In this document: in pieces, positions 1 through 64,000 of the stretch
Layout of the letters: each line of letters opens with the position of its first letter
How positions within the stretch are numbered: position 1 is the stretch's first letter
Assembly (NCBI GenBank): GCA_030649165.1
Contig: JAUSGG010000015.1
Coordinates: forward strand, 29,238 to 93,237
Source of the DNA: Armatimonadota bacterium
Lineage (GTDB): Bacteria; Armatimonadota; UBA5829; JAUSEB01
Reading direction: 5' to 3'
DNA: 64,000 nucleotides
Program-made: the position numbers and the translations under genes
Notes under the pieces: model-generated
Databases searched by the model: none
The model's input: the letters and a program-made list of their open reading frames with translations, nothing else
What the model was told of the DNA's origin: nothing

Positions 1-1
1 G

Positions 2-973
2 CTCGATGCAGAACCGTTCAAGGGCAAGTCCCATGCCGAGGTCGCGCGACTGCTGAAGGAAATGGGAATAGACGCCGTCTGCTCCGTTCCGGAAGACCGG
101 GGCCTCATCCGGCAGCTCCATTTGGCCGGCATCAAGGTCTACGCGGAAATGGGCATGTTCGCCGGCAAGCATTGGGAGAGCCACCCCGAAAGCAGGCCGA
201 TAAAGGCGGACGGCCAACCCGGCGGCGAGCCCGAGCCGGGTTACTGCGGCGTATGCCCAAACCAGGATTGGCTCCGGAAGGAAATCCTCGAGAAAGTGTC
301 TCTGAAGTTCCAGCATTACGAGTACGACGGCCTGTGGCTCGACTTCATCCGCTACCCCGGCAAATGGGAACAGAAGAAACCGGCGCTGGAGGACCTCTGC
401 TTCTGCAACGCCTGCCTGGAGAAATTCGCGAAGGCAAAAGATGTCCGCTATCCGGCGAAGCTGAAGACGAACGTGGAAAAGGCGCAGTGGATACTCGCGA
501 ACCACAGGCAAGAGTGGGTGGAGTTCAAGTGTCAATCGGTCACGGATTTCGTCGGGCAGATCAAGGCGACGATAGTCCAGTTGAGTCATGAGGCGATACT
601 CGGCATCTTCAGCGTCCCCTGGACGCGGGAGGATTTCGACGGCGCGATGCTGAACGTCCTCGGCCAGGATATACAGGCGCTTGCGAAACACGTAGACGTG
701 TTCTCACCTATGGTGTATCACGAGATGTGCCACCGGCCTTTGAAGTGGGTCGAAGATCACACTAACTACGTCTGGGAGAACACGGACAGGAGGGTTTGGC
801 CGATCGTGCAGGTGTGCGATGAACCGGTGGTGATGACGGCGGAGGACGTTTTCCGCACGCTGAACGCCGGCTTGGACGCATACGGTAGTTCGGGAGTGAT
901 GATGTTCGCCTTCCGTCACGCGCTCGCCGAGCCGGCGAAGCTGGATGCGCTCAAGGAAGCTTTTCGGAGGTAG
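2..973 (+). CDS. Hypothetical protein, 5'-partial (frame open to window start); possible glycoside-hydrolase-like TIM-barrel family
   Basis: Frame 2 is open from nt 2 with no stop, so the gene starts upstream of the window. The 303-aa listed ORF contains the LWLDFIRYP motif seen in putative glycosidase-like families. The function is not firmly recognised. Confidence 0.5.
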   Translation, partial: LDAEPFKGKSHAEVARLLKEMGIDAVCSVPEDRGLIRQLHLAGIKVYAEMGMFAGKHWESHPESRPIKADGQPGGEPEPGYCGVCPNQDWLRKEILEKVSLKFQHYEYDGLWLDFIRYPGKWEQKKPALEDLCFCNACLEKFAKAKDVRYPAKLKTNVEKAQWILANHRQEWVEFKCQSVTDFVGQIKATIVQLSHEAILGIFSVPWTREDFDGAMLNVLGQDIQALAKHVDVFSPMVYHEMCHRPLKWVEDHTNYVWENTDRRVWPIVQVCDEPVVMTAEDVFRTLNAGLDAYGSSGVMMFAFRHALAEPAKLDALKEAFRR

Positions 974-1026
974 GGGGCCGTAAACGCGATATTTGCGCCG
1001 GTTTCTCTCGAACGGCTCCCGAACGG

Positions 1027-1055
1027 CTTGACAAGCAGGCGGGCGGGATATAGAG
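1027..1055 (+). promoter_or_regulatory. Possible sigma70-like promoter (TTGACA-17-TAGAGT) upstream of the PEP-CTERM gene
   Basis: TTGACA at 1027-1032, 17-nt spacer, TAGAGT (4/6 match to TATAAT). Confidence 0.3.
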
Positions 1056-1294
1056 TGCCCATGAAATCTGCGCGTACCTTTGGCGCACTGGCCGCAAGCG
1101 CCTCGCGGCCTGACAACAGCGACGCGTGAAGTAAGGAATTCGGCCCGACGATAATGCCTGGCCTTGTTACGCTTTTCCTGTCATCCGCGGCACAACCGGT
1201 GAGCCGGTTCCACTGTCATTTCACTGGTTTGTGCGCGGCTCCGCGGAGCGAGCGAAGCGTACGCGGGAAATGCAGCAGGAAAGGAGGTGAGTGA

Positions 1295-1945
1295 TTGAGA
1301 ATTTACGTCTGTGTGATCCTGGCTCTCGCGTTGTCCCTGGGGTTGGTCATCCCTGCCTTCGGGGGCGCGACCGTCACTTCGACCGTATACCAGGTAAGCG
1401 AGTACAGGTATCAGTACTCGTATCACGTGAGCTTATACCCTGAAACAGGCTCCACCATCGATATGGGCCTGTCCCAGTTCGTCGTAGCCACTTGGAACAA
1501 GAACCTGGACAACTACACGAATTGGCAGGCGCCGATGGGATGGTTCGCGTCACTGGTAGCGCTGGGAGGAACTGAGGGCATTCAAAGCGCCCGACACTAC
1601 TCCCCTACCGGGGAAGTGTATCAAGGGGAGATTCTCAACGGCCCGCACCTACTGGTATGGACGGGCCCAAGCGGATTCGGCTCCCTTGATTTCGGGTTTG
1701 AGTCCAATGGCGTCCCTTGGAACATGGGTTGGCGTGCAGACGGATGGGAGACCTTCTGGGTTTACGACCCGGAGCTGCCGCCAATGCAAAGCCAGATTGG
1801 CTTTGGCAGCAGCACTGACTGGTCTGCTCCTGTCAACTGGGGCGCAGGTCCGGTTTACGGACCGGCTCCGGAGCCTGGGGCACTGGTCGTTCTCGGATCG
1901 GGGCTGCTTGCCCTGACCGGAGCGATGTTGAGAAGACGCCGGTAG
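1295..1945 (+). CDS. PEP-CTERM sorting-domain secreted protein
   Basis: TTG start preceded by the strong RBS AAGGAGGTGA. N-terminal signal peptide. C-terminus ...PAPEPGALVVLGSGLLALTGAMLRRRR is the PEP motif plus TM helix plus Arg cluster. Confidence 0.8.
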   Translation: MRIYVCVILALALSLGLVIPAFGGATVTSTVYQVSEYRYQYSYHVSLYPETGSTIDMGLSQFVVATWNKNLDNYTNWQAPMGWFASLVALGGTEGIQSARHYSPTGEVYQGEILNGPHLLVWTGPSGFGSLDFGFESNGVPWNMGWRADGWETFWVYDPELPPMQSQIGFGSSTDWSAPVNWGAGPVYGPAPEPGALVVLGSGLLALTGAMLRRRR

Positions 1946-1975
1946 AGCGTCGAAAAGTTCAACACTCGAAGGAGG

Positions 1976-2009
1976 AGAGGGAGGTAGAAGACCGCTTCCC
2001 TCTTTTTTC
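1976..2009 (+). terminator. Intrinsic terminator after the PEP-CTERM gene
   Basis: Hairpin AGAGGGAGG-tagaagaccg-CTTCCCTCT followed by TTTTTTC. Confidence 0.7.
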
Positions 2010-2024
2010 ACACTCCCTGTCACT

Positions 2025-4025
2025 TCAACTCTCCAGGTTCAGCCAACGCAGCTCTTCAGGCGTCAAGCCCACGTCGAGCGCGAGCATGGATATCCGCATC
2101 TCTTCCATCGTCCGCGGCCCGAACAGCGCGAACGTCGGAAACGGCTGGCAGAGCACGTAAGCCATAGCTATCGTGACCGCCGGAACGCCGCGCCGGGCGG
2201 CCAGTTCCCTGGCGCGGGACAACCGCTGGAAATTGTCGTCGCTGTGCCAGCAGCGAACAAGCTCCGGGTCCGATTGGTCGTCCGGGTTTCCCCAGGCGAA
2301 GAACCCCCGCGCGGCGCTTGACCATGCGAACAGCGGCATTTGGTTCTTCGCGAACCATTCGCGGGAATCGCAGTCCGAAGATGAGAGGCATCCCGTCCAT
2401 ACCGGCTCCATGCACCGAGCAAGGCTGAAGTTGTTGCTTACGGCGGCGAACTCCATCAGTCCGTGTTCGCGAGCGTAGGCGTTCGCGGCCTCCACGCGGT
2501 CGAGTGTCCAGTTCGAGCCGCCGAACGCGCGAATCCGCCCTGCTTTGTGGTGTTCGTTCAGAACGTCCACGAATTCCCCGACCGGCACTTCCAGGTTGTC
2601 GCGATGCATCAAGTAAAGGTCGATATAGTCGGTCTGCAGCCGCTCCAGACTCTCCTGAAGATGTCTGGTCAAATCGTCCGGGTTGCAGTGCGGTGTGTGC
2701 GCGCCCTTACCCAGGATGACCACCTGCTCGCGGACACCTCGGCTCTTAACCCACCGGCCCAGGAGCGAGTCCGCCGGGCCATAAATATGCGCAGTGTCGA
2801 AGCAGTTGCCGCCGCGCGCGAAGAACTCGTCGAACATCAGGAACATGTGCGACGTCACAAACTGGATCCTATCGACTACGGTCCCCATCACGAGGCGCGA
2901 TACCGGCTTGCCGATGTCTTTCACTTCTCCGTACCGCATATTACACTCCGGCCTGATTTCAACCGGACGCGCGTCCACGGTCGGGTAGTCTACATCCGCC
3001 TTCTCCGTATCATAGGTCACACCGACCGCCATACGCCACAGGTCGAGCGTTCGCATATTGCCGAGCGAATCGTCCCAGGTCATCGCGGGCGACGGGGCCT
3101 GTCTCTTGTCTAATGACGCGGCCACCGTGTCGGCCTCTATCGCATAGAGCAAGTCGGTCCCGACGTCCAGCCCTATTTCCTCCGGCTGCTTCTCTTTATA
3201 GCGATGCACAATGATCTTCGGCCCGCCGGTATCTCTCCCGCAGAACCAGGGCGAGGGGACGAAGATGCTTCCCTCCGACCCGTCGATGCGCACGACGCTC
3301 TCCTGACGCACTCCAACGCCGGTCGCCAGTTGGGCGATGATGTCCCCCGGAAACTTGAGCGTCGCCGCCGCGTACTCGTCAACTCCGGTGACTCCTATAT
3401 GCCCGGCCCCTTTCACTTCGATCGGGTCGGCGAAATCATGTCCGATGGCGACTCCCGCGATCAGCCGAGCCATCGAGGCGGTGTAGCATCCTACGTCCAG
3501 AATCCCGCCGCCGCCGAGAGCATTCTTGAACAGACGGCTCTCAGGGGTGAACCCCGCGTCGAAGCTGAACGTCGCGTGGATCATGCGCACTTCGCCGATC
3601 GCCCCGCCGCGGATCAGTTCGACCAGTTTCTCCGTCTGCGGGTGACAGCGATACATGAACGCTTCCATCAGGAAAACGTCGTTTCGGCGCGCGGCCTCGA
3701 CAACGGCCATCGCCTCGGGATAGTTGAGCGTGAGGGGTTTCTCGCAGAGGATGTGCTTCCCCGCGTCGGCGGCTTTCACAGCCCATTCGGCGTGCATCGG
3801 GTGCGGCGTCGAGATGTAAACCGCCTCCACGTCCGGGTCAGCGAGGAGCGCTTCATAGCTGCCGTACCGGCGAGGGATGCCATGCTCCTCGCCGAACTTG
3901 TCCGCTTTGTCCTGCGTTCTGCTGGCAACCGCAGTGACCTGTCCGGTTTTGGACGCGGCGACCCCTTTCGCGAATACGCCTGATATCCGTCCCGTGCTGA
4001 TTATGCCCCACGAAAGCTTGCTCAT
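2025..4025 (-). CDS. Bifunctional oxidoreductase: N-terminal Gfo/Idh/MocA NAD(P)-binding dehydrogenase fused to a C-terminal aldo/keto reductase
   Basis: N-terminal Rossmann GIISTGRISG...EKPL motif of the Gfo/Idh/MocA family. C-terminal half has AKR-like features (GGNCFDTAHIYG..., YIDLYLMH). Start chosen at the internal ATG (MSKLSWGII), which gives an ATGA overlap with the upstream gene stop. Confidence 0.75.
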   Translation of the reverse strand: MSKLSWGIISTGRISGVFAKGVAASKTGQVTAVASRTQDKADKFGEEHGIPRRYGSYEALLADPDVEAVYISTPHPMHAEWAVKAADAGKHILCEKPLTLNYPEAMAVVEAARRNDVFLMEAFMYRCHPQTEKLVELIRGGAIGEVRMIHATFSFDAGFTPESRLFKNALGGGGILDVGCYTASMARLIAGVAIGHDFADPIEVKGAGHIGVTGVDEYAAATLKFPGDIIAQLATGVGVRQESVVRIDGSEGSIFVPSPWFCGRDTGGPKIIVHRYKEKQPEEIGLDVGTDLLYAIEADTVAASLDKRQAPSPAMTWDDSLGNMRTLDLWRMAVGVTYDTEKADVDYPTVDARPVEIRPECNMRYGEVKDIGKPVSRLVMGTVVDRIQFVTSHMFLMFDEFFARGGNCFDTAHIYGPADSLLGRWVKSRGVREQVVILGKGAHTPHCNPDDLTRHLQESLERLQTDYIDLYLMHRDNLEVPVGEFVDVLNEHHKAGRIRAFGGSNWTLDRVEAANAYAREHGLMEFAAVSNNFSLARCMEPVWTGCLSSSDCDSREWFAKNQMPLFAWSSAARGFFAWGNPDDQSDPELVRCWHSDDNFQRLSRARELAARRGVPAVTIAMAYVLCQPFPTFALFGPRTMEEMRISMLALDVGLTPEELRWLNLES

Positions 4026-4429
4026 TGCTGTTCCCGTCCCTCGTCTTCCCGGTTGAATTCCCTGTTGCGCCACACGTCCCAGTCGATCTCTTTTCCGCCC
4101 TCTGAAGCCTGCTTGAGAACGTCCTCGGCTTCCGCCCGTTTCGATGCCGGCACGAGCACAACAATCGGCCGTTCGTGCAGAAGAGTTGCGCGGTAAATGT
4201 GCATCGTATCGGATTGGACGAGAACCGGGATTCCCGCGGACCCGAGGATCGTTTTGATAATGTCCGCCTCGATCACGTCCTGGGCGACCATCAGCGGCGT
4301 CGGTTCATCCCCCGAACTCGACTTCGGAGTTTCTTCCGGCGGAAGAACTCGTTCCAGCGGAACGTCACAGTCGGGACAAACCGCTACCCCCTCGACGTAC
4401 TCGTACCTGCATTTAGGACAAAACGGCAT
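4022..4429 (-). CDS. Zn-ribbon plus DUF2007-like (putative signal-transducing) small protein
   Basis: Start MPFCPKCRYEY...CPDCD gives CxxC-x-CxxC, with RBS AGGAGA upstream. C-terminal region resembles DUF2007. It sits 5 nt downstream of the 758-aa gene. Confidence 0.65.
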   Translation of the reverse strand: MPFCPKCRYEYVEGVAVCPDCDVPLERVLPPEETPKSSSGDEPTPLMVAQDVIEADIIKTILGSAGIPVLVQSDTMHIYRATLLHERPIVVLVPASKRAEAEDVLKQASEGGKEIDWDVWRNREFNREDEGREQQ

Positions 4430-4433
4430 GTTT

Positions 4434-6710
4434 TCATTTCTCCTCATGCACACGAGCCATAACCCGGCCCAACGGCTCGTCGTCCGCCGGCGGCTCCAGC
4501 AGACGAGACAGCGGGCGGTGTTGCGCATAGAACCGCAGCGTATCGACGAAGCGCACCGACCCATCAGGACAGCACCTGCCGAAGCTCAGTTCGCCCTCGT
4601 CGTAATCCCTCGTGTAATCGCGCGACTCAGGATGCTCGTATAAATCGTTCACCTCCCGCCGCTCTTTCACCTTTCCCGTGGAGACCTCCCACCCGGCCAG
4701 CGCGGAGAATATCGTCCCCGTTTTCCTGAACGGCAGGATCCGCTGACGCAGAGCGCGCTCGATAGCGTCCAGATGCCTCGGCTGAACACCCAGCGCCTTG
4801 TCCGCCTGGGCCAACTGCCACGCGCCCTCGGTCGCCAGCTCGCCGTACGCAAGGCTGGACCGGGGATGAGGATATCTCCACCCGCCAAGTGGGTCCTGGT
4901 TATCCGTCAGAAAGTCCGCCACCGCCTGAACGACATCGCGCAGCTTCGGCTCATCCGTCGTGTGTTGGATAAGCTCCGGTAGACCCGAAAGAGCGTAACC
5001 CAGAATATACGGCTTCGCGAATGGGTACAAGCGCCAGGCGCTGTCGTCCTCGATGAACGGGGGATTGGCGTATATCGGCCTGCCGCTTTCAGTAAACAGG
5101 TCTCCTGTCGAAAGAAGGTTTCTAAGCTCGCGAAACAGGCGCAGGGCCTGATCGAGGTAAACGCGTTCTCCCGTGCAGCGATACAGCCTCACGAAATCCA
5201 GAACACAGCCGACGTTGCGCGTGCCGTTGCGGCCCGCGCGCACGTGCTCAGACGTGTACGCGACCTGAGCCTTGAGCGCGTCGAGCATACGGGGATCGCC
5301 CGTGTGTTCGTAGGCCAGCAGAAACGCATAGAAGCCTTTCGTGCAGAAATGCGATTGGCCATTCGTCCGCCACTGGAATGTCCGATCGTCATGCGGCGGC
5401 TTTTTGCCAATAGGAATAACATTGGGATAGCGCGTTCCGCCGGTCTTACCCGGCCCCCACCAAACCGTCAAATCGTGAAAGTTCTCGCACCAGAGCAAAG
5501 CGGCCTTGAGGAGGCGACCGTCACCGGCCCGGTAGGCGTCTTCAAAGATCGGGATGCACAGGTTCAAGCGGTTCATCCCGTTGATCGCCCCATGGTCCGA
5601 CCCGTCGTGGAACATGGTCACGTTGCCCCAATCGTCGCCAAGCGCGGCGCTGCGGCGAATCGCCTCACGATGATACTCCACAATCTCGGCGAGTTCCGGG
5701 TAATCGCACAGATCCAGCGGGCTGCCGATGCCGTACAATTCATCCCACAGCCGAAGGTCCACAGTTACCGCGTGCGGGTATTCGAGCGTTTCCGCAAGTG
5801 GGGCAAGCCCGGCGGGCGCAATTGTGAACTCCGCCTTCCGCCACGCGGCCTGCTGCATCGGGACCTTTTCCTCCACCGTGGAGCGCAGATAGCGGTAGGA
5901 GATTCGTCCGGCCACGGCCCGTTTGATGGTCACCAAGCCCCGGCGCTTGAACTGCGCCGTCGGATGCCGAAGCGCAAAGCGACAATTGTCGAAGAAGGCC
6001 GCGCAGGAAGCGTCGCCCTCGAACTTGTGCGTTATCGCTCTTTGCCCGACCTTGTTAGCTCCATCCTCCGGTTCGAGAACGGCGGAGCTTGCCTCCACGT
6101 CCAGTTTCCACCCGAACGCCGGCGCATACCCGTTTCCTCTCAGATTCCGCTGCAGATGGGCGATCACGGTGACACCGCCCAGGACGTCCGCCCGAACTTC
6201 GATCACGCGAGGCCAACGCGAATCGGGCAGTAGAACCCTTGTCCACGTAAAGTAGCTGTTAGACTCGACGATCTCCGTTTGCGCCGGTTCACAACTCGTC
6301 CGTCTGGGAGCGACGAGGCGCGCGCGGAAGACGGGGCCGTCGCGATAAGTAATACTGACCGCTTCGCCATCCACTACAACGTCCGCCGCGAACGCCAGCC
6401 GCGGTTCCGACGAGCCGGACACAGGCATGAGTTCAAACCTGACCGGCTTCACGCTCTTGAACTCGTACGGAAACGTTACCAGCCCTCTGCGAACGGAGGA
6501 AGGCTTCTCTTCGCCGGGATGGTAAGACAACGGGCGCAGCGCTGCCATAACCCTGCTCCGGCCATCCGAAACCTCCAGGACTTCGCCCTCCCGCACAAAC
6601 CCCTTCGGAAAAGGCAGAGAGTACCGCACCAATTGCCGACCTGACGCAGCCGGAGTAACGGCGACATCAACCGATTCGGTCTTTCTAAGATCACTACTCA
6701 CTTCTCGCAA
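4434..6710 (-). CDS. Hypothetical 758-aa cytoplasmic protein (possible alpha/alpha-toroid hydrolase or lyase-like); TTG or nearby GTG start
   Basis: Long ORF in the operon with no recognised catalytic motif. Start codon uncertain (TTG at 6710 or GTG at 6701). Confidence 0.6.
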   Translation of the reverse strand: MREVSSDLRKTESVDVAVTPAASGRQLVRYSLPFPKGFVREGEVLEVSDGRSRVMAALRPLSYHPGEEKPSSVRRGLVTFPYEFKSVKPVRFELMPVSGSSEPRLAFAADVVVDGEAVSITYRDGPVFRARLVAPRRTSCEPAQTEIVESNSYFTWTRVLLPDSRWPRVIEVRADVLGGVTVIAHLQRNLRGNGYAPAFGWKLDVEASSAVLEPEDGANKVGQRAITHKFEGDASCAAFFDNCRFALRHPTAQFKRRGLVTIKRAVAGRISYRYLRSTVEEKVPMQQAAWRKAEFTIAPAGLAPLAETLEYPHAVTVDLRLWDELYGIGSPLDLCDYPELAEIVEYHREAIRRSAALGDDWGNVTMFHDGSDHGAINGMNRLNLCIPIFEDAYRAGDGRLLKAALLWCENFHDLTVWWGPGKTGGTRYPNVIPIGKKPPHDDRTFQWRTNGQSHFCTKGFYAFLLAYEHTGDPRMLDALKAQVAYTSEHVRAGRNGTRNVGCVLDFVRLYRCTGERVYLDQALRLFRELRNLLSTGDLFTESGRPIYANPPFIEDDSAWRLYPFAKPYILGYALSGLPELIQHTTDEPKLRDVVQAVADFLTDNQDPLGGWRYPHPRSSLAYGELATEGAWQLAQADKALGVQPRHLDAIERALRQRILPFRKTGTIFSALAGWEVSTGKVKERREVNDLYEHPESRDYTRDYDEGELSFGRCCPDGSVRFVDTLRFYAQHRPLSRLLEPPADDEPLGRVMARVHEEK

Positions 6711-6862
6711 CCCTCACAAACCCCATAAACCTCACCACCACGGCAAATCACTCATCATTCTCTTCCATTTCGGTCTTTCGTACTTTCGTGATTTCGGGAT
6801 AAAGGATTTCCTTTCCCGTTTTCCTTGCTTTCCTGTTTTCCTAGTTTCAACACCGTCAGGCG
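6711..6862 (-). promoter_or_regulatory. Purine-rich mRNA leader with at least 5 tandem GGA motifs (RGGAAARC repeats) between the activase stop and the 758-aa gene
   Basis: Minus-strand reading: AGGAAAACAGGAAAGCAAGGAAAACGGGAAAGGAAATCC ... GAAATGGAAGAG. Confidence 0.4.
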
Positions 6863-7765
6863 CTATGAAACGTTCAGTCCATAGATAGAAAGCATTTTCC
6901 TGGCAAACTGGAGATGCTCGTTCGTCGGCTCGGCCGCATCCGCTGCCGGCATTTCGCGTCCGAGCGCTCGCCACTTGACCTCGCCTCGTCGGTGAAACGG
7001 AAGCAGCTCGATGTTCAACCGCCCGATCGAGGAAAGGACCTCGCCAAACGCGCGCACCGTTTTATCGTCGGCGTTGTAACCGGGCACAAGGCAAATCCGA
7101 ACGACCATCGCGCCTTTTTGCTCGTAACGATGTCTAATGTTGTCCAAGGTTACGCGATTTCCCTGACCAGTTATGCGAGCGGCTTGGTCGTCGTCGGGAT
7201 GCTTCAAGTCGATGAATAGCAGATCGATCAGCGGAAACAACTCCGGCAGTCTTGGCTCGGAACCATTGGTTTCAACCGCGGTGTGAATGCTCTGTTCGCG
7301 CAGCCCGGCCAGCAACTCCGCAACCCCATCGAATTGGCACGCCGGCTCTCCCCCGCCGATCGTGACCCCACCCAACTTGCTGTAGAAGGACCGATAGCGA
7401 GCGGCCTTGTCCACAATCGCCTGGACGGACATCAGCCCTCCCGCCAATTCAAATGCGCGGCTGTTGGACTTCAGGCAGGGGAAATCGTCGCAAGAGGCGC
7501 AGACGAGCGTATCCCGGCGGACGCCATCAGGACCAACGCGGACCGCGCCCATCGGACAGGCTTCCGACAGGCGGACTGGTTCGTCCGCGCGACCTGAGTA
7601 GAAAAGGACCTCGGGCCTGTGGGCCATCGACTCCGGCGCGGCGCACCACGGGCAGCACATATTGCAGCCCTTGAGGTAGACGACCATCCGCTGCCCCGGT
7701 CCGTCCACGGCAACGGTGAACCCTGTGTTGAGGACCAGCAGGTTGTGGGCCTGGGTCTCGCTCAT
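6863..7765 (-). CDS. Glycyl-radical enzyme activating protein (radical SAM, PFL-activase family)
   Basis: CX3CX2C motif (GCNMCCPWC). Extra Cys-rich insert (CASCDDFPC). Start MSETQAHNLLVLN overlaps the GRE stop as ATGA. Confidence 0.85.
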   Translation of the reverse strand: MSETQAHNLLVLNTGFTVAVDGPGQRMVVYLKGCNMCCPWCAAPESMAHRPEVLFYSGRADEPVRLSEACPMGAVRVGPDGVRRDTLVCASCDDFPCLKSNSRAFELAGGLMSVQAIVDKAARYRSFYSKLGGVTIGGGEPACQFDGVAELLAGLREQSIHTAVETNGSEPRLPELFPLIDLLFIDLKHPDDDQAARITGQGNRVTLDNIRHRYEQKGAMVVRICLVPGYNADDKTVRAFGEVLSSIGRLNIELLPFHRRGEVKWRALGREMPAADAAEPTNEHLQFARKMLSIYGLNVS

Positions 7766-10221
7766 GCGACTCCCGCAAGACGCGTGGAGTCTGGATCGAG
7801 TCTCGTGATGATATCCTCCTGTATCGCGGGCGAGAGATCGAGAAAGTTCACGAAAGTGCCGTGGATGCGCATTATGTATATCCCGCTTGGGACCATTTCC
7901 TTCGGGTTTTCGAGAATCTTCCGCAGGCGTTTGGCAGTGTCCACGTTGAGATAAACGTAGTATCCTCCCCGTCGGTCGTCGCCGGTGTAACCGAACAGCG
8001 GGTTGATAACGTAATCCCGCAATCCGCGCCCAAATCTGTCCTCGCCGAACGCTTTTACCAGCGCGGCGTCGAGCCCGATGTGGCTTGCATACCCTCCGAG
8101 AAAATCCTCGTACGGTAGATTGCGCATACTCATTATCCTCACCGGCAAACCTTTCGTTGCCATCCCAGCGGTGGGATCGACGCCGTAGCCAAGCATCTTG
8201 CGAGCGCTCCGGCCGTCGGGAGTCGCTCCGGCCCAATAGCCGTACAGCAGATGGGTGCTCGGCGTGCTCCAGTCCGGCAGGAAAGGATTTCCGAACGAGT
8301 TCCGAAGCGCGTAGACTCGCGCCGAGACCTGTCGGGCAATTTCTCCCGCGTACGCATCGACGAACGCTTCGTCGTTTCCGTACTTAGGCGACTCCAGCAG
8401 CAAATCGCGCAATCCCTCGTGGCCCTCGAAATCCGCCAGCAGCGCTTTCGGCAGATCGGCTAAGGATTCGGGAGCGGTCGCGGAAGCATAGTCTATTGCC
8501 GCAAAGCTGTCCGCGACGATACTCAGCCCGTGGATGAGACATCCGGAAGCGTTGTATTTCGTCCCCTTTGCCGTGATGTCGCGCATGTCGCGGCCTGTAG
8601 TCAATCCCCCCATGAAGCAGGAGAGAAACGGAACGGGCAGGAGCGCAAGCGCTTCGGTACAGCCGTTGGCGGCCTTTGCCATACGCGGCACGAAGTAATC
8701 CAACTGCTTCCAAAAGGCCGATCTGAAGCGCTCCGGGTTACCAATGGGATTCCGCGGGTCAAGGCCCGTTTCCTCGTATGACAAACCGATCTTGCGCCCG
8801 CTGATCGCGCTCTTGCCGCCGTGAATCGTCAGTTCCAGGACCTTCGCCAGGTTCAGCCAACTGTTCGTGGTATTGCCCGACTCCTTGCCCATAATCAGCG
8901 GCTCCTGGCACCCGGCGATGCCGTAGAATGGCAGGTCTTCTTCCTCGATGCCCTTGCGCCGCAGGACTTCGAACATGCGGTCGTCGTTGAAGAAACTCGG
9001 AGTCAGGCTGCCCGGCGTCGTGAAAAACCGGCTCATAGCGTCGTAAAGGCGCTCCGGCGTGCCGGAATGCAGCTTGACGGAGAGCGACGGCTGCGGGTAG
9101 TTGCTCCGGAAGAAAGCGTCAAGGACAACGTAGGTCATCTCGCCAGTCAGATCGTGACCGTTCTCGCATCGCCCCCCCGCCATTATGTTCTGGCTGATCG
9201 CCCAATTGCGGTCCCCGACGTTGAAGAGCGCGAGAAGATGCCGCGTGAGCTGTACGGCAACTTCGTGGTCTACCGGCGCCTTATCGAAGAACGGCTGCAG
9301 AATCCTGTCCAGATTCCCCACACTGAACGCGTACGGGTTCGGAGCCTGCTCGATTGCCATCGCCATCCAAAGGAGGATGAACGACTGAATGGCTTCGTAC
9401 AGATCACGCGCCCCTTCGCGAAGGACACGTCCGCAGGTGGATGAGATACGCTGCAGCTCGCTTCGCCGCACCGGGTCCGCTTCAGTCTCGGCCATTTCCG
9501 CCGCCAGGGCCGAATACCGGTCCGCCAGATGAAGATCCCCCGACATCGCTATCACCGCGGCTTCGTAGAAGTCTCTCCTCTCTCCTTCCGCCGTGTTCGC
9601 CGCGGATTTGGCCCGTTCGATTAGATGAGTGAGCCCCTGCTCCATCGCCGGCCGGAAATCCGCCACCGTATGCCCGGTAACCTGCTCCACGAAGTATACG
9701 ACTTCCCCTGTCTCAAGTCCGGTTTCGGCGTAAACAGAGTTGAGCGCCTGAGCGTACTCCTCCTTCGCCCAAAAGTCTCGAACCCGTTGTATGCGCTCTT
9801 CCGTCAACCCCAATTCGGGCGCGGGCGTTATGTCGCCGTAAACCGCCATCGGGTCGCAATAGCCCGCGAAGGTCTCGACGCGAAACTCCGGGTTGATCAG
9901 CGCGTAGGTTCGGGCGAACGCATCGTCCTGAGTTCCCGCGAAGACTTCGTCGGGCCGGATCGAAAGTCGCATGCGTTTGCATACCGCCTCGAACAGCTTC
10001 GCCTGCGCGAGAACTCTTGGGAGCGAGACCCCTCCCCAGCCCTCCCCTGAAGAGGGAGGGAGCGCCCTTGCCCGTAAGCCCTCAAGCGCTTCCTTCCGGA
10101 TTTCCTGAATATAAAACCACCCGTCGAGGCGGACCATCTCCCGGTTCTGCTTCTGCACCGACAGAAGCTGCTCCGCCAAACGGTCCGGATCGAATCGAAT
10201 CTTCTCCTCCACAACAGCCAT
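7762..10221 (-). CDS. Glycyl radical enzyme (PFL/eliminase superfamily) with a divergent glycine-radical motif
   Basis: 819 aa. Cys loop GIAGCQEP (C-x-E, eliminase-type). C-terminal RIHGTFVNF...QEDIITR aligns to the canonical RVSGYAVRF...QQDVITR. N-terminal region resembles the GRE N-domain. Confidence 0.85.
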   Translation of the reverse strand: MAVVEEKIRFDPDRLAEQLLSVQKQNREMVRLDGWFYIQEIRKEALEGLRARALPPSSGEGWGGVSLPRVLAQAKLFEAVCKRMRLSIRPDEVFAGTQDDAFARTYALINPEFRVETFAGYCDPMAVYGDITPAPELGLTEERIQRVRDFWAKEEYAQALNSVYAETGLETGEVVYFVEQVTGHTVADFRPAMEQGLTHLIERAKSAANTAEGERRDFYEAAVIAMSGDLHLADRYSALAAEMAETEADPVRRSELQRISSTCGRVLREGARDLYEAIQSFILLWMAMAIEQAPNPYAFSVGNLDRILQPFFDKAPVDHEVAVQLTRHLLALFNVGDRNWAISQNIMAGGRCENGHDLTGEMTYVVLDAFFRSNYPQPSLSVKLHSGTPERLYDAMSRFFTTPGSLTPSFFNDDRMFEVLRRKGIEEEDLPFYGIAGCQEPLIMGKESGNTTNSWLNLAKVLELTIHGGKSAISGRKIGLSYEETGLDPRNPIGNPERFRSAFWKQLDYFVPRMAKAANGCTEALALLPVPFLSCFMGGLTTGRDMRDITAKGTKYNASGCLIHGLSIVADSFAAIDYASATAPESLADLPKALLADFEGHEGLRDLLLESPKYGNDEAFVDAYAGEIARQVSARVYALRNSFGNPFLPDWSTPSTHLLYGYWAGATPDGRSARKMLGYGVDPTAGMATKGLPVRIMSMRNLPYEDFLGGYASHIGLDAALVKAFGEDRFGRGLRDYVINPLFGYTGDDRRGGYYVYLNVDTAKRLRKILENPKEMVPSGIYIMRIHGTFVNFLDLSPAIQEDIITRLDPDSTRLAGVA

Positions 10222-10251
10222 TACCGCTCTCCTGTGATTCGCCTTAGAACC

Positions 10252-11682
10252 CTAAAACCCTTCCCCAAACAACGTCTTTCCCGCCGCCGTCCAATCCGCG
10301 TATACTCCGGTCGCGATTCCCGCCGCCAGGGCCGCGCCTACGGCGGCCTCTTCCGGGTGAGGCGGCATACGGAGCGTCATACCAACTTGTTTCTGTATCT
10401 CATTCCTCACCACGATATTTCTTCGCACCGCGTTCCCTGACCCGGAGCAGAATTTCGGAACGGCGCCCGCTCGCCGGGCGCAATCCAGAAACGCCGCCAA
10501 TTCGGCTACCATACCTTTGATAACCGCTCGCGTGAGATTTCCGACCGTGAAATTCGCGCCGCTCACATTTGCGATAGAGCCGCGCGCCCCCGGATCCAGC
10601 CGGCTGCCTTCGAACAGCGTCGACGCCGTCAGCACTCCGCACTCCTCGTCCGCATCCGCCGCCAGACGGTTCATCCGATCATAAAGCCTTTCCGTTCCAC
10701 CGGCATCGAATAAACTACTGCCAACGCCGGCGAAAAACTTCTCCAGGATTTCGTAAGCCCGTCCACCGCACAAACTCGCGCCCACGAGGAGCCATTGCCC
10801 GGCAACGAGGGGCCGGGTATCCAATCCATCCGCTCGCGCGAATCGCCCTATCGGCGCGGACATCTGGCCGCCCGTCCCCAGGCTCAACAAAACGCTTTCG
10901 CTCATAGAAGGAACGCTGCCCATGAACGACGCCTGGTTGTCACCCAGCGCCGCGGCGACCGGCGTTCCGTACGGCAAATCGATCCGTTGCGCGACATCCG
11001 GCAGCAGGCCGCCTGCCACTGATCCTGTCGGGACCACGCCGGGCAGCATTCCGTCCGGCAGACTCAGGGCGTCGAGGGCTTCAGGGAGCCAGCGCGAGCC
11101 GTGGCGGACGTCGAATATCCCCCAGCTCGCTGCGTCGGTCGGGTCGGTGACCGCGGCGCCACATAAAACGCGAACGATCAGATCGTGGATCGTTAGAGCC
11201 GTTGCGCCGGCAGGCAGGCAGCCTTCTTCCTTCATCCTGAGCAGAGTGACCGCTCCATAGCCGGTCGCCGGGCCGCAGCCGCTTGCTTTCAAAGCCTCGT
11301 CGCCAAGCCGATGGGCGAGCTCTTCCGCGTAACTCCGGCCGCTCGTGGAATACTCCGCGGTTCCGCGCCCATCCTGCCAGGTAACCAGAGGAGTAACCGG
11401 ATTAGCCGCGGAATCCACCACAACTACTCCGTGCATTTGGCCGGTGACGCCGATCCCAACGACCTCGGACTGCCGAATCTCCGGCCGGCTCGAAAGGCGG
11501 GCCAGCAGCGCCAGGGACTTGCCTGCAATCGAGCCGGCGTCCTGCTCCGCGACCCCTGGCGCGGACTCAACCCGCGAGTCGTTAGGCGCATCCTCGACGG
11601 CCATCATACGGCCACTCGACGAGTCCAAAGCCGCGGCGCATAGTTTCGTAGTGCCGATATCAAGGCCGATAAGAACACCCAT
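10252..11682 (-). CDS. FGGY-family carbohydrate kinase
   Basis: Start MGVLIGLDIGTTK matches the FGGY N-terminal motif. The product would be about 476 aa. The longer upstream ORF extension is low-complexity and likely non-coding. Confidence 0.8.
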   Translation of the reverse strand: MGVLIGLDIGTTKLCAAALDSSSGRMMAVEDAPNDSRVESAPGVAEQDAGSIAGKSLALLARLSSRPEIRQSEVVGIGVTGQMHGVVVVDSAANPVTPLVTWQDGRGTAEYSTSGRSYAEELAHRLGDEALKASGCGPATGYGAVTLLRMKEEGCLPAGATALTIHDLIVRVLCGAAVTDPTDAASWGIFDVRHGSRWLPEALDALSLPDGMLPGVVPTGSVAGGLLPDVAQRIDLPYGTPVAAALGDNQASFMGSVPSMSESVLLSLGTGGQMSAPIGRFARADGLDTRPLVAGQWLLVGASLCGGRAYEILEKFFAGVGSSLFDAGGTERLYDRMNRLAADADEECGVLTASTLFEGSRLDPGARGSIANVSGANFTVGNLTRAVIKGMVAELAAFLDCARRAGAVPKFCSGSGNAVRRNIVVRNEIQKQVGMTLRMPPHPEEAAVGAALAAGIATGVYADWTAAGKTLFGEGF

Positions 11683-12180
11683 AGGACCCCTATATATCCC
11701 CTTTCGTACTCTATCCCGCGTCTCCTTCCTTGTCAATGCCGGAGTCGGTTGGGGGTGATGGTTGTTGGTTGTCGGACCTGTCCGACGGGTCCGACTCGTC
11801 CGTCCGACAGCCTGCACCGAACGCGCTTCCCAACTCCCTGCAATCCTAGGGGCGGTCTGCCGATAATAGGTACCGTGCAGCTTGTCTGCAACGCATCCCC
11901 ATTGTTCCGAGGAGGATAATCGGAATTGGCACAATGCGACTATTGGTGGTTTGCCGGCGAGGTTGAATGGTGCGACCTCCGAGGTGATTCGTGCAAGTGC
12001 GGAGGCTGGCACGAGTCGTGCTACTTGCGTGGCAAGGGACAGGCGCTGGCTGACGAGAAGGACCTCCCCGTCCGCGCTCCATCCCGACTCAGGCAAGACA
12101 GATACGCGCGGCATCCGTCCCCGGACGGGCGGCCGTAGACGGTTGACGGTTGACGGTTGACCATTCTGCCCCATCCCCCA

Positions 12181-13767
12181 TCACCCGTCACCCATGCGGC
12201 TTTGTCGCGTCCAGATCAGCCCGGCAAATGACAAGACGACGCACAGGTACGCGAACCAGTCGCCGAGACGCGTATAGGGCGCTTGCCTCGTCAACGGTAC
12301 TATGTCGCGGTAGATGATCTTCTTCCTGAAAATCCCTGCCGAGTCGAGGACCCGGCCCCACGGATCGATCACGCTGGATATGCCCGTGGCCGCGCAGCGC
12401 GCCAGGAACCGCCGGTTCTCGACCGCCCGCAGCACGGACATAGCGTGGTGCTGCTCGGCAGCGGCCGTGCGTTTGAACCAGGCGTCGTTCGTCATTACTA
12501 CTAACACGTTCGCGCCTCGCTTCGCGAGTTGGCGCGAGATTTGCGGGAATATCGACTCGAAACAGATCATCACGCCCAGGTTGCCGAAATCCGCCCGCAG
12601 CGGCAGATAACCGGGTCCGGGAGCATAGTCGAAGTCCCTTATCTTGTACCGCGCCAGGAACGGCAGCCACTTTCTGCCAAACACCACTTCGCCGAACGGA
12701 ACGAGGTGCGCCTTGTAGTACTTTCCCACAAGGTCTCCGTGAGGAGAAAACAGAAATGCCCCGTTATACTCCCTCATCGCGTCGCCGGACGGGCCGGGAA
12801 CGATGTCCGAAGCCCCTACAAGCAAGTAGACTCTTGCCGCGCTCGCCAGATAGCCCAGCAGCCGGCGCGGTCCGCCCGGGCGGGAGAACTGGTCGGGTAT
12901 GGCGGTCTCAGGCCAGATGACCAGATCCGGGCGACGCTTCAGGGTCTCGGATGTAATAGTCACGTATTCGGCAATGGTTCGCGTCCTGTGCTCGTCCCAG
13001 GTCTGCCGAGGACGGACCTCCTGGTCCACGTTGCCCTGTATGATGGCGACTCGGACCGGCTTCCCGCTCGCCCGCCCGGCGCACAGGGCGAACGCGCCCC
13101 AGATGATCGCCGCGCATATCGCCGCGGCCACAAGGCCGGCCTGCGCGAGGGCCGTCCGGCGCGACAGTAGCAATTCAGCCAATGCGACGTTCGCCGCCGC
13201 GATCAAAAATGCAAGGCCCCACGGCCCGGTCACGCTGACGACTTGAATAACAGGAAGGTAGTTGACCTGCGACTGCGCCAGATTGCCCCAAGTGAACCCG
13301 AGGAGTCCAAGCGATCTGAGCCACTCGAACGCCGTCCAGACGGACGGAACGACAAGCAGCCTGAACCACGCCGAACGAGCGCGGAACGCCGGATACGCGA
13401 CTGCACAGAAGCCGACGAAAAACAAGGCCTGAAACAGAGCGAGCAGGACCCACGGCGCGTACCCGAAGATGGTTATCCAGTAGAGCAAGCCGCCGAAGAA
13501 AACCGCGCCCATCAAGAGCGTCGCGGCCAGACTTGTCCTGAAGGAGGATTTGCTGTACACGATGAAGATCGGCGCAAGCGCGACCCACGCAAGCGGCCAC
13601 AGGTTGAAGGGCGCAAATGCCGCTATCAACCCCCCGGCGGAAATCAAAGCCAGAAAGTAAGCAAGCGCGTTCACAACCAATACCCCAAAGGCGCTATAAT
13701 GTGTAGGGTTATAAGGGTCGCGAGGTTGTAGGTTTGTAGGTTTATGAGGTCTGTGAGGTTTAGACAC
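12181..13767 (-). CDS. lnt: Apolipoprotein N-acyltransferase
   Basis: N-terminal polytopic membrane domain plus a CN-hydrolase domain (VAIIQGN...WPETA...ICFESIFP). The N-terminus of the listed ORF overlaps the tandem octamer repeat, so the true start may be downstream. Confidence 0.75.
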   Translation of the reverse strand: MSKPHRPHKPTNLQPRDPYNPTHYSAFGVLVVNALAYFLALISAGGLIAAFAPFNLWPLAWVALAPIFIVYSKSSFRTSLAATLLMGAVFFGGLLYWITIFGYAPWVLLALFQALFFVGFCAVAYPAFRARSAWFRLLVVPSVWTAFEWLRSLGLLGFTWGNLAQSQVNYLPVIQVVSVTGPWGLAFLIAAANVALAELLLSRRTALAQAGLVAAAICAAIIWGAFALCAGRASGKPVRVAIIQGNVDQEVRPRQTWDEHRTRTIAEYVTITSETLKRRPDLVIWPETAIPDQFSRPGGPRRLLGYLASAARVYLLVGASDIVPGPSGDAMREYNGAFLFSPHGDLVGKYYKAHLVPFGEVVFGRKWLPFLARYKIRDFDYAPGPGYLPLRADFGNLGVMICFESIFPQISRQLAKRGANVLVVMTNDAWFKRTAAAEQHHAMSVLRAVENRRFLARCAATGISSVIDPWGRVLDSAGIFRKKIIYRDIVPLTRQAPYTRLGDWFAYLCVVLSFAGLIWTRQSRMGDG

Positions 13768-13821
13768 TCCTCAATACCCCGAAAACCTTAGAACCCTGAA
13801 ACCCTAGAACCCTGTAACCCT
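13711..13821. repeat. Inverted pair of tandem octamer arrays (TAGGGTTA/GTAGGTTT ... AACCCTGA/AACCCTAG) in a divergent intergenic region
   Basis: Read directly from sequence. The G-rich array on the left faces a C-rich array on the right. Confidence 0.7.
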
Positions 13822-14499
13822 ATGAGTCGTTTTCCCACAATAATGCTTGCCGTGTTCGCCGCGCTCGCGCTCACTGGATGCGCCCGCGCCCCCGCGGGCG
13901 GACCCGGCGCCGCGCGCAGACTGGTCATCGAGATGCGCGTCGCGGGCGTCATCAATCCCGACTATTTCTATTACGTCGCAATCGACAATGATGGTGACCC
14001 GAACGACGGTCCCCAAGCGGTCGTCGGCCCGCCCTGGGGCAACGGCTGGGGCGCCGGGGCGATTACCCATTACGTTCAGTTCGACACCAGCCTTCCGCAG
14101 GGCGGTTACGGCCTATTCAGGATACCCGATGCCGGTCTTTTGGGCAAGGTTTACCTCGGCCCGCCTGTCAACTTCATCACCCCCGGCCCCAGCGGCAACA
14201 CGCTCAGGTTCACGCTGGATCTGGACGATCTCGTAATCCCTCCGCAGACGGATGGAAACCAGATACAGACGCTTGAGATAAACTTCATTGCCACGGACGT
14301 GGTCCCCACCGACCCATCCTTCGTGGGCCCGCGGCAATGGGACGCGCTCGGGGACGGGAGCAGCAACGCGTTCCTGCGACTGAACGTTACCCCGGGGCAG
14401 TTCATTTCTAATGGCACGGAAGGACTGGAGCCGGACGGCGACGTCTTCCACCCCGATTTGGACATAGTGGACTGGTCGATAGAAGTGCAGCAACTATAA
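13822..14499 (+). CDS. Lipoprotein (signal peptide with lipobox LTGC), function unknown
   Basis: MSRFPTIMLAVFAALALTGC. Confidence 0.7.
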   Translation: MSRFPTIMLAVFAALALTGCARAPAGGPGAARRLVIEMRVAGVINPDYFYYVAIDNDGDPNDGPQAVVGPPWGNGWGAGAITHYVQFDTSLPQGGYGLFRIPDAGLLGKVYLGPPVNFITPGPSGNTLRFTLDLDDLVIPPQTDGNQIQTLEINFIATDVVPTDPSFVGPRQWDALGDGSSNAFLRLNVTPGQFISNGTEGLEPDGDVFHPDLDIVDWSIEVQQL

Positions 14500-14670
14500 G
14501 ATATTGAGTAAGAGTTCAGAAATGGAGAGAACTTTCACCCTCACCCCATTCGCTTCGCTCAGGGCAGGCTCTAACCCTCTCCCTCAAGGGAGAGGGGATT
14601 ACGCTCGCGTTCTCCCCGGGGGTCAGCAGCGAGAAGAGTCGTACCGACCCTTCCTGAACTGAGTACGATA

Positions 14671-14699
14671 TTGACAATCCTCCCCAATTCCCCTACAAT
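14671..14699 (+). promoter_or_regulatory. Sigma70-type promoter: TTGACA - 17 nt - TACAAT
   Basis: -35 at 14671-14676 and -10 at 14694-14699. It drives the downstream leader and the operon that starts at 14899. Confidence 0.65.
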
Positions 14700-14766
14700 T
14701 CCACTTGGCTGGTCGGCAAAAAAGCAATAGCAATCGCAGGAGAAACGCCATCCCAGCCCCTGAGGC

Positions 14767-14830
14767 GCCTGCTTATTCACGGTCTTGCCCTGTACGGCGG
14801 AGGTCGTGGATAAGCGGGCGTTTTGTTTTT
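14767..14830 (+). terminator. Leader terminator/attenuator (possible riboswitch expression platform) in the 5' UTR of the 14899 operon
   Basis: 11-bp stem CGCCTGCTTAT...ATAAGCGGGCG enclosing an inner hairpin, followed directly by TTTTGTTTTT. It lies between the promoter and the start codon. Confidence 0.6.
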
Positions 14831-14898
14831 GCAGTGAACAATTGAGCGTCCGGATGCATCATGCTATATGGACTGTCGGCAGGCGGGAGGTATCAAGT

Positions 14899-16482
14899 AT
14901 GTTCGGATTGCTGGGGAAAATCGTCAAAATAGAGAAGAAAGAGGAGAGCGGCCTCAGTCGTTTCGAGGTCAGCTTCAAGGCCGCCTGCACTCTGCCGACC
15001 AGGGCAGCCGTTCCTGAGTGGCTCAAAGACCAGGTTCTCAAGATAGACCGTGAGGTCGTCGATCCTCGTGAGCTTGGCAACCCGGGTGACAGCATTGTTC
15101 TGACGCCGTCGGAATCCGCGCGCTGGCTCTATCCGCTGACCGTTGCTCCGCAGACGGCTTACGGAGAATTGCCTGAAACTCTTCGGATCGACCTTCGCTG
15201 GTGGAAGAGCGACGACCCGCCCGAGTACGCGGTCCGCGCGAACGGCAGGCAGATCACCGGCAAGTTCACCAAGGAAGATGGAGAGTTCCTTGCTGACATT
15301 CGGACCGGGGACTTCTACACGTCGCAGCCGCGACTTCCGGTCTCTTTCCGGATAACGTGCGACAAAATGGCAGCAGCGTGCTCGGTCCTGCCGGACGACG
15401 GGCCGTTTTGGACGGAAATCCTGCCGCCGCGGGGCGAGCTTCACCGGCTTGAGAACGAGTGGTACGCCGTAGACGTCACCGCGAAAATGCACGCCGGAGG
15501 AGTCGTCGCCCTGTTCGAAAAAGGACGGCAGGTAGATCACTTCCGGTGTCCCGAAAACTTGATTCAGCCGACGTTGAAGAACGGGGGACATACAGATCGG
15601 CTCCTGCGCGGATGGGGATGGTACGACAAACTGAACGAAATCGCCATGACGTGCCACGGCGCCAGGCGTGAAGGAAACGCGACGAGCCTCCACCTCGACG
15701 GCGTTGTGGACGACGGACAGGGCATCAGGACTTCGGTGGCCTACACGGCCTTTGACGCCTTCCCGCTCATTACGCTTAAGCGAGAGTACCACGTACACAC
15801 CCTAAAGAAGGATGAGGCCAAGGACAAGGAGAAAGAAACCGCCCCCAAGGAACCAATAGACGAGGCCATGCCGCTCAAGCTTGTTTTTCGCGCGTCGTGG
15901 AGAGTCGAAGACAACGGCAAATCCGGAAGCCGGGCGCTGTGCCTTGACGGCGAGAAACTGGCCGTCATACGAACCGGCCAGACACAGGAGATCGCATTTG
16001 CCGGTGACTGGCGCATGCGCCAGGGTTGGGCTATCGTCGAACATCCGGCCCGTCGGGAATACACGATGTACTTGTTCGACGATCAGGCCCAGCCCAGCCT
16101 CTGCGTCTACCACGGCCCTTACGGCATCAGTCTGGAGCCGCATTGGCTGCCGGTTGTGCTGAAGCCCGGCGACTCGATAGGCTATACTCTCGGACTGACT
16201 GCCGGCGAACTCTGCGGCGCGAGTCCCGCGGGCGCGTGGGTAGCCTGCCGGACGCGGCTTTCCTCCGGCGGCGTGCGCTGCGGTGTCGTTGCGCGCGCAA
16301 ACGCCGGAGAAGAGAACGTTACTTTCAAAGTCGGAACAGCAGAACGCCGCATGAATCTAACGAAGCTGCTTGCGCCTGGGTTGGGCGAGGTATGCTGCGC
16401 TGTCGCCGATTTTCCTGACGCGACCATGGAGGACCATTTCGACGCCGTGGTCGCCGGCATTGAAGCCCGGAGGGGACTATGA
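14899..16482 (+). CDS. Hypothetical 527-aa cytoplasmic protein (no recognised domain)
   Basis: RBS GGGAGG is 8 nt upstream of the ATG at 14899. Its stop overlaps the next gene's ATG (ATGA). Confidence 0.65.
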   Translation: MFGLLGKIVKIEKKEESGLSRFEVSFKAACTLPTRAAVPEWLKDQVLKIDREVVDPRELGNPGDSIVLTPSESARWLYPLTVAPQTAYGELPETLRIDLRWWKSDDPPEYAVRANGRQITGKFTKEDGEFLADIRTGDFYTSQPRLPVSFRITCDKMAAACSVLPDDGPFWTEILPPRGELHRLENEWYAVDVTAKMHAGGVVALFEKGRQVDHFRCPENLIQPTLKNGGHTDRLLRGWGWYDKLNEIAMTCHGARREGNATSLHLDGVVDDGQGIRTSVAYTAFDAFPLITLKREYHVHTLKKDEAKDKEKETAPKEPIDEAMPLKLVFRASWRVEDNGKSGSRALCLDGEKLAVIRTGQTQEIAFAGDWRMRQGWAIVEHPARREYTMYLFDDQAQPSLCVYHGPYGISLEPHWLPVVLKPGDSIGYTLGLTAGELCGASPAGAWVACRTRLSSGGVRCGVVARANAGEENVTFKVGTAERRMNLTKLLAPGLGEVCCAVADFPDATMEDHFDAVVAGIEARRGL

Positions 16483-17699
16483 GCATATTTGAGCCACAAA
16501 CATACAGTGTTGACTGGGAATCGGCTGTAGTCGATAAGCTGGACCGATGCGTGGACTCGGAGAGGCTCACGGGCTTCGCCGGGATGCTCCACAAGGAGTT
16601 CGACCTCCCGATTCAGACCGACTGGAACGCGATTGAGTTCGCCCTTGGCGTGAACTCTTCGTTCGCTCAGTTGTGGGACCGGGTCCAGCAAGTTACGGAC
16701 CGGGCGTCGCAGGTGTTCCGAGAATATGATCTCGACATCTTCCCCCTGGGCTCGCATCCGACGGAGCCAATGTTCTTTGGCGCTCACGTCCACGTCGGCA
16801 CCATCCACGACGAGTCCGCGGCGATTCATCTCGCGAATTGCGTAACCCGATACTTACCGGCGTTTGCGGCGCTGGCGGCGAATTCGCCTGCGTCGCACGA
16901 GAGGAAGGGAGAGTTCAAGAGCTATCGCGTGCGACACAGCGCCCGCTGGGCGTCAACACCAACGTTCCCACGCGATCCGGAGGTGACCCAGGAGACGTGG
17001 GGGACGGACGTATTGCCGAAACTCTACGGCGCGCCTACGATCGAGATCCGCGTTATGGACAGCGCGTCCTCCCGCCGTCTTCTAGCGGAGATGGCTACGT
17101 TCGTCGCGGCGTTCGTTCACCACGTCGGAACCAGAATGGAGAAGCGCAATGTGACGAAGGATGAATACCGCGAATATCTCAATAACCGGTGGACCGCGGC
17201 GCGTTACGGCCTGCAAGCCACGTTTGCCTGGGATGGCAAACCCAGGCCGGTTACCGAGATTCTTGACGAGATGCTCGACTCTTGCGCCGCCGAGCTTCAG
17301 GCTCTGGGCGTGGACCGTTCGGATTTCGGAATGATCGACGCAATGCTGCGGAAGCGGGTCTGCCAGGCGGATTACCTGCGGGATCTCGTCGAGCGCTATC
17401 CCGATCCGTTCCAACTGGCCTCCGTTTGCGGCAAACTGCTTCGGCAGTGGGACATCTTCGACGAGTATCTCGATACCGCGCCGGCGCTTGAGCCGTGTCC
17501 GGCTTTGGATAATGAAACCATCCTGGCCGAGCATCTGGATTGGGTCGGCGACGGCACGCACTTCTACCACCTTAGGTACCCGATGTGGTATTCGCCGTCG
17601 TTATCCGATGAGCTTATCGCGCAAATGGTCGAGCGAGGACTGATCAGCCGGGAGGTCACGCCAAACCGCGGGACGCTTCTGCACCGAACCGACCGCTGA
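16479..17699 (+). CDS. Carboxylate-amine ligase, glutamate-cysteine ligase family 2 (YbdK-like)
   Basis: GCS2-type features including FGAHVHVG. Confidence 0.7.
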   Translation: MSIFEPQTYSVDWESAVVDKLDRCVDSERLTGFAGMLHKEFDLPIQTDWNAIEFALGVNSSFAQLWDRVQQVTDRASQVFREYDLDIFPLGSHPTEPMFFGAHVHVGTIHDESAAIHLANCVTRYLPAFAALAANSPASHERKGEFKSYRVRHSARWASTPTFPRDPEVTQETWGTDVLPKLYGAPTIEIRVMDSASSRRLLAEMATFVAAFVHHVGTRMEKRNVTKDEYREYLNNRWTAARYGLQATFAWDGKPRPVTEILDEMLDSCAAELQALGVDRSDFGMIDAMLRKRVCQADYLRDLVERYPDPFQLASVCGKLLRQWDIFDEYLDTAPALEPCPALDNETILAEHLDWVGDGTHFYHLRYPMWYSPSLSDELIAQMVERGLISREVTPNRGTLLHRTDR

Positions 17700-17711
17700 G
17701 AGGATGAAAAC

Positions 17712-18596
17712 GTGGCGAGTTCCACCATCATAGACACGTATCCGGCCTTTGCGCAGTTTTGGGGCCAGGCGAAGAATGAACCCGTAGATCGACAAATCGA
17801 TCTGTGGCTCCAGGATTATATGTCGCACTGGCCCGAGTTGGTGGAAAAGCAGATCAACTGCCATGCCGGTAGAGGTTACGACTGGCGGCAAGTGGCTCGG
17901 GAGCGCATTTTCCCATTTCTCGACCAACGGGAAGCAGGGATGGCTGATGCCCGGGAGAATCTTCTCCGCTGCGTCGCGCCGGTGGGACGCACAGCGCAGG
18001 AGGTCTTCGGCTCAGACCTCGACCTTGTGTTCGTCCTGTACGTCGGTATCGGCTGCGGGGCGGGCTGGGCGGCTTCGTATTCGGGCAAGCCCGCGGTCCT
18101 CTTCGGCCTGGAGAAGATAGCGAAGTTGAACTGGACCGCATTGGAGACCGTCGAGGCGCTTACCGCGCACGAACTGGGTCATATCCTCCACCTCCATTTG
18201 CGCGGAGAAGCCGGGGAACCTGAAGCCGCGGGAGATTTCGCCGCGCTCTACGGGGAAGGCGTCGCAAAGAGAAGCGAAGAGCTCATCCTCGGCGAAAGCC
18301 GTCACTATGAGACACTGTATCACAAGGACGATTGGCTCAAATGGTGCACGGACAACCGCGCCTGGCTGGCCGCTGAGTTTCTGAGGAAAGTAGATCAGGG
18401 CGAGCCGACAAACGTGTTCTTCGGCGACTGGTTCAAGGTGCGTGACCACAGCCAGTGCGGTTACTTCCTGGGACTTGAGGTAGTGCGGGCTTGGGAGGAA
18501 AACCTGAGTTTCCAAGCGATCGTTGTCATGCCACCAGACAAGGTGAATACGCGTGTTCGCGATACGCTGCAGGAAATGGCGGCGGAAGCATTGTAG
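17712..18596 (+). CDS. HExxH-motif protein (putative Zn-dependent peptidase/hydrolase, DUF2268-like)
   Basis: AHELGHILH motif. Otherwise unrecognised. Confidence 0.5.
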   Translation: MASSTIIDTYPAFAQFWGQAKNEPVDRQIDLWLQDYMSHWPELVEKQINCHAGRGYDWRQVARERIFPFLDQREAGMADARENLLRCVAPVGRTAQEVFGSDLDLVFVLYVGIGCGAGWAASYSGKPAVLFGLEKIAKLNWTALETVEALTAHELGHILHLHLRGEAGEPEAAGDFAALYGEGVAKRSEELILGESRHYETLYHKDDWLKWCTDNRAWLAAEFLRKVDQGEPTNVFFGDWFKVRDHSQCGYFLGLEVVRAWEENLSFQAIVVMPPDKVNTRVRDTLQEMAAEAL

Positions 18597-18634
18597 GAAG
18601 CATATAGGGTGAACGCAGGAGTTACGACAGGCAA

Positions 18635-19381
18635 ATGACACCTAAGCCGATTATCGCGGTCGCCACGGGATCGCACAGCATGTATACACCTCGGTCGGAA
18701 ACGCAGACCGTCTGGTCCGGCATCCCGCTCGACTATCTGAAGGCTCTGATCAGATCGGGAGGCGCGCCCATTCTCCTGCCGTACATTGCGGACAAGCAGG
18801 CGATACAGGCGGTATTAGAGTCCTCCGACGGTGTCCTTCTTCCCGGCGGCGGGGACGTGGTTTCGCTGGCGTACGGCGAAGAGCCACACCCCGCGAGCCA
18901 TTATCAAAACGCCATGAGAGATCAGATGGAGTTCGAGGTAATCCGCCTCGCCATCGAGATGGGACTCCCGATTCTCGGCATTTGCCGCGGACCGCAGGTT
19001 CTCAACGTCGCCCTCGGCGGAACGCTCGTACAGGACATTCCCTCCCAGGTTGAAGGCGCTTTGAAGCATTACTCCGAAGGACCGGCGCTGTTCCCCCTCC
19101 ATACGGTGGACATCGAGCCCGATTCCCTCCTCGCGCGCGTTCTCAATACCGATTCCCTCCCAGTCAATAGTTGGCACCACCAGGCGGTAAAAGACCTGGG
19201 TCGCGGCCTGCGCATCAATTGCCGAGCCAAAGACGGCGTTATCGAAGGCGTGGAATCCAGCGAAGGATTGCCGATACTCGCGGTGCAGTGTCACCCGGAG
19301 CAGATCGCGGAGACATATCCGCCTTTCCAGGCGTTGTTCGATTGGCTGGTAGCCGAAGCGGCGAAGCGCGTCGGGAAATGA
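18635..19381 (+). CDS. Gamma-glutamyl hydrolase, peptidase C26 / class-I glutamine amidotransferase-like (PuuD family)
   Basis: Catalytic Cys in GICRGPQ and His in QCHPE. The overall pattern matches gamma-glutamyl-GABA hydrolase-like proteins. Confidence 0.75.
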   Translation: MTPKPIIAVATGSHSMYTPRSETQTVWSGIPLDYLKALIRSGGAPILLPYIADKQAIQAVLESSDGVLLPGGGDVVSLAYGEEPHPASHYQNAMRDQMEFEVIRLAIEMGLPILGICRGPQVLNVALGGTLVQDIPSQVEGALKHYSEGPALFPLHTVDIEPDSLLARVLNTDSLPVNSWHHQAVKDLGRGLRINCRAKDGVIEGVESSEGLPILAVQCHPEQIAETYPPFQALFDWLVAEAAKRVGK

Positions 19382-19419
19382 TAACTGCGCCCCAAGTCCG
19401 GTTATGCGCTTCGGCAGCG

Positions 19420-19460
19420 CCACTGCCGCTCTGCTACCGAAGGATCGTGGGCTTTCTCAA
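19420..19460. repeat. 40-bp structured repeat, copy 1 (CTTCGGCAGCGCCACTGCCGCTCTGCTACCGAAGGATCG); second copy at 38391
   Basis: Near-identical sequence at two intergenic sites. It contains nested inverted repeats (CCTTCGG...CCGAAGG and CGGCAG...CTGCCG). Confidence 0.6.
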
Positions 19461-19649
19461 TCCACTTCTTTCCTCCAGATCGGCTCTGTCCATCACACTT
19501 CAACCCTCACCCCTACCCTCTCCCTTCCAGGGAGAGGGGGTTTCCGCCTTCGACTCCTCCGACTCCCTCGACTCTTCCGCCCCCCACACAGGAAATTCCC
19601 CATCCAGGGTATAAGACAACACTAGCCAACCGGCCACTCGGAGGACTGG

Positions 19650-21410
19650 ATGCTTCAGGCCCGACAATTAGTACACGCCCCGGCGGCCCTGCGACTCGCG
19701 CTGGCCCAGGTTAACTCGACCGTGGGCGATCTGGAAGGCAACGCCTCCAAGATCATCGAAACCATAGCGCGAGCGAAAGAGCAGAAGGCTGATCTCGTCG
19801 TCTTCCCCGAACTGGCTCTGACCGGCTACCCGCCCGAGGACCTGCTGCTCAAGCCGCACTTCACGGCCGACAATCTGACTCAGCTCCAGGCCATACTCTC
19901 TCACACCCGCGGAATAACGGTCGTGGTTGGATTCGTAGACGGCAACGCGGACATCTTCAACGCGGCGGCGGTCATCCACGATGGTGAGATTGTCGGCGTC
20001 CATCATAAGGTCTACCTCCCTACTTATGGCGTGTTCGACGAGGACCGTTATTTTCAGAGCGGCGACTCGCTCCAGGTTTTCAAGCTGAAAGAGGTTACTT
20101 TCGGCGTCAGCATTTGCGAGGACATCTGGCACCCGGACGGACCGCACAGGGCGCAGGCTCTTACAGGCGACGCCGAGCTGATAGTCAATATCAACGCATC
20201 GCCGTTTCACGCCGAAAAGTGGATGGGGAGAGAGCGAATGCTCGCCCTTCGAGCTTCGGACGACGAGGCCGTTATCGCTTACGTGAATATGGTCGGGGGA
20301 CAGGACGAACTGGTCTTCGACGGCCATTCGCTTGTGGTCGGCGCCAATGGGGAAATCTTGGCGCGGGGCAAATCGTTCGAGGAGGAGCTCATCTTCGTCG
20401 ATGTTGACATAGGCTCCGCGCTGCACAGCCGGCTCATCGATCCGAGGCGGAGGAAAGAGAAACTCGCGCTCCAGGCCCAGTGTCCTCCTGTCGAGACGAT
20501 AAAGCTGGATGCAGGCGCGGACGCGGCAAAGCCCAAGCTGCCCGTCAGGTACGTGAATCCGCCGGACAGACTCGAGGAGATTTACAGGGCGCTGGTCCTC
20601 GGTCTACGGGACTATGTCCACAAGAACGGCTTCACATGCGCTGTGCTGGGACTCAGCGGCGGAATAGACTCGGCCCTGACCGCGGCTATCGCTGTGGACG
20701 CGCTTGGGGCGGACGCGGTCACCGCCGTAAGTATGCCGTCTGAGATAACCTCATCGGAGAGCAAAGAAGATGCGGAATCGCTGGCGCGGAATCTCAACAT
20801 CGGGTTCCTGACGATCCCGATCCGCGAGATATTCGACGCCTACAAGTCAGCATTGAGCGGGTCCTTCGCTCACACAAAGGAGGACATAACCGAGGAGAAC
20901 CTGCAGGCGCGGGCGCGCGGCAACATCCTCATGGCCCTTTCCAACAAATTCGGATGGCTTGTGCTGACGACGGGTAACAAGAGCGAGATGGCCTGCGGCT
21001 ACGCCACGCTCTATGGGGACATGGCGGGCGGATTTGCAGTCATAAAGGATGTGCCGAAGACCCTGGTGTATGAGCTTGCTGAGTACAGGAATCTGGAGAG
21101 CGAGATCATCCCGCGCAGAATAATCGAGCGCGAGCCGACGGCGGAGCTTCGCCCGGGACAACGGGACATAGACACACTGCCGCCGTATTCCGTGCTCGAT
21201 CCCATCCTCCGGCTCTATGTCGAGGAAGATCGCAGCGTCGAGGAGATTGTCCGCACGGGATTTGACGCCGAAATAGTCAGAAAAGTCGCGCGGATGGTGG
21301 ACCGCAACGAATACAAAAGACGCCAGGCGCCGCCGGGGGTGAAGATAACACCCAAAGCGTTTGGCCGAGACCGCCGCCTGCCGATTACAAACAAGTACAG
21401 GGCGGAGTAG
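19650..21410 (+). CDS. nadE: Glutamine-dependent NAD+ synthetase (N-terminal nitrilase domain plus C-terminal NAD synthetase)
   Basis: CN-hydrolase motifs (VVFPELALTGY, ICEDIWHP) and PP-loop GLSGGIDSAL. RBS GGAGGA upstream. Confidence 0.9.
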   Translation: MLQARQLVHAPAALRLALAQVNSTVGDLEGNASKIIETIARAKEQKADLVVFPELALTGYPPEDLLLKPHFTADNLTQLQAILSHTRGITVVVGFVDGNADIFNAAAVIHDGEIVGVHHKVYLPTYGVFDEDRYFQSGDSLQVFKLKEVTFGVSICEDIWHPDGPHRAQALTGDAELIVNINASPFHAEKWMGRERMLALRASDDEAVIAYVNMVGGQDELVFDGHSLVVGANGEILARGKSFEEELIFVDVDIGSALHSRLIDPRRRKEKLALQAQCPPVETIKLDAGADAAKPKLPVRYVNPPDRLEEIYRALVLGLRDYVHKNGFTCAVLGLSGGIDSALTAAIAVDALGADAVTAVSMPSEITSSESKEDAESLARNLNIGFLTIPIREIFDAYKSALSGSFAHTKEDITEENLQARARGNILMALSNKFGWLVLTTGNKSEMACGYATLYGDMAGGFAVIKDVPKTLVYELAEYRNLESEIIPRRIIEREPTAELRPGQRDIDTLPPYSVLDPILRLYVEEDRSVEEIVRTGFDAEIVRKVARMVDRNEYKRRQAPPGVKITPKAFGRDRRLPITNKYRAE

Positions 21411-21419
21411 ACTTTCCAG

Positions 21420-21620
21420 TTTAACGTTGAATGTTGAATGACTTGGCATCGGCAGGTCCGCTTTCAACTTGATCGCGCGCGATATGCCATCGCGTGCGAA
21501 ACAGAATATTGTCCCGATCCATCGGGACTGAGTTCTGTTTCGGGCATCATTGCAAATAACGCCCGATCGGGACTGCGCATCGGCAAGCGCACTTTCACCA
21601 TTGAACATTAAACATTCAAC
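21420..21620. repeat. MITE-like element: about 20-bp terminal inverted repeats (GTTGAATGTTGAATG / CATTGAACATTAAACATTCAAC) flanking about 160 bp with internal palindromes, upstream of prs
   Basis: Read directly from sequence. Confidence 0.45.
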
Positions 21621-21639
21621 CGAACCAAGGAGATACGAC

Positions 21640-22611
21640 ATGAGTTCACTTGACGACATGAGGATTTTCACCGGCTCACCCTACCCACGGCTCGCTGTCG
21701 AAATATGCCGTTACCTGGGTATATCTCCGGGCAAGGCCCTGGTGTCTCGTTTTGAAGACGGTGAGATCAGAGTCAAGGTGGACGAAAGCGTGCGCGGCGC
21801 GGATGTGTTCATCATCCAGTCGGGCTGCTGCACCGTAAACGACTCCATCATGGAGCTCCTGATCATGCTGGATGCGTTCAGGCGAGCGTCGGCCAGGCGC
21901 ATAAACGTCGTCATGCCGTACTACCCGTATTCGCGGCAGGACAAGAAGATCCAGCCGAGGGAACCGGTGACCGCCAAGCTTCTGGCAAATCTCATCACCT
22001 GGAGCGGCGCGACGCGAATACTTACGATCGACCTTCACGCGGGACAGATCCAGGGGTTCTTCGATGTGCCCGTTGACCACCTGTACGCCGGTCCGATTAT
22101 GGAGGATTACTTCCGCAACAATGTCGCCCTGAACGACGATGCGGTAGTCGTCTCACCCGATGTAGGCGGCGTGCCCAGAGCTCGCGCGCTTGCGGAGGCC
22201 CTTGGAACCCCGATAGCCATTATAGCCAAACGGCGGCCGGAGCCTAATCGTTCCGAGGTCATGGAAGTGATCGGCGACGTAAGGGACAAGGTCGCCATAA
22301 TGATCGACGATATGATAGACACCGGCGGGTCCGTCGCGAACGGCGCGGCGATTCTGGCGGAACGCGGGGCCAAGATAATATATGCGTGCTGTACGCATCC
22401 CGTGTTCTCGGATGACGCGCCCAGGCGGCTGCAAGAGGCGCCCATCGAGAAAGTGATCGTCACCGACACGCTTCCCATTCCGCCCAGCAAGAGAATAGAC
22501 AAACTTGTCGTCCTCTCAGTCGCCCCTATGCTCGCCGAGGGTATCCGGCGCATACACATGGAGCTTTCCGTCAGCGAGCTGTTCAGCGATTCCTGGGTCG
22601 GGCTGTCGTGA
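21640..22611 (+). CDS. prs: Ribose-phosphate pyrophosphokinase
   Basis: Start MSSLDDMRIFTGS with RBS AAGGAG. PRPP synthetase motifs present. Confidence 0.9.
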   Translation: MSSLDDMRIFTGSPYPRLAVEICRYLGISPGKALVSRFEDGEIRVKVDESVRGADVFIIQSGCCTVNDSIMELLIMLDAFRRASARRINVVMPYYPYSRQDKKIQPREPVTAKLLANLITWSGATRILTIDLHAGQIQGFFDVPVDHLYAGPIMEDYFRNNVALNDDAVVVSPDVGGVPRARALAEALGTPIAIIAKRRPEPNRSEVMEVIGDVRDKVAIMIDDMIDTGGSVANGAAILAERGAKIIYACCTHPVFSDDAPRRLQEAPIEKVIVTDTLPIPPSKRIDKLVVLSVAPMLAEGIRRIHMELSVSELFSDSWVGLS

Positions 22612-23189
22612 AGCTGATCGTCGGCATCGGAAACCCGGGCAGGCGGTATGCCCGCACCCGCCATAACGTCGGTTTCGACGTGATCGACCTGCTCGCCAAA
22701 GCACACCACATTCGCGTCCTGCGCCGCTGCTGCCGGGCGTTAATTGGACAAGGCGTAGTCGCCGGCCAAGAAGTGGTCATGGTCAAGCCCCAGACGTACG
22801 TAAATCTCAGCGGCGGGGCTGTTGCAGAACTCGCAAGGAGGTACGGGGCTGGGACAGAGGACGTGCTGGTCATCGTGGACGACGCCGATCTGCCCGTCGG
22901 ACGGATACGAATCCGTACGGGAGGCTCCTCCGGCGGCCACAAGGGACTGAAATCGATCATCGACCATCTCCGTACGCAGGAATTTCCGCGCATCCGAATC
23001 GGGATCGGAACCATGCGCGGCGACGCGGTCGACTACGTTTTGAGCAAGTTTTCCCGCGCTGACCAGCCTCTGATCCGGTCGGCGATGCGGACCGCGGCTG
23101 AAGCCGTCGAAATGCTCCTGGCCGAGGGCATCGAGCCGGCCATGAACAAGTACAACCGCGCGCCCGACGCGGACACGATAAAGTCATGA
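22608..23189 (+). CDS. pth: Peptidyl-tRNA hydrolase
   Basis: MKLIVGIGNPG...YARTRHNVGF. Confidence 0.9.
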   Translation: MKLIVGIGNPGRRYARTRHNVGFDVIDLLAKAHHIRVLRRCCRALIGQGVVAGQEVVMVKPQTYVNLSGGAVAELARRYGAGTEDVLVIVDDADLPVGRIRIRTGGSSGGHKGLKSIIDHLRTQEFPRIRIGIGTMRGDAVDYVLSKFSRADQPLIRSAMRTAAEAVEMLLAEGIEPAMNKYNRAPDADTIKS

Positions 23190-24568
23190 CCTCAAGAGAC
23201 CCAAATCACGCCCAAGACGAACTCGTAACCGCTATTACCGAAGGCAGCGTGTGGCATGTGGTCTGGAGGCTTTCCTGGCCGACAATGATCAGTCTCTTCC
23301 TTTCCACCGCGCAGTTGTGGATCAACACCATCTTTGTCGGCAAGCTCGGTAAGGAAGCGATTGCCGCCGTTGGATTGGGCGGCAACGCGCTCATGGTCAT
23401 ATTCTCTCTGACAATCGGCATAACCGCGGGCGGAACCGCGTTGGTGGCGAGGTTCACCGGGGCAAGATCGTACGATGAAGCCGCGGATGCCGCGAAACAA
23501 GCCATTATCCTCTCATTATTGTCATCGATCGTGGTCACAATGGTCTGCATGCCGCTTGCAAAACCCGTCATTGAATGGATGGGCGCCAGAGGTATCGTGG
23601 CCGATCTCGGCGCCGTGTATACGGTCCTCGGCGTTATTTCGACCACACCCTATTTCCTGTGGCTCGTGCTGAGCGCGGTCTTCCGCGGAATTGGCGATAT
23701 GCGCACGCCTTTGTATATCGCCGGCGTCGTAATAGCGCTCAACATTGTAGGGGACTGGGTACTGATTTTTGGCAAAGGCCCGTTTCCAAAGCTAGGCGTA
23801 CCGGGCGCGGCGTGGGCATTGATGATCTCACGAGCGGCAGGCACAGCCCTAAGCTTCTGGTGGCTGCTCCGATCGACTATGCGAAGATCGCTCGCCCCGC
23901 CGTGGACGCCGCGTCTTGACTGGTTCCTGCGTATTGCCAGAATCGGCGTCCCGGCGGTTATCCAAAGCTTGCTGTTCAGCCTCGCGTTCGTAGGGTTCTT
24001 CTGGGCTCTTGGCAAACTGCCAAACGTCGTGGACGCGCAGGCGGCCCTCGTCATCGGCCTCCGGGCTGAAGCCATCGCGTTCATGCCGGGATTTGCTTTT
24101 ATGACCGCGGCAACCTCTCTCGTAGGACAGAATCTCGGCGCGCAGCGGCTCGACAGGGCAGAGCGGGGCGCTTGGATCTGCGCCTGGCAAAGCCTTGCGG
24201 TGATGTCGGTGTTTACAGTTGTATACTTTGTCTTGGCGGAACCCTTCTCCCGCTTATTCACGAACGATCCGCAGGTGATAGCGCTGTCGGTTTCCTACCT
24301 AAGGATAAACGCGATCTCCGAGCCCTTCCTGGGATTCGCCATGGTCTTCACCGGGGCAATGCAGGGGGCGGGAGATACCAGAGACCCCACCATTGTCGCA
24401 TTCCTGACACTGTGGATTATCCGCCTGCCCCTGACCTACATCGCCGCAATAGTCTTCCACGGCGGCGCGACAGCGGCCTGGATTATCATGTCCGGCACAA
24501 CGATCCTTCGCGGCATCATAATGATCGGCCTCTTCAAACTCGGCAAGTGGAAGACCGTCCAGGTCTGA
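23186..24568 (+). CDS. MATE family efflux transporter
   Basis: 12-TM protein with MATE-like N-terminal motifs. Confidence 0.8.
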   Translation: MTSRDPNHAQDELVTAITEGSVWHVVWRLSWPTMISLFLSTAQLWINTIFVGKLGKEAIAAVGLGGNALMVIFSLTIGITAGGTALVARFTGARSYDEAADAAKQAIILSLLSSIVVTMVCMPLAKPVIEWMGARGIVADLGAVYTVLGVISTTPYFLWLVLSAVFRGIGDMRTPLYIAGVVIALNIVGDWVLIFGKGPFPKLGVPGAAWALMISRAAGTALSFWWLLRSTMRRSLAPPWTPRLDWFLRIARIGVPAVIQSLLFSLAFVGFFWALGKLPNVVDAQAALVIGLRAEAIAFMPGFAFMTAATSLVGQNLGAQRLDRAERGAWICAWQSLAVMSVFTVVYFVLAEPFSRLFTNDPQVIALSVSYLRINAISEPFLGFAMVFTGAMQGAGDTRDPTIVAFLTLWIIRLPLTYIAAIVFHGGATAAWIIMSGTTILRGIIMIGLFKLGKWKTVQV

Positions 24569-24660
24569 CCATCACAACCCTCACAAACCTACAAACCTAC
24601 AACCCTCACAAACCTACGAACCTACGAACCTACAAACCTATGACCCTATGAACCTATGGC
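24569..24660. repeat. Tandem octamer array (AAACCTAC/GAACCTAC/GACCCTAT, about 10 units)
   Basis: Read directly from sequence. Confidence 0.75.
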
Positions 24661-24661
24661 A

Positions 24662-24690
24662 TTGACACCACGCCGCTTCCGCAACATAAT
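24662..24690 (+). promoter_or_regulatory. Sigma70-type promoter TTGACA - 17 nt - CATAAT for cstA
   Basis: -35 at 24662-24667 and -10 at 24685-24690, about 50 nt upstream of the ATG. Confidence 0.55.
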
Positions 24691-24740
24691 AAATGTACCA
24701 GTCCGACAACGGAGTCGGCGAACGAGACGAGGATGGTAGC

Positions 24741-26585
24741 ATGAACTCGCTGACTCTGCTCGCGATAACTCTTTGTCTTTTCGCGCTTGCATACAGATAT
24801 TACTCGGCGTTTTTGGCCGCGAAAGTGGCCATTCTCGATCCCAGGCGCCCAACCCCGGCCCATCAATTCCGTGACGGGCACGACTACCACCCGACCAACA
24901 AGTACGTCCTGTTCGGCCACCATTTCGCCGCCATAGCCGGGGCGGGGCCATTGATCGGACCCGTGCTGGCGGCGCAATACGGCTATCTTCCGGGCGCCCT
25001 ATGGATACTTGTCGGCTCGGTTTTCGCCGGCGCGGTGCACGACTACATCAGCCTTTACGCGTCTGTCAGGAACGGCGGCGAGTCGATCTCTAGAATCGCG
25101 CATAAGTACCTTGGCGGACCCGCGGGCTGGTGCACCGGAGTCGCCATTCTGTTCATCATAGTCGTCGCGTTGGCGGGTCTAGCGCTGGTCGTGGTCAATG
25201 CTCTCTCCGAAAGCGCGTGGGCCGTCTTCACCATCGCGTGCAGCATTCCGATAGCCTTCCTGATGGGCCAGTGGATGTATAAGATCAGGCCCGGCAAAGT
25301 CACGGAAGCGACGATCGTTGGCGTGATTCTGCTAATGGTCGGGGTCATAGCCGGAGGGCCGTTATCCGGCGTCAAGTGGTTCACCGAAGCCTTCACCTAC
25401 AAAGAATGGGTCCTAAAGCTGGCGCTTCCCACGTACGGGTTCATAGCCGCCGCGCTGCCCGTCTGGATGCTGCTCTGCCCGCGCGACTACCTAAGCTCGT
25501 ATATGAAGATCGGGACGGTCGCGCTGCTGGCGATCGGCATATTCGTGGTGCGGCCGGAACTGCAGTTTCCCGCGACGGCAAACCTCGGCGGCGGGCCGAT
25601 CATCCCTGGCCCGGTGTGGCCGTACGTCTGTCTGACCATCGCGTGCGGCGCCATATCCGGGTTCCACTCTCTGATCGGGTCGGGAACGACGCCCAAGATG
25701 ATCAACAACGAGTCGGACATCCGCTTCATCGGCTATGGCGCGATGCTCACCGAAGCGTTCGTGGGCATAATGGCCCTGATCGCGGCATGCGCGCTGCAAT
25801 TCCAGGACTATCTTGCGATTAACGTGAAGCCTGAGGTCTTCGGCCCCGCCCCGGCGCATTTGGCTGTGCTTGCAAGGCAGGTGGGAGAGGCGAGTCTTGC
25901 CGGTCGCACGGGCGGCAGCGTCACACTCGCGGTCGGCATGGCGCAGGTCTTCGGCGCAATACCCGGGATGAAGGCTCTGATCCCGTACTGGTATCACTTC
26001 GCGATTATGTTCGAGGCGCTGTTCATCCTGACCACCATCGACACGGGCACGCGTGTGGCCAGGTTCATTCTGCACGAGATCGTGCGGGGGCTCCATAGGC
26101 CGCACGTGACCAAGTCCTCGCTCCCCGCGACGATCGCGACCAGCGCGCTCGTCTCCTTCTTCTGGGGCTATCTGCTCTGGGGAGGCTCGGTCCAAACCAT
26201 TTGGCCGATGTTCGGCGTAGCCAATCAGCTCCTCGCCATAATCGCGCTTGCAATAGGCACGACGTTCATACTGCTGAAATCGGCGAAGAGGAGCTACGCG
26301 CTCCTGACTTTCGTCCCGTTCGTGTTTATGGCGGTGACGGTGCTGACGGCCGGGGTAAGGAATATCACCAGCATCTACCTGCCGATCATCCTGGGGCGTG
26401 TGCCGAATGCGGCTGATAAAGTCACGGCGATGGGCATAATGGCGACTTTGACCGCCATCATGATCGGCCTGACCGCCGTGGTCATCGTCGCAAGCATCCT
26501 GCGGTGGGGAGGAATCCTCACCAGCGGGCCACGGCAGCCCGAAGTGGAAGAACCCGAGCCGGAGCGGGAAGGCGTGTACGTTTAG
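24741..26585 (+). CDS. cstA: Carbon starvation protein A (peptide/pyruvate transporter family)
   Basis: Start MNSLTLLAI with RBS GAGGA. CstA N-terminal conservation. Confidence 0.85.
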   Translation: MNSLTLLAITLCLFALAYRYYSAFLAAKVAILDPRRPTPAHQFRDGHDYHPTNKYVLFGHHFAAIAGAGPLIGPVLAAQYGYLPGALWILVGSVFAGAVHDYISLYASVRNGGESISRIAHKYLGGPAGWCTGVAILFIIVVALAGLALVVVNALSESAWAVFTIACSIPIAFLMGQWMYKIRPGKVTEATIVGVILLMVGVIAGGPLSGVKWFTEAFTYKEWVLKLALPTYGFIAAALPVWMLLCPRDYLSSYMKIGTVALLAIGIFVVRPELQFPATANLGGGPIIPGPVWPYVCLTIACGAISGFHSLIGSGTTPKMINNESDIRFIGYGAMLTEAFVGIMALIAACALQFQDYLAINVKPEVFGPAPAHLAVLARQVGEASLAGRTGGSVTLAVGMAQVFGAIPGMKALIPYWYHFAIMFEALFILTTIDTGTRVARFILHEIVRGLHRPHVTKSSLPATIATSALVSFFWGYLLWGGSVQTIWPMFGVANQLLAIIALAIGTTFILLKSAKRSYALLTFVPFVFMAVTVLTAGVRNITSIYLPIILGRVPNAADKVTAMGIMATLTAIMIGLTAVVIVASILRWGGILTSGPRQPEVEEPEPEREGVYV

Positions 26586-26690
26586 GGTTGTGAGGTTTAT
26601 AAGGTTTATAAGGTTTATGAGGTTCCAGGGGGTCAAGGCTCCAGGGGCTTCGTTGGTTGGGCAAACCCTATAACCCTATAACCTTATAAC
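26586..26690. repeat. Inverted pair of tandem octamer arrays (GGTTTATA x3 ... AACCCTATAACCCTATAACC) in a convergent intergenic region
   Basis: Read directly from sequence. Confidence 0.7.
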
Positions 26691-27364
26691 TTGTCATAAC
26701 AGTACCTCGGATCCCAGTACGGCTTCCTGACCCCCGCCTTCCTTCCCGACGACGTTCTCGCGTTGAAGTATGATGGTTCCGATTCCGGCCCGACGTCTTT
26801 CATCCCGACCGTCTGAACGTGGCCATCCACGAACGCCGCATTTATCCTGGCGCCGTCGGCTATCGGTCCCCCACCCCAATGGAACGGCTGCCGCTCGTAT
26901 AGCATCACTTGTTTCGCCGGGAACGCGAAGTACTCCTTGGCGAAACCTGTCCTGGCGGCAACGTTGACGGCGTGTTTGTAGTAGTAGGAAATGGAGCTTC
27001 CCCGCCCGTTGGCGTCCGATGGACAGTAATAGGCGTCCGGGTGCTCCACGAATTCCGCGATAGCCCCGGCCCAGGTCGTCGCAGGGCCGGCGGTTGCATT
27101 TTTCTTCAGCTTGGTCTCGAAGGTCAGATCGTCCTTGGCGACGCCTGACACCGGGAAACAGCCCTGCCAATCCTCGACGTACATCGACATTGCGTTGGCC
27201 AGTTCCTTGAGATAGCCCTGACACGATGGCTTTCGGGCGGGCTCGCGGGCCTTGGGAAAAACGGGAGCCAATATGGCTATCAGGATAGCCACGATACCCG
27301 CCACAACCACCCACTCAAGCGGCGTGAGTCCCCTTCTTCGCGGAGGAGCCATTCGTCTTACCAT
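26684..27364 (-). CDS. Prepilin-type N-terminal cleavage/methylation domain plus DUF1559 protein
   Basis: N-terminal region RRGLTPLEWVVVAGIVAILIAIL followed by the DUF1559 body. C-terminal KPYWDPRYCYDKL. Confidence 0.75.
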   Translation of the reverse strand: MVRRMAPPRRRGLTPLEWVVVAGIVAILIAILAPVFPKAREPARKPSCQGYLKELANAMSMYVEDWQGCFPVSGVAKDDLTFETKLKKNATAGPATTWAGAIAEFVEHPDAYYCPSDANGRGSSISYYYKHAVNVAARTGFAKEYFAFPAKQVMLYERQPFHWGGGPIADGARINAAFVDGHVQTVGMKDVGPESEPSYFNARTSSGRKAGVRKPYWDPRYCYDKL

Positions 27365-27394
27365 AGGCCAGCGCCTGCCTTTCCTACACAGAGC

Positions 27395-28102
27395 TTATTG
27401 GTGCTTATCAAAGCAGTACCTCGGGTCCCAGTACGGCTTCTTCACTTTGGCCGCCTTGGGATTTGATGTGTCTAGGAAGTTGAAGTACCGCGGTTCCTTG
27501 TCCGGGGCGACGTCGATCATTCTGACTGTTGATACGTGGGTGTCCATGAACGCCGCATTGACGGATGCCCCATCCATGATGGGTCCCCTGCCCCAGTGGA
27601 ACGATTTCCGCTCGTAAAGGACTATCTGCTCCGCGGGCCAGTTGAAATCGGCTTCGACCAGACCGGCCTGTCCTGCACGATTCACCGCATGCTTATAATA
27701 GTACGAGTTGTGCACGCCTCCCGCTGCCGGATCGCTGGGACAGCGGAGAATATCCGGCGAAGAGCGACGGTATTTATCTGTAGCACGCACCCACGTGGTC
27801 GCTCGACCCGAGTTACCGGGTGCGCCAGAGGTGATCTCGAACTCCTCATCATTGCCGCCTTTCACGGCGCACGGAAACCTGAGATCATGGTCCTGAGCGT
27901 ACATGTTGACCGCCAACGATAGTTCCTTGAGATTAGACTGGCAACCGGCTTTTCTGGCCGACTCCCTTGCCTTTGCGAATACGGGAAACAGTATCGCCGC
28001 GGGTATCGAAAGCAGCAAGAGCAGGACTACGCACCCACCGCAGGCAATGAGCGCGATCAAGCCGCCCGATAATCCTTTTCGCCGTTCAGGCTGAGACTCC
28101 AT
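27395..28102 (-). CDS. Prepilin-type N-terminal domain plus DUF1559 protein (tandem paralog)
   Basis: AILFPVFAKARESARKAGCQSNLKEL. C-terminal KPYWDPRYCFDKHQ. Confidence 0.75.
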   Translation of the reverse strand: MESQPERRKGLSGGLIALIACGGCVVLLLLLSIPAAILFPVFAKARESARKAGCQSNLKELSLAVNMYAQDHDLRFPCAVKGGNDEEFEITSGAPGNSGRATTWVRATDKYRRSSPDILRCPSDPAAGGVHNSYYYKHAVNRAGQAGLVEADFNWPAEQIVLYERKSFHWGRGPIMDGASVNAAFMDTHVSTVRMIDVAPDKEPRYFNFLDTSNPKAAKVKKPYWDPRYCFDKHQ

Positions 28103-28153
28103 AACATCCCCCTCCCCTATTCACCACGCTAAGACCCTACAACTCCACCAACC

Positions 28154-29179
28154 TCATAAGCCTACGGAACCCAACCTTACCTTCAACTGGTCGAGAACCA
28201 CGGCGAGCAGAATAACCCCGCCCTTGATCACCATCTGCCAGTACGTGGAAACGTCGGTTATGTCCAGCCCCACCGCGAGCACGCCGATCACCAGCGATCC
28301 CAGCAGCGTACCGGCGACGCTGCCCGTCCCGCCCATCAGGCTCGTGCCTCCCAGCACGACCGCCGCGATAGCGTCCATTTCGAACATCTGACCGGACTTT
28401 GGATCTCCGGCGCCAACGCGCGCCGCAAACATCAGACCACTCAGGCCGGCTAACAACCCGGCGATAGTATACACTCCCAGTTTCGTGTGTGCTACGTTGA
28501 CGCCGGACAGCCGCGCAGCTTCCTGATTCCCACCGATCGCGTACACGCGCCGGCCGAAATCGGTTTGCGTCAAAACGACATACCCCACGACAAATACCAG
28601 AATCGCCAGAGGCACGAGGGGCGGAATCGCCCTCAATATCGACGGCCCGCCCACTACATTAGTGAACGCTGTCGGCAGAGGACTGATCGGCACGGCGTCC
28701 GTGAACACCATCGAAAGACCCCTGGCGGACCCCATCATTGCCAGTGTGGCGATAAACGGCGTGACCCGGAGACGGGTGATGCAAAAGCCGTTGAACGCTC
28801 CAGCCGCCGCGCCGACGGCCATACTGACCATCCCGGCTACTAAGACCGCGACGACGAGTGGCCACGCCGTCACGGCTGGGCCCTGATGCATCCTTGAAAA
28901 CACCTGCAGAAGCGACATCGTCGACAGCACGCCCGCAAGAGAGAGGATCGAGCCGACGGAGAGGTCTATGCCTCCACTGATGATGACAAATGTCATCCCC
29001 ACGGCGATTATCGTGTTGATCGCGGTTTGCTGCAGTATGTTGACTATGTTGCTGCCGCTCAGGAACAGGCCGCGAGTGACGTAATCGAAGTACAGGCAGA
29101 GGAGAACAAAAAAGACCAGTATGCCGTAGGAAAGGAGCTTAACGAGCAGGTTTCTGACGCCGATGTCCGGTTTGCCCAC
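28154..29179 (-). CDS. Sugar ABC transporter permease (RbsC/branched-sugar family)
   Basis: Multi-TM permease, in an operon with the ATPase and the substrate-binding protein. Confidence 0.8.
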   Translation of the reverse strand: MGKPDIGVRNLLVKLLSYGILVFFVLLCLYFDYVTRGLFLSGSNIVNILQQTAINTIIAVGMTFVIISGGIDLSVGSILSLAGVLSTMSLLQVFSRMHQGPAVTAWPLVVAVLVAGMVSMAVGAAAGAFNGFCITRLRVTPFIATLAMMGSARGLSMVFTDAVPISPLPTAFTNVVGGPSILRAIPPLVPLAILVFVVGYVVLTQTDFGRRVYAIGGNQEAARLSGVNVAHTKLGVYTIAGLLAGLSGLMFAARVGAGDPKSGQMFEMDAIAAVVLGGTSLMGGTGSVAGTLLGSLVIGVLAVGLDITDVSTYWQMVIKGGVILLAVVLDQLKVRLGSVGL

Positions 29180-29182
29180 GGG

Positions 29183-30694
29183 TCACTCTCCACCCGTAGC
29201 CAAATGCATGATCTTCTCCTGCGTGGCGTCTTCGCGGGAGAGTTCGCCGGCGAGCCGGCCCTCGTGCATGACGAGGATGCGGTCGCTCATGCCGAGGATT
29301 TCAGGCAGTTCGGACGATATCATAATGATCCCGGCGCCGTTTTCCGCCAGCCGATTCATCAACTGGTAAATCTCCACCTTTGAGCCTACGTCGATTCCGC
29401 GAGTCGGTTCGTCAAAGATCAGAATTCTCGACTGAGTGAACAGCCATTTCGCGAGGACGACCTTCTGCTGATTCCCACCGCTCAGGTTCTGCACCGTCTG
29501 CTCGGTCGAAGGGGTTTTTATCATCAGATCGGCGATGTACCTGTTGGCGACATCGCGTTCCCGTTTCCTGCTGACGAAGCCCAGGCTCGCCAGGCTGCCG
29601 AGGTTGGCCAGTGAAATGTTCTCCCTGACCGCCATTCCCAGCACGAGACCAAGAGCTTTACGGTCTTCGGTTACCAGACCGATTCCCAGGCGAATCGCGT
29701 CCCGCGGAGACCGGATGTTCACATCCTTGCCGTCCAGCCGAATCCTGCCGCCGTCGATTGGATCCGCGCCGAAAACGGCCCTCGCGACCTCCGTGCGTCC
29801 CGCGCCGACGAGACCCGCTATGCCAAGCACCTCGCCCCGACGCACTTCAAAGCTGACGTCTTCAATGGCTCCGGCGCGCTGGAGATGCTCCACGGACAGG
29901 ATCACGTCACCAATCGAAGCGGGCTTCTTCGGTATCTTCTCCTTCAACTCCCGGCCTACCATCATCTGGATGATATCTTCGCGGTCCGTGTCCTTCACGT
30001 CCTTGGTTGCGACCAAATGGCCGTCACGAAGGACTGTCACCCGGTCCGCGATCTGGAAAATCTCCTCCAGTCGGTGGGAGATGTAGATGATGCTTACGCC
30101 CTGCTCCTTGAGCGACCTGATAAGCGCGAAGAGGTTATCCAGCTCGTGCTCGGTGAGCGTGGCGGAAGGCTCATCCATCGCGATAATGCGGGCGTTTCTG
30201 GAGGTCGCTTTCGCGATCTCAACCATCTGCTGCTGCGCCACCGAGAGGCGGTTCACCGAAGTTCGGACGTTCAGCTTGACGCCCAGACGATCGATGATCG
30301 CCTGGGCGTCGCTGTACATCTTCGAGAAGTTGACAAATCCGGGGATGGCCGCTCTTGGCTCGCGGCCCAGGAATATATTCTCAGCTGCGGTCATATAAGG
30401 AACCAGGTTGAACTCCTGGTAGATAATGCTGACGCCGAGGGCCATAGCCGACTGAGGCGAGTCTATGTGCGCCGGCTGCCCGTCGATAATAATCGCCCCC
30501 GAGTCGCGCGATTGCGCGCCGGCCAATATCTTCATCAGCGTCGATTTGCCCGCGCCGTTTTCGCCGACTAGAGCGTGGACTTCTCCCTCGCGGACCTCGA
30601 AATCGACGCCGTCGAGCGCTCGCACACCGGGGTAAGTCTTAGCAATGCCCTCCATTCGGAGGACGGTTCTCTCTTCGGCTGCTACTGGAGTCAT
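29183..30694 (-). CDS. Sugar ABC transporter ATP-binding protein with duplicated NBDs (RbsA-like)
   Basis: Two Walker A motifs (GENGAGKST, GLVGAGRTE) and two signature motifs (LSVAQQQ, LSGGNQQK). Confidence 0.85.
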   Translation of the reverse strand: MTPVAAEERTVLRMEGIAKTYPGVRALDGVDFEVREGEVHALVGENGAGKSTLMKILAGAQSRDSGAIIIDGQPAHIDSPQSAMALGVSIIYQEFNLVPYMTAAENIFLGREPRAAIPGFVNFSKMYSDAQAIIDRLGVKLNVRTSVNRLSVAQQQMVEIAKATSRNARIIAMDEPSATLTEHELDNLFALIRSLKEQGVSIIYISHRLEEIFQIADRVTVLRDGHLVATKDVKDTDREDIIQMMVGRELKEKIPKKPASIGDVILSVEHLQRAGAIEDVSFEVRRGEVLGIAGLVGAGRTEVARAVFGADPIDGGRIRLDGKDVNIRSPRDAIRLGIGLVTEDRKALGLVLGMAVRENISLANLGSLASLGFVSRKRERDVANRYIADLMIKTPSTEQTVQNLSGGNQQKVVLAKWLFTQSRILIFDEPTRGIDVGSKVEIYQLMNRLAENGAGIIMISSELPEILGMSDRILVMHEGRLAGELSREDATQEKIMHLATGGE

Positions 30695-30696
30695 AC

Positions 30697-31617
30697 CTAT
30701 TGCTTCTTCTCGGCCTCCAGGGACTCCTTGTCGATGATGCCGACCTCAACCGGCTTGTTCGCAGGGACCTTCTCACCGCTGAGATGACGCGAAACCATCT
30801 CGATTGTGGTCTTGCCGATTTCCCGCGGATACTGCACGGCGTCCGCTTTCAACGGGCTGCCCGCAAGAATGGCTTCTCTCGCCTCGGGATCGCCGTCGTA
30901 GCCGACGACAACAATATCGGTTCTCTTGGCGTGGCTTAGAGACGCAAGGACCCCCAGCGCGGTGTTGTCGTTGATCGCAAACACGCCTTTGATGCCGGGG
31001 TGGGCCTGCAGCATGTTGTCCATCGCCGCCATTGACTTGGCTCGGTCGGCGTCGCCGTTCGGGCGGCCCACGACCTTTATCTGAGACTTGCCGACCGCCT
31101 CCATGAAGCCCTTGGTTCTGTCCTGTACGCTTGTCACGGTGGGATAGTCGATGACAACGATTTCGCCCTTGCCTTTCAGAAGCTTCACCATGTGTTCGCC
31201 CGCGAGCCGTCCGCCGGCGACGTTATCTGAGGCAATATGACAGACCACGTCGCCGCCCTTCGCCGCGATGTCCGCGGTAAACACGGGTATCTTCGCATCG
31301 TTCGCTCTGCGAATCGCCCCGACAATACTGGCCGAGTCCACCGGACAGATAACGATGGCGGCGACCTTCTGCGTTATGAAGCCGTCCACCTGCGAGTTCT
31401 GCGTCCCCAATTGCGTCTCCGCCGACTGGATGCGCAGCGTCATGTTCCTGGCAGCCGCTTCCTCCTTCATCGCTTTCTCCATCTGCTGGTAGAAAGGATG
31501 CGCCTTGGTAAGCAGCGTTACGCCTACCACCGGTCCGGTCGAAGTCGCGCGCTTGGCGCACGACGAAAGCGTCGCCGCAACGGCGACGGCTGCAAGTACA
31601 GCAGCAATCTTCTTCAC
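30697..31617 (-). CDS. Sugar ABC transporter periplasmic substrate-binding protein (RbsB-like); GTG start
   Basis: Signal peptide with lipobox-like SSC. Periplasmic-binding fold motifs. RBS AGGAGG. Confidence 0.8.
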   Translation of the reverse strand: MKKIAAVLAAVAVAATLSSCAKRATSTGPVVGVTLLTKAHPFYQQMEKAMKEEAAARNMTLRIQSAETQLGTQNSQVDGFITQKVAAIVICPVDSASIVGAIRRANDAKIPVFTADIAAKGGDVVCHIASDNVAGGRLAGEHMVKLLKGKGEIVVIDYPTVTSVQDRTKGFMEAVGKSQIKVVGRPNGDADRAKSMAAMDNMLQAHPGIKGVFAINDNTALGVLASLSHAKRTDIVVVGYDGDPEAREAILAGSPLKADAVQYPREIGKTTIEMVSRHLSGEKVPANKPVEVGIIDKESLEAEKKQ

Positions 31618-31636
31618 GATCTAGCCTCCTGAATAA

Positions 31637-31662
31637 AGGCGGCGCATTCGCGCCGCCTCGTA
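31637..31662 (-). terminator. Intrinsic terminator (GGCGGCGCGAATGCGCCGCC followed by TTTATT on the minus strand) between the TPR gene and the ABC operon
   Basis: Perfect 8-bp GC stem with a T-rich tail on the minus strand. Confidence 0.6.
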
Positions 31663-31753
31663 GTGGAACCTGTCTCGATTTGCAGTCTCAAACCGCAATC
31701 TTTTACTATCCCTCCAGGTAAGATACCTGGAGGGATACAATTTACAATCCGCC

Positions 31754-34543
31754 CTACGGCCCCAGTGAAGGCATGGACGGCTGAGCCACCGGCCCCGCCG
31801 GCGGCGGGCCTGGAGCGTTCTCAGGTCCAGGGAACCGAGGAATATCCGGCGGAGGAGCGGGCTGCGGCTTCAGACGCCGAAGAGCTGCCTGGACCTCCTG
31901 ATTGGAGGGATCACCGTTGCTCAAGCTCTGAAATTCAGCCACCGCTTCCTCGGTCTTGCCCAGATACTCCAGACATTGCGCCATTCTGACCTGCGTCTGA
32001 TCGACGCCAAAGAAGAACATCTGTCTGCTCTTCCAATTCTTGTACGCCGCCAGCGCGTCGGCGTATTTCCTCTGGCTGAAGTAGATGTTTCCGATTCCCT
32101 TGTAGGCAGACGCCTTGGGATTCTCCGGAATCCCGGTAATGGCCAGAACTTTCTTGTAGGTTGCCAATGCCTTGTCCGTCTGCCCGGATTTTTCGTAGTA
32201 CGCGCCTAACGCCAAGGTCGCCTGTGGGTCCTTGGGGTCCTTCTTCATCTGCTCCTCGACGGCCGCAATAGCCTCCGGAGCGCGGCTGGCCTTGGCGTAC
32301 TCATCCAGCATGATAGTGTACAGACCCGACATTCCAACGTCCTTCTTGCCCAATAGCGACTTGAGGTAAGCGAGCCAATCGCTGGTTGTCTTCGTGTCGT
32401 TCTTGTCCGTGACGAGTTTCTGCAGCATGCGCAGAGCGTAACTCTGTGACGGCTTCTTATCCAGGGCTTTCTTGTACTGTTCTATAGCCTCATCGACTTT
32501 CTTCTGCTTCTCATACACTCGCGCAAGTCCGATCGATGCTTCCTCATCGTCGGGCTTCGTCTTGAGTATCTCCTGGTACTGTTTTGCGGCTTCGTCCATA
32601 TCGCCGTCCTGCCGCGCAAGCAGCGTTTGGGCCAGAACATAACGCGAAGTCGGATTCTGAGGTTTGGCGTCGATGAGCTTACGGTACTCCGCCAGCTCAT
32701 CTTCCTCTTTGCCGGTCTTCTTCTTAACAGCCGCCGCCACCATACCGTAGAACTCGCGGCTGTCCGGGTTCATATCGATGAGCTTTCTGTATTCCTCGAT
32801 GGCCTGATCGAGCGTTGCCGTGTCCTTTTCGTAAATCTGCGCCAGTCCCCGACCCGCGTCCGTGCTTTTTGGGTCTTTCTCCAGGTATTGCTTATATTGG
32901 TCCGCGGCCTTCGCCAGTTGGTTGTCCTTCTCGTACACCGATGCCAGAGTTCGGAATGGGTCTATTCGCCGGTCGGGATCTTTGGGGGCCTTGGGATCTT
33001 TCGGTTCCTGGGGCGGCTTCATCTTCAAGGCCATCTTCTTGGCCGCTTCAAGTTCGGGGATGGATTTCTCGCGCTCCGCTTTGTCCTCCGCGCCTGCGTA
33101 CAAATAAGCGATCTTCATCTGCGTGTCCAGATCGTCCGGCTTGAGCTTCAGAATCGCCCTGTACTGTTCGGCGGCCTTGTCGGTTATTTTCTGCTGCTGC
33201 AGATAGGACGCCCGGGCAGCCATAGCTTCCGTGTCCTTCGGGTACTTCTCCACCAGTTGCTGGAACAGCCCCAGGGCCTTCTGCTTTTCGCCCGCCTGAT
33301 CGTATAAACCCGCCAGCCTGAGGCCCGTTTTCACATCGCTGTCCCGAGCCGCGTAAAGCTTCTCCACTATCTGGAGGGCTTCTTTTGGTTTGCCGCCCAC
33401 CTGGTAAAGATAGGCGAGTCCTTCAAGGATAACCGGATTGTCCGGATCGATCTTCTGCGCCTGCTTATAGTGAATCTCAGCCTTCTGATTGTCTCCGAGG
33501 TACAGCTCGGCGAGACCAAGCATACCAGCCGCCTGTGGGTAGTTGGGGGCCTTCTGCACGATGGGCCGCAGATATTCGGCCGCCTTCTTGTAGCCCTCTT
33601 TGGAATTCTTGGACGTTCTGTCCATGAGGAGGATTCGCGCTGCGTTCAGTCTCGCCGGGGCCAACCAGGGATTCTTCGCCATCAGTTTCCTGTAGTATTC
33701 CAGAGCGAGCTTGGGCTGTCCGGTTCGCTCGTACATGTTGGCCACGGCAAACTGAAGCTGCGGGTTGCCGGGATTCCTGGCGAGCGCCTTCTTATATATA
33801 GCCAGGGCTTTCTTCGGCCCATTGACCTTGTCCGCCTTTTCCTCGATCGATGCCTGCATTCCCAGAATCCGGTCGTCTTTTGGAGCCACAGCCGCCGCTC
33901 GCGCCAACGCCTGCCGCGCCTTCGCGTAATCGCCCGCTTGGCCGTAGATGATCGCCTGGTTAAAGAAGGCCCCCACATTCTTGGGATCGAGCTGGGCCGT
34001 TGTGCGGAACTCCCTCAACGCGCCGGCGGTGTCTTTTTTCATCAGGTAGGCGACACCGAGCATGAAGTGGATGCGCGGCTCTTTCGGTTTCAGCTTCACG
34101 GCCTGCTGTCCCATTGAAACGGCATCTGAAAGGCGGTTCGTCTGCATGTACATCTGCAGGAGTTGCATCCGCACATCGATATTCGCCGGATCGAGTTGGG
34201 CAACCCTTTTCAGGTGGGGCTCCGCGGATTTGACATCCCCCTTTGCGAGGTATGTCGTGCCCAGGTAAAAATAGCCGGCTGGGCTTTGCGGAGCGATCTT
34301 GATAACCGCCTTGAACTCCGCGATGGCTTCGTTCAGCTTACCCTTTTTCCGGTATTCCATTCCTTTGAGCAAATGCTGCTGGGCGAGCTGCATCGCCTGG
34401 CTCGGCGCCGCGGAGGGCTGCGCCTGAGGTCCTCCCGGGGACGGCCATTTGAAAGAGGATTGCGCCAAACCTGCCGTTGCCATACAACCGGCAAGTCCGG
34501 CAATAGCGGCAAGACTTATGAGAGAGCGCGGTATGCGCATCAA
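31754..34543 (-). CDS. Secreted tetratricopeptide-repeat protein, 929 aa, with a Pro-rich C-terminus
   Basis: Signal peptide. Many TPR-like A..Y..G repeats. Confidence 0.8.
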   Translation of the reverse strand: MMRIPRSLISLAAIAGLAGCMATAGLAQSSFKWPSPGGPQAQPSAAPSQAMQLAQQHLLKGMEYRKKGKLNEAIAEFKAVIKIAPQSPAGYFYLGTTYLAKGDVKSAEPHLKRVAQLDPANIDVRMQLLQMYMQTNRLSDAVSMGQQAVKLKPKEPRIHFMLGVAYLMKKDTAGALREFRTTAQLDPKNVGAFFNQAIIYGQAGDYAKARQALARAAAVAPKDDRILGMQASIEEKADKVNGPKKALAIYKKALARNPGNPQLQFAVANMYERTGQPKLALEYYRKLMAKNPWLAPARLNAARILLMDRTSKNSKEGYKKAAEYLRPIVQKAPNYPQAAGMLGLAELYLGDNQKAEIHYKQAQKIDPDNPVILEGLAYLYQVGGKPKEALQIVEKLYAARDSDVKTGLRLAGLYDQAGEKQKALGLFQQLVEKYPKDTEAMAARASYLQQQKITDKAAEQYRAILKLKPDDLDTQMKIAYLYAGAEDKAEREKSIPELEAAKKMALKMKPPQEPKDPKAPKDPDRRIDPFRTLASVYEKDNQLAKAADQYKQYLEKDPKSTDAGRGLAQIYEKDTATLDQAIEEYRKLIDMNPDSREFYGMVAAAVKKKTGKEEDELAEYRKLIDAKPQNPTSRYVLAQTLLARQDGDMDEAAKQYQEILKTKPDDEEASIGLARVYEKQKKVDEAIEQYKKALDKKPSQSYALRMLQKLVTDKNDTKTTSDWLAYLKSLLGKKDVGMSGLYTIMLDEYAKASRAPEAIAAVEEQMKKDPKDPQATLALGAYYEKSGQTDKALATYKKVLAITGIPENPKASAYKGIGNIYFSQRKYADALAAYKNWKSRQMFFFGVDQTQVRMAQCLEYLGKTEEAVAEFQSLSNGDPSNQEVQAALRRLKPQPAPPPDIPRFPGPENAPGPPPAGPVAQPSMPSLGP

Positions 34544-34756
34544 GGGTCTCCTTTCGCGGACTCCATCCGGGTCCGCATTGGTGAATCTTCTGAAATTCTA
34601 TGAACTGGCTCAGCAAAAGTCAAGGGAGGGGGCCGGAAGCGAGTGGAATGTGAGGAGTCGGGGGAGTCAGGAGAGTCGAGGGAGTAGACCGCGTCCCAGA
34701 ACGAACCCCTGAACCCCTAAGCCCCTATGACCCTGGAACCCTAACAACCTACAACC

Positions 34757-35734
34757 CTACCTCGGCACTTCCACCGCGTTCAGCAGCCTGCCGATCACCT
34801 TGTCCGGCGTCGCGCCCTCGATCTCCGCCTCCGGCCTCAAGATAAGCCTGTGCCTGAGAACCGGCGCGGCGAGCGATTTGACATCGTCCGGGATCACGTA
34901 ATCCCTTCCATTTATCGCGGCCAGGGCCTTCGATGTCAACAGCAGAGCAACAGACGCCCGCGGGCTCGCCCCGAGAATAAGGCTGCGGTCTTTGCGGGTC
35001 CTGCGCGTAATCTCCGCGATGTAGCGCACGATGGCTTCGTCAACACGGACAGCGGCCACCACCTTCCTGCACTGATTCAGGTCTTCCGCGCCGGCAATGC
35101 GCGCTATCCCGGCTTCCTCCAACCTCAGCGCCCGAAAGCCCCGGTTGTAGTTGTCCAGAATCCGTCGCTCTTCCTCCTCCGACGGGTAGTCCATTACGAT
35201 CTTCAGAAGAAACCGGTCCAACTGCGCCTCGGGAAGAGGATACGTCCCCTCGTATTCCACCGGATTCTGCGTCGCCAAAACGATGAAAAGGCCCGGCAGC
35301 GGATGCGGCTTTCCATCAACGGTGACGCGGCGTTCTTCCATTGCTTCCAGCAGCGCGGCCTGGGTCTTGGGCGGAGTCCGGTTGATCTCGTCGGCCAGAA
35401 GCACATTCGTGAAGACAGGACCGTGCCTGAAGCTGAATTCCCCTGAAGTCGAACTGTAAACGTTCGTTCCGATAACGTCGGACGGCATAAGGTCCGGCGT
35501 GAACTGTATCCTTTTGAAGTCCGCTCCTATCGTGAATGCGAGCGCCCGGACCAGGAGAGTCTTGGCGATGCCGGGAACGCCCTCTAGCAGAACGTGACCG
35601 TCCGCCAGCAGCGAGACCAAGGCCTGCTCCAACACTGCTTCCTGTCCAACGACGACCTTGGCGACCTCGCGCCTGATGTCCTCGACTATCCTGCAGGTCA
35701 GGCCCGCATCGGCCGGTTCCGAATTATCGGTCAA
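34757..35734 (-). CDS. MoxR-family AAA+ ATPase
   Basis: Walker A LLEGVPGIAKT. MoxR-type layout. Confidence 0.85.
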   Translation of the reverse strand: MTDNSEPADAGLTCRIVEDIRREVAKVVVGQEAVLEQALVSLLADGHVLLEGVPGIAKTLLVRALAFTIGADFKRIQFTPDLMPSDVIGTNVYSSTSGEFSFRHGPVFTNVLLADEINRTPPKTQAALLEAMEERRVTVDGKPHPLPGLFIVLATQNPVEYEGTYPLPEAQLDRFLLKIVMDYPSEEEERRILDNYNRGFRALRLEEAGIARIAGAEDLNQCRKVVAAVRVDEAIVRYIAEITRRTRKDRSLILGASPRASVALLLTSKALAAINGRDYVIPDDVKSLAAPVLRHRLILRPEAEIEGATPDKVIGRLLNAVEVPR

Positions 35735-36866
35735 TCCCCGTCTCCTTCCTCAGAGAGCATATTGTGCCGGCCAGGCGGACCAACTCGCTCTGGCTGATCG
35801 GCTCGTCGCCCCGGCGCCGTTCGATCAGATGAAGTAGATCTGTCGAGTCCGCGCCTGTCATACCCTCGGTTGCCGCGATGGCGTCTCGATCGCTGGAATC
35901 CGCCGGAATACTTAGCCTGACGCATAGATCGGCCCAGAATGCGTCGTAGATGATCTCGAACGCCGCCCGGCCCGCGTCGGCTTTTCTGTATAACCTTCCC
36001 ATCGCCTGCACGTACTCGTGCGCCGGCCTGCGAGATCGACCCTCCACAGCGGCATTCACCGAACCGAATCTTCTTCCAGCCGAGTAGACCGCCAACAGCG
36101 CGGCAAGCGCTATTTGGACCAACGCGAACTTCCACGCGTGCGGCAGTACCCCCAGCGGTGTCTTGGGGACGGCGTATCCCTGGCTGTATTCGTCAAAGAC
36201 GACAGCCTCTCCTTTGTTGACCCGGGCGGAGATGAGGTTCACCAGGAAAACGGCGTTATCGGATTTGCCGATTTCCGAGTTCGAAGCTATCCAGGGATCG
36301 GACACGACGATGATACGGCCCTTGCCAATTGGTTTTTCCGCCGCAATTACCCCCTGTGAGTCTCCTGCAATCACCGACCATCCCTGCTCAGCATACAACC
36401 GATCGCCGGAGCGCAGGTCCAACCGGCGCACTCCCGCCGCGTAAGCCGGCTCAACGCGCAGGCGGAACGCCTTGCGCCCGCCGGCGCGCTTGGACGCCTC
36501 TATCCCAAGTCCTTGAAAAGACTCCTCCCCTCCCAAAAACACGATTGCGCAACCGCCGCTTCGCAGCCAACGGCCCAATCGACCACGGAAGCTGGGATAT
36601 CCGCGCGTCGGCTTCTCTACTATCAGCAAGCCGGCCGCCGGAGGAACGGAGTCGGGATCATCGACTGCTCGTTCAGGGCGATACCCCAACCGTTTCAACA
36701 GCGTGAAAAACGCTTTTGTGCCGCTGCGTTTGGAGCTGTAGCTCGTGTAGTGCGGGCGTTTCTCCGGCTCCTGGCTTTGCGGCGTATTTCGGAGCGAGAC
36801 GAAAGTCACAGCCGAGAACAATAGAAAGAGAACCAGCACGAGCCATGCGTCACGCGACAGCTTCAT
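35724..36866 (-). CDS. DUF4350-like membrane-anchored protein (MoxR partner)
   Basis: Start MKLSRDAWLVLVLFLLF (TM). ATGA overlap with the upstream gene stop. This architecture is typical next to MoxR/DUF4129. Confidence 0.55.
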   Translation of the reverse strand: MKLSRDAWLVLVLFLLFSAVTFVSLRNTPQSQEPEKRPHYTSYSSKRSGTKAFFTLLKRLGYRPERAVDDPDSVPPAAGLLIVEKPTRGYPSFRGRLGRWLRSGGCAIVFLGGEESFQGLGIEASKRAGGRKAFRLRVEPAYAAGVRRLDLRSGDRLYAEQGWSVIAGDSQGVIAAEKPIGKGRIIVVSDPWIASNSEIGKSDNAVFLVNLISARVNKGEAVVFDEYSQGYAVPKTPLGVLPHAWKFALVQIALAALLAVYSAGRRFGSVNAAVEGRSRRPAHEYVQAMGRLYRKADAGRAAFEIIYDAFWADLCVRLSIPADSSDRDAIAATEGMTGADSTDLLHLIERRRGDEPISQSELVRLAGTICSLRKETGIDR

Positions 36867-37642
36867 CCGGCCCTCCCCTGGAGCCCTATCCCTCCAGGTG
36901 TCCTCACCTGGAGGGATGAGTAAACCTTCAGACATGCCTCGTAATGCTCCACCCGACACGCCCGCGCCCCGTAATGAGTGAGATCGAACACGCGCGTCAA
37001 CTCCTCGACCTCTTCGGCGAGTCCGGCTCGACCGTCAGACTTGAGAGCCCGAACATAGTCCCAGTTCGTGCTCGATCTGTTCCAGTTGATCATCCCCGAA
37101 CGGTCCAGGGAAAAAAGAAGCGCGACGTACAGAAGACGGAACGCCTCGCCGATGTCGCCATTCTCAGCCTGGGCGAAAGCCTTCCGCGCCAATTCCTGCG
37201 CAGAGGCGCGTCGGTGCGATACGACCGCATCGGGCGATGGCTGAGCGTTTTTTTTCCGACCCGAAAACCGGACCAACCTCATCAGTAGAAGCCACGCCGC
37301 GACCGCTATCACCACCACGGTTACGACAATGACGGCACGGACGAAGAAGCTTGATTCCGACAGGTTAAGCCCGGATTTGCCCGACAGCCACCGCAGAAAC
37401 CCGGCCAGGGTGTCGATTAACCAGTTGACCGCTTTCACCCGCCACGATTCGCTCGTGTCGGCGTGAAACTCGGACCTGGCGAGTATATCGGCGGTGACCT
37501 TATGTATCGCGGCCGGACCCGGTCGCCCGTCCGCGTTTGAAACCCCTGCCTGCGCCGAACTGGCCGAGACGGCGATGGCCAGAGGTAAAACGAACGCCTG
37601 AAGCCGTTTCAATAGCTGTCTACAGTTGGCCAACTCACTCAT
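36863..37642 (-). CDS. DUF4129-like protein (transglutaminase-related C-terminal domain), with signal/TM segments
   Basis: Start MSELANCRQLL. Internal TM VIVVTVVVIAVAAWLLL. C-terminal conserved W/Y pattern. Confidence 0.5.
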   Translation of the reverse strand: MSELANCRQLLKRLQAFVLPLAIAVSASSAQAGVSNADGRPGPAAIHKVTADILARSEFHADTSESWRVKAVNWLIDTLAGFLRWLSGKSGLNLSESSFFVRAVIVVTVVVIAVAAWLLLMRLVRFSGRKKNAQPSPDAVVSHRRASAQELARKAFAQAENGDIGEAFRLLYVALLFSLDRSGMINWNRSSTNWDYVRALKSDGRAGLAEEVEELTRVFDLTHYGARACRVEHYEACLKVYSSLQVRTPGGIGLQGRAG

Positions 37643-37983
37643 GCTATGCCCAAGATACCAGACTTGGGCAGTATTCGGCAACGACCGCGGCCAGTGAACT
37701 GTGACCAGGTGAACAGCAACCGACGACTGACAAATGACAACCCACAAGCTTAGCTCGCCTTGGCGTGCTTCGATCGCTGCAGACTCGTCGTTCACGGCGA
37801 GGGAGCGCTGTGTCCACGTCGATCCGCGTTGATCCGCGTTCATCGGCGGTTTCAAGATCCTCGCTTGCCATCTGTGTGCATCTATGGTTGGGACCGATTT
37901 CGTGTCTTGGCCGATTTGACTTGTCATCCAAAAAGTGGCATACTACCCGAAGTACCGGAATACGGCATCAACAGGAGATACGA

Positions 37984-38308
37984 GTTGGCTGACAAGTTGA
38001 AGCTGTCCAGGTTGGTCCGAACGGTCTCGTCGGAAGTATACGTGATATGGGATGACGATCGCCGCGTGGGCCAGCTACATCTGCACTTCGCGCACGATAC
38101 GATTCACGCTACCCTGCTGTTCGAAGTAGACCTAGGTATGACCGAGGAGGAAGAACTACTGGCGCAGATAGACGAGGACATCGTGTCCTCCTACCTCCCG
38201 AGTTTCGAGCGTGAGGACCTCCTTTTCACCATTTTCCGCGCGGAGGAGCTGAGTTCTTTCAGCTATTCGGCAAACCAGATGGACGATATCGGCCCCGACG
38301 AGGAATGA
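37984..38308 (+). CDS. Small acidic hypothetical protein (start uncertain; TTG with RBS GGAGA)
   Basis: ORF with a poly-E stretch. Weak support. Confidence 0.3.
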
Positions 38309-38390
38309 AGCGCAGGAATTGCCGTGATGAAATAGCACAAGCCTAAGACGGCTGGGGAGCCCTCCCCAGCCTTGTTCCCTTGCCTCCTTC

Positions 38391-38430
38391 GGCAGCGACG
38401 CTGCCGCTCTGCTACCGAAGGATCGGAAAT
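38391..38430. repeat. 40-bp structured repeat, copy 2 (CTTCGGCAGCGACGCTGCCGCTCTGCTACCGAAGGATCG)
   Basis: Matches the copy at 19420 with 2 substitutions. Confidence 0.6.
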
Positions 38431-38520
38431 GCCGGGGGCTGGCTTCGGCTTCAAAGAACAAGCCGAAGCATCCGGCCTACGAACCTTAGAACCCTGGAAC
38501 CCTCATAAACCTCATAACCC

Positions 38521-39141
38521 TCACAACCCTTCCCCCTTCAGCTCCGCTATTGCCGCCATCACCCTTCTACCTATCTCTTCCAGCGCATCACGGTCGGAGC
38601 CGCGGTCGTACAGATCATCTATATGCACGGGTTTTCCAATTCTGACGCGAACTTTGGCAAAACGGAGAAACGGAGAGTGAGGAGGGAGGAGCTTATCACT
38701 GCCCAGGAGGGCCACGGGGATAATCGGCGCGCGCGATTTCATCGCTATCATGCTGATACCTAGCTCGGCCTTCAGCAGCGTGCCGCCCGGGCTGCGCGTG
38801 CCCTCGGGGAATATGCAGACGACTTCGCCGGTCTCCAGCAGGCTTATCGCCTGTTTCAACGCCGCACGGTCCGCGGTCGCCTGCTTCACCGGAAAGGCCC
38901 CGACAGCGCGTATCAGCGCCCCGAATATCGGAACCGCGAACAGTTCCGATTTGGCCATAAACCTTACCTGACGCCGCGACGCCGCTCCTACGACAGGCGG
39001 GTCCGCATAGCTGATGTGGTTGGGCGCAAGTACCACTCCGCCTGTGCGCGGAATATTACAGCGGCCGATCACTCGCCAACGGCCGAAGACCGGAAGTATT
39101 ATTGCTCTCAGCAGAAACCACGCTACGTAGTAGAGCAGCAA
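38521..39141 (-). CDS. plsC: 1-acyl-sn-glycerol-3-phosphate acyltransferase
   Basis: NHISYAD and FPEGTR motifs. Confidence 0.85.
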   Translation of the reverse strand: MLLYYVAWFLLRAIILPVFGRWRVIGRCNIPRTGGVVLAPNHISYADPPVVGAASRRQVRFMAKSELFAVPIFGALIRAVGAFPVKQATADRAALKQAISLLETGEVVCIFPEGTRSPGGTLLKAELGISMIAMKSRAPIIPVALLGSDKLLPPHSPFLRFAKVRVRIGKPVHIDDLYDRGSDRDALEEIGRRVMAAIAELKGEGL

Positions 39142-39815
39142 CCGCGCATCCTTTCCTCACACAGTCTCAGCACCGCCTCAACCACCTGATCTATGGTCAT
39201 ATTGTCGGTGTCTATGGGCGCGGCGTCCGCCGCCTGTCTGAGCGGCGAGTCCTCCCGACTGCTATCCCGGTCGTCACGCTCGCGCATTTGCGCCGCCAGG
39301 TCATCGAGCGATGACTCTATCCCTTTCTCCGCAAGCTCCAACTGTCGCCTGCGAGCGCGTTCCTCAGGAGAGGCTGTGAGGAAGACTTTGACCTCCGCGT
39401 CGGGAAATACGACCGTGCCGATATCGCGGCCTTCCATCACTATCCCGCCCGCGGTCCCCATTTCCCTCTGCATCTCTACCAGGCGGCGGCGAACTCCCGA
39501 TATTGCGGAAACCGGGGACGAGAGTCGTGTAACCTCCGGAGTCCTGATCGCTTCGGTCACGTCAGTTGAATCCGCGAAGACTCTCTGGCCGTTCGACCTG
39601 TCGAACCGGATCGTCATGCTTTTAGCTAGAGCGGTGATACCATCGGAATCCGACAGAGAGACTCCCGCCCGAAGCGATTTCCACGCAACCGCGCGGTACA
39701 TCGCGCCGGTGTCCACGTAGATAAACCCCAGTTTTTCCGCCACGCGCCTCGCGATTGTGCTCTTGCCCGCGCCGGCCGGACCGTCGATGGCCACAATAGG
39801 CTTGCGTGATGTCAT
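39123..39815 (-). CDS. cmk: Cytidylate kinase
   Basis: IVAIDGPAGAGKST. ATGA overlap with the tyrA stop. Confidence 0.9.
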   Translation of the reverse strand: MTSRKPIVAIDGPAGAGKSTIARRVAEKLGFIYVDTGAMYRAVAWKSLRAGVSLSDSDGITALAKSMTIRFDRSNGQRVFADSTDVTEAIRTPEVTRLSSPVSAISGVRRRLVEMQREMGTAGGIVMEGRDIGTVVFPDAEVKVFLTASPEERARRRQLELAEKGIESSLDDLAAQMRERDDRDSSREDSPLRQAADAAPIDTDNMTIDQVVEAVLRLCEERMRGCCSTT

Positions 39816-40696
39816 TCTCTGCTCCGAATCAACATCTCCCGGAGTTCGCTTGCGCGCTTGAACAGATTCTCTACGGCGTCGCAATCGCCGGACTCTATGA
39901 CCTCGCGTATCGCGGCCAGTTCCTTCTCGAATCTCAGCAGCGCGGCTGCCACGGCCTCACTGTTGCTCAGACAAATGTCCCGCCACAGAGCCGGAGGGCT
40001 TCCCGACACCCTCGTCAAGTCGCGGAAGCTGCCTGCGGCTATTGAGAAGATGTCCCCCGGATGCTCTTCCTCGGCCTCGTTAGCTATGGATAGCGCCGCG
40101 GCGGCCAACACGTGCGGAACGTGGCTTACCAGCGCCGTCGCATAGTCGTGCTCCTCCGGGCTCATGACTATCGTCCTTGCGCCGATCGCTTTGGCGAACT
40201 TCAGCATCTTCCTCATCGCGGACAGGTTAGTGCGGTCGGTCGGGGTGATGATGTAGGCCGCGCCTTCGAACAGATCGGGCCTGGCCGCCTCTACGCCGGA
40301 AGCCTCCGATCCAGCCATCGGATGTCCGCCTACGAAATGGGGGCCTGCTCCAAGCACGGCTTCCGCTCCCGAAACGACCTCGGCCTTCGTGCTGCCGACA
40401 TCGGTGACAATCGCTCCCTCTTTGAGCGACCCTGCAAATGCTTTGATGTTAGGGACGATATCCCTGACGGGGGTACAGACGACCACAAGATCGGCTTCGG
40501 CAACGCCTTGGGAACGGTCGAGGGTGTAGCTGTCGATCGCGTTGAGCTGCTTCGCTCGGTCGAGCCGGGCCTCATTCCTGCCAATCCCGATAACCCGCTT
40601 TGTCAGGCCACGGGCCCGCGCGGCCATTCCGAGAGATCCACCGATCAGGCCCACGCCGACAATGGCGATGACGTCAAAGTTGGCTTCGTCACCCAT
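39812..40696 (-). CDS. tyrA: Prephenate/arogenate dehydrogenase
   Basis: NAD-binding IAIVGVGLIGGS. TyrA-family core. Confidence 0.85.
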   Translation of the reverse strand: MGDEANFDVIAIVGVGLIGGSLGMAARARGLTKRVIGIGRNEARLDRAKQLNAIDSYTLDRSQGVAEADLVVVCTPVRDIVPNIKAFAGSLKEGAIVTDVGSTKAEVVSGAEAVLGAGPHFVGGHPMAGSEASGVEAARPDLFEGAAYIITPTDRTNLSAMRKMLKFAKAIGARTIVMSPEEHDYATALVSHVPHVLAAAALSIANEAEEEHPGDIFSIAAGSFRDLTRVSGSPPALWRDICLSNSEAVAAALLRFEKELAAIREVIESGDCDAVENLFKRASELREMLIRSRE

Positions 40697-41718
40697 CAGA
40701 CGGACCGCCCTACTGCCGCCGCGACCGAGCCGACCTCGTTCATCAACTGCTGGAACTTGTCCGGTCTGAGCGACTGCGCCCCGTCTTTCAGGGCCTTTTC
40801 AGGATGAGGATGCACTTCCACTATGAGCGCGTCGGCGCCCGCGGCTATTGCGGCCCGCGAGACCGCGCTGACGAGCTGCCATTTCCCTGTGCCGTGGCTC
40901 GGGTCGGCGACGATGGGCAGGTGACTCAGCATTCCCACGGCAGGTATCGCGCTGATGTCAAATGTGTTCCGGGTGAACGTCTCGAAGGTGCGGATGCCGC
41001 GCTCGCAGAGCATAATGCTGTAGTTGCCGCGTCCGGCGATGTATTCAGCCGCCTGCAGCCATTCCTCTATCGTGGAGGACATGCCTCGCTTGAGCATCAC
41101 GGGCTTCCTCGTCTCGCCGACCTCGCGGAGAAGCGGGAAATTCGCCATATTGCGCGTGCCGATCTGCAGAATGTCGCTGTATCGGGCGATCAACTCTACG
41201 TCCCGCGCGTCCATTACTTCGGTTATAAACGGCAGTCCGGTCGCCTCCCTGGCCTTGGCCAGTATCTTGAGACCGTCCTCGCCAAGCCCCTGGAAGCTGT
41301 AAGGAGAAGTGCTCGGCTTGAACGCGCCGCCGCGCAGTATCGTCGCCCCGGCCGACTTGACGGCCGCCGCCGTTTCGAGCGTCTGTTGTTCGCTCTCCAC
41401 GCAGCACGGGCCGGCCATCACAACGACCTTCGACCCGCCGATCTCCACGCCGCCGGCGTTTATCACCGTCTTGTCCGGATGGAACTCCCTGCCGACAAGC
41501 TTGTACGGCTTCAGGATCGGAACGACGCGCTCGACGTACCTGAACGACTCGATCTGTTCCGCGATTACGGCCTTGTCTTCGTCAGGCGCGCCGATAGCGC
41601 CGACGATGGTCTTTTCAACGCCTTTGGAGACGTGAACGCCGTAGCCGCGCTCTTTCAGGTTGCCGATGAGCTCCTGCAGGTCGTTTTCGGTCGCCTCTGG
41701 CGAGAGGATGATAATCAA
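40696..41718 (-). CDS. 3-deoxy-7-phosphoheptulonate (DAHP) synthase, type I-beta, with an N-terminal ferredoxin-like regulatory domain
   Basis: KDO8P/DAHP synthase family core ([15 protein letters not shown]..., DPSHG). Confidence 0.85.
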
Positions 41719-41809
41719 GCCAATACCTCGGTCAACGATACTATCCCTATTATCCCTGCTATCCTTGCTATCCCTCCAGGTACCCTACCTGGAGGACGCG
41801 CGCAAACGA

Positions 41810-42931
41810 TCAAGCCAATACCTCGGTCAAGGCGTTGATGAACCGCCTGTTCTGCTCCTCCGTGCCGATGGTTACGCGGATGTGGGTCGGCGCGCTGAAG
41901 ATATCGCCGGTGCGCACGATCACCCCGCGCCGCAGAAGCTGCTTGAACACCTGGACGGAGTCCGTCTTGACATCGACCCAGATGAAATTCGCCTCCGTCG
42001 GAGAATATTTAAGACCCATACGGTCGAACTCGGCATACAGATACCGCTTCCCGGCTGAGTTAAACGCCCTGCTGCGCGCGACCTGCTCCGGGTCCTCCAA
42101 ACTGGCAATTGCGCCGGCCATCGCGACGCTGTTGACGTTGAACGGTTCGCGGACCCTTTCGACATACTTGATGATCTCCCGCCTCGCGATACCGTATCCC
42201 ACGCGGAGTCCCGCGAGGGCATAAACTTTGGAGAAAGTCCGCAGCACAATGACGTTGCGCCCCTGTTTGACCCACTCGATAGACCTCGGGTAGTCATCCC
42301 TCTCGACGTATTCATAGTACGCCTCGTCCATTACGAGGACGCAGCGCTCCGGCAATCGATCCAGCAGCCGCTGGACCTCGTCGTGCGCGACCATAGTGCC
42401 CGTCGGATTGTTTGGATTTGCGATAAAAATGAGCTTGGTCTTCTCGTTGACAAGCCTCGCCATTGCGTCTACGTCGTAGGTGAAATCCTTGACCGGCGCC
42501 ATCCGGCAGCAGCTATTGTTCAAAACGGCGCAGGTCTCGTATTGCGAGAATGTCACGTCGCCCTGGACACACTCGTCTTCGTCGCGCAGAAACGTAAGGC
42601 CGATCATGTGGATGATGTCGTCGGAGCCGTTGCCGAAGATCAGATTGTCCGGCTCAACATCGCAATGCTTTGCGACCGCCAGCCTGAGGCTGAAACAGCT
42701 ACCGTCCGGGTACAGCGCGACGTCATTCAGAGCACGCCGCATCGCCTCGATCGCGCGCGGCGACGGCCCCAGCGCGTTCTCATTGGAGGCCATCTTGATG
42801 ATGTCGGTTATTCCGAGCTCGCGCTCGACCTCCTCAATAGGCTTCCCGGGCACGTACGGCCTGAGCCTGTGTATACTGTCTCTAACGAAATCCTCGCTCA
42901 CTTCCGCCTCCTGCTGGCAAGAGTTTACCAT
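41810..42931 (-). CDS. hisC: Histidinol-phosphate/aromatic aminotransferase (HisC family, PLP class II)
   Basis: Class-II aminotransferase motifs (NPNNPTG, TFSKVYALAGLRVGY). Start uncertain (42931 or 43018). Confidence 0.8.
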   Translation of the reverse strand: MVNSCQQEAEVSEDFVRDSIHRLRPYVPGKPIEEVERELGITDIIKMASNENALGPSPRAIEAMRRALNDVALYPDGSCFSLRLAVAKHCDVEPDNLIFGNGSDDIIHMIGLTFLRDEDECVQGDVTFSQYETCAVLNNSCCRMAPVKDFTYDVDAMARLVNEKTKLIFIANPNNPTGTMVAHDEVQRLLDRLPERCVLVMDEAYYEYVERDDYPRSIEWVKQGRNVIVLRTFSKVYALAGLRVGYGIARREIIKYVERVREPFNVNSVAMAGAIASLEDPEQVARSRAFNSAGKRYLYAEFDRMGLKYSPTEANFIWVDVKTDSVQVFKQLLRRGVIVRTGDIFSAPTHIRVTIGTEEQNRRFINALTEVLA

Positions 42932-43173
42932 GAACTCAGGAGAGATGACAAACAGATCGGGTCGTATCTGTGGTACGTGGGGGTTCAGGGAAGAACGTGG
43001 ATGAACACGGATAAACACGGATGGGGAAGGGAATTGTCAGTTGTTAGTTGTTGGTTGTTCAGGACTAACACATCGGAGCGTGTAACTGATACATGGGCAA
43101 ATCGTGCGGAAATAGTCAGAAACCTCATAAGAATCATCCGATTTCCTGCATCTCATGCTATAGAGGAACTCAA

Positions 43174-44607
43174 ATGTGCAGTTCACAAGTTGCGGACGCT
43201 GAGCTCGTGGCGGCTGCACGAGCCGGAGACGCGGCCGGCTTCGGCGAACTGGTCAGACGCTACCAGGGGCTGATCTATGGTCTCGCTTATCACCAGGTCG
43301 GCAACTTCGCGGACGCTCAGGACATCGCGCAGAATGCCTTCGTGAAAGCATTCAGACGACTGGACCAACTGGAGCAGCCGGAGTGTTTTAGCGCCTGGCT
43401 GAAAACCATTGCCGCCAACGAGTGCAAGACGTGGATACGCGCGAGCAGGAGCGCCATTCCGCTGGAGGATGCGGAGACGCGGCCTTCTTACGCATCCTTG
43501 TCGGCCAACAAATGGAGACAGCACGAACGACAGACAGAGGTCCGACGGGCTGTGGCGTCCTTGCCGGAACGAAGCCGGCTGATGGTCGATCTGCACTATC
43601 TGTCGGGACTATCGCACCGCGAGATCGGCGAGTTCCTCGGCGTGCGCGCGAACGCGGTCGCGCAGCATCTATACCGGGCTCGTCAGCAGCTCAAACAGAT
43701 GCTGATGCCGGAGATCGAGGAGGGTTATGCTATGAATAAGCTGCCGGAAAGCTTTACCGAGGACGTGTTGGGTAGGATAACGCTCTACCCGGTGGAGGAA
43801 GGCAAGTTCATGGTCTGCGACGGCGATGGAGACGCGCGCGGGATGACGATGGCTGTCGAAGGTGTTGGTCCCGAGAAGTCCTACATTACACTATGGATGA
43901 GGCAAGACGACCTCGACGACGTCGTCTTGGGAACGCTGCCGCGGAGAACCGCCGAAAAGGCAAAAGGACGCGCGCTCAACAGCGCTCTTGAGTTGTTGAA
44001 CGCACTTGGCATTGAACTGAAGCAGGTAGAGATTCGTCTGTCCGGGGACAGAAAATGTCGCGCCGCTGTGCGACTGGCGCAGGACAACACCGAGACGACC
44101 GTGGATATGCGGCCGAGCGACGCTCTCGGCCTGGCTGTTCGTGTGAAAGCGCCGGTTTATGTAGAGGAGCCGGTCGTTCGGCGCGGAAACGTGGGAGAGG
44201 ATGACCTACCCACGCCGGATTCAGACATGGACCCGGACACCCACAACGAGGAATATGAGAAGTTTCGGTGGCACGACCGCTTGGTGGACAAGGTTTTCGA
44301 GATGGGCGTTTCCACTGAGGACTGCATAGACACGGTTCGTTTCCGCAAGGACGAGGCCAACGGCGTTCTCAGAGTTTGGCTGGAGGCTGTTCCCGAGAAA
44401 GAAGCAACGTTCGATCTCATGGAATACGGACCGGGGGTGGAGATGATCTTCGACCTCGGCGGACGCAGAGGCGCGACCGGACGCTTGTGCGAAGGCGACC
44501 CCGTTCGGGGTTTCCGCAGGCGTTACAAACTTCTCTACTCGCTGCTGGGTGGTGACGCGCGGGTCCGCGTCATTCTGGAGGCGCCGGACGCGCAAGAGGG
44601 GGAATGA
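43174..44607 (+). CDS. ECF-type sigma-70 factor fused to a C-terminal BFN/DUF151-like domain
   Basis: Region 2 (LVRRYQGLIYGLAYHQVGNFADAQDIAQNAF) and region 4 (LSGLSHREIGEFLGVRANAVAQHLYRARQQL). C-terminal VDMRPSDALGLAVRVKAPVYV matches the BFN signature. RBS GAGGA before the ATG at 43174. Confidence 0.7.
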   Translation: MCSSQVADAELVAAARAGDAAGFGELVRRYQGLIYGLAYHQVGNFADAQDIAQNAFVKAFRRLDQLEQPECFSAWLKTIAANECKTWIRASRSAIPLEDAETRPSYASLSANKWRQHERQTEVRRAVASLPERSRLMVDLHYLSGLSHREIGEFLGVRANAVAQHLYRARQQLKQMLMPEIEEGYAMNKLPESFTEDVLGRITLYPVEEGKFMVCDGDGDARGMTMAVEGVGPEKSYITLWMRQDDLDDVVLGTLPRRTAEKAKGRALNSALELLNALGIELKQVEIRLSGDRKCRAAVRLAQDNTETTVDMRPSDALGLAVRVKAPVYVEEPVVRRGNVGEDDLPTPDSDMDPDTHNEEYEKFRWHDRLVDKVFEMGVSTEDCIDTVRFRKDEANGVLRVWLEAVPEKEATFDLMEYGPGVEMIFDLGGRRGATGRLCEGDPVRGFRRRYKLLYSLLGGDARVRVILEAPDAQEGE

Positions 44608-44712
44608 GCGATGAACAGGAGGCTGCTGGAGGTGTTGTCGTGCCCTTGCAGGAACGCCTGCCTCACCTGTCGAAAACTCCCGATAAGACCATAACCTGCG
44701 GGGGGCGACAAG

Positions 44713-45945
44713 ATGGCAGACAACTACAAACCAAAATACGCACTACTCGTTCAAGACATCCAGACCCGAGGCGTTGACGTCAATAAGGTCAAAGCTCGTC
44801 TGAAAGCCCAGCAAATCGAAACACCTTCCTGGGGCTATTCCGACTCCGGCACGCGGTTCGGCCCCTACCGGCAGCCCGGCTCGGCGGTGACGATCGAGGA
44901 GAAACTCGCCGACGCGGCGCGGGTCCACAAGTTCACTGGAGTGGCTCCGAGCGTGGCGGTCCACGTGCTTTGGGACTTCAAGGGCGACAACTTCGGCGAG
45001 ATCAGAGCATACGCCGAGTCGCTGGGCGTGGCTATCGGCGCGATAAACCCGAACGTCTTTCAGGATCGCGAGTACGCCTTCGGCAGCATAACCAACACCG
45101 ATCCCAAAGTCCGCAAGATGGCGGTCGATCACATGCTCTACAGCATAGAGATCGGGAAAGCGCTCGGTTCGGAAGTCCTGTCGCTCTGGTTCGCCGACGG
45201 AACCGACTACCCCGGCCAGGCGGATTTCCGCGCGCGCAAGAATTACGCCGAGGAGTCGCTCCGGACCGTCTACAACGCAATGCCTCCCGGTATGCGAATG
45301 CTCATCGAGTACAAACCCTTCGAGCCCGCGTTCTATCATACCGATTTGGCGGACTGGGGAATGGCTTACTCGTTCGCGAACAAGTGCGGTCCAAACGCGC
45401 ACGTGCTCGTCGATCTGGGGCATCACTTCAACGGCCAGAACGTCGAGCACATCGTGGCGTTCCTACTCGACGAAGCCCGGCTTGGCGGCTTCCACTTCAA
45501 CAATCATAAATACGCGGATGATGATCTGACCGTCGGTTCCGTGAACCCGTACGAGCTGTTCCTCATCTACAACGAACTGGTGAAAGCCGAGGATACGCCA
45601 AATAGCAACCCGCCGGTCGCTTACATGATCGACCAGTCGTTCATAACCAAGAGCAAGATCGAGGGGATGATACAAACGGTTATGGCGATCCAGTCCGCCT
45701 ACGCCAAGGCCATGCTTGTGGACCGCAGGAAGCTTGCGGCGGCGCAGTCGGCGCACGACGTGCTCGGCGCGGAACTTGTGATGCAGCAGGCATACAACAC
45801 GGATGTCGAGCCGCTGCTTAAGGTCGTTCGGGAAGAGATGGGTCTGGACCCGAACCCGCTGGAGGCGTTCAGCACGAGCGGGTATATGGACAAAATACGC
45901 AAGGAGCGCGGGACCAGGGCTGGAGCGGGGGGACTGGGGGCGTAA
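44713..45945 (+). CDS. rhaI: L-rhamnose isomerase, Pseudomonas stutzeri-type (xylose-isomerase-like TIM barrel)
   Basis: Close motif match to P. stutzeri L-RhI (SWGYSDSGTRFG, VDLGHHF, GGFHFNNHKYADDDL, YMIDQSF). Confidence 0.8.
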   Translation: MADNYKPKYALLVQDIQTRGVDVNKVKARLKAQQIETPSWGYSDSGTRFGPYRQPGSAVTIEEKLADAARVHKFTGVAPSVAVHVLWDFKGDNFGEIRAYAESLGVAIGAINPNVFQDREYAFGSITNTDPKVRKMAVDHMLYSIEIGKALGSEVLSLWFADGTDYPGQADFRARKNYAEESLRTVYNAMPPGMRMLIEYKPFEPAFYHTDLADWGMAYSFANKCGPNAHVLVDLGHHFNGQNVEHIVAFLLDEARLGGFHFNNHKYADDDLTVGSVNPYELFLIYNELVKAEDTPNSNPPVAYMIDQSFITKSKIEGMIQTVMAIQSAYAKAMLVDRRKLAAAQSAHDVLGAELVMQQAYNTDVEPLLKVVREEMGLDPNPLEAFSTSGYMDKIRKERGTRAGAGGLGA

Positions 45946-45951
45946 GGTTTA

Positions 45952-47019
45952 TTACGTAAACCTCTTCCCCGTCACCTCTTCGTATATCGCAAGCACGTTC
46001 TCGATCGGCGTGTCGGGCTGGATGCAGTGCGCGGGGGCGAAGATGTAGCCTCCGCCTTTACCGATTACGTCTATGCGGTGGCGGGCTTCGGCGCGGCATT
46101 GTTCTACTGTGCCGTGGGGCAGGGTCTGCTGGGTGCTGATCATGCCGCAGTAGGTCAGGCGGTCGCCGTGTTCGCGTTTCAGCTCTTCGGGGTCCATGCC
46201 GACCGGCTCGGGTTGGACCGCGTCGAGCACGTCCAGGCCCATGTCGATCAGCCTGGGCTGCAGCAGCCGCGTGGAACCGCAGGAGTGCATCATCGCCTTT
46301 GCGCCATAGTTGTGCGCAAGCTTGATGAACTTCTCGATGCGCGGGCGGAAGAAACTGTCGAAGGTCTCCGGGCTCATCGTCGGCCCCTTCTGTGAACCCA
46401 AATCCTCACCGAGGCATAGAATGTCTATTCCACCCTGCGCCGCTTCCAGCGATCCCCTGCACCACTCGTAGTAGAAATCGACGCGCCTGTCGATTATGGC
46501 GATCCCGACCTCATCCACGGTGATGATGTCTACCAACACCTCCGCCATGCCGCGGCCTCGCCCGACCCCGTTTATGATGTCCGGAATACTCGCGCTGCCT
46601 AAGCAAACCGCGTAATCTTTAACATTGTTGACCAGCTCGGGGAGAACCGAATAGTCGTAGTCGTCGGCATTTGGCCAGGGGTAACGCTCTACCTCGTCGA
46701 GCGTTGACAATCGACCCAGCGTCAAGTCGGTCGCCTCCAGATACTGCCCACCTGCGTCGTTGGCCACGAGCGAATAGCCGATTCCCCACATATCCCGCGC
46801 GTCGCAATTGTCTTCGGCCTCCGGCGCCCTGTACCTCGGCCGCCCCACCGGCTCCACGGATCGGAAATCCACTTCAAACGCAACACGGTAGTCCGTTTCG
46901 CCAAAATGCCCGCGAAGCGCCGCGTCGATCTCCGGTGTCACATATATCGTAATCGGCGGTCGGTCCGGTTCCTGATGGGCAATAGCCAGCCGCACACGTT
47001 CCTTCGGTATCAATGCCAT
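45952..47019 (-). CDS. Uroporphyrinogen decarboxylase (URO-D)-like family protein (not in a heme context)
   Basis: URO-D fold conservation in the C-terminal half. Start MALIPKERV with RBS GGGAGA. Confidence 0.65.
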   Translation of the reverse strand: MALIPKERVRLAIAHQEPDRPPITIYVTPEIDAALRGHFGETDYRVAFEVDFRSVEPVGRPRYRAPEAEDNCDARDMWGIGYSLVANDAGGQYLEATDLTLGRLSTLDEVERYPWPNADDYDYSVLPELVNNVKDYAVCLGSASIPDIINGVGRGRGMAEVLVDIITVDEVGIAIIDRRVDFYYEWCRGSLEAAQGGIDILCLGEDLGSQKGPTMSPETFDSFFRPRIEKFIKLAHNYGAKAMMHSCGSTRLLQPRLIDMGLDVLDAVQPEPVGMDPEELKREHGDRLTYCGMISTQQTLPHGTVEQCRAEARHRIDVIGKGGGYIFAPAHCIQPDTPIENVLAIYEEVTGKRFT

Positions 47020-47089
47020 TCCGCTCTCCCGATTGCCGGTCGCGTCCCACTCTATCTGCGTTCTTCCCTGAACCAACCCAACCGACGAG

Positions 47090-48811
47090 CTACTTCGGAA
47101 ACACTACCGTCGCCTTCGTCCCCCCGTTGTCCTCCAACGTGAACGACCCGTTCAGATTATCGTGGACGAGGTTCTCAACTATCTGCAGGCCCATCCCACG
47201 AGCTTTTCGAAAATCGAAGTCCGGTTCGAGCGGCTCGCCGTCGTTCGAGATAACCATTTTCAGCTCGTCCTGCTCCTCACCCAGCTCGACCGTGATCTTC
47301 CCGCCGCTGATCGACTTGAACCCGTGCTCCACCGCATTTTGGATCAGCTCGTTCAGGATCAGCGCGACCGACGTAGCTTTGCCCGACGGCAGAAAAACGT
47401 CCACCCCGCGCACCGACATCGTGATGTGCTTGTCCGGCGGCACGAGCCCCTGGCTCGTAGCGGCGATGATATTCTCCGCGATCTTCTTTATGCTGACGTT
47501 GTCCATATTTTCCTGCGACAGCATCTCGTGGACCGCCGCGATGCTGAGTATTCGAGTGATGCTCTCATTCAACACCTGCTCTACGGACTCGAACTTGCCG
47601 TAACGGATTTGCAGTCGTAGAAGGCTGGCAATCGTCTGCAGGCTGTTCTTGACCCGGTGGTGCATCTCTTGAATGATCGCCGATCTGACCATCAGCTTGG
47701 CGTTCTCAATCGCTATTGCCGCGTGGCTTGCCAGCGCGCTGAGGAGCTGCAAATCCTCGTCCGTAAAGACGTGAGGCCTGGCCGTGTAACAGTTCAAAAC
47801 GCCGATCGTCTTGTTCTTGACCGACAGCGGCATGCAGACGAGCGAGCAGAGTCCTTCCTGTTTCGCGATATCGGGGAACCTGTATCCCGGGGTTTTGCGA
47901 ACGTCGAGCACTGTCAGAGGCTTGCCTTCCAATACCGCGCGGCCCGCGAGGCTCTCGCCGAGCTTGAGGTTCGGCTTCTTCACATAAGCCTTGCTCTGGC
48001 TCTGGGTCGCCTTGATAACCAACTCGCCGCGATCTTCGTCCAGCAGCATAACAGAGCAGATCTTGAAGCTCATGCTGTCCGCCGTCATCCCGACTATAAG
48101 CTGCAGAACTTCGTCGAGGTACAAGTCGGAGGTGATGGTCTTGCTGATCTCGGATAAAGTGCTGAAACGCGAAGCCTGCGCCTGAAGCCGTTTGTACTGG
48201 ACCGAACTCTCAACTGCCCCGCCGACCATGCTCGCAATGCTGTTCAGCAGGCGTATCTGGCCCTCTCGGTATTCGTGTGGTGGGTTCGTGCGAACGTTGA
48301 TCACACCTACCAACTCCGTTTTGCCTGGGAGCGGCACGGAAAGCATCGACTGGTAGTTGTCCTGCTGGAATCCCGGAACCGGCTTGAACCTGGCGTCGAG
48401 GAAAGCGTTGCGGTTTAGAGCCACGTACTTACGTTCCTTGGCGACCCACCCGGTTATCCCCTCGCCCACTTTCAGGCGAATCTTGCCGATAACGCCTCTC
48501 GCCGGCCGGCTGGCGGCGCGAAGGACGAGCTCTCTCTTGGACTCGTTGAGGATGTAGATCAGGCAGAGGTCGGTGCCGGTCACCTTCACGACGATGTCGG
48601 CCGCCATCTTGAGCATTTCTTCGAGGTCGAGGGTTGATGCTATTGCCTGTCCCAGCAGCCGGATTGCTTCGGTTTCCACATCCTTGTCATGAAGAGCGCT
48701 CTCCAGGCGAGAGTTCCGCGCCCTGGCGTCATCCAGCGCCTTGCGAAGCTGCTGCAGCTCATCATCCGCCCCGGAATCGGAGCCGGACTTGGATATCACG
48801 TTTCTTCTCAT
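47090..48811 (-). CDS. Sensor histidine kinase with two GAF domains and a HisKA_2/HWE-type kinase core
   Basis: HHRVKNSLQ H-box. C-terminal HATPase region (ILNELIQNAVEHG). Confidence 0.8.
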   Translation of the reverse strand: MRRNVISKSGSDSGADDELQQLRKALDDARARNSRLESALHDKDVETEAIRLLGQAIASTLDLEEMLKMAADIVVKVTGTDLCLIYILNESKRELVLRAASRPARGVIGKIRLKVGEGITGWVAKERKYVALNRNAFLDARFKPVPGFQQDNYQSMLSVPLPGKTELVGVINVRTNPPHEYREGQIRLLNSIASMVGGAVESSVQYKRLQAQASRFSTLSEISKTITSDLYLDEVLQLIVGMTADSMSFKICSVMLLDEDRGELVIKATQSQSKAYVKKPNLKLGESLAGRAVLEGKPLTVLDVRKTPGYRFPDIAKQEGLCSLVCMPLSVKNKTIGVLNCYTARPHVFTDEDLQLLSALASHAAIAIENAKLMVRSAIIQEMHHRVKNSLQTIASLLRLQIRYGKFESVEQVLNESITRILSIAAVHEMLSQENMDNVSIKKIAENIIAATSQGLVPPDKHITMSVRGVDVFLPSGKATSVALILNELIQNAVEHGFKSISGGKITVELGEEQDELKMVISNDGEPLEPDFDFRKARGMGLQIVENLVHDNLNGSFTLEDNGGTKATVVFPK

Positions 48812-49383
48812 ACTTCGTGCGCGATCACAATGGCCTCGGCAATCTCCCGCATGGATTTCCTGGTATTCATGCTCTGCGCCTGGATTCTGCGGAAGGCCTC
48901 AGCCTCTTTCAAGCCGTACTGGTCCATCAGAATGCCTTTGGCGCGGTCGACTACCTTCCTGGTCTCAAGCTTCTCGGACAAATCCCCGGCCTGAGTTTCC
49001 ATCTCCTGGTATTCGAGATATCTCGCAATTGCGACCTCAATCGCAGGCGTCAGGTCCGCCTCCTTGAATGGCTTAACGAGATAGGCGAAAACGCCCGCTT
49101 CCTTGGCGCGATCTATCAGGTCTTTCTGGCTGTACGCGGTCAGGAGGATCACCGGCGATATCTTCTCCGCTGAGATGATCTTGGCCGCGTCGAGGCCATC
49201 CATAATGGGCATCTTGATGTCCATTACCACTACGTCCGGGCGAAGCGATCGAACGAGGTCCAGGGCCTTCTGGCCGTCAGCGGCTTCGCCCACGACGGCA
49301 TGCCCCATTTCCTCGATCATCTTCTTCAAGTCCAGCCGTATGATGGCTTCGTCATCCGCGACCACGATTCTCAGTTGATCCAT
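48808..49383 (-). CDS. Response regulator with a C-terminal ANTAR RNA-binding domain (AmiR/NasT-like)
   Basis: Receiver domain (VADDE...D...K) plus ANTAR motif (VDRAKGILM...EAFRRIQAQSMN). RBS GGAGG. Confidence 0.85.
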   Translation of the reverse strand: MDQLRIVVADDEAIIRLDLKKMIEEMGHAVVGEAADGQKALDLVRSLRPDVVVMDIKMPIMDGLDAAKIISAEKISPVILLTAYSQKDLIDRAKEAGVFAYLVKPFKEADLTPAIEVAIARYLEYQEMETQAGDLSEKLETRKVVDRAKGILMDQYGLKEAEAFRRIQAQSMNTRKSMREIAEAIVIAHEV

Positions 49384-49473
49384 CCGTTCGCCTCCAATAA
49401 CCACTCCCTTGCTGTCCACCCATTGTAATCTATGCTATAATCCGTTGTCAAAGTTCCGGGCGAGGTTGCGTCA

Positions 49474-50280
49474 TTGCGCAGAACAATTCTGATCCGATTG
49501 AGCGTGGCTCTGGCCGCCTATCTGCTTCTCTCCGTCGTGGTGCCGCGGCTAAGCGTGTTCGGTCGCCAGATTGACCTCATCGTCTTCACGGTCATCTTCA
49601 TGGCCGCGCAGATGCTCGTCATCAGGTACATCTGCGCCATGCAAGTGAGCTTCGCGGCCGGCGGCGTTATCTTCATTGCGTCACTCGGAGCGTTTGCCGG
49701 CCTCCTGGCGGCAAAACACGCCACCGATGGAGTCCTCCTGCTCGGTCTGCCGATAGACCTGTCGCGGATAGTTGCCGCCAGTTTCCTCGGATATCTCGTG
49801 TCGTTTGTGCTCAGAGATAAGAACATTGTGCTGCCCATAGCGGGATTTGCCGCGTGTCTCGATATATGGACCGTGACGTGGGGACCAACGAGGCATATGA
49901 TTGAAAAGGCGCCGAAGCTCGTGGAAGAAGTCAGCGCGCCCATACCCATCCCGGGCGGTCACGGCGACCTGGCTTCAGTAATAGGTCCCGCGGATTTCGT
50001 CTTCCTCGCGGTCTTCTTCGGAGCGATTTACCGGCTCAAGATGGAGCCCGGCCTCACCTTCCGAATCGTCCTTCCCCTACTCTGCTTGACGATGATCGCG
50101 GTCAACTCCACACCGTACTTCCCAGGCATACCGGCGCTTGTCCCGATGGGCATTGGCGTCATAGCCGCGAACTACCGTCACGTCAAGTTCAGCAAACAGG
50201 AAAAGTGGTCGGTTATTATAATGTCAATCATACTCACGCTCGCGCTCGCGGCGCATCTGCTGTATCGGGCCGCGCGCTGA
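49474..50280 (+). CDS. Polytopic membrane protein with a GxGD-like motif (GGHGDLAS); possible A24/presenilin-type aspartyl peptidase
   Basis: At least 7 hydrophobic segments, LGLPIDL and GHGD motifs. Weak inference. Confidence 0.45.
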   Translation: MRRTILIRLSVALAAYLLLSVVVPRLSVFGRQIDLIVFTVIFMAAQMLVIRYICAMQVSFAAGGVIFIASLGAFAGLLAAKHATDGVLLLGLPIDLSRIVAASFLGYLVSFVLRDKNIVLPIAGFAACLDIWTVTWGPTRHMIEKAPKLVEEVSAPIPIPGGHGDLASVIGPADFVFLAVFFGAIYRLKMEPGLTFRIVLPLLCLTMIAVNSTPYFPGIPALVPMGIGVIAANYRHVKFSKQEKWSVIIMSIILTLALAAHLLYRAAR

Positions 50281-50443
50281 CCCCCTCCCCTTTCAGGGGA
50301 GGGCTGGGGTGGGGTCAAATCTGCCGACAATATCGGATTCTCACGAGGAAATAAGGAAAGGAAGGAAAGCAAACAATGGCGCTTATTGCTTTCTTTTCCC
50401 CTTTTCCTACTCTTTCCAGTCTTCCTCGTCAAAGCCTTTTCAG

Positions 50444-51205
50444 ATGAACATCCAAATCTGCGCGGAAACACGAATCGGCTCTCGTACCGCAAATGAGGAC
50501 AGCTATCTCATCATTCAGGGGCCCGATCTGCCTGATGGAGTCCTGGCCGTCCTGGCTGTCGCCGACGGCATCGGCGGAATGGGCAATGGGCATGTTGCCA
50601 GTTCCACTGCGCTGACCACCTTCGCCGAAACGTTTCGCAGGTTCGCTGCTGCGCACAAGCGGCGCGACCCTCCCATTGCTGACTGGCTCGCATTCTGTTT
50701 CCACAAGGCCAACTCGCGCGTTCTACGTATGGGACTCGCTCTCCCTGAGTTGAAGGGAATGGGAACAGCCTGCACAGCCGCGGCCATCACGCGCTCTCAC
50801 GTTCACGTCTGTCACGTAGGTGATGGCCGTGGATATCTGTGGAGAGAATACGCTCTGCGCCAGCTCACGGATGACGAATGGTACCGCGACTTGAGAAAGC
50901 CTCGACCCCCCGACAAGGCTGTCCACAATGCCCGGCCAGGCCGGCGGCCGGGCGTGACGCTTGTGAATCAGGCAATCGGCTGGCAGCCAATGATAAACCC
51001 GTCCAAAATCGTCGAGCCGCTGCGACCCGGCGACGGAATTCTCCTCTGCACTGACGGCCTCACCGACAGCCTGCCAATTGAAGAGATCGAGCGCCTGCTC
51101 CGCTCCACCCCCGGCGCCGGCGACCTTTGCCGCGATCTCGCCGACCAGGCAGCCAAGACGCCAAACTCCGACAACGTCACACTCATTTACGCCCAACTGC
51201 CTTGA
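50444..51205 (+). CDS. PP2C-family Ser/Thr protein phosphatase
   Basis: VADGIGGMGNGHVAS and the C-terminal DG(L)TD motif. Confidence 0.8.
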   Translation: MNIQICAETRIGSRTANEDSYLIIQGPDLPDGVLAVLAVADGIGGMGNGHVASSTALTTFAETFRRFAAAHKRRDPPIADWLAFCFHKANSRVLRMGLALPELKGMGTACTAAAITRSHVHVCHVGDGRGYLWREYALRQLTDDEWYRDLRKPRPPDKAVHNARPGRRPGVTLVNQAIGWQPMINPSKIVEPLRPGDGILLCTDGLTDSLPIEEIERLLRSTPGAGDLCRDLADQAAKTPNSDNVTLIYAQLP

Positions 51206-51402
51206 CCGCCCCACTCATCCTAACCGTCAACCGACAACTGTGAACAAAAAACTTCCCAAAAACTTCCCAAGTCTTGACAACCAAACGGTGAAAGAAGTAG
51301 TCTAACTATAATAGTTGCACCATTCACAGCCGTTCCCTCACGGCAACAGGCACGCGCATTTTCCCCGCGCAAAGCCATCGGATATAAGGAGAAGAGGAAG
51401 TC

Positions 51403-54400
51403 ATGCGCCGATTCAGTCCATGTTTCTCCCTGGTTCTTGTCGTCTGGCTGTTCCTGGCGATAGTCCCCGCGCTTGCTGACATCGGATTCGTGTACACCTG
51501 CGACCAGGTCCCCCACCTGGCTCCGTCGGCGTGGAACGTGTCTCCAAACGGCCCGTCAAACAGCGTCCATACGGAACAATGTGGAGGAAGCTGTAATGGC
51601 ATCACAAACAGCGTAGTTACGGACGGGGGATCCAACGTGTGGAAGGTGGTGGACGCGAACACATCCTACTGCGGAATCTGGAAAAACGCCAACCTGAGCG
51701 GCATGAATTTAGGCAGGGGCGTGACGATAGCTGCCAACATAAGGTGTGAGGAAAACTCATCAGACAGTTCCTTTACGCTTGGTATTAATAAGACGAATTC
51801 CGCTGTGCTGTTTCTCTGCGTCAGAACGGATGGCTGCCTTCTTATGGACAGAGAAGGCGTGGTAAAGAGTTCGTACTCATTTACGGCCGACACCACGGGC
51901 TACCACCGCTATTATCTGACCGCACAGAATCCTCCCGGGGTGGGCGACGACCAGTGTGTCTGGACTGTCTATCGAGACGGCCAGTCGGTGATGACCTATA
52001 CACCAGGTCTTCTAGCGAACTGGACAGCCAGCAACGCATTCTTCGCCGGGCACGGGGGACCGTATACGACGAATATTGGCTCCGGGACGGGAACGTGGTA
52101 TTTCGACTGGATCGCGTGCAGGACTGACGGAGCCTTCAGCCCAAGCCAGTGGGACCCCATGCTTCCGCCACCGGCTCCGACGGTCACGGCGCCGGCCAAC
52201 GGTTCCACGGTCATCATCCTCAACCCAACCATACAATGGACGAACACCTATTACGACAGCTATGAGGTCCACGTCACCACGACAAACAACCCCACCGGCG
52301 CCATCGCCTGGGACTCCGGCGTAGTGGTGAGCACAGCGAATTCCTGCACTCCGGCCAACCTGGCGAACGGGTCATATTACATATTCATCCGCCTGCGCGC
52401 CCCTGCGGGATGGGGACCCTGGAGCGCCGAAGGTTACAGGTTCACGGTTGATGCGCCTACCAGTCCGCCCGTCGCGCCCACTATGACTGCGCCTGTTCCC
52501 GGGTCAACTCTGAACACAAGAAACGTCGTGATTGGGTGGACGGGAGGCACGCGCGACGGCTACCAAGTCCACATAAATACCACCAATCTGCCGAACGACG
52601 CGGACGGATGGGACTCCGGCTCGGTAATGAACAAAGCCAATGACTGCCTTTCCGGAAGCCTTGCGAACGGCTCTTATTACGCTTTTGCCAGGTTGCGCAA
52701 TCTGGCCGGCTGGGGGGAATGGAGCACGGGCGTTAACTTCACAGTGGACGTTTCGTCAGTCCTGCCGGGGGCGCCCGTCGTGGTAACCCCGATGGACGGG
52801 TCGAACGTGGCGCTGCAGAAGCCCGTGGTTCGGTGGATCGGAGATGCGCACGACAAATACGAGGTCCATGTCAACACAACGAACACTCCTGCCGACACGG
52901 ACGCCTGGACCTCCGGCGAGGTATCCAGCGCCGATGACTGGTGCGACTCCGGTATCCTGACCAACGGAGCCTACCACGTCTTCGTCCGCGTGCATAACGA
53001 CGCGGGCTGGGGTCCATGGAGCGCCGGACGAGCCTTCACGGCGAACTTCACCGGCTCCGAGATGAAGAAGGGTTGGATCTTCCTTCGCGACGACCTGCCT
53101 TACCACCTGGAATTGCTCACTCACGCCCGTGAGTACCACGTGAACCATTTGCAGATATCCCACGACATAATGATGTACGCTTGGCAGCCGATCAATGATG
53201 TGGCAAAGCGCAGCAAGATCAACCAACTCATTGATACGGCTCACGCTAACGGCGTAAGCGAAGTAGTATTGTGGTCTCACGAGATAATGTACCGCGACTT
53301 GCCGCCGCAGTACAGAGTCGGCGGAAAGGTCAACCTGGACGATCCCGGCTTCTGGACGTGGATGGACTCAGAGTACGAAACACTGTTCACAGTGTGCCCG
53401 AACGCCGATGGACTCGTTTTCACGTTCAGCGAGTCCGATGTGGACTTCGACAACCGTTTCGAAACCATTCACACCGGCAAGACGCCCATAGACACGTACG
53501 CCAAGGCGATTGAGACCCTGTGGAACGTCTGCCACAGGCACAACAAATCCCTCTACATACGCACTTGGGGATCTGACAAGTGGATCCGCGACGGCCTCAT
53601 GCGCAACGATCCCGCCATCTGGCTCATGAATAAGGCCACCGGCGCCGCCGACTGGAACGTGATCCAGGAAGATTACGATATGGTCGGCACGGCTCCGGGG
53701 CATCCGGAGTTGATGGAATTCGACTTTACGGGCGAGTATTGGGGACTTACCTACACTCCGTGGGCCGGCATAGACTTCACGCGACACCTGTGGTCCGAGT
53801 TTGGCTTGCCGCGCGGGGTTGATGGCATGGCGGCAAGGATAGACAGAGACAACGGAAACGCTGTCCAAACTCCCAACAGGATCAATATGGCCGCGCTGGA
53901 TATTCTGGCTGATTCCCCGGACATCTCTTCCGATGATATCTACAGCTATTGGTCTAACCACTGGTTCGGCCCCTCGGGGGCGAAGATAGCGTCTTCGCTG
54001 AAGAGGACCTTCGACATCACGAACGCCTGCTACGGCCTGCCAACCGTCTACCCGTTCTCCTATTGGGTCGCTATCAACGACATCAAGTCATCCACGTTCG
54101 ACCTGAACTGCGTGGCCCCCAGCCTCAAAGCCGACACCAACTACCAGTCCGGCGTCACGGCCTACGACCTGTTCCACGGGCGAATGATGAACGCCGCGGC
54201 CAAATTGGGGATTGGCGTACCGACAACACTATTCGGCGACTTCACGCCCATTTACAGCAACGAGACGAGCCCGACGTGTACCGCGACGATCGTGGACGCG
54301 TCAACGGGACTGAACCCGTCCTCGTTCTACGTCGAGTACTCTACGGACGGCGGATCATCATGGACCCCCTACTCCAACATCACGGTCACGGCGGAGGGAT

Positions 54401-57159
54401 CGTCGACTAACCCTTACCACATAACAGCCAACTCCGTGCCTTTCGGGCAGGTTCGGGTCGCAAAGAACAAGCTGAGGTTTGGCGCCGCCAATCTGGCCGG
54501 CGGCGCAAACTCCCAGGTCTTCACCGTTCGAGGCTCGGACGTTGCCTACGCCACGCTCGGGACTGACGTGGAGACCGACGGGATCAATTACGCCCAGGGC
54601 GGAGACGGGGACACTACCCCGGCCACCATGGGAGGAAGATCCTGCCGCACACCCGCCACAACAGGCGACTCCAACTTCTATTTCCAGACAGATGAAGGCT
54701 TTGCTTTCGACAGATCGCCGCGAACAGTCTATCTTCAGGTGGACTACTACGGTTCGTCCGGCTCCATCGCGCCCTGGTACGACAGTATCTGGAGAAACGA
54801 CGAACCGCTTCCGCCGGTCTACCTGAGCGGAGGCACGACCTGGCGCACCGCGACATGGAAGCTCGACAGTGTGAACTTCGGACACAGGTTGAGCGGGTGG
54901 TTGGATTTTGCCCTTCGCGTTCCCGGCGGCTCCGGAACGGTTTTCATCAGCGACGTAAGGCTATCCTATTCGCCGCCTGCCGGAACGCTTGCTCAACCCG
55001 CGGGTCTCAGGACTTCGGCCCTCTCGCCGACCAGCGCCGGGCTTGTGTGGACCCCGGTGGCTGGCGCAACGACGTATCAGGTGTGCAGGGACGGCGTCTT
55101 CGTCGGGTGGTCGAACACCCCCAGCTTCACAGACTCAGGGCTTTCGCCAAATACGCAATACGCGTACACGGTGACTGCGTTCAACGCGTCGAATCACAGC
55201 TCGCCCGCAAGCAGGAACGCGTACATTACTGCTCTCGCCGCGCCGGTCTCCCCCACGACCATCACCTCCGACCCTCTTCCCGGGACTTGGCAGACTTCGG
55301 ATTCCATCAATTTCACGGCTGTCGGCGGGTTCGGCGCCGGGAAAGTGGCCTACTATCAATATGCCTGGGACCAATCCCCAAACCATGTCTGGACCGGAAA
55401 CGAACCGACTTGGCCGGCAACGACAGGCAACCCTCCGTCCGGCGCCGGTTGGGACGTGTGGCGAGCCACCTCTTCGCCAGTAAACCAGGCCCCTTGGCTC
55501 ATGTACGAAGGCTCAACCCAGCAGCGATGCATGTCTGAAGAGACTACGCTGGAGAACGGGATACCAACCTGGATCCTTAATGACCAGGGCCGCGTCTTCG
55601 GGACCAAGGGCAAGTTTGCCATTTGGCCGAACCTGCCCACTAACAGGGATACTGGTATGACCGTCGTCGGAAGAATCAGATGCGTGGACGAACCGTCGGG
55701 TTGGTATAACACCAGCACGAACTTCGGAATCAACCTGCTTGATTGCCCCGATATCGGCATCTCTATCAGGCCGGACTCTCTCCAATTGGGCGGAGACCAG
55801 TGGCAGCCTGCTGACAACGGTTACACCTACCACACTTACACCCTGACGTTGAAGAATGCCGGCCCGGGCAATAACAACACGGCTGTATACAGCCTGTACC
55901 GAGACGGGAGCTTTGTGTCGAGTATGGTCCAGGGGCCATCAGGACCCAGCGCTCGGTCAGGCCCGTTCTTCGGACATTGGAGGAGCGACGCCACCGGTGG
56001 ATGGGCTTGGCAGTGGATCGCATGGAATGCCACCGGGGCCTACGTTCCGTCGAACAGCGCGACGCTCACAACGACCGCTTCTCAGTACGGCAGTTATTAT
56101 CTCCACATCAGAGGCTTCAACTCAGATGGAGCGCCTGACGCGGCGGCCAACCTCGGCCCGTACTACTACTGGAACGGCTCCACTCCTGTCGACCCAACGG
56201 TTATCGACGATGGCGATTACACAACCGATGACGCTATTCACGCTAAGTGGAGCCCCGTGGCCCCGGACGGTGGAACAGCGATCTCATACGAGTACGGCAT
56301 AGGGACCGCCGCCGGTCTCGACAACATCGTTCCTTTCGCCGATATCGGCCCTTCGCTTGAAGTCATCAAAACAGGGCTTCATCTTGCTGAAGGAAGCACA
56401 TACTACGTGACCGTCAGAGCGATCGCCGGCGCCACCGCCTACAGCGGATCGAGCGACGGCATAATCGTTGCTCCCAAGCGGCAAAGGGTTGCCCATATCA
56501 AGAAGCTGGCGGACGACGATCCTGTGGCCCTCTACGGTAAGACTGTTACCGCCGTATTCCCGGATTACGCCTACATTCAGGACAAGAACGGGATGGGGAT
56601 CCGGGTGGTCACCGCAAGACCGATAGCGGAGGGCGATATCGTCGATCTTGCCGGCACAATCATCGGTTCAAAGGAAGAACGATGGATAGAGGCTGATTCC
56701 GTTTTCAAGAGGGGGGCCGAAACGCCTAAGCCGCACTCTCTGTCAACCGCCGGAATCGGCGGCTCCGAATACGGCGAACCCGGAACCGGCAAAGGCCAGC
56801 CGGCTACCAAGGCCTATCAGTGGTTTGTCGACAGACAGACAAAGAAAAGAGTCAGGTCTACGGTCGAGTTGGACGTTCCGGGGCTCAACACGATCGGCCT
56901 TCTAGTAACGACTTACGGTCGGGTGACTTCGGCCGCCGGGAATAGTTTCTACCTGGACGATGGCTCCGGACTGGACGAGTACTATGACACTAAGAGGGAC
57001 GGCCCGGCGGGGATCAAGGTCCGGTTGCCCGAAAACATCTCGGCGCCTGCGCCTGGGACCTTCCTCTCGGTCACGGGAATAACTTCCTGCTATAAGTCCA
57101 GGGGCCATCTCAATCGCCTCCTTCTCGTGCGCCGCCTGAGCGACTTGCAGACATTCTAG
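51403..57159 (+). CDS. Giant secreted multidomain protein (1918 aa): signal peptide, 2 LamG/ConA-like lectin domains, 3 tandem roughly 95-aa Ig/FN3-like repeats, putative glycosidase-like central domain, FN3 and CBM-like domains
   Basis: Internal repeats (YEVHVNTTN...WDSG...NGSYY...AGWGPWS, three copies). Duplicated NIRCEE...YRDGQSV...WYFDWIA module. FN3 segment LRTSALSPTSAGLVWTPV...YQV. Confidence 0.8.
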   Translation: MRRFSPCFSLVLVVWLFLAIVPALADIGFVYTCDQVPHLAPSAWNVSPNGPSNSVHTEQCGGSCNGITNSVVTDGGSNVWKVVDANTSYCGIWKNANLSGMNLGRGVTIAANIRCEENSSDSSFTLGINKTNSAVLFLCVRTDGCLLMDREGVVKSSYSFTADTTGYHRYYLTAQNPPGVGDDQCVWTVYRDGQSVMTYTPGLLANWTASNAFFAGHGGPYTTNIGSGTGTWYFDWIACRTDGAFSPSQWDPMLPPPAPTVTAPANGSTVIILNPTIQWTNTYYDSYEVHVTTTNNPTGAIAWDSGVVVSTANSCTPANLANGSYYIFIRLRAPAGWGPWSAEGYRFTVDAPTSPPVAPTMTAPVPGSTLNTRNVVIGWTGGTRDGYQVHINTTNLPNDADGWDSGSVMNKANDCLSGSLANGSYYAFARLRNLAGWGEWSTGVNFTVDVSSVLPGAPVVVTPMDGSNVALQKPVVRWIGDAHDKYEVHVNTTNTPADTDAWTSGEVSSADDWCDSGILTNGAYHVFVRVHNDAGWGPWSAGRAFTANFTGSEMKKGWIFLRDDLPYHLELLTHAREYHVNHLQISHDIMMYAWQPINDVAKRSKINQLIDTAHANGVSEVVLWSHEIMYRDLPPQYRVGGKVNLDDPGFWTWMDSEYETLFTVCPNADGLVFTFSESDVDFDNRFETIHTGKTPIDTYAKAIETLWNVCHRHNKSLYIRTWGSDKWIRDGLMRNDPAIWLMNKATGAADWNVIQEDYDMVGTAPGHPELMEFDFTGEYWGLTYTPWAGIDFTRHLWSEFGLPRGVDGMAARIDRDNGNAVQTPNRINMAALDILADSPDISSDDIYSYWSNHWFGPSGAKIASSLKRTFDITNACYGLPTVYPFSYWVAINDIKSSTFDLNCVAPSLKADTNYQSGVTAYDLFHGRMMNAAAKLGIGVPTTLFGDFTPIYSNETSPTCTATIVDASTGLNPSSFYVEYSTDGGSSWTPYSNITVTAEGSSTNPYHITANSVPFGQVRVAKNKLRFGAANLAGGANSQVFTVRGSDVAYATLGTDVETDGINYAQGGDGDTTPATMGGRSCRTPATTGDSNFYFQTDEGFAFDRSPRTVYLQVDYYGSSGSIAPWYDSIWRNDEPLPPVYLSGGTTWRTATWKLDSVNFGHRLSGWLDFALRVPGGSGTVFISDVRLSYSPPAGTLAQPAGLRTSALSPTSAGLVWTPVAGATTYQVCRDGVFVGWSNTPSFTDSGLSPNTQYAYTVTAFNASNHSSPASRNAYITALAAPVSPTTITSDPLPGTWQTSDSINFTAVGGFGAGKVAYYQYAWDQSPNHVWTGNEPTWPATTGNPPSGAGWDVWRATSSPVNQAPWLMYEGSTQQRCMSEETTLENGIPTWILNDQGRVFGTKGKFAIWPNLPTNRDTGMTVVGRIRCVDEPSGWYNTSTNFGINLLDCPDIGISIRPDSLQLGGDQWQPADNGYTYHTYTLTLKNAGPGNNNTAVYSLYRDGSFVSSMVQGPSGPSARSGPFFGHWRSDATGGWAWQWIAWNATGAYVPSNSATLTTTASQYGSYYLHIRGFNSDGAPDAAANLGPYYYWNGSTPVDPTVIDDGDYTTDDAIHAKWSPVAPDGGTAISYEYGIGTAAGLDNIVPFADIGPSLEVIKTGLHLAEGSTYYVTVRAIAGATAYSGSSDGIIVAPKRQRVAHIKKLADDDPVALYGKTVTAVFPDYAYIQDKNGMGIRVVTARPIAEGDIVDLAGTIIGSKEERWIEADSVFKRGAETPKPHSLSTAGIGGSEYGEPGTGKGQPATKAYQWFVDRQTKKRVRSTVELDVPGLNTIGLLVTTYGRVTSAAGNSFYLDDGSGLDEYYDTKRDGPAGIKVRLPENISAPAPGTFLSVTGITSCYKSRGHLNRLLLVRRLSDLQTF

Positions 57160-57265
57160 CCTTCATGGCGGGGGCGACCCCTTGCGGTCGCCCCTGCCGT
57201 TCGGGAAAGCCCGCTGGGGTTCCCCCTCCTCCCAGGAAACTCTGAGCTTTACTCTGAGCTTTCCG

Positions 57266-57294
57266 TTGACACTCCCGGGCGCCGATGGTAGAAT
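57266..57294 (+). promoter_or_regulatory. Sigma70 promoter TTGACA - 17 nt - TAGAAT for tRNA-Leu, preceded by a direct repeat (ACTCTGAGCTTT, two copies)
   Basis: -35 at 57266-57271 and -10 at 57289-57294, about 19 nt before the mature tRNA 5' end. Confidence 0.65.
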
Positions 57295-57312
57295 AATTTG
57301 TGCTCTGGGCGT

Positions 57313-57398
57313 GGGGATGTGGCGGAATGGCAGACGCGCTTGGTTGAGGGCCAAGTGACCGCAAGGTCGTGGAGGTTCAACTCCTCTCATCCCCACCA
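57313..57398 (+). tRNA. tRNA-Leu (anticodon GAG), long variable arm, genomically encoded CCA
   Basis: Manual fold. Acceptor GGGGATG/CATCCCC, 3-bp D-stem, anticodon stem CTTGG/CCAAG, loop TTGAGGG, T-arm, A73, CCA. Confidence 0.85.
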
Positions 57399-57566
57399 AT
57401 TGTCGAAGCCGCTTTGCTTGCGGTAGAGCGGCTTTTTTGCCGCAGGGCGGCCCTGTCTACGGGAGCCATGGTGCCCAGAGAGCGAAGCGTGACCGGTGGG
57501 GGGCCTTCCTGCTAGACACAACATCTTGCTCTTGCCTTTGCCTACAAGAGGAAAAAAGGGAACGTC

Positions 57567-58097
57567 GTGAACCTTGACTGGCTCAACACTAATGCGGGAG
57601 CTTCCGCCGTCCTAGTGACGGCAGTGCTGGTGGTCGTGACGGCAGTCTATGTTTGGCTGATGCGCAGCAGCGTCAAAGAACTTGAACGCCAGCGGCTAGC
57701 CACTGCCCTGCCTGTCGTAGTGGGTATATGGGAAATCCCAACTCAAGAGTTAGCGCTTCGCGATGCAGAGTTTCACCCGGTGTTGCCCTATCTGCACATC
57801 CGGAATTGTGGCAATGGTCCCGCGCTGGATGTCTCAATGACTGTTGATTCAAATGTCGGAATAGGGCTGCATGGAGAGAAAACAAGAAAGTGGGTCCTGC
57901 GGGCTCTCGAACCATCCGGGCAGCATAATACTGGGATCGCGCAGTATGTCGATACGTCCGAAAAGCCTGCTTTCGATGTCACCATCGAATCTCACGACAT
58001 ACATAATCGCAGGGTGGTGACGAGGCACACTATGGATGTGGACGGCTGTTTGTATATGGAAGTGAATGGCAAGATACTGGTTGGCAAGAAGCCGTAG
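57567..58097 (+). CDS. Hypothetical membrane-anchored protein (islet gene, visibly lower GC); GTG start
   Basis: N-terminal TM (AVLVTAVLVVVTAVYVWL). RBS AAGAGGAAAAAAGGGAA. Confidence 0.55.
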   Translation: MNLDWLNTNAGASAVLVTAVLVVVTAVYVWLMRSSVKELERQRLATALPVVVGIWEIPTQELALRDAEFHPVLPYLHIRNCGNGPALDVSMTVDSNVGIGLHGEKTRKWVLRALEPSGQHNTGIAQYVDTSEKPAFDVTIESHDIHNRRVVTRHTMDVDGCLYMEVNGKILVGKKP

Positions 58098-58185
58098 ATC
58101 AAGCTTGCTGGGCTGGCTCAGAAAAGCGTGATCGCCGTTCCTGGCCCTTCCTGTCTCCGGGCGACAGATGCCCCTCCCGGCAGTG

Positions 58186-59232
58186 TCAGGGCATTCTTAC
58201 GCAGCGGAAGCCTTGAGAACCATAGAGAGGGACGCCCTTCTCCGGATCACCACCACCCCGAGCGGCACACCTGAAGGTAACCAGGGCGGCGCTACCAAAG
58301 TCCCATGAACCTCCGCGCAGCACACGCGACCGCCCTTCCGCAGGACCAGTGGGATTCGAAGACGGGGCCGTCGCATAGTAGGTTTCATCGTCGTCGTACC
58401 AGTCGGCGCACCATTCAACCGCGTTTCCTGCCATGTCACAGCACCCATAGGGACTCGCTCCCTTGGGGTAACTGCCCACAGGCATTGGGCCGTCCAGTTC
58501 GCGCTTCACCGAGTTAGCGCAGCGCGAAGGGTTCCATTTGTTTCCCCATGGGAAAATGCGCCCGTCGGTACCCCGCGCGGCCTTTTCCCATTGCGCTTCC
58601 GTTGGTAGAGATGCGTCAGCCCATTTCGCATAGTCCGCTGCGTCCTGCCAAGTCACCCCATCTACGGGTCGGTCGTTCTTCCACCCGATATAGGGCGGGT
58701 CGGGCATGGCTCTGCCTGTTGCCTTGCAGAACCGTCGGTATTGCGTGACCGTTACCTCGTACTTGTAGATCCAGTACCCATCGAGGTATATTCTGCGCTG
58801 TGGCTTTTCGGAGTCGCACCAACTTGCCTGGACGTACTTCGGATTACCCCTCAGCATTGCCGCAACCTCTGAATCCGTGCTGCCCCTCAGAAACTCTCCC
58901 GCTGGAACCCAGACCATCTTCGCGCCATCTCGTGGATTGGTGCGCACCTCGCCGGCCTTTGCAGGGCTGACTGGCACGCGACTACTGGTAGCTGATGCAG
59001 GCGGGCTCGCACTACTATGGGCGGGACGAATAGCACCCTGGGGAGTGGGCACGAATAGCTTGGACAAGAGCACTATAAGTGCTATAAGCACAACGGCAGC
59101 GATTACCAGCGCGAGATTCACCGGCACAGTGAACCAGTTTCTGACAGCCCGCGCTCGCGCCTGCCTCTCGGCTCGAATTCGGGCTTCTTCTTCTTCGTAA
59201 ATCCTGCGCCTTTCCTCCGGTGTCAACTGCAT
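58186..59232 (-). CDS. Formylglycine-generating-enzyme (FGE/SUMF1) domain protein with an N-terminal charged helix and TM anchor
   Basis: FGE-sulfatase domain conservation (DGYWIYKYEVT, WEKAARG, RVLRGGSW, GFRCV). Start MQLTPEERRRIYEEE with RBS GGAGG. Confidence 0.75.
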   Translation of the reverse strand: MQLTPEERRRIYEEEEARIRAERQARARAVRNWFTVPVNLALVIAAVVLIALIVLLSKLFVPTPQGAIRPAHSSASPPASATSSRVPVSPAKAGEVRTNPRDGAKMVWVPAGEFLRGSTDSEVAAMLRGNPKYVQASWCDSEKPQRRIYLDGYWIYKYEVTVTQYRRFCKATGRAMPDPPYIGWKNDRPVDGVTWQDAADYAKWADASLPTEAQWEKAARGTDGRIFPWGNKWNPSRCANSVKRELDGPMPVGSYPKGASPYGCCDMAGNAVEWCADWYDDDETYYATAPSSNPTGPAEGRSRVLRGGSWDFGSAALVTFRCAARGGGDPEKGVPLYGSQGFRCVRMP

Positions 59233-59246
59233 GTCAAGACCTCCGT

Positions 59247-59714
59247 TCAAACCCGCCAGCGGTATCCGCAGTCGTGGCATTGCCTGTGAGTTTCGGTGAC
59301 TGGCTTCCGGCCAACAAAGGGAATAAGGAGAAGCAGTGGCGCAAAGAGACAACAGCCAAGGCAACCCGCAGCCCACTTCATAGAATCGTCGCCACCCGAT
59401 TCTACCTCGAACTCCTTGATGCGTGTTGACCCGCATTGCGGGCACTTGCCCAGCTTAACCGAGGCCCAATAGGCAGCTTCCCTCTGCGCGTCCCGCTTGC
59501 GCCTTTGTTCGTCGAGCTCTGCCTGGCGTTGCTCGTTATACAGGGCGCGGCTCAGTCTTTCCTCGTTCGCCTTGCGCCTCTCTTCCTCTGCTATGCGGGC
59601 CTTCTCTTCCCTGTGAATCCGGCGGCGTTCTTCGGGCGTCAACTCCGCCATAGGTTTCAACTCGTCCGTTTTCTCGCTCTTCTCTTTGGGCTGTTCGGGA
59701 GTCTCTTCACTCAT
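59247..59714 (-). CDS. Zn-ribbon (CPQC...CHDC) small membrane protein sharing the N-terminal TPEERRRI motif with the adjacent FGE-domain gene
   Basis: MSEETPEQ...MAELTPEERRRIHREEKARI. C-terminal TM and CxxC pairs. Start choice uncertain. Confidence 0.5.
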   Translation of the reverse strand: MSEETPEQPKEKSEKTDELKPMAELTPEERRRIHREEKARIAEEERRKANEERLSRALYNEQRQAELDEQRRKRDAQREAAYWASVKLGKCPQCGSTRIKEFEVESGGDDSMKWAAGCLGCCLFAPLLLLIPFVGRKPVTETHRQCHDCGYRWRV

Positions 59715-59906
59715 TCTGTTCACCATCCTTAGAGTCACAGGGATCCGGCGCACTGTATGCAGCCGGGGTCTCACGCCGTTTGTGGCAACGAAAAGTAAGG
59801 TTAGAGTCCCTCGTACATAGCCCCGCCATGCCGCAGGCTCCGTCATGGGATTTGCGACGCGCTCGGACCACCTGCCGAGCGCCATATAGTGACAAGCCCA
59901 TCTGAA

Positions 59907-60629
59907 TCACTTCCTGCGCTTCAGCAGAACGCCTCCCAAGCCACTGACGCTACAGAGGAGCACAATAAGACCGGAGGGTTCGGGGACAACCACCAGACTT
60001 CTTGAGACTTCGTCATACGACCAATTGGCAACGCCGTGGCCGCGGTCTACGGCACTGACTGACAAGCTGCTAATCCCAATATCCGACGTAAACCCGTGGT
60101 ACTCAGGGCCATATTGGATGAAGAGCGGGTGTGATATGCTTACCAATGTAGCTGCGCCATTCGCTTCATTGAGAAGCACATCCCAGTCGCCGTTCCACGA
60201 CTGGAACCAGAATCCTATGGCGCCGACACGCTTCCCGGTACCGAAGCTTATTGTGTGCGTCCCGATAGCGTTGGTCATCAAAGAGCCGGGGGCGCTCACT
60301 GTGCTCCACGGCGAATCCCATATGTGCCAAACTGCTTGTCCCGGGTCAGGCAACCTCTTGTTGGTCTGGTAGGAGACCCCATCAAGCTCGATTTCGTACG
60401 TGTAGAAACGAATTGGGTAAGAAGGCCGGGGAAACTCGTCGAACGTCTCAGTGGACGCTATGGAAGCATTGGCTCGGAAGCCGGGTTCGGATGTATAGTG
60501 ACTCACTGCGGCATGGGCAATGCCACCGAACGGCGGAAAGCCAACCAGGGCCAACCCTATGCTCAGGACGATAATAGCCCTCACTGACACGGCGGCGGCT
60601 GCAAGTAGGCAAAGTGTGAAGCGGTTCAT
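59907..60629 (-). CDS. PEP-CTERM sorting-domain secreted protein
   Basis: Signal peptide. C-terminal VVVPEPSGLIVLLCSVSGLGGVLLKRRK. Confidence 0.8.
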   Translation of the reverse strand: MNRFTLCLLAAAAVSVRAIIVLSIGLALVGFPPFGGIAHAAVSHYTSEPGFRANASIASTETFDEFPRPSYPIRFYTYEIELDGVSYQTNKRLPDPGQAVWHIWDSPWSTVSAPGSLMTNAIGTHTISFGTGKRVGAIGFWFQSWNGDWDVLLNEANGAATLVSISHPLFIQYGPEYHGFTSDIGISSLSVSAVDRGHGVANWSYDEVSRSLVVVPEPSGLIVLLCSVSGLGGVLLKRRK

Positions 60630-60946
60630 CCCTTTCCTCCTCCTGCCCTGTTCGGGGCGTCAAGACACAAAAAGCCCGCTGTACTACAGGTCTGCTGACA
60701 GCAGCCCCGGTATTGCGCGGGCTCAAGCTCCTTATACTCCAAACCGTGCCTGCCTGTCAAGAATGACTTGACACAGGAAAGCGCGAAAATGTAACATACC
60801 AGCACAGGGTAACACGAACCAAGTAGGGTTATTGGGGTATCGTCTTCCCCACTTGGTTCATGCGGAAGGCGTCTGAAGCTTACCGCGCATGGTTACGAAT
60901 CAAGCAAGGTATTCTGTGCTCAGAAGGGTCAAGCGCGCCGGTGTTC

Positions 60947-61025
60947 GGCGGAATGGCAGACGCGCTTGGTTGAGGGCCAAGTGACCGCAAGGTCGTGGAG
61001 GTTCAACTCCTCTCATCCCCACCAA
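60947..61025 (+). repeat. 79-bp perfect direct repeat of the 3' part of tRNA-Leu(GAG) (pseudo-tRNA lacking the 5' acceptor strand); attR-like islet boundary
   Basis: Identical to 57321-57399. The 5' acceptor strand is replaced by a non-pairing sequence. Confidence 0.8.
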
Positions 61026-61108
61026 AAGCAACCTCGCCGTCCCAGGCGCTCCCCGTACTTGTTCCCTCCCCGCTCGAACCGCCGTGCCGTGAGTGGAGTC
61101 GAATCGAG

Positions 61109-62137
61109 ATGAACTCAGTGGATAGAGTAATGACAGCCCTGCGCCGGCAACAGCCGGACCGCGTTCCTATTGTCGAGTTCATAATCGACGAAAGAATAGC
61201 AAGAGCGATCGATCCGGACGCCCGTGACGTGCCCGACTTCATGGATCGTATAGGCTTGGACGGAGTGTGTTGTGGAGCATCCTTCTCTAAGGTTTCGGAA
61301 AGCGAGGATGGAACATACGTCGACGAGTGGGGAGTTACCTACAAGACCGACGCCATCGAGTTCGTCAACCATCCTCTGAGAGGTCCAATACGAACACTCG
61401 AAGACGCCAAACGGTACAGTCCGCCCGATCCGGACGCGCCCCATAGGCTGGGCAAGCTGCCCGATATGGTAGATCGTTACAAGGGCAAGAGGGCTATCGT
61501 CTTCTTCCACCGGGCGGCTTTCATGTGGTCAGCCTACCTGATGGGCTTGGACATGCTTCTGGAATCGCTTCTCGCCGAACCCGAATTGGCGGAACTCGTG
61601 ATGGACAAAGTCCTCGAGGCCAACATCGCCGTCGCCCGACGCGCAGTACGCGCCGGGGCCGAGGTCGTCGTTCTTGGCGACGACTTTGCGCACAACACAG
61701 CGCCGCTCATGAGCCCGGCGCTGTTCGACGAGTTCATACTCCACCGCCTCACAAAGATGGTCCGCGCGATCCATGACGAAGGCGCGTTCTGCGTCAAACA
61801 CACTGACGGTAACATATACTCCATCCTGGACCCCATAGTCGCGTCGGGCGTCGACGCGATCAACCCCATCGAACCATTGGCCGGAATGGATCTAAGAACG
61901 GTAAAGCGACTCGTCGGCGACAAGGTCTGCATCGTAGGAAACATCGACTGCGGTCATCTTCTCTCAAATGGCTCCCCGGAAGAAGTAGAGGCCGCCGTGA
62001 TCAGGGCGATACAGGACGCCGGAGCCGGCGGCGGATATATCCTTGGCAGTTCCAACAGCATCCACAGCTCCGTCAAACCCGAGAACTTCGTCGCTATGGT
62101 GCGTACCGCCCGCCGGTACGGCGCCTACGGTTCATAG
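61109..62137 (+). CDS. URO-D-like family protein (second paralog)
   Basis: Start MNSVDRVMTAL downstream of the tRNA repeat. URO-D fold motifs in the C-terminal half. The longer GTG-initiated ORF would overlap the tRNA fragment. Confidence 0.65.
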   Translation: MNSVDRVMTALRRQQPDRVPIVEFIIDERIARAIDPDARDVPDFMDRIGLDGVCCGASFSKVSESEDGTYVDEWGVTYKTDAIEFVNHPLRGPIRTLEDAKRYSPPDPDAPHRLGKLPDMVDRYKGKRAIVFFHRAAFMWSAYLMGLDMLLESLLAEPELAELVMDKVLEANIAVARRAVRAGAEVVVLGDDFAHNTAPLMSPALFDEFILHRLTKMVRAIHDEGAFCVKHTDGNIYSILDPIVASGVDAINPIEPLAGMDLRTVKRLVGDKVCIVGNIDCGHLLSNGSPEEVEAAVIRAIQDAGAGGGYILGSSNSIHSSVKPENFVAMVRTARRYGAYGS

Positions 62138-62188
62138 TCGTTCGTTGACAGTTGTCGGTTGTCGGTTGTCAGTTCTCAGTTGTCGGAC

Positions 62189-62222
62189 TGGTCGGACGTT
62201 TCCGACCAGTCCGACTCCTTCG
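62189..62222 (+). terminator. Strong hairpin (TCGGACTGGTCGGA-cgtt-TCCGACCAGTCCGA) after the URO-D-like gene, preceded by GTTGTCG heptamer repeats; no U-tract
   Basis: 14-bp perfect stem, read directly from sequence. Confidence 0.45.
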
Positions 62223-62264
62223 ACTCGTCCTCCGCCCCTCCGCCTCCCGGCCCGCCTCCCGGCC

Positions 62265-62293
62265 TTGACAACCCCCCTCACATCCCATACAAT
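62265..62293 (+). promoter_or_regulatory. Sigma70 promoter TTGACA - 17 nt - TACAAT for tRNA-Val
   Basis: -35 at 62265-62270 and -10 at 62288-62293. Confidence 0.65.
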
Positions 62294-62314
62294 ATCCTCG
62301 TTGCGTAACCACGC

Positions 62315-62389
62315 GGGCGATTGGCTCAGTGGGAGAGCGCCTCGTTCACACCGAGGAGGTCACTGGTTCGAATCCAGTATCGCCCACCA
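62315..62389 (+). tRNA. tRNA-Val (anticodon CAC), encoded CCA
   Basis: Manual fold. Acceptor GGGCGAT/ATCGCCC, D-stem GCTC/GAGC, anticodon stem CCTCG/CGAGG, loop TTCACAC, T-loop TTCGAAT. Confidence 0.85.
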
Positions 62390-62532
62390 TCGAACTCGGG
62401 CGGAATTCGGCCGGCGGCAGGGAGACACGTTTCCCGCCGCCCTGTTCGTATTACGCGCGGCGATTTGGCCGGTCCCCTCGCCGGCCACTCTCCATCCGCC
62501 CGCTTTTCAACCTACGCGACCGAGGTTAGACG

Positions 62533-64000
62533 ATGATACGGTATCCGAAGCTGCTCCCCCTCACCATCCTTTCCGTCCTGCTGCTGATGACTCTGCCGCA
62601 TATCGCCTCAGCGTCCCCGGAGTTTCAGGAAGCTATTGTCGCCTCCGGCGGCAAATGCGATTGGATTATCTTCGTCCACGAGCCTCCGGCCGGTCTCAAG
62701 CCTTCGGACGTCTATAACCTCGGATGGGCGTACTGGACTTACGGTTTCGAAAAGGTAGCGGCGGACGAACTGGCTTCGCTCATCGAGAAGATGACCGGCG
62801 CCAAACCGCAAGTCGCGACGGTGATTGACAAGTCCGAGATTCCCGCCACGAAAGCCATAGTCGTTGGCTCCTTGGCAGCCGACCTGGGAGCTATTCCGCC
62901 CAAGAGCAAGTACGGGATCGACGGGAGTGTGGTCCAGGTCGAAAAGGACAGAATACTCCTCGCCGGCGAAACCCCCCTCGCCTCCTACTTCGCAATGGTC
63001 CGGCTCGCCGAGATGGCCGGCTGCAGGTGGTACATGCCCGGCGAGCTGGGGGAGATCATCCCGAAGCTGGATGAGCTTGCTTTCAAGGAGGGTAATTACG
63101 AGGAGGTTCCGACGGTCTGGTCCAGGTATTTGTGGTTCCACGGCGGGGACGACGCAGCCGTATCGGGGCAGAGCCGTTGGCTGCTTCACAACAGGCAGTA
63201 CGGCAGGGTCGTCTCGTGCGGCCACAACTGGGAGAACATTCTGCCGGCATCGAGGTACTTCAAGGACCATCCGGAGTGGTACGCGTCTATCCACGGAAAT
63301 CGAGTGCCTTTCATGCTCTGCACTACTAACGAGGAGATGACGAAGGAGTTCATCAAGAACCTCAAGGAGTTGATCAAGGCCAATCCCAGCCAGACGTGGT
63401 GGTCTATCTCGCAGGACGACGGCAACTGGTTCTGCGACTGCGGTAACTGCAGAGCGCTGGACCCGAACCTCAAGGAAGTCGCAATGCCCGATCTGCCCCA
63501 GATCACGGACCGGCTGGTCAACTTCTACAACAAGGTGGCGACGGAGGTCGTGAAGGAGTATCCCGACAAGTACTTCTGCTTCCTCGCCTACATAAGCACA
63601 ATCGCGCCTCCGCTCAGGGAGAAGCCCCACCCGCATCTTATGCCGATGATCGCGCCCATCTTTCACTCGTCATACCGGCCAATAGGCGCGCCGGACTGCG
63701 AGGACATGCAGGCGCTCAAGACATATGTCGAGGGCTGGAGTGGGATGTGCGACCAGATCGCGTTCTACGACTACGGCTTCAATCTCAACGATCTTGTCCT
63801 GCCTTACACGCGGGAGAGCCAGACGCGCCTCGATATGCCGTTCCTGGCGCGAAACAAGACCGGGTGTGTGTGTATTGAGACCTCCAACGTCTGGCAAAAC
63901 CTGCTGCCTTATTACTACCTGCTGGCCCGGATGAATATCGACCCCGGGCTGGACGCCGACAAGGTGGTGAACGAGTTCTACAGGGACTTCTTCGGCCCGG
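62533..64000 (+). CDS. Secreted DUF4838-like (glycosidase-like) protein, 3'-partial; not in the supplied ORF track
   Basis: ATG at 62533 with RBS GAGG. Signal peptide MIRYPKLLPLTILSVLLLMTLPHIASA. Frame stays open to the window end. LCTTNEEM...WWSISQDDGNWFCDCGNCRALD resembles DUF4838. Confidence 0.7.
   Translation, partial: MIRYPKLLPLTILSVLLLMTLPHIASASPEFQEAIVASGGKCDWIIFVHEPPAGLKPSDVYNLGWAYWTYGFEKVAADELASLIEKMTGAKPQVATVIDKSEIPATKAIVVGSLAADLGAIPPKSKYGIDGSVVQVEKDRILLAGETPLASYFAMVRLAEMAGCRWYMPGELGEIIPKLDELAFKEGNYEEVPTVWSRYLWFHGGDDAAVSGQSRWLLHNRQYGRVVSCGHNWENILPASRYFKDHPEWYASIHGNRVPFMLCTTNEEMTKEFIKNLKELIKANPSQTWWSISQDDGNWFCDCGNCRALDPNLKEVAMPDLPQITDRLVNFYNKVATEVVKEYPDKYFCFLAYISTIAPPLREKPHPHLMPMIAPIFHSSYRPIGAPDCEDMQALKTYVEGWSGMCDQIAFYDYGFNLNDLVLPYTRESQTRLDMPFLARNKTGCVCIETSNVWQNLLPYYYLLARMNIDPGLDADKVVNEFYRDFFGP

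Follow-up and report, generated by a model that had tools for sequence, protein, structure and literature searches.

REP/BIME and REPIN sequences of Proteobacteria are abundant intergenic hairpin DNA, which lies mostly after genes or inside operons and is a target of IS110-family insertion; the REP unit is an imperfect palindrome of 20–40 nt with a conserved head and is mobilised by the RAYT transposase. The arms of eukaryotic Foldback transposons are built of short tandem repeats. Arrays of tandem 7- to 9-mers (STRR, LSSR) were first noticed decades ago, in a scatter of bacteria, and no accepted function for them was found in the literature searched. According to the summary in PMC4679880, it was Mrazek 2007 that defined the class of such repeats with units of 5–11 nt and put forward the idea that slippage makes them. 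The repeats of Xanthomonas and Nostoc follow the same rule of proximity to genes as is described below, and their length varies between related species (PMC4692102). The paired sites of Geobacter metallireducens fall into several unit classes in one genome, are absent from the sister species and, where tabulated, are found chiefly downstream of genes or in co-directional gaps; a function in IHF or HU binding is only hypothesised for them (PMC2700814). No report of such repeats in the Armatimonadota was found in the literature searched.

Here we surveyed a 64-kb stretch of DNA (the window) from the MAG of an uncultured member of the Armatimonadota. Its arrays are a new example of the 5–11-nt long-SSR class, which is known but functionally unexplained and takes in cyanobacterial STRR, the GGGNATC repeats of Xanthomonas/Nostoc and the paired octamer sites of G. 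metallireducens: their units stand head to tail in runs beyond chance, are biased to non-coding DNA and have a lineage-specific abundance.

Materials and methods

Arrays were tracked with TRF and with a chain test, in which at least three cores A[AC]CC[CT] had to follow each other at a spacing of 7–10 nt, the null being 100 dinucleotide-preserving shuffles. The relatives, with 74–84% protein identity, gave about 50 kb (49.5 kb) of sequence; orthologous spacers were compared in L202–L204 and L206–L209. The control was 689 kb of unselected loci from a metagenome CstA scan, in which the nearest CstA had 68% identity. The polarity counts come from a pattern-selected scan and refer to the matches listed only; they were made with crude ORF calls, and some loci contribute several arrays.

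The repeat family

The chain test found 8 arrays in the window, where the shuffles gave 0.08 on average and at most 1, and the two-unit pattern AAMCCTNNRAMCCT occurs 11 times where 0.01 is expected. All 8 arrays are non-coding, as are 157 of 166 in the wider sample (among the matches listed). TRF detected arrays at 24574–24658, 13722–13761, 13776–13822, 26593–26624, 26664–26690, 34704–34760 and 38476–38530. The arrays and the promoter elements beside them are the following.

6709–6736, plus strand: weak array of 3 units, beside the called start of ORF 4434–6710 (minus strand)
10244–10270, plus strand: array of two units, overlapping the FGGY kinase stop (minus strand, 10252)
13695–13700, plus strand: conserved TATAAT (−10-like) box of the lipoprotein gene; GCGCTATAAT is common to the window, L206 and L209
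13705–13762, minus strand: G-rich arm of the inverted pair in the lnt/lipoprotein divergent region, with AAMCCT units on the minus strand
13776–13821, plus strand: C-rich arm of the same pair, adjoining the ATG at 13822 of the lipoprotein gene
24576–24658, plus strand: flagged array of 10 units (RAMCCT plus 2–3 nt), C-rich on the plus strand, seen by TRF, chain test and sequence
24662–24690, plus strand: promoter-like site TTGACA-17-CATAAT of cstA, promoter scan score 11/12
26584–26633, minus strand: G-rich arm of the inverted pair in the convergent cstA/DUF1559 gap, with the cstA stop TAG (26583–26585) in its first unit
26664–26690, plus strand: C-rich arm of the same pair, containing the minus-strand DUF1559 stop (26684–26686)
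28103–28160, plus strand: degenerate member with irregular spacing, filling the 51-bp gap between two minus-strand genes
34704–34760, plus strand: C-rich array adjoining the moxR stop (minus strand, 34757)
38476–38530, plus strand: C-rich array overlapping the plsC stop (38521) and last codons (minus strand)

An earlier note on this DNA, which flagged the array upstream of cstA, had described an intergenic repeat family, and within the window the family is real and confined to intergenic DNA. Arrays are present at or near the positions it listed; those at 6709–6736, 10244–10270 and 28103–28160 are weak, and the other arrays above are robust. The degenerate member at 28103–28160 fails the chain test, yet ranks among the top C>G windows. 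To the left of the array at 34704–34760 stands another array of G-rich 9-mers (34654–34685), unrelated to the family.

The unit is a RAMCCT core with 2–3 variable bases, information content being high in the core and not in the linkers, and about half of the units are AAACCT, which gives only GG on the opposite strand. The period had been taken as constant; the cores in fact follow each other at 7 (4 times), 8 (21), 9 (8) or 10 nt (4). The suggestion of a spacer prone to replication slippage fared better, with signs of local duplication in the periods of 16, 25 and 33 which TRF gives beside 8 for the flagged array (24574–24658), and in the linkers, which are identical for 14% of neighbouring units but for 2.4% when different arrays are compared. 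By the chain test an array has 3–10 units, and a preference for four is absent.

The C-rich strand has 5.8% G. Per 100 nt it contains 0.9 start codons and no SD-like 4-mer (0), and the G-rich strand 5.8 start codons and 12.3 SD-like 4-mers. Because the C-rich strand is almost free of G, it has no Shine-Dalgarno-like motifs, almost no NTG starts and no structure. When the 64 kb are ranked by C>G, the arrays come out as the top windows.

Stop codons are adjoined or contained by five arrays (at cstA, the DUF1559 gene at 26684, moxR, plsC and the FGGY kinase). Arrays had been said to abut start codons in some places, and one does (13821/13822). Inverted pairs do exist but were said to be frequent, and they were found at only 2 of about 8 loci (13705–13821 and 26584–26690), the remaining loci being single arrays. 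In the window all single arrays are C-rich on the plus strand, a pattern that does not generalise beyond it.

The expectation that the inverted pairs would give long imperfect hairpins was borne out, with folding z from about −3 to −5. The foldback at 13705–13821 reaches −49 kcal/mol (z −4.6) as plus-strand RNA and −47.2 (z −5.1) as minus-strand RNA, and the cstA/DUF1559 pair has z of −3.0 and −2.5. Rfam gave only tRNAs at gathering score, and no match with E up to 1 across 6000–39500; a scan of the window for intrinsic terminators gave no enrichment, and none at the arrays.

At the lnt/lipoprotein locus the array at 13705–13762 overlaps coding sequence only through an over-extended lnt ORF, whose real start lies near 13674–13680 by Pfam and homologues. 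On the other side there is no Shine-Dalgarno sequence between the array at 13776–13821 and the ATG at 13822. The leader after the TATAAT box is about 44 nt long in the relatives and holds the entire 117-bp foldback in the window, so that, with the conserved box at 13695–13700, the foldback appears to be placed inside the 5′ UTR of the gene at 13822.

The array upstream of cstA

The flagged array begins 7 nt past the matE stop (24566–24568) and ends 3 nt ahead of the −35 box of cstA. The cstA start at 24741 is confirmed by a 100% identical protein of 614 aa (P0001), and the promoter is retained upstream of cstA in the relatives as TTGACA-17-CATAAT (L203) and TTGACA-17-CAAAAT (L202), neither with an array. 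The 92 nt of 24569–24660 hold A35 C37 G6 T14, and few 78-nt windows of the 64 kb have as extreme a C>G bias as the one found here, with 3 G.

A rut site, on which Rho loads, is a tract of untranslated RNA, at least about 60–80 nt long, with much C, little G and no structure. The flagged array has these properties, with 40% C, 6.5% G and a minimum free energy as RNA of −1.4 kcal/mol (z 0.0), starting 7 nt after the matE stop. From its sequence it looks like a Rho-loading tract set between the matE stop and a conserved cstA promoter, and it may act as one.

Polarity and placement

Arrays are placed by a rule in which the A/C-rich strand reads toward the nearest gene and the G/T-rich strand away from it. 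Among the matches listed, single arrays adjoin the gene that lies 5′ of their G-rich strand in 71 cases against 18 (p 1e-8), being G-sense beside stops (39:9) and C-sense beside starts (32:9), and the polarity in convergent gaps is 20:0. In the window 8 of 10 arrays fit by inspection of coordinates, the exceptions being the flagged array and the one at 6709–6736. Paired arrays always have the G-rich arm before the C-rich arm among the matches listed, 22:0 in bacterial loci and 9:0 in viral contigs. Full pairs fill the spacer, the G-rich arm lying a median of 6 bp from the left gene and the C-rich arm 20 bp from the right gene (matches listed). In the phage contig L213 foldbacks lie between co-transcribed late genes, and such foldbacks are thus compatible with read-through.

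A link to replication is not seen, array orientation against local GC skew being 27:27 among the matches listed. A simple sense-strand RNA motif was rejected, as the orientation against transcription direction is 41:34 among the matches listed. Chi-like or break-repair sequences and telomerase-like addition to 3′ ends would fit the polarity; they were set aside because several unrelated unit families share it.

Distribution in relatives and controls

Arrays of the AACCYT family number 8 per 64 kb in the window and 0.28 per 64 kb in the 689-kb control, and none was found in the about 50 kb of relatives, where gene order and promoters are retained. Arrays of any unit with period 6–12 number 16 per 64 kb in the window, 2 per 49.5 kb in the relatives and 23 per 689 kb in the unselected loci. 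A different 7-mer array occurs in L207, in the same 5′ UTR that holds the lipoprotein-gene foldback. The locus has been assembled only once more, in the Logan contigs L001 and L205, which are identical to the window.

The lack of arrays in the relatives together with the low control density points to a recent expansion, and by this comparison of sequences the arrays are a recent gain, specific to one Armatimonadota lineage. As they are absent where the cstA and lipoprotein promoters are conserved, they are dispensable for those promoters. The family had been called genome-specific. Its high density is specific to this lineage, but arrays of the type were also found in many phyla and viral contigs (pattern scan, matches listed). 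The term needs qualifying because the same architecture, built of other or similar units, occurs across phyla and was described before (PMC2700814, PMC4692102).

Discussion

The reading we favour, to which we give somewhat less than an even chance, is that of a lineage-specific long simple-sequence repeat that is made by slippage, filtered by its effects on expression, and active at the RNA level. Within untranslated DNA, arrays would be made and resized on the spot through replication slippage or tandem duplication, and would survive only in placements that the neighbouring genes tolerate. A transcript with both arms could form a long stem-loop across the spacer, either a REP-like intercistronic or 3′-end structure or, at the gene at 13822, a 5′-UTR hairpin; a transcript with the C-rich arm only would carry an unstructured, C-rich and G-poor tract of 50–90 nt with the signature of Rho loading. 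The flagged array would in this way end the prs-pth-matE transcript just ahead of the independently conserved cstA promoter. Slippage alone is opposed by the one core that about ten loci share, which would need a common seed, an expansion bias specific to the core, selection for a factor, or copying between loci. A single selective argument is opposed by the convergent gaps, which are still polar (20:0, matches listed), and by the C-rich leaders at starts, which should attract Rho.

The conserved 6-nt core, the free linkers and the same core at about ten loci would also suit binding sites on double-stranded DNA, selected in their core for a lineage-specific nucleoid-associated protein or global regulator that polymerises head to tail, as ribbon-helix-helix proteins do on 7–8-bp repeats; omega-protein heptads are bound in an orientation-dependent manner. 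A −35 box lies 3 bp beyond the end of one array, a divergent promoter region is overlain by another, the paired arrays of G. metallireducens are annotated as putative global-regulator sites (PMC2700814), and deletion of heptamer repeats in Nostoc is reported to alter reporter output (bioRxiv 10.1101/2022.06.06.494920). We nevertheless hold such a protein to be unlikely. Within single arrays the spacing ranges over 7–10 nt, which speaks against rigid phasing of a cooperative DNA-binding array and differs from the phasing of ribbon-helix-helix operators and centromeres (MetJ, omega, ParG). The arrays occupy every type of gap and most adjoin stops, not promoters, and in the part of the window ORFs that was scanned they flank matE, cstA, moxR, plsC, lnt and others and do not keep to a cognate promoter. 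They are missing at orthologous conserved promoters, and one protein cannot explain the same polarity across phyla with unrelated units. No candidate protein could be tied to the protein-binding array that the earlier note had proposed. Quadruplex or i-motif elements that act near gene ends as four-stranded DNA or RNA, like the GGGNATC repeats of Xanthomonas and Nostoc, would account for the asymmetry of G-rich and C-rich strands and share the ORF-proximity rule of published G4 repeats (PMC4692102). A canonical motif (G3N1-7 x4) occurs on the complement at 13794–13820 and 34706–34733; these are, however, the only 2 of 9 arrays with four G3 runs and short loops, about half of the units offer only GG, and on the count of 2 of 9 a quadruplex was rejected as a general property. 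With 3–10 units there is also no sign of a four-unit preference, and paired arms can form a more stable duplex hairpin; we hold this reading to be very improbable.

That the arrays are arms of non-autonomous foldback or MITE-like elements, with single arrays as decayed halves and a polarity set by the mobilising enzyme, would fit the invariant order of the pairs (31:0 among the matches listed) and the sudden appearance in one lineage. A degenerate partner arm is hidden beside about 25–30% of the "single" arrays, one phage contig has foldbacks that are near-identical including the spacer (97%), a spacer motif is common to two copies in one Saprospiraceae MAG, and IS110 and IS481 elements lie beside Geobacter pairs. 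In the window, however, the spacers of the two pairs are unrelated, the linkers differ from array to array, target-site duplications are not visible and no transposase is linked to the arrays; adjacency to gene ends is near base-pair precise, which untargeted insertion would not give, and we consider such elements fairly improbable. Rapid turnover and the lack of conservation in relatives would fit neutral slippage junk, whose polarity would be a by-product of ORF-end calling or mutation bias, the more so as C-rich arrays have no stops or starts and let ORF callers run through them (lnt). The polarity is, however, strongest at stops, where it is independent of start calling (39:9, and 20:0 in convergent gaps, matches listed), is tied neither to GC skew (27:27) nor to transcription direction (41:34; matches listed), and was found independently with curated annotation (PMC4692102), so that junk is quite improbable. 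Rather unlikely is that the order of the arms and the rule of the C-rich strand toward the gene mark widespread directional insulators and not a filter on junk, or else that the polarity was left behind by an enzyme with strand specificity which makes or mobilises the foldbacks. The G-then-C order holds for 31 of 31 pairs across many phyla and phages (matches listed) and also in the published Geobacter table. If insulators, then RNA entering a gene by read-through or antisense transcription would first meet a start-free, Rho-loading tract, and RNA leaving a gene would carry the G-rich arm, which would mask the C-rich arm when read-through is wanted.

The window gives a clean natural experiment, with an about 30-fold increase of arrays in one lineage and relatives that have the genes and promoters but lack the arrays. 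As the order of the arms is strict and, like the rule of proximity to genes, holds across phyla and phages, repeat function becomes directly testable; the functional role given to the arrays here is inferred. There is also a warning for annotation, as ORF callers misplace starts at C-rich arrays, lnt being an example, because these arrays contain no stop codons and are run through.

Comparison with known systems

The telomere-like character that had been suggested is limited to a hexamer: the core AACCCT is the C-strand telomere hexamer, and the G-arm-then-C-arm order has the geometry of a head-to-head telomere fusion. Unlike telomeres, the arrays are internal to a bacterial contig and away from replicon ends, 25–90 bp long, made of degenerate 8–9-nt units and without a telomerase context. 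The telomere reading was rejected as the units of 7–10 nt have 2–3 free positions and are not of the near-perfect 6–7-nt TTAGGG/TTTAGGG type, the arrays are intergenic and internal to the 64-kb window, which is part of a contig of 111,761 bp, and G-arm before C-arm is the opposite of the ends of a linear element. REP/BIME and REPIN sequences work alike as intergenic hairpin DNA, and their IS110 insertion parallels the Geobacter data; unlike the REP palindromes, the arms of the arrays are tandem octamers.

In the summary that PMC4679880 gives of them, the LSSR, including cyanobacterial STRR, are like the window arrays in having tandem 7–9-nt units in runs longer than chance, mostly non-coding, and in being sporadic across phyla with few dominant units per genome and slippage as the proposed origin. 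Compared with the LSSR and STRR of that summary, the window has an Armatimonadota host and units of 8–9 nt, in which a 6-nt core is fixed and the linkers are free to vary. The TAACTGA heptamers of marine Beggiatoaceae (MacGregor 2015, PMC4679880) are intergenic and many stand at starts, replacing the ribosome-binding site, as does the array at 13776–13821 before the ATG at 13822; nearly all of them are direct and upstream of starts, whereas the window arrays are mostly at stops and include some inverted pairs.

The paired sites of G. metallireducens (Aklujkar et al. 2009, PMC2700814) are like the two paired loci of the window in being inverted pairs of 3–5 tandem 7–9-mers with a variable spacer, and their class 3 table has the same polarity, the pyrimidine-rich strand reading outward. 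They differ in unit sequence and in the adjacent IS110/IS481 insertions, which have no counterpart in the window. In the heptamer repeats GGGNATC and GGGGA(C/T)T, known from Xanthomonas and Nostoc (Rehm et al. 2015, PMC4692102), each unit carries a G3-4 run, four units are preferred and G4 formation was shown in vitro, where the window has G4 motifs in 2 of 9 arrays and no such preference. These repeats share with the window the strand asymmetry, the intergenic location, the variable copy number and the occasional inverted copies, and their proximity rule (nearer to the ORF that lies 5′ of the G-rich strand, in any ORF orientation) is reproduced here at 71:18 among the matches listed.

Distribution of the arrays in the window

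The AAMCCT repeat family is real and statistically solid in the window, which has a G+C of about 59% and encodes, among others, DUF1559 prepilin-like proteins, CstA, MatE, Lnt and MoxR. The flagged array (24576-24658, + strand) reads, unit by unit, CAACCCTCAC AAACCTAC AAACCTAC AACCCTCAC AAACCTAC GAACCTAC GAACCTAC AAACCTAT GACCCTAT GAACCTAT, and it was recovered by TRF along with six others listed in the earlier note; of that list, 6711-6750, 10241-10275 and 28103-28160 are weak. Requiring at least three cores A[AC]CC[CT] spaced 7-10 nt gives 8 arrays in the window, whereas 100 shuffles that preserve dinucleotides average 0.08; the two-unit pattern was counted 11 times where 0.01 would be expected.

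The intergenic location proposed earlier was borne out, as all window arrays are non-coding; 13705-13762 is only an apparent exception, lying inside an over-extended lnt ORF which overruns into it because the C-rich strand is stop-free in that frame. The longest - strand ORF of lnt (12181-13767) crosses the C-rich array, yielding VSKPHRPHKPTNLQPRDPYNPT, and the true start is near 13674-13680. Stop-free arrays can mislead start-codon calling in this way.

The flagged array begins 7 nt past the matE stop and ends 3 nt upstream of TTGACA(24662)-17-CATAAT, one of only two 11/12 promoter matches within 13-29 kb. Abutment of start codons, described before for some arrays, was seen for one (13821/13822, sense strand C-rich); five others contain or abut the stop codons of cstA, the DUF1559 gene at 26684, moxR, plsC and the FGGY kinase gene, with the sense strand of the gene G-rich.

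Unit structure and folding

When the units are aligned, the R-A-M-C-C-T core is informative and the next 2-3 bases are uninformative. Core-to-core spacing is 7 (4 times), 8 (21), 9 (8) or 10 (4) nt, so that the constant periodicity claimed earlier does not hold. The C-rich strand is composed of A 36%, C 41%, G 6% and T 17%; start codons per 100 nt number 0.9 on it, 5.8 on the G-rich strand and 3.6 on average in the window, and the corresponding values for Shine-Dalgarno-like 4-mers are 0, 12.3 and 2.2. Among all 78-nt windows of the 64 kb, these arrays and other short tandem repeats show the strongest excess of C over G. The linker is identical in 14% of adjacent units against 2.4% of units from different arrays, and the flagged array gives additional TRF periods of 16, 25 and 33, which are marks of local block duplication.

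Both inverted pairs (foldbacks of G-rich arm, spacer and C-rich arm) are predicted to fold as long imperfect hairpins, as had been suggested, with -49 and -47 kcal/mol (z -4.6 and -5.1) at 13705-13821 and -43 and -30 kcal/mol (z -3.0 and -2.5) at 26584-26690. The flagged single array is unstructured as RNA (-1.4 kcal/mol, z 0.0). An Rfam search of the arrays matched no family.

Other repeats and side features

The following intergenic tandem arrays of the window are unrelated to AAMCCT.

Tandem units of other families
6812-6847, unit TTTCCTGT
19547-19579, unit CCTCCGACT
34654-34685, unit GGAGTCGGG
41741-41775, unit CTATCCCTG
43034-43059, unit TTGTTAG
62151-62186, unit GTTGTCG

Over all families TRF gave 16 intergenic arrays of period 6-12, a density about 8 times that of control loci. 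Two-copy tandem 11-12-mers (AAAAACTTCCC, ACTCTGAGCTTT, CCGCCTCCCGGC) at 51247-51270, 57239-57262 and 62240-62264 are each followed at once by a TTGACA box, and two of the boxes are the apparent promoters of tRNA-Leu and tRNA-Val. The tRNA-Leu(GAG) genes at 57313-57398 and 60937-61024, 3.6 kb apart, share an identical 79-nt stretch; ARAGORN calls both copies and Rfam, at gathering score, only the first. A 39-nt hairpin-forming dispersed repeat, CTTCGGCAGCG..CTGCTACCGAAGGATCG, is present at 19409-19447 and 38387-38425 (95% identical), and each copy shares its intergenic region with a C-rich tandem array. A second hairpin family, CCTCCAGGTA-n-TACCTGGAGG, occurs at 31703-31733, at 41765-41795 and, in the relative's locus L207, at about 10780-10830; since it is present there, where AAMCCT arrays are absent, it predates the array expansion. 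In the product of the gene at 43093-44607, regions 2 and 4 of an ECF-type sigma factor are joined to a bifunctional-nuclease (BFN) domain at the C-terminus.

Comparison with relatives

No arrays were found around cstA in three relatives (L202, L203 and L204; CstA 82-84% identity), of which L203 keeps the promoter TTGACA-17-CATAAT and L202 has TTGACA-17-CAAAAT. In the relatives' lipoprotein loci (L206, L207 and L209; lipoprotein 74-80% identity) the genes for radical-SAM, PFL, FGGY kinase and lnt still follow one another in this order, with divergent lipoprotein and nadE, and some 33 kb contain no AAMCCT array. The window shares the box GCGCTATAAT (13691-13700) with L206 and L209, where a leader of some 44 nt follows it; in the window it is followed by the whole 117-bp G-rich arm, spacer and C-rich arm, up to the ATG. 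The 13705-13821 foldback is therefore a recent gain, within the inferred 5′ UTR. In the same lipoprotein leader L207 carries a distinct 7-mer array (GCTGAYA x4.4, 9954-9984), so that the position, and not the sequence, is re-used there; L207 also has a 9-mer array upstream of nadE.

Across 689 kb of unselected metagenome CstA loci the count of AAMCCT arrays was 3, a rate of 0.28 per 64 kb, and array density is, on these sequences, lineage-specific. The earlier idea of a genome-specific family is kept for density and given up for the units, as AAMCCT-like arrays occur in many phyla.

Polarity and placement across phyla and viruses

The pattern scan of species-representative genomes gave at least 120 loci in many phyla, the matches listed including Desulfobacterota, Bacteroidota, Acidobacteriota, Gemmatimonadota, a Chthonomonadaceae MAG and others, and the scan of viral contigs gave 100 listed loci. 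The samples were selected for AAMCCT-like units, some loci contribute several arrays and genes were called by a crude ORF/GC3 heuristic, so the pattern-scan counts are approximate.

Among the matches listed, 157/166 arrays are intergenic, and neighbours at most 250 bp apart are G-then-C in 22 cases and C-then-G in 0 for genome loci, and 9:0 for viral contigs; in the window the G-rich array is always on the left (4/4 cases, with non-complementary units in 2). Full pairs among the matches listed span the gap from gene to gene (median 6 bp from left gene to G-rich arm and 20 bp from C-rich arm to right gene), 9/11 of them between co-directional genes, and for about a quarter of 'single' arrays a degenerate arm of complementary sequence lies 3′ of the G-rich strand. 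When single arrays among these matches are oriented C-rich on top, the right-hand gene is nearer by 71:18 (p 1e-8; medians 26 and 139 bp), a proximity rule to which arrays of other units at these loci conform by 47:20. The sense strand, again among the matches listed, is G-rich beside stops (39:9; convergent gaps 20:0) and C-rich beside starts (32:9), and array orientation has no relation to local GC skew (27:27) or net transcription direction (41:34).

In the late-gene operon of the phage contig L213 (terminase, portal, protease, Mu gpT-like head, tail tube), several foldbacks at 4700-5470 and 11440-11620, between co-directional structural genes, are 97% identical including the spacer. This suggests copying between sites within that phage genome.

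Proposed mechanism and alternatives

The reading which we prefer, tentatively and a little short of an even chance, is that arrays are made and resized by tandem duplication or slippage and filtered by their effects on neighbouring genes. Block duplication and turnover among relatives suggest the origin by duplication or slippage. The G/T-rich strand carries many SD-like motifs and NTG codons; the A/C-rich strand is nearly free of both and does not fold, which fits the observation that it is the strand that reads into the neighbouring gene. By the textbook account, Rho loads onto unstructured RNA of about 60-80 nt that is rich in C and poor in G. The C-rich arm of a G-then-C foldback would be paired as soon as transcribed, and with the arms swapped it would at first be exposed, which would explain the single tolerated order inside operons. 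For the flagged array, which stands alone and puts its C-rich strand into the matE transcript, the likely effect would be termination by Rho immediately ahead of the cstA promoter.

This reading has weak points. The slippage-prone spacer class proposed earlier agrees with the duplication marks, but the core is common to about 10 loci, for which slippage alone is insufficient. Convergent gaps show equally strict polarity, C-rich leaders beside starts should likewise attract Rho, and the proximity rule fails for the flagged array and for 6709-6736. Occupation of the arrays by a duplex-binding regulator is unlikely, and the arrays, with their variable core spacing, are probably not a phased protein-binding array. 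A mobile foldback element is quite unlikely; pure junk is improbable, and a quadruplex element is very improbable, with a canonical motif on the G-rich strand in only 2/9 arrays. The family, called telomere-like earlier, is not telomeric.

Comparison with known repeat systems

In the paired sites of Geobacter metallireducens, two arrays of 3-5 tandem 7-9-mers face each other as inverted copies across a spacer of variable length; G. sulfurreducens has none, some adjoin IS110 or IS481 elements, and in the class 3 table their array polarity is the same as that of the window family (PMC2700814). The GGGNATC repeats of Xanthomonas and Nostoc are intergenic, vary in length between related species and lie 'almost exclusively' nearer the 5′ neighbouring ORF, whatever its orientation (Rehm et al., PMC4692102). 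TAACTGA repeats were described by MacGregor (PMC4679880), in whose summary the Mrazek 2007 LSSR survey proposed slippage, and a Nostoc preprint reports that heptamer repeats alter reporter output (bioRxiv 10.1101/2022.06.06.494920). The kind of repeat is already known, and the window family adds to it a member from a new phylum, Armatimonadota; it is of use chiefly because it offers the old question on such repeats a clean case in which a strict polarity rule holds across phyla.

Follow-up and report, generated by a model that had tools for sequence, protein, structure and literature searches.

An ECF sigma factor from an Armatimonadota bacterium with a BFN/DUF151-like extension of degenerate cleft motifs: a candidate for regulation in cis

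The gene, its sigma core and its upstream region

The window, by which we mean the whole 64,000-nucleotide stretch of Armatimonadota DNA that was analysed, encodes an ECF sigma factor with a long C-terminal extension. The features that define its gene and sigma core are as follows:

43163..43167, plus strand: ribosome-binding site GAGGA, read from the sequence, 6 nt before the ATG at 43174
43174..44607, plus strand: coding sequence of an ECF sigma factor with a BFN-like and N2-like C-terminal extension (477 aa plus stop)
43249..43449, plus strand: Sigma-70 region 2, aa 26-92 (PF04542 Sigma70_r2, E=1.9e-15; TIGR02937)
43537..43698, plus strand: Sigma-70 region 4, aa 122-175 (PF08281, E=5.5e-14; PF04545, E=1.3e-07)

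The product is 100% identical to the 477 aa NCBI/nr protein P0001, named 'MAG: DUF151 domain-containing protein [Armatimonadota bacterium]'. The list of open reading frames gives an open frame at 43093..44607 (plus strand) with an alternative ATG at 43093. It is nevertheless plausible that the ATG at 43174 is the start codon, since P0001 has this same length, homologs start at the equivalent position, GAGGA is placed 6 nt 5' of it, and the promoter-like motif described below falls 3' of the alternative ATG. An AGAGGAA block is kept in the leaders of homologs.

Concerning the sigma core, the PF04542 match spans profile positions 1-69 of 71 and that of Sigma70_r4_2 (PF08281; aa 122-173) positions 3-54 of 54 (Pfam), and the NCBIfam model TIGR02937 (sigma70-ECF) reaches 100.4 bits, its cutoff being 42.9. 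Regions 2 and 4 are both present and complete, as in ECF (group 4) sigma-70 factors, with approximately 25 aa upstream of region 2 and approximately 30 aa between the two regions, while Sigma70_r3 and r1 gave zero Pfam matches even at E<=10, so that regions 1.1 and 3 are absent, again as in ECFs. Among the specific NCBIfam ECF models listed, none exceeded its cutoff, the best being PRK05602 (97 against 208) and SigW (93 against 209). The protein contains no transmembrane segment and neither an HxxxCxxC nor a CxxC motif; zf-HC2, RskA and other anti-sigma Pfam domains gave no match at E<=10, and the features of a class I or ZAS anti-sigma in cis were not found. The protein is a soluble cytoplasmic group-4 (ECF) sigma factor with an intact sigma2-sigma4 core. 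An affiliation with phage-encoded sigma factors or with anti-phage defence was considered and rejected, as no family-specific match beyond the generic sigma domain was obtained: PHROGs matches are confined to aa 5-179, the generic sigma part, and PADLOC returned only a weak, chance-level match (E=0.005).

Upstream of the gene, three further features were identified:

42999-43023: decamer repeat GAACACGGAT (period 10, 2.5 copies, TRF score 43)
43034-43059: GTTGTTN repeat (period 7, 3.7 copies, TRF score 38)
43127..43152, plus strand: bipartite promoter-like motif ATAAGAAT-N13-GCATC, a candidate ECF-type -35/-10 pair

The original prediction had proposed the two tandem repeats as a possible autoregulatory promoter. 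The repeats do exist, but their proposed role was rejected: in the homologous loci inspected neither one precedes the gene, they are weak by TRF, the window has 46 comparable rows of micro-repeats with these two included, and the decamer shows no enrichment, at 17 matches where 12.5 are expected. They are instances of a genome-wide tendency towards intergenic micro-repeats. The element that is conserved upstream across loci is a different one, namely the bipartite motif, which reads TAAGAAT-N13-GCATC in the window and has the family consensus [AG]TAA[GT]A[AT][TC]-N13-[GT]C[AG]TC. It is present in exactly one copy, on the plus strand and just 5' of the sigma gene, in 11/11 independent close-family loci, one of which encodes a homolog of 43% identity. 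When the window and all related loci were scanned with a PWM, the true sites scored 28-43 and the next best 14.9; no second site, and therefore no regulon member, was found in the ~64 kb window and ~150 kb of related loci. The motif is a candidate for the -35/-10 pair of an ECF-type promoter that is probably autoregulated. Counted against this reading are its occurrence before the sigma gene only, the spacing of 13-14 nt between the GAAT-like and CATC-like blocks, for which 16-17 nt is usual in ECF promoters, and the failure to find it, at N13-type spacing, upstream of the more distant P0030 homolog (locus L019). One locus of the canonical ECF-BFN fusions discussed below bears a classical GAACC-N17-CGTC upstream. 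A sigma-70-type promoter was discarded, as a consensus scan of the region gave one site only, on the minus strand and facing an aminotransferase gene.

Architecture of the extension

The remainder of the protein consists of a connector and two domains:

43708..43791, plus strand: conserved connector, aa 179-206, which includes EEGYAMNKLPESFTEDVLGRITLYP (mean column identity 79%)
43792..44208, plus strand: BFN/DUF151-like domain, aa ~207-345, with a complete fold
43963..43989, plus strand: degenerate cleft motif KGRALNSAL, aa 264-272, which replaces the canonical xxRPxTHDL (by alignment)
44110..44124, plus strand: retained RPSDA motif, aa 313-317, in which D316 corresponds to Asp115 of TM0160 (phmmer alignment)
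44185..44229, plus strand: acidic inter-domain linker GNVGEDDLPTPDSDM, aa 338-352 (mean column identity 79%)
44230..44583, plus strand: C-terminal alpha/beta domain, aa ~353-470, apparently N2-like in structure (PilB/GspE-type ATPases, PAS-like) and of no sequence family

The original prediction described an ECF sigma factor whose C-terminal ~280 aa contain a BFN domain (PF02577) in which the RPxTHDL motif is replaced and its His absent. Pfam and TIGR02937 substantiate the fusion, and the HMM search supports BFN homology, with PF02577 scoring 46.4 bits against a gathering threshold of 27 (E=4.1e-12) over profile positions 43-107 of 112 only. The extension measures ~290 aa in all, of which the BFN part accounts for only ~140 aa, and the last ~115-120 aa constitute a separate, non-BFN domain. 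The loss of the His is likewise confirmed, as set out below.

The column identity of the connector equals that of sigma2 and sigma4, and E182, E183, Y185, M187, N188, L190, F194, V198, L199, L204 and P206 are invariant. Its LPxxFxxxVL-type motif is also found in canonical ECF-BFN fusions and in P0277; in the form LPESFTEDVL it may resemble helix 4 of RsiW-type anti-sigma domains.

A TM0160-type fold extends across the entire BFN domain. Aligned with eight canonical BFN proteins, the window protein has R266-A-L-N269-S270-A271-L272 opposite RP-x-T-H-D-L. TM0160 possesses a putative triad of Thr57, His58 and Asp115 (PMC7249048), the Thr-His of which is lost here because RPxTHDL reads G-R-A-L-N-S-A-L; Thr-His is present at this position in 0/18 close homologs, which carry RALDSAL, RAFESAL and other variants. 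The IWIGxxEAxAI motif is replaced by LWMRQDDLDDVV, and GxxEA is thus lost. The third motif lies within DMRPSDA (aa 311-317), where R313, S315, D316 and A317 are invariant and P314 nearly so among the 18 close homologs; in distant family members it decays to KASEA, RANDA or PASAA. The BFN fold is therefore maintained here without two of its three signature motifs, RPxTHDL and IWIGxxEAxAI, and with RPSDA kept. A redox disulfide between C84 (sigma2) and C295 (BFN) was also considered and is weakened by Gly at position 84 in two close homologs and the lack of C295 in two distant ones; canonical ECF-BFN fusions have the sigma2 Cys too, together with an aromatic residue at position 295.

An acidic EDD-containing stretch also trails the BFN domain in some canonical BFN proteins. 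The C-terminal domain beyond it has no Pfam match and no PDB sequence match with a 16-sequence profile, and the possibility that it is an internal BFN duplicate was rejected (hhalign probability 0.3%). In structure it may resemble the N2 domain of T2SS/T4P ATPases (GspE/EpsE, PilB/PilF, BfpD; part of PF00437). An AF2 model of the extension alone (pLDDT 85, pTM 0.74) predicts a single rigid unit made up of the BFN-like domain and the C-terminal one. The full-length model, based on an alignment of 18 sequences only, reached a pTM of 0.45 with an unstructured connector (pLDDT 33-45) and gave no confident arrangement for a docked sigma-extension state.

The family and its relation to other ECF sigma factors

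The full architecture recurs in approximately 20 close clusters, two of them named by NCBI as Armatimonadota MAG proteins, and in approximately 10 more distant ones (distant members: P0025, P0027, P0030, P0033, P0036, P0037, P0040, P0042 and P0050). P0295 and P0296 were rejected as sigma-only paralogs, both being frameshifted copies of the same family. No anti-sigma gene adjoins the sigma gene in any locus examined, and there is no conserved gene neighbourhood, the neighbours varying from locus to locus. Only one subclade has an Amidase_3 and Mu-like phage cluster upstream.

More than 100 database clusters represent an ECF sigma factor fused to a BFN domain, with RPxT(H/Y)DL kept in the eight inspected by sequence, and the group is found in MAGs named Chloroflexota (Roseiflexaceae, Ktedonobacteraceae), Solirubrobacteraceae and Armatimonadota. 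The canonical ECF-BFN fusions (for example P0158, P0147, P0057 and P0046; MAG proteins of Roseiflexaceae, Ktedonobacteraceae and Solirubrobacteraceae) are uncharacterised. They share with the window protein the order sigma2, sigma4, LPxxFxxxV(L/I/M)-type connector and BFN, and a few, P0158 and P0057 among them, show a comparable G-K-x-Y ... beta-hairpin pattern in their C-terminal domain. Unlike in the window protein, PF02577 is matched over its full length (E=1e-27 to 1e-48). Both RPxT(H/Y)DL and IWIGxxEA, which the window protein has lost, are kept in the fusions inspected by sequence. Their distal modules vary and include a second BFN, TPR, ankyrin, Clp_N, Big_2 and a receiver domain. When the sigma core alone was used as query, canonical-BFN fusions scored 110-144 bits as against <=113 for the best ordinary ECFs retrieved database-wide; by this measure the core is closer to those of the canonical fusions, its closest sigma cores outside the protein's own family, than to any ordinary ECF retrieved. 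This affinity fits the published rule that ECFs of one extension type cluster by core sequence (PMC7826278). The window protein is a divergent branch, with degenerated cleft motifs, of a large uncharacterised set of ECF-BFN fusions.

TM0160 (Thermotoga; PDB 1VJL, 1SJ5) and Cor/Rv1829 (Mycobacterium tuberculosis) are stand-alone, dimeric proteins of ~160 aa with RPxTHDL and GxxEA present, whereas the BFN domain described here is embedded in a sigma factor, lacks both motifs and is 19% identical to TM0160.

The closest fused-extension ECFs are ECF41/56/294/295/205 (SnoaL-like), ECF42 (TPR), ECF238/287/288 (Cys-rich) and ECF264 (DUF1835). In common with these, the window protein has an intact sigma2-sigma4 core, a conserved C-terminal extension of more than 50 aa, no co-encoded anti-sigma and an extension type that follows sigma-core phylogeny (PMC7826278, PMC8999054). 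It differs in the make-up of its extension, where a BFN/DUF151 fold is joined by a domain that appears N2-like and where the extension domains of those groups go undetected, and in the length of that extension, which exceeds those of ECF41 or ECF42. No mention of a BFN/DUF151 extension was encountered in the main text of ECF classification 2.0, its keyword-searched supplements or the other sigma-factor literature searched; the words DUF151, DNase and PF02577 appear nowhere in the ECF 2.0 text or supplementary files searched, and no extension class named in the main text or found by keyword in the supplements fits.

A candidate mechanism, its alternatives and its significance

Based on these findings, it is most likely that the role of the extension is to regulate the sigma factor and not to cleave nucleic acid. 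Specifically, we favour, with a probability of roughly 55%, a partner-switch regulator that is built into the same polypeptide as the ECF sigma factor, autoregulated and controlled in cis by the extension. The gene would be transcribed by its own product from the motif at 43127..43152, a positive autoregulation as in most ECFs, and the extension, by analogy with one-component ECFs such as ECF41, ECF42 and ECF56, may sense a cytoplasmic ligand or bind a protein partner through its BFN-like/N2-like module, possibly as a dimer like BFN proteins. Via the conserved connector this module would govern the access of sigma2 and sigma4 to core RNA polymerase and the promoter, with the BFN fold serving as a non-enzymatic scaffold or sensor that would have no nuclease role. 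Support is drawn from the intact sigma core, the BFN fold with its motif losses, the predicted rigidity of the extension and the conservation of the architecture and connector, and further from the lack of an adjoining anti-sigma gene and of a transmembrane segment, the presence of the upstream motif in all 11 loci, the affinity of the core and the lack of nuclease activity in Cor. Against it stand the fact that no contact between the extension and sigma2/sigma4 is predicted, the objections to the upstream motif given above, and the strict retention of the RPSDA loop in the close family, with which some cleft function (ligand or nucleic-acid binding) may persist.

Two other functions were weighed, each of which we regard as unlikely. 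The BFN-like domain may retain nucleic-acid binding without cleavage and, tethered to sigma4, touch upstream DNA, ssDNA of the promoter or nascent RNA, so as to extend promoter recognition or to tie transcription to a signal in RNA or DNA. The family owes its name to the DNase/RNase activity measured in plant OmBBD and AtBBD (PMC7249048), and the RPSDA loop, including the Asp equivalent to Asp115 of TM0160, is invariant in the close family. However, the other two signature motifs are gone and RPSDA itself decays in distant members, and Cor, the only bacterial BFN protein tested, is dimeric and showed neither DNase nor RNase activity at detectable levels, its authors having suggested that the activity of plant BFN proteins perhaps derives from contaminants or the UVR part (PMC3870250). 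The net acidic character of all extension modules (-5, -7, -6), shared by canonical BFN domains, is a weak argument against generic binding, and an XPB helicase and a DUF790/Bax1-type gene, which would suit a link to nucleic acids, lie directly 3' on the same strand in only 2 of ~12 homologous loci.

Improbable to a similar degree is that the extension serves chiefly for oligomerisation or turnover, such that BFN dimerisation would sequester the sigma factor or a Clp-type protease would receive it, its activity being set by stability and not by the sensing of a ligand. TM0160 and Cor dimerise via the DUF151 domain, but the inter-monomer cleft residues of TM0160 (Thr57/His58 of one chain and Asp115 of the other) are only partly kept here. 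In favour of turnover, ClpC1 substrate traps show a strong enrichment of plant DUF151-UVR proteins (PMC8889267) and several canonical ECF-BFN fusions bear a Clp_N (PF02861) or LON substrate-binding domain after BFN; the window subfamily, however, has neither a UVR nor a Clp_N module.

It is highly improbable that the sigma factor carries an active nuclease, for instance one targeted to promoters: the Pfam family name and the retained Asp316 are all that speak for it, whereas Thr-His has become Asn-Ser here and Asp-Ser, Glu-Ser or other pairs in the 18 close homologs, GxxEA is lost, and activity is disputed even for canonical bacterial BFN (PMC3870250). The chance that an assembly or frameshift artefact joined a sigma gene to an adjacent BFN gene is negligible. 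Metagenome assemblies do contain single copies with a frameshift or truncation (P0295, P0296, P0019), but 18 close clusters, drawn from independent JGI, ENA, Logan and NCBI assemblies, share the same continuous architecture of ~447-481 aa, and the junction segment is highly conserved.

ECF sigma factors are described as a major class of bacterial signal transduction, and those with fused extensions are compact single-protein switches and useful orthogonal regulators in synthetic biology. Since the BFN extension lies outside the current ECF classification and yet occurs in more than 100 database clusters, it marks an unexplored regulatory group. The role of DUF151/BFN is disputed, the plant proteins being reported as nucleases and Cor, required for CO resistance and virulence, being without nuclease activity; the conservation of the fold inside a transcription factor that has lost the putative catalytic residues represents a natural experiment pointing to a non-enzymatic function. 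With the fusion to a sigma factor, what the BFN domain senses could be read out easily as transcription from a defined promoter. More tentatively, and at appreciably less than even odds, BFN/DUF151 may be the non-nuclease signature module of a large unclassified group of one-component ECFs. From its position directly after sigma4, behind a conserved LPxxFxxxVL connector, the BFN fold would link sigma activity to distal domains that vary and that act in sensing or interaction. On this view the branch of the window protein shows fold and connector retained under selection while the 'catalytic' cleft residues drift freely. If true, the ancestral role of BFN in these fusions would be regulatory, in protein or ligand binding, and this would offer a handle on what DUF151 proteins that stand alone, M. 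tuberculosis Cor among them, do.

Domain architecture and the degenerate BFN fold

The sigma gene was examined within the following open reading frame, whose translation from ATG 43174 yields a 477 aa protein.

43093..44607, + strand: open reading frame in the ORF listing
aa 26-92, + strand: Sigma70_r2 (Pfam, E=1.9e-15)
aa 122-173, + strand: Sigma70_r4_2 (Pfam, E=5.5e-14)
aa 179-206, + strand: 28-aa connector, EEGYAMNKLPESFTEDVLGRITLYP, between sigma4 and the BFN fold
aa 272-338, + strand: BFN_dom PF02577 (Pfam, E=4.1e-12; score 46.4 bits, gathering score 27)

The sequence is identical to cluster P0001, named by NCBI 'MAG: DUF151 domain-containing protein [Armatimonadota bacterium]'. ATG 43174 is plausibly the true start, because a conserved non-coding motif falls between the two candidate ATGs (43093 and 43174); GAGGA is located 6 nt 5' of this codon and the equivalent residue is the start in the aligned homologs.

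The original prediction of an ECF sigma factor with a C-terminal BFN domain was borne out by the Sigma70_r2, Sigma70_r4_2 and PF02577 matches, the last above its gathering score. NCBIfam TIGR02937 confirmed a generic ECF sigma factor (100 bits against a cutoff of 42.9), while none of the specific subfamily models among those listed reached cutoff, and the ECF core is intact. The PF02577 match is limited to profile positions 43-107 and begins exactly at L272, directly past the expected RPxTHD site. Alignment by MAFFT to eight canonical BFN proteins of the stand-alone type placed R266-A-L-N269-S270-A271-L272 opposite the canonical RP-x-T-H-D-L and LWMRQDDLDDVV opposite the second signature, IW(I/V)GxxEAxAI, while the third, DxRPSDAxALAxR, is retained as DMRPSDALGLAVR. 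For TM0160, a stand-alone Thermotoga BFN protein, PMC7249048, citing Spraggon et al., gives a putative triad of Thr57, His58 and Asp115, of which Asp115 was assigned to the RPSDA Asp through the tag offset in a phmmer alignment to TM0160. Since RPxTHDL is replaced and RPSDA is kept, the Thr and His of the triad are lost and the Asp (D316) is retained. The proposed loss of the THDL motif (here RALNSAL) therefore holds, and Thr-His was found at the aligned positions in none of 18 close homologs; one distant member, P0025 (RAMHHLL), carries a His at that site.

With a mean column identity of 79% and eleven invariant residues, the connector is conserved as strongly as the sigma domains, and it is unstructured in the full-length predicted model (pLDDT 33-45). 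Beyond the BFN fold lie a conserved acidic linker (GNVGEDD) and an alpha/beta domain of approximately 115 aa (pLDDT mostly 86-97), for which neither a Pfam match, even at E<=10, nor a PDB sequence match with a 16-sequence profile was obtained. Duplication of the BFN domain was considered as its origin and rejected as not detectable (hhalign probability 0.3%). No stretch of the protein is hydrophobic enough for a membrane helix (maximum Kyte-Doolittle 19-residue mean 0.94), CxxC and HxxxCxxC motifs are absent from the protein, and every part of the extension carries a net acidic charge. The extension is thus conserved, soluble and acidic and includes a BFN fold without two of its three signature motifs, and the BFN and C-terminal domains are predicted to form a rigid unit.

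Across most of the family just two cysteines are conserved, Cys84 (43423-43425) within the N-E-C motif of region 2.4 of sigma and Cys295 (44056-44058) within the BFN-like domain, and P0025 has these two alone; the sigma2 Cys also occurs in most canonical ECF-BFN fusions read. A Cys84-Cys295 redox pair appears unlikely because there are exceptions, namely Gly84 in P0005 and P0011 and the absence of Cys295 from P0033 and P0050.

Relatives and gene neighbourhoods

A search with the extension recovered 20 clusters that share the sigma-plus-BFN architecture (369-481 aa long and 47-63% identical to the query), including the truncated members P0019 (369 aa) and P0020 (390 aa), as well as two fragments; the two NCBI-named clusters of this close set are both Armatimonadota MAG proteins. 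Profile searching of the full library brought in approximately ten distant clusters (457-476 aa, 41-26% identical to the window protein over the full length) which share the connector, BFN-like and C-terminal domains and in which RPSDA is eroded (KASEA, RANDA, PASAA). The family is rare, as 185,579 GTDB species representatives yielded one locus and the JGI metagenome set nine.

The sigma-BFN fusion is not unique to this family. In all ten long BFN matches picked, an ECF sigma factor is joined to a canonical BFN domain of full length (E=1e-27 to 1e-48), in some cases with a second BFN domain, TPR repeats or Big_2, and RPxT(H/Y)DL is kept in all eight whose sequences were read. A profile built from eight of these fusions retrieved 170 clusters at E<=1e-30, Sigma70_r2/r4 and PF02577 occurring together in almost all of the 120 matches listed; sources include Roseiflexaceae, Ktedonobacteraceae and Solirubrobacteraceae MAGs, and the distal modules are diverse (ankyrin, Clp_N, LON substrate-binding and receiver domains). 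The sigma core alone (aa 1-185) scored 110-144 bits against canonical fusions and at most 113 bits against the best ordinary ECFs in a database-wide search, a comparison limited by the word-index search. This agrees with the rule that ECFs of one extension type group together by core sequence (PMC7826278), and it suggests an ancestral ECF-BFN fusion followed by cleft degeneration in the branch of the window protein.

Varied distal modules, among them Clp_N (PF02861), a domain for LON substrate binding, ankyrin repeats and a receiver with a Rho RNA-binding domain, were seen in the canonical ECF-BFN fusions P0226, P0236, P0242, P0269, P0272, P0183, P0184, P0199 and P0256. The Clp_N-bearing fusions parallel the report that plant DUF151-UVR proteins are trapped by ClpC1 (PMC8889267), which hints at a tie between BFN domains and Clp-type proteostasis.

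Gene neighbourhoods vary between homologous loci, and no adjacent anti-sigma gene was present in any locus examined. In the window (G+C approximately 59% throughout) the flanking genes are ordinary chromosomal ones, encoding prephenate dehydrogenase, DAHP synthase, a divergent class I/II aminotransferase, a xylose-isomerase-like TIM-barrel protein, a URO-D-like protein, a GAF histidine kinase with an ANTAR response regulator and a PP2C phosphatase. The tandem-GAF HWE/HisKA_2 kinase, followed by the receiver-ANTAR (RNA-binding antiterminator) regulator, occupies 47090-49419 (-), 2.5 kb downstream of the sigma gene, and the phosphatase 50309-51205; no link of either to the sigma factor was seen in this neighbourhood. 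A 1918-aa ORF at 51403-57159 (+), with weak fn3 and Rha78A-type Ig domain matches only, probably encodes a large surface or glycan-related protein.

In one subclade (L003, 198-524; L006, 4606-7845; L007, 533-7916) the sigma gene lies directly downstream of an Amidase_3 gene that ends a Mu-like phage structural cluster with a Mu gpT capsid gene and, in L007, a Mu portal gene. Downstream are NLPC_P60 and LPG_synthase_C genes in L003 and L006, and, in L006 and L007, an XPB-type helicase and DUF790 (Bax1-type) pair placed between or after them. None of these genes occurs at the window locus and the setting is not general in the family; PHROGs and PADLOC returned generic sigma-domain matches only. 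Additional ECF sigma genes lie nearby in L002 (3238-4431; 397 aa, with an extension of approximately 200 aa) and L015 (~3800-4400; a paralog closely similar at its N-terminus and located ~1.6 kb upstream of the BFN-type gene).

Upstream repeats and a conserved bipartite motif

The region upstream of the gene contains the following elements.

42999-43023: tandem repeat, period 10 x2.5 (TRF score 43)
43034-43059: tandem repeat, period 7 x3.7 (TRF score 38)
43127..43152, + strand: bipartite motif, ATAAGAAT-N13-GCATC, conserved upstream in homologous loci

The decamer and heptamer repeats noted originally are present, although their suggested role as an autoregulatory promoter did not survive comparison, as neither was found ahead of the sigma gene in the homologous loci compared, where the bipartite motif is conserved instead. 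Both score under the usual TRF threshold, the decamer shows no enrichment, and the window holds 46 comparable repeat rows, mostly 7-9-bp intergenic arrays; the two repeats look like members of a genome-wide habit of such arrays. Such short arrays lie at 13722-13822, 24568-24658, 26593-26690, 34654-34760, 38476-38530, 41741-41775, 62144-62186 and elsewhere in the window, their units often AACCCT-like or AAACCT-like, or the complement AGGTTT. Some form oppositely oriented pairs (GAGGTTTGT x4.8 adjoining AAACCCTAGAACCCTG x2.5; AGGTTTATA x3.6 adjoining AACCCTAT x3.4).

The bipartite motif (family consensus [AG]TAA[GT]A[AT][TC]-N13-[GT]C[AG]TC) has a fixed spacing, is followed by a conserved AGAGGAA ribosome-binding block, and is present exactly once, ahead of the gene and on its coding strand, in each of 11 independent loci out of 11, among them that of a 43%-identity homolog; no such motif is apparent before the more distant homolog P0030. 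The degenerate pattern would be expected approximately once per million positions by our estimate. With a PWM derived from the sites, true sites scored 28-43 and nothing else exceeded 15 in the window and ~150 kb of related loci; no regulon member was found there. The second block, which reads TCGTC in one locus, resembles CGTC, the -10 element typical of ECF promoters, whereas textbook ECF promoters have a longer block spacing; GAACC-N17-CGTC lies upstream in a canonical ECF-BFN locus. From these sequence features we infer that the motif is the sigma gene's own candidate ECF-type promoter.

Two homologous loci, L009 (~1270-1340) and L010 (~2125-2200), have a small ORF of about 21-22 aa (MRVSQ...) after the promoter-like motif and before the sigma ORF, its stop overlapping the sigma start in L009 (TAATG); the window protein has this MxxSQ start joined directly to the sigma coding sequence. 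This ORF could reflect a leader peptide or translational coupling, or an insertion.

Proposed mode of control

By analogy with ECF41, ECF42, ECF56 and ECF238 (PMC8999054), we slightly favour (probability about 0.55) a one-component, autoregulated sigma factor controlled in cis by its extension. The extension would stand in for an anti-sigma factor and, via the connector, control whether sigma2 and sigma4 can reach core RNA polymerase; the trigger would be a partner protein or a cytoplasmic ligand that binds the module made up of the BFN-like domain and the C-terminal domain (aa ~353-470, which may resemble N2 of PilB/GspE-type ATPases in structure), upon which the sigma factor may boost its own expression from the upstream motif. 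However, the full-length predicted model contains no contact between extension and sigma core, which counts against control in cis. Nucleic acid binding by the BFN-like domain is an unlikely alternative reading of the extension, and a role in dimerisation or Clp-linked turnover is equally doubtful. Cor of M. tuberculosis, which is a dimeric DUF151 protein with neither DNase nor RNase activity (PMC3870250), supports a non-enzymatic reading of the domain, and a true nuclease is highly improbable.

The ECF classification 2.0 (PMC7826278) describes 19 groups with fused C-terminal extensions, its main text naming SnoaL-like, TPR, Cys-rich, DUF1835 and multi-transmembrane types. The BFN-type extension differs from all of these, and DUF151, DNase and PF02577 are absent from that text and from nine preprint supplements, one of them incomplete; to that extent the extension matches no described ECF extension class. 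Two further ECF reviews do not mention a BFN-type extension, and 'bifunctional nuclease' and 'ECF sigma' were not found together in the literature searched. The protein had been deposited before under a domain-based name; what is new is to recognise it as a sigma factor whose extension class is undescribed, and to recognise a cleft-degenerate subfamily inside that class.

Follow-up and report, generated by a model that had tools for sequence, protein, structure and literature searches.

P4-type satellites and primase-carrying islands integrate in tRNA-Leu genes, P4 itself at leuX. More generally, a tRNA gene accompanied by a displaced 3' fragment has been published as a signature of integration (PMC4383910; PMC9897764). 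In the tyrosine-integrase islands of tRNA and tmRNA genes collected by Islander (PMC4383910), one end has the restored target tRNA gene and the opposite end the displaced fragment, in direct orientation. The new 3' end and the terminator come from the inserted DNA, whose composition is deviant, and an integrase gene inside the island is required. Partial duplicates at the far end of inserted DNA form category 1b of van der Gulik et al. 2023 (PMC9897764), who describe tRNA fragments mis-called as tRNA genes; their integrated elements are ~9-23 kb in length. Where attL and attR are still present but the integration genes have been lost, the element is a CIME (definition quoted in PMC5704250). 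The category was set up for decayed ICEs and IMEs of Firmicutes, and experiments have shown that CIMEs are mobilised by accretion when an ICE comes in.

Within a 64,000-nt stretch of an Armatimonadota genome (the window), we find a 3.5-kb islet of four genes bracketed by two copies of a repeat, which we judge to be a decayed, CIME-like remnant whose integration genes would have been lost, that is, a known kind of element. At its left end, ARAGORN calls a tRNA-Leu(GAG) gene at 57313-57398 on the plus strand. The gene scores 53.3 bits against Rfam RF00005, and the cloverleaf is its minimum-free-energy fold (-37.9 kcal/mol). A sigma-70-type promoter lies upstream on the host side (57266-57294, plus strand; TTGACA-17-TAGAAT with TG before it, 11/12 matches), and a short promoter is also found directly upstream of the intact tRNA-Leu(GAG) genes of seven other contigs (L130, L085, L112, L182, L087, L196 and L154). 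The sequence-only reading had described an intact tRNA-Leu with its own promoter, and the gene call, the Rfam score, the fold and the promoter all agree with it. Right after the tRNA is a terminator-like hairpin (57405-57438, plus strand; 14-bp stem, -20.6 kcal/mol, z -3.3) followed by UUUUUU; it came from folding and was missed by a simple terminator scan. Since this hairpin lies inside the islet, it would have been supplied by the inserted DNA, as in the Islander islands.

The bracketing repeat is a single exact 79-nt direct repeat, 57321-57399 and 60947-61025, both on the plus strand and 3626 nt apart. The identity begins sharply at tRNA position 9 and ends as sharply one base past the CCA. 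For its 25-nt and 35-nt sub-patterns, the window has exactly two occurrences each and 100 shuffles have none. The second copy, on the putative attR side, covers the 3' part of the tRNA including the CCA, on the same strand as the intact gene, and the terminator that follows copy 1 is not found after it. ARAGORN calls a second tRNA-Leu(GAG) here (60937-61024), as with the mis-called fragments of PMC9897764. However, the call scores 26.9 bits in Rfam against a gathering score of 29, its alignment has two adjacent C-C mismatches in the acceptor stem and 2 inserted nt just past the acceptor strand, and its minimum-free-energy fold is not a cloverleaf (z -0.37). A functional gene would have a seven-pair acceptor stem, a cloverleaf and a score above the family threshold, and the 60947-61025 copy has none of these. 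The earlier description of a perfect 79-bp copy of the tRNA 3' portion without a pairing 5' acceptor strand is therefore confirmed. In position this is a category 1b duplicate; it differs from the published examples in covering nearly the whole tRNA (79/86 nt) and in flanking an insert far smaller than the ~9-23 kb elements of PMC9897764. The identity block, starting from position 9, is also unusually long compared with Islander-type islands. Reaching as it does into the D arm, it is longer than a crossover in the anticodon loop or T loop requires, which counts against an origin by integration.

An independent assembly contains the same DNA. Logan contig L081 (run SRR13727527, 3607 bp) is identical to window positions 57370-60976, and so covers the islet together with 30 nt from either repeat copy. 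These ends are where a k=31 graph is expected to branch at a real repeat. A break exactly at both copies would also be seen if the chromosome carried one tRNA-Leu running directly into 61026 onward, and the 3.6-kb segment, being a separate circle or belonging to another strain and having the 79-nt stretch in common with the chromosome, had been threaded in. The window comes from a metagenome-assembled genome, and any graph with k below 79 nt looks alike for an integrated segment and for a circle plus an empty site. Yet ordinary reads are longer than 79 nt and an assembler with larger k or read paths can resolve such a repeat, the submitted 111,761-bp contig spans both copies, and the segment contains no replication gene. 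We consider such an artefact very improbable, and it would change the biology little, as the segment would still be an excised integrative element with its attP.

The four genes between the copies were described from the sequence as a lower-GC membrane protein, an FGE-domain protein, a Zn-ribbon protein and a PEP-CTERM protein, and this description holds up, with the zinc-ribbon and PEP-CTERM scores falling near their cut-offs. The first gene (57567-58097, plus strand) encodes a 176-aa protein with an N-terminal hydrophobic stretch, recognised by eye. It has the lowest GC of the islet (GC 0.533, GC3 0.588) and matches nothing in Pfam, NCBIfam or PADLOC; its family is thin, with 36 representatives of at most 35% identity among 1.84 billion proteins. 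The remaining three genes are on the minus strand. The second (58186-59232) encodes a membrane-anchored protein with an FGE-sulfatase (SUMF1/EgtB/PvdO) domain (Pfam PF03781, E 4e-48). The third (59247-59714) is a LITAF-like zinc-ribbon protein (PF10601, 24.0 bits against a cut-off of 23.8) with weak PHROG zinc-finger matches. The fourth (59907-60629) is a secreted ORFan of 240 aa with a PEP-CTERM-like tail, where TIGR02595 matches residues 215-240 slightly below threshold (15.0 bits against 16); a search of 5.8 billion proteins recovered only the protein itself. Hydrophobic, membrane-anchor-like stretches occur in two cargo proteins besides the PEP-CTERM-like and FGE-domain ones. No paralogues of the four proteins were found elsewhere in the window, no relatives of the 176-aa or zinc-ribbon proteins in IMG/VR, and no matches in a defence-system search of the islet. 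A conserved cargo module was considered and rejected: the closest full-length relative of the FGE protein (P0017, 69% identical, L082/L083) sits among unrelated neighbours with no tRNA. An N-terminal motif common to the FGE and zinc-ribbon proteins was not significant by BLASTP.

Unlike an Islander island, the islet has no integrase gene. Searches of its four proteins with Pfam, NCBIfam, PHROGs and PADLOC found no integrase domain, and the intergenic gaps of 88-317 nt are too short to hide one, in agreement with what had been read from the sequence. Nor was an integrase domain found in 29 other window ORFs of 190-570 aa, in a scan that passed over ORFs longer than ~580 aa in the first 35 kb. 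Excisionase and transfer genes are absent from the islet, as are the prophage and satellite hallmarks looked for (integrase, primase, capsid, terminase, repressor). Its PHROG matches are limited to a generic FGE-domain match annotated as kinase and the zinc-finger ones already mentioned. What the islet does have in common with Islander islands is the intact target tRNA at one end and the direct-orientation displaced fragment at the other. In common with a CIME, it retains a putative attL and attR, here as identical repeats, and no integration genes. The suggestion of a probably decayed element is supported, and we grade the islet as decayed and CIME-like.

The islet is also distinct in composition. 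Among 121 window segments of the same size, it is the most deviant by tetranucleotide distance (0.0303 versus 0.0198 +/- 0.0031), and its GC of 0.572 versus 0.592 is in the lowest 2.5% of segments. GC3 of its genes is 0.59-0.66 versus about 0.72. Their pooled synonymous-codon fit is -1.245 versus -1.102 +/- 0.071, with three of the four genes fitting worse than every background gene. A profile of GC content and codon usage had been proposed as a check, with a smooth profile speaking against insertion; the profile obtained shows a discontinuity, though a modest one, in tetranucleotides, GC, GC3 and codon fit alike. Both the modest size of this deviation and the share of non-coding DNA in the islet, about 21%, count against the integration reading.

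Some of the non-coding DNA is conserved. The ~185 nt to the left of the truncated tRNA copy consist of an outward-facing promoter-like site at the right islet end (60768-60797, plus strand; TTGACA-18-TAACAT) and a leader of ~150 nt (60798-60946, plus strand), which carries a hairpin motif at 60816-60859 and the third direct copy of a 13-nt motif at 60882-60894. Within the window, the motif copies occur only at this leader. The leader is homologous to one in contig L162 (nhmmer E 3e-8). In L162, and in L189 upstream of a tRNA-Val gene, a promoter is likewise placed with its -10 hexamer 18 nt before the hairpin. A covariance model of the leader gives 135 bits for each of its three seeds and 36 bits in L189, and compensatory changes are seen in the stem. 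The motif copies change together within each lineage. L189 has a lone half-site, which argues for recognition at the DNA level rather than an RNA stem. Searches of IMG/VR and of the phage collection did not find the leader. A dispersed REP-like repeat was rejected, the hairpin occurring once in 64 kb and in only a few tRNA-Leu/Val-linked loci among 204. A leader peptide was also rejected; by eye, the short ORF of the window leader is not conserved in L162.

A related arrangement points to what this arm may have belonged to. Metagenome contig L120 contains, in order, the C-terminal part of a primase gene, a small ORF, a promoter, a homologous leader and a tRNA-Leu(GAG) fragment. The primase is of the phage/P4 type (phrog_6088, E 3e-53; Pfam Pox_D5, E 3.6e-9), and the element resembles the P4-type satellites in having a P4/D5-type primase gene next to a displaced tRNA-Leu fragment. 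Comparison of the sequences supports homology of the right arm in the window to the end of this primase-carrying element, although the L162-L120 leader similarity (E 0.07-0.09) is weak by itself. In a sister contig, L182, the tRNA-Leu is intact, with a short promoter and no motif copy. The L120 fragment is identical to this gene from position 7 onward only; the downstream DNA of the two contigs is identical at 216/221 positions, and their upstream DNA is unrelated. L182 is thus the empty version of the L120 site. Together with the truncated copy, the terminator and the composition, this occupied and empty pair and the arm homology lend indirect support to the attL/attR scar proposed from the sequence. 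The islet differs from P4-type satellites in having no primase or other P4-like gene, and its target is tRNA-Leu(GAG) in an Armatimonadota genome. It differs from the experimentally studied CIMEs in being known from sequence alone, and its sole link to an autonomous element is the homology of one arm to the L120 element.

Complete tRNA genes also follow this leader, tRNA-Leu in L162 and tRNA-Val in L189, and it may therefore be no specific part of the element but a leader native to tRNA operons of the clade. This opens a reading with no mobile element at all. An ancestral promoter-leader-tRNA-Leu unit like that of L162 would have gained a new upstream tRNA-Leu copy with a short promoter, after which the old copy lost its first 8 nt, and the four genes would be ordinary, fast-evolving chromosomal genes. 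The loci L162 and L189 show that the module can drive real tRNAs, tandem tRNA-Leu(GAG) duplicates are known in metagenome loci L091 and L126, and Armatimonadota proteins are among the nearest relatives of the FGE protein. However, neutral decay would scatter changes along the old copy, and here 79 nt are identical with the difference confined to the preceding 8 nt. Moreover, L120 has a truncated copy and leader beside a primase gene while the empty site L182 has neither, the islet deviates in composition and codon use, and the terminator after copy 1 is missing after copy 2. A purely local duplication therefore seems improbable to us. The two-copy arrangement was found in no related sequence, contrary to the earlier concern that all related genomes might carry both copies.

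It is probable, then, that 57400-60946 is the remnant of an integrative element inserted in the 3' part of tRNA-Leu(GAG) by site-specific recombination. The element would have brought its own copy of tRNA positions 9-76 plus the CCA. Recombination somewhere within the shared stretch would have joined the host promoter and tRNA 5' end to the 3' end and terminator supplied by the element, giving the working gene at 57313-57398 and leaving the fragment without a 5' acceptor strand at the far end, 60947-61025. The right arm of the element would have been the promoter and the ~150-nt leader with its three copies of the 13-nt motif, an arm that recurs in a primase-encoding element occupying an equivalent site in a second lineage. 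We infer that the integrase and replication genes were lost afterwards. The residue would be two intact att-like repeats with four envelope-type cargo genes between them, and any further movement would depend on a related integrase acting in trans.

Neither a parent nor a close sister of this locus was recovered. No full-length parent element was found in IMG/VR or the phage collection, no excised form of the islet was seen, and exact tRNA patterns gave 0 matches in JGI metagenomes or IMG/VR. No close relative of the genome was found, relatives of the neighbouring proteins being at most 53-68% identical. For the URO-D-like neighbour, 80 loci with relatives (36-68% identity) were retrieved; in the 24 of these that were scanned no tRNA lies close by, and so there is no synteny. 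No exact record was found for this protein or for the 1918-aa flanking protein. For the C-terminal part of the giant flanking protein, relatives are at most 53% identical, and L084, the only contig looked at, is without a tRNA.

Contigs whose tRNA-Leu(GAG) genes are the most similar do give a view of the surrounding history. In these, tRNA-Val(CAC) follows at the 3' side, at 7, 11 and 81 nt in three contigs and at 1208 and 2099 nt in two, compared with 4916 nt in the window. It follows that the URO-D-like gene is also inside the old Leu-Val gap. Hence, the arrangement of tRNA-Leu running directly into the URO-D-like gene was probably not the ancestral state, and these spacings show that the gap has been filled repeatedly in the group. 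Tandem accretion was rejected as an account of the locus; neither 61026-62314, nor the islet interior, nor the stretch from tRNA-Leu to tRNA-Val in L189 and L154 yielded a third degenerate tRNA-Leu fragment, the scores of local alignments staying within the shuffle range.

The gap also bears on whether the promoter, leader and truncated tRNA could be more than a scar. As a supplement to the integration reading, they may form a working transcription unit of the element, which we think possible but rather unlikely. The outward promoter might keep downstream genes expressed once the insertion has separated them from the tRNA-Leu promoter, the downstream gene being originally tRNA-Val and here the URO-D-like gene. 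Alternatively, a non-coding RNA might cross attP and end at the 57405-57438 terminator only in the excised form, or the three 13-nt motifs might be arm-type or operator sites for a lost recombinase or repressor. The conservation of promoter, spacing and hairpin at four loci with compensatory stem changes speaks for a function of this sort. So does the position of tRNA-Val just 7-11 nt past tRNA-Leu in L130 and L112, where an insertion would orphan it. The motifs, co-changing per lineage and missing from the empty L182, fit as well, the L189 half-site favouring sites in DNA. On the other hand, the comparison stands on three or four sequences, no Rfam family matches the leader, the fold of the whole leader plus fragment (z -1.9) is not better than shuffles at conventional thresholds, and tRNA-Val in the window is served by its own promoter at 62266-62294.

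In annotation terms, the second tRNA-Leu(GAG) call is best treated as a gene fragment and not a second gene, and the four genes between the copies are probable horizontally acquired cargo. The locus is a small, clean example from a poorly sampled phylum, Armatimonadota, of envelope genes brought to a tRNA hot spot and left stranded there. Only the conserved arm of promoter and leader next to the displaced fragment is out of the ordinary. We raise as a tentative idea that promoter, hairpin leader and 5'-truncated tRNA-Leu are a conserved functional module of a family of elements targeting tRNA-Leu(GAG) in Armatimonadota-like bacteria. If so, a transcript would cross the attachment site, ending at the element's terminator when excised and reading into host genes when integrated. 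Such a transcript would maintain expression of the tRNA operon downstream, or else signal whether the element is integrated, with the three co-varying 13-nt motifs as putative RNA pairing partners or arm-type binding sites. Should the arm prove functional, this would be an element that compensates for the transcriptional damage that its own insertion does to a tRNA operon.

The islet (57400-60946) lies between two copies of one tRNA sequence. A repeat search of the window finds only one exact direct repeat of 79 nt (57321-57399 and 60947-61025); sub-patterns of it are each present just twice in the window and are absent from all 100 shuffles. The identity runs from tRNA position 9 to one base past the CCA. 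ARAGORN calls a tRNA-Leu(GAG) on the plus strand at both places, at 57313-57398 for the intact gene and at 60937-61024 for the truncated copy. The first scores 53.3 bits with Rfam, folds into a cloverleaf and has a near-consensus promoter at 57266-57294, so the sequence-only reading of an intact tRNA-Leu with its own promoter is borne out. The second scores 26.9 bits, under the gathering score of 29. In the Rfam alignment, two of its acceptor pairs are mismatched and 2 nt are inserted, and it does not fold into a cloverleaf, which agrees with the description of a perfect 79-bp copy lacking a pairing 5' acceptor strand. The calling of such a fragment as a tRNA is an annotation problem already known (PMC9897764). 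A strong hairpin and then a U run are found directly 3' of the intact tRNA-Leu, within the islet. On the upstream side, a 1918-aa secreted protein with repeated domains (51403-57159) stops 150 nt short of the tRNA-Leu promoter. Its C-terminal part has relatives of no more than 53% identity, among them one of 44% (P0006) encoded on another contig of the same genome.

Domain searches of the islet return the four-gene content first noted, namely membrane-type, FGE-domain, Zn-ribbon and PEP-CTERM proteins. The product of the first gene, 176 aa long, has a hydrophobic N-terminal stretch and matches no family. The second encodes an FGE-sulfatase domain protein (58186-59232, minus strand), the third a LITAF-like zinc-ribbon protein barely over the Pfam threshold (59247-59714, minus strand), and the fourth a 240-aa protein with a C-terminal PEP-CTERM match just below the NCBIfam cut-off. 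The sole match of this last protein among 5.8 billion proteins is itself, in an entry from an Armatimonadota metagenome-assembled genome on a 111,761-bp contig. The FGE-domain and zinc-ribbon proteins, encoded by adjacent genes, share an N-terminal LTPEERRRI(Y/H)xEExARI with a hydrophobic stretch further on. The motif, also carried by a 69%-identical FGE relative (P0017), is not significant by BLASTP. No integrase, phage or defence protein is found among the four proteins by domain, PHROG and defence-system searches, so the islet is indeed devoid of an integrase (0 of 4), as had been thought. The 29 other scanned ORFs of the window are ordinary chromosomal genes, including prs, pth, cmk, prephenate dehydrogenase, DAHP synthase, an ABC transporter and a two-component system.

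The proposed check of GC content and codon usage across the islet does reveal a discontinuity. Of 121 window segments of this length, the islet deviates most by tetranucleotide distance (0.0303 versus a mean of 0.0198, sd 0.0031). Its GC content is 0.572 versus 0.592, in the lowest 2.5% of segments, and the GC3 of its genes is 0.59-0.66 against a background of about 0.72. The pooled synonymous-codon fit of the islet genes is 2 standard deviations under background, and three of the four fit worse than every background gene. The URO-D-like gene just beyond the islet looks native (GC3 0.694, fit -1.117). The compositional break is modest, yet it coincides with the repeat-bounded segment.

An independent assembly, a Logan contig from run SRR13727527, matches window 57370-60976 exactly, covering the islet and 30 nt of each repeat copy. 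Therefore, both the sequence of the islet and the graph branch at the repeat are real. The k=31 graph alone would come out identical whether the islet is integrated or exists as a circle alongside an empty site. That the islet is a separate circle and the chromosomal site empty nevertheless seems to us very improbable, and we infer integration in this genome.

Related loci were sought for the state of the site before insertion. The exact flanking proteins of the islet have no database record, and the exact window tRNA sequence is absent from JGI metagenomes. No tRNA stands beside the URO-D-like homologues in the 24 loci scanned, and identity to the homologues, which come from 80 genomes, does not exceed 68%. 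A degenerate tRNA-Leu(GAG) pattern retrieved 120 metagenome loci. The most similar tRNA-Leu genes are identical at 75-79 of 86 nt, with the same acceptor type. Downstream tRNA-Val(CAC) genes appear at 7 nt (L130), 11 nt (L112), 81 nt (L162) and 2099 nt (L189). In L154 (tRNA-Leu 71/86), a 1208-nt gap holds a single 327-aa gene, by eye and provisionally a GH130-type enzyme. No tRNA-Val(CAC) was found downstream in L085 (77/86, 7.3 kb examined) or L196 (76/86, 1.6 kb examined), and in less similar loci other tRNAs come next. The tRNA-Val genes match that of the window at 65-70 of 75 nt. From this comparison, a tRNA-Leu(GAG)-tRNA-Val(CAC) pair is most likely the ancestral arrangement. In the window, tRNA-Val(CAC) (62315-62389, ARAGORN) now has its own promoter and is 4916 nt away, a distance covering the islet and the URO-D/MtaA-like gene (61109-62137). 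Because the two tRNAs are 7-81 nt apart in the most similar loci, this gene appears to be an older insertion into the Leu-Val gap. No third tRNA-Leu fragment, which would mark it as a second repeat-bounded island, was found.

The window has a second URO-D-family gene at 45952-47076. Past the stop codon of the first, at 62146-62215, short tandem GTTGTCG/GTTGTCA-like repeats precede a perfect 15-bp hairpin (GTCGGACTGGTCGGA / TCCGACCAGTCCGAC) with no T run after it; the region folds at -36.9 kcal/mol (z -4.9). A plus-strand gene for a signal-peptide protein (MIRYPKLLPL...) runs from about 62534 past the window end (62534-64000), and a 352-aa minus-strand ORF within it (62608-63666), having no Pfam match, is probably a spurious antisense reading. 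In L189, the gap between the two tRNAs is occupied by 2.1 kb of inserted DNA (98-2196, minus strand relative to the locus) that carries two unknown ORFs. Flanking it are two hairpins that share a stem sequence (AAGCACGGT...ACCGTGCTTGG) but differ in their loops. A lone half-site is found upstream of the tRNA-Leu of this locus, and a phage-associated DUF5681 gene is also upstream.

The tRNA-Leu(GAG) gene is used as an integration target elsewhere, since 2 of 63 ORFs just downstream of such genes in the metagenome loci have a phage-integrase domain. In L172 (42-1575), about 1.4 kb separates a tRNA-Leu(GAG) from a downstream repeat of the final ~30 nt of its 3' end. The only listed ORF of at least 230 aa between them encodes 275 aa (596-1423), apparently a membrane protein by eye, and no ORF there is integrase-sized. 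L172 is an independent integrase-less mini-islet, similar to that of the window, in an unrelated lineage.

The 185 nt left of the truncated copy form a structured module. A promoter-like site (60768-60797) is followed 18 nt on by a 13-15-bp hairpin (60816-60859) and then by a third, direct copy of the hairpin 3' arm (60882-60894). The module has no Rfam match. It occurs once in the window and, among the other fetched loci, only in three: upstream of tRNA-Leu(GAG) in L162 (nhmmer E 3e-8 versus the window), upstream of a tRNA-Leu(GAG) fragment in L120, and in shorter form directly upstream of tRNA-Val in L189 (covariance model 36 bits, E 3e-7). The stem shows compensatory changes between lineages, and the motif copies within one lineage all change together. 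Because complete tRNA genes follow it in L162 and L189, the leader may derive by capture from a native tRNA operon.

Two of the metagenome loci, from another lineage, form a pair of occupied and empty sites. In L120, a 154-aa ORF and the C-terminal part of a phage/P4-type DNA primase (phrog_6088, E 3e-53; Pfam Pox_D5, E 3.6e-9) precede the leader and truncated tRNA-Leu(GAG). L182 has an intact tRNA with a short promoter and no motif copy. From tRNA position 7 onward into the host DNA downstream, the two agree at 216 of 221 positions; upstream, they differ entirely. Judged by sequence, L182 has the appearance expected of an empty attB, and L120 that of a sister strain's occupied site at its attR junction. 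The pair thus assigns the leader and 5'-truncated copy to the element side. The layout in the window is the same except that truncation is at tRNA position 9 rather than 7, and on this basis we take 60768-61025 to be the attR end of an element belonging to the same family. That the leader also stands before complete tRNA genes in L162 and L189 leaves some room for a tRNA duplication as the source of the truncated copy, which we regard as unlikely. One site-specific recombination event between a host tRNA and an element-borne partial copy does not yield a layout with the leader as host DNA. Complete tRNA-Leu(GAG) genes do stand as true tandem duplicates in long tRNA arrays (L091 and L126), so island-free duplication also occurs at this gene in other bacteria.

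Under site-specific integration, the host tRNA would recombine with a partial tRNA copy borne by the element. The left product would keep the host promoter and 5' end and gain the element's 3' end and terminator, and the right product would begin at the start of the element's tRNA copy and run on into host DNA. All features of the window agree with this model. Being without integration genes, the islet fits in structure the published definition of a cis-mobilizable element (CIME; PMC5704250), whereas Islander (PMC4383910) requires an integrase and would not admit it. Three roles are conceivable for the arm of promoter, hairpin and motifs: it could act as an RNA leader, as an outward promoter of the genes downstream, or as a group of arm-type or operator sites. 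It is the sole element of the finding that is not routine.
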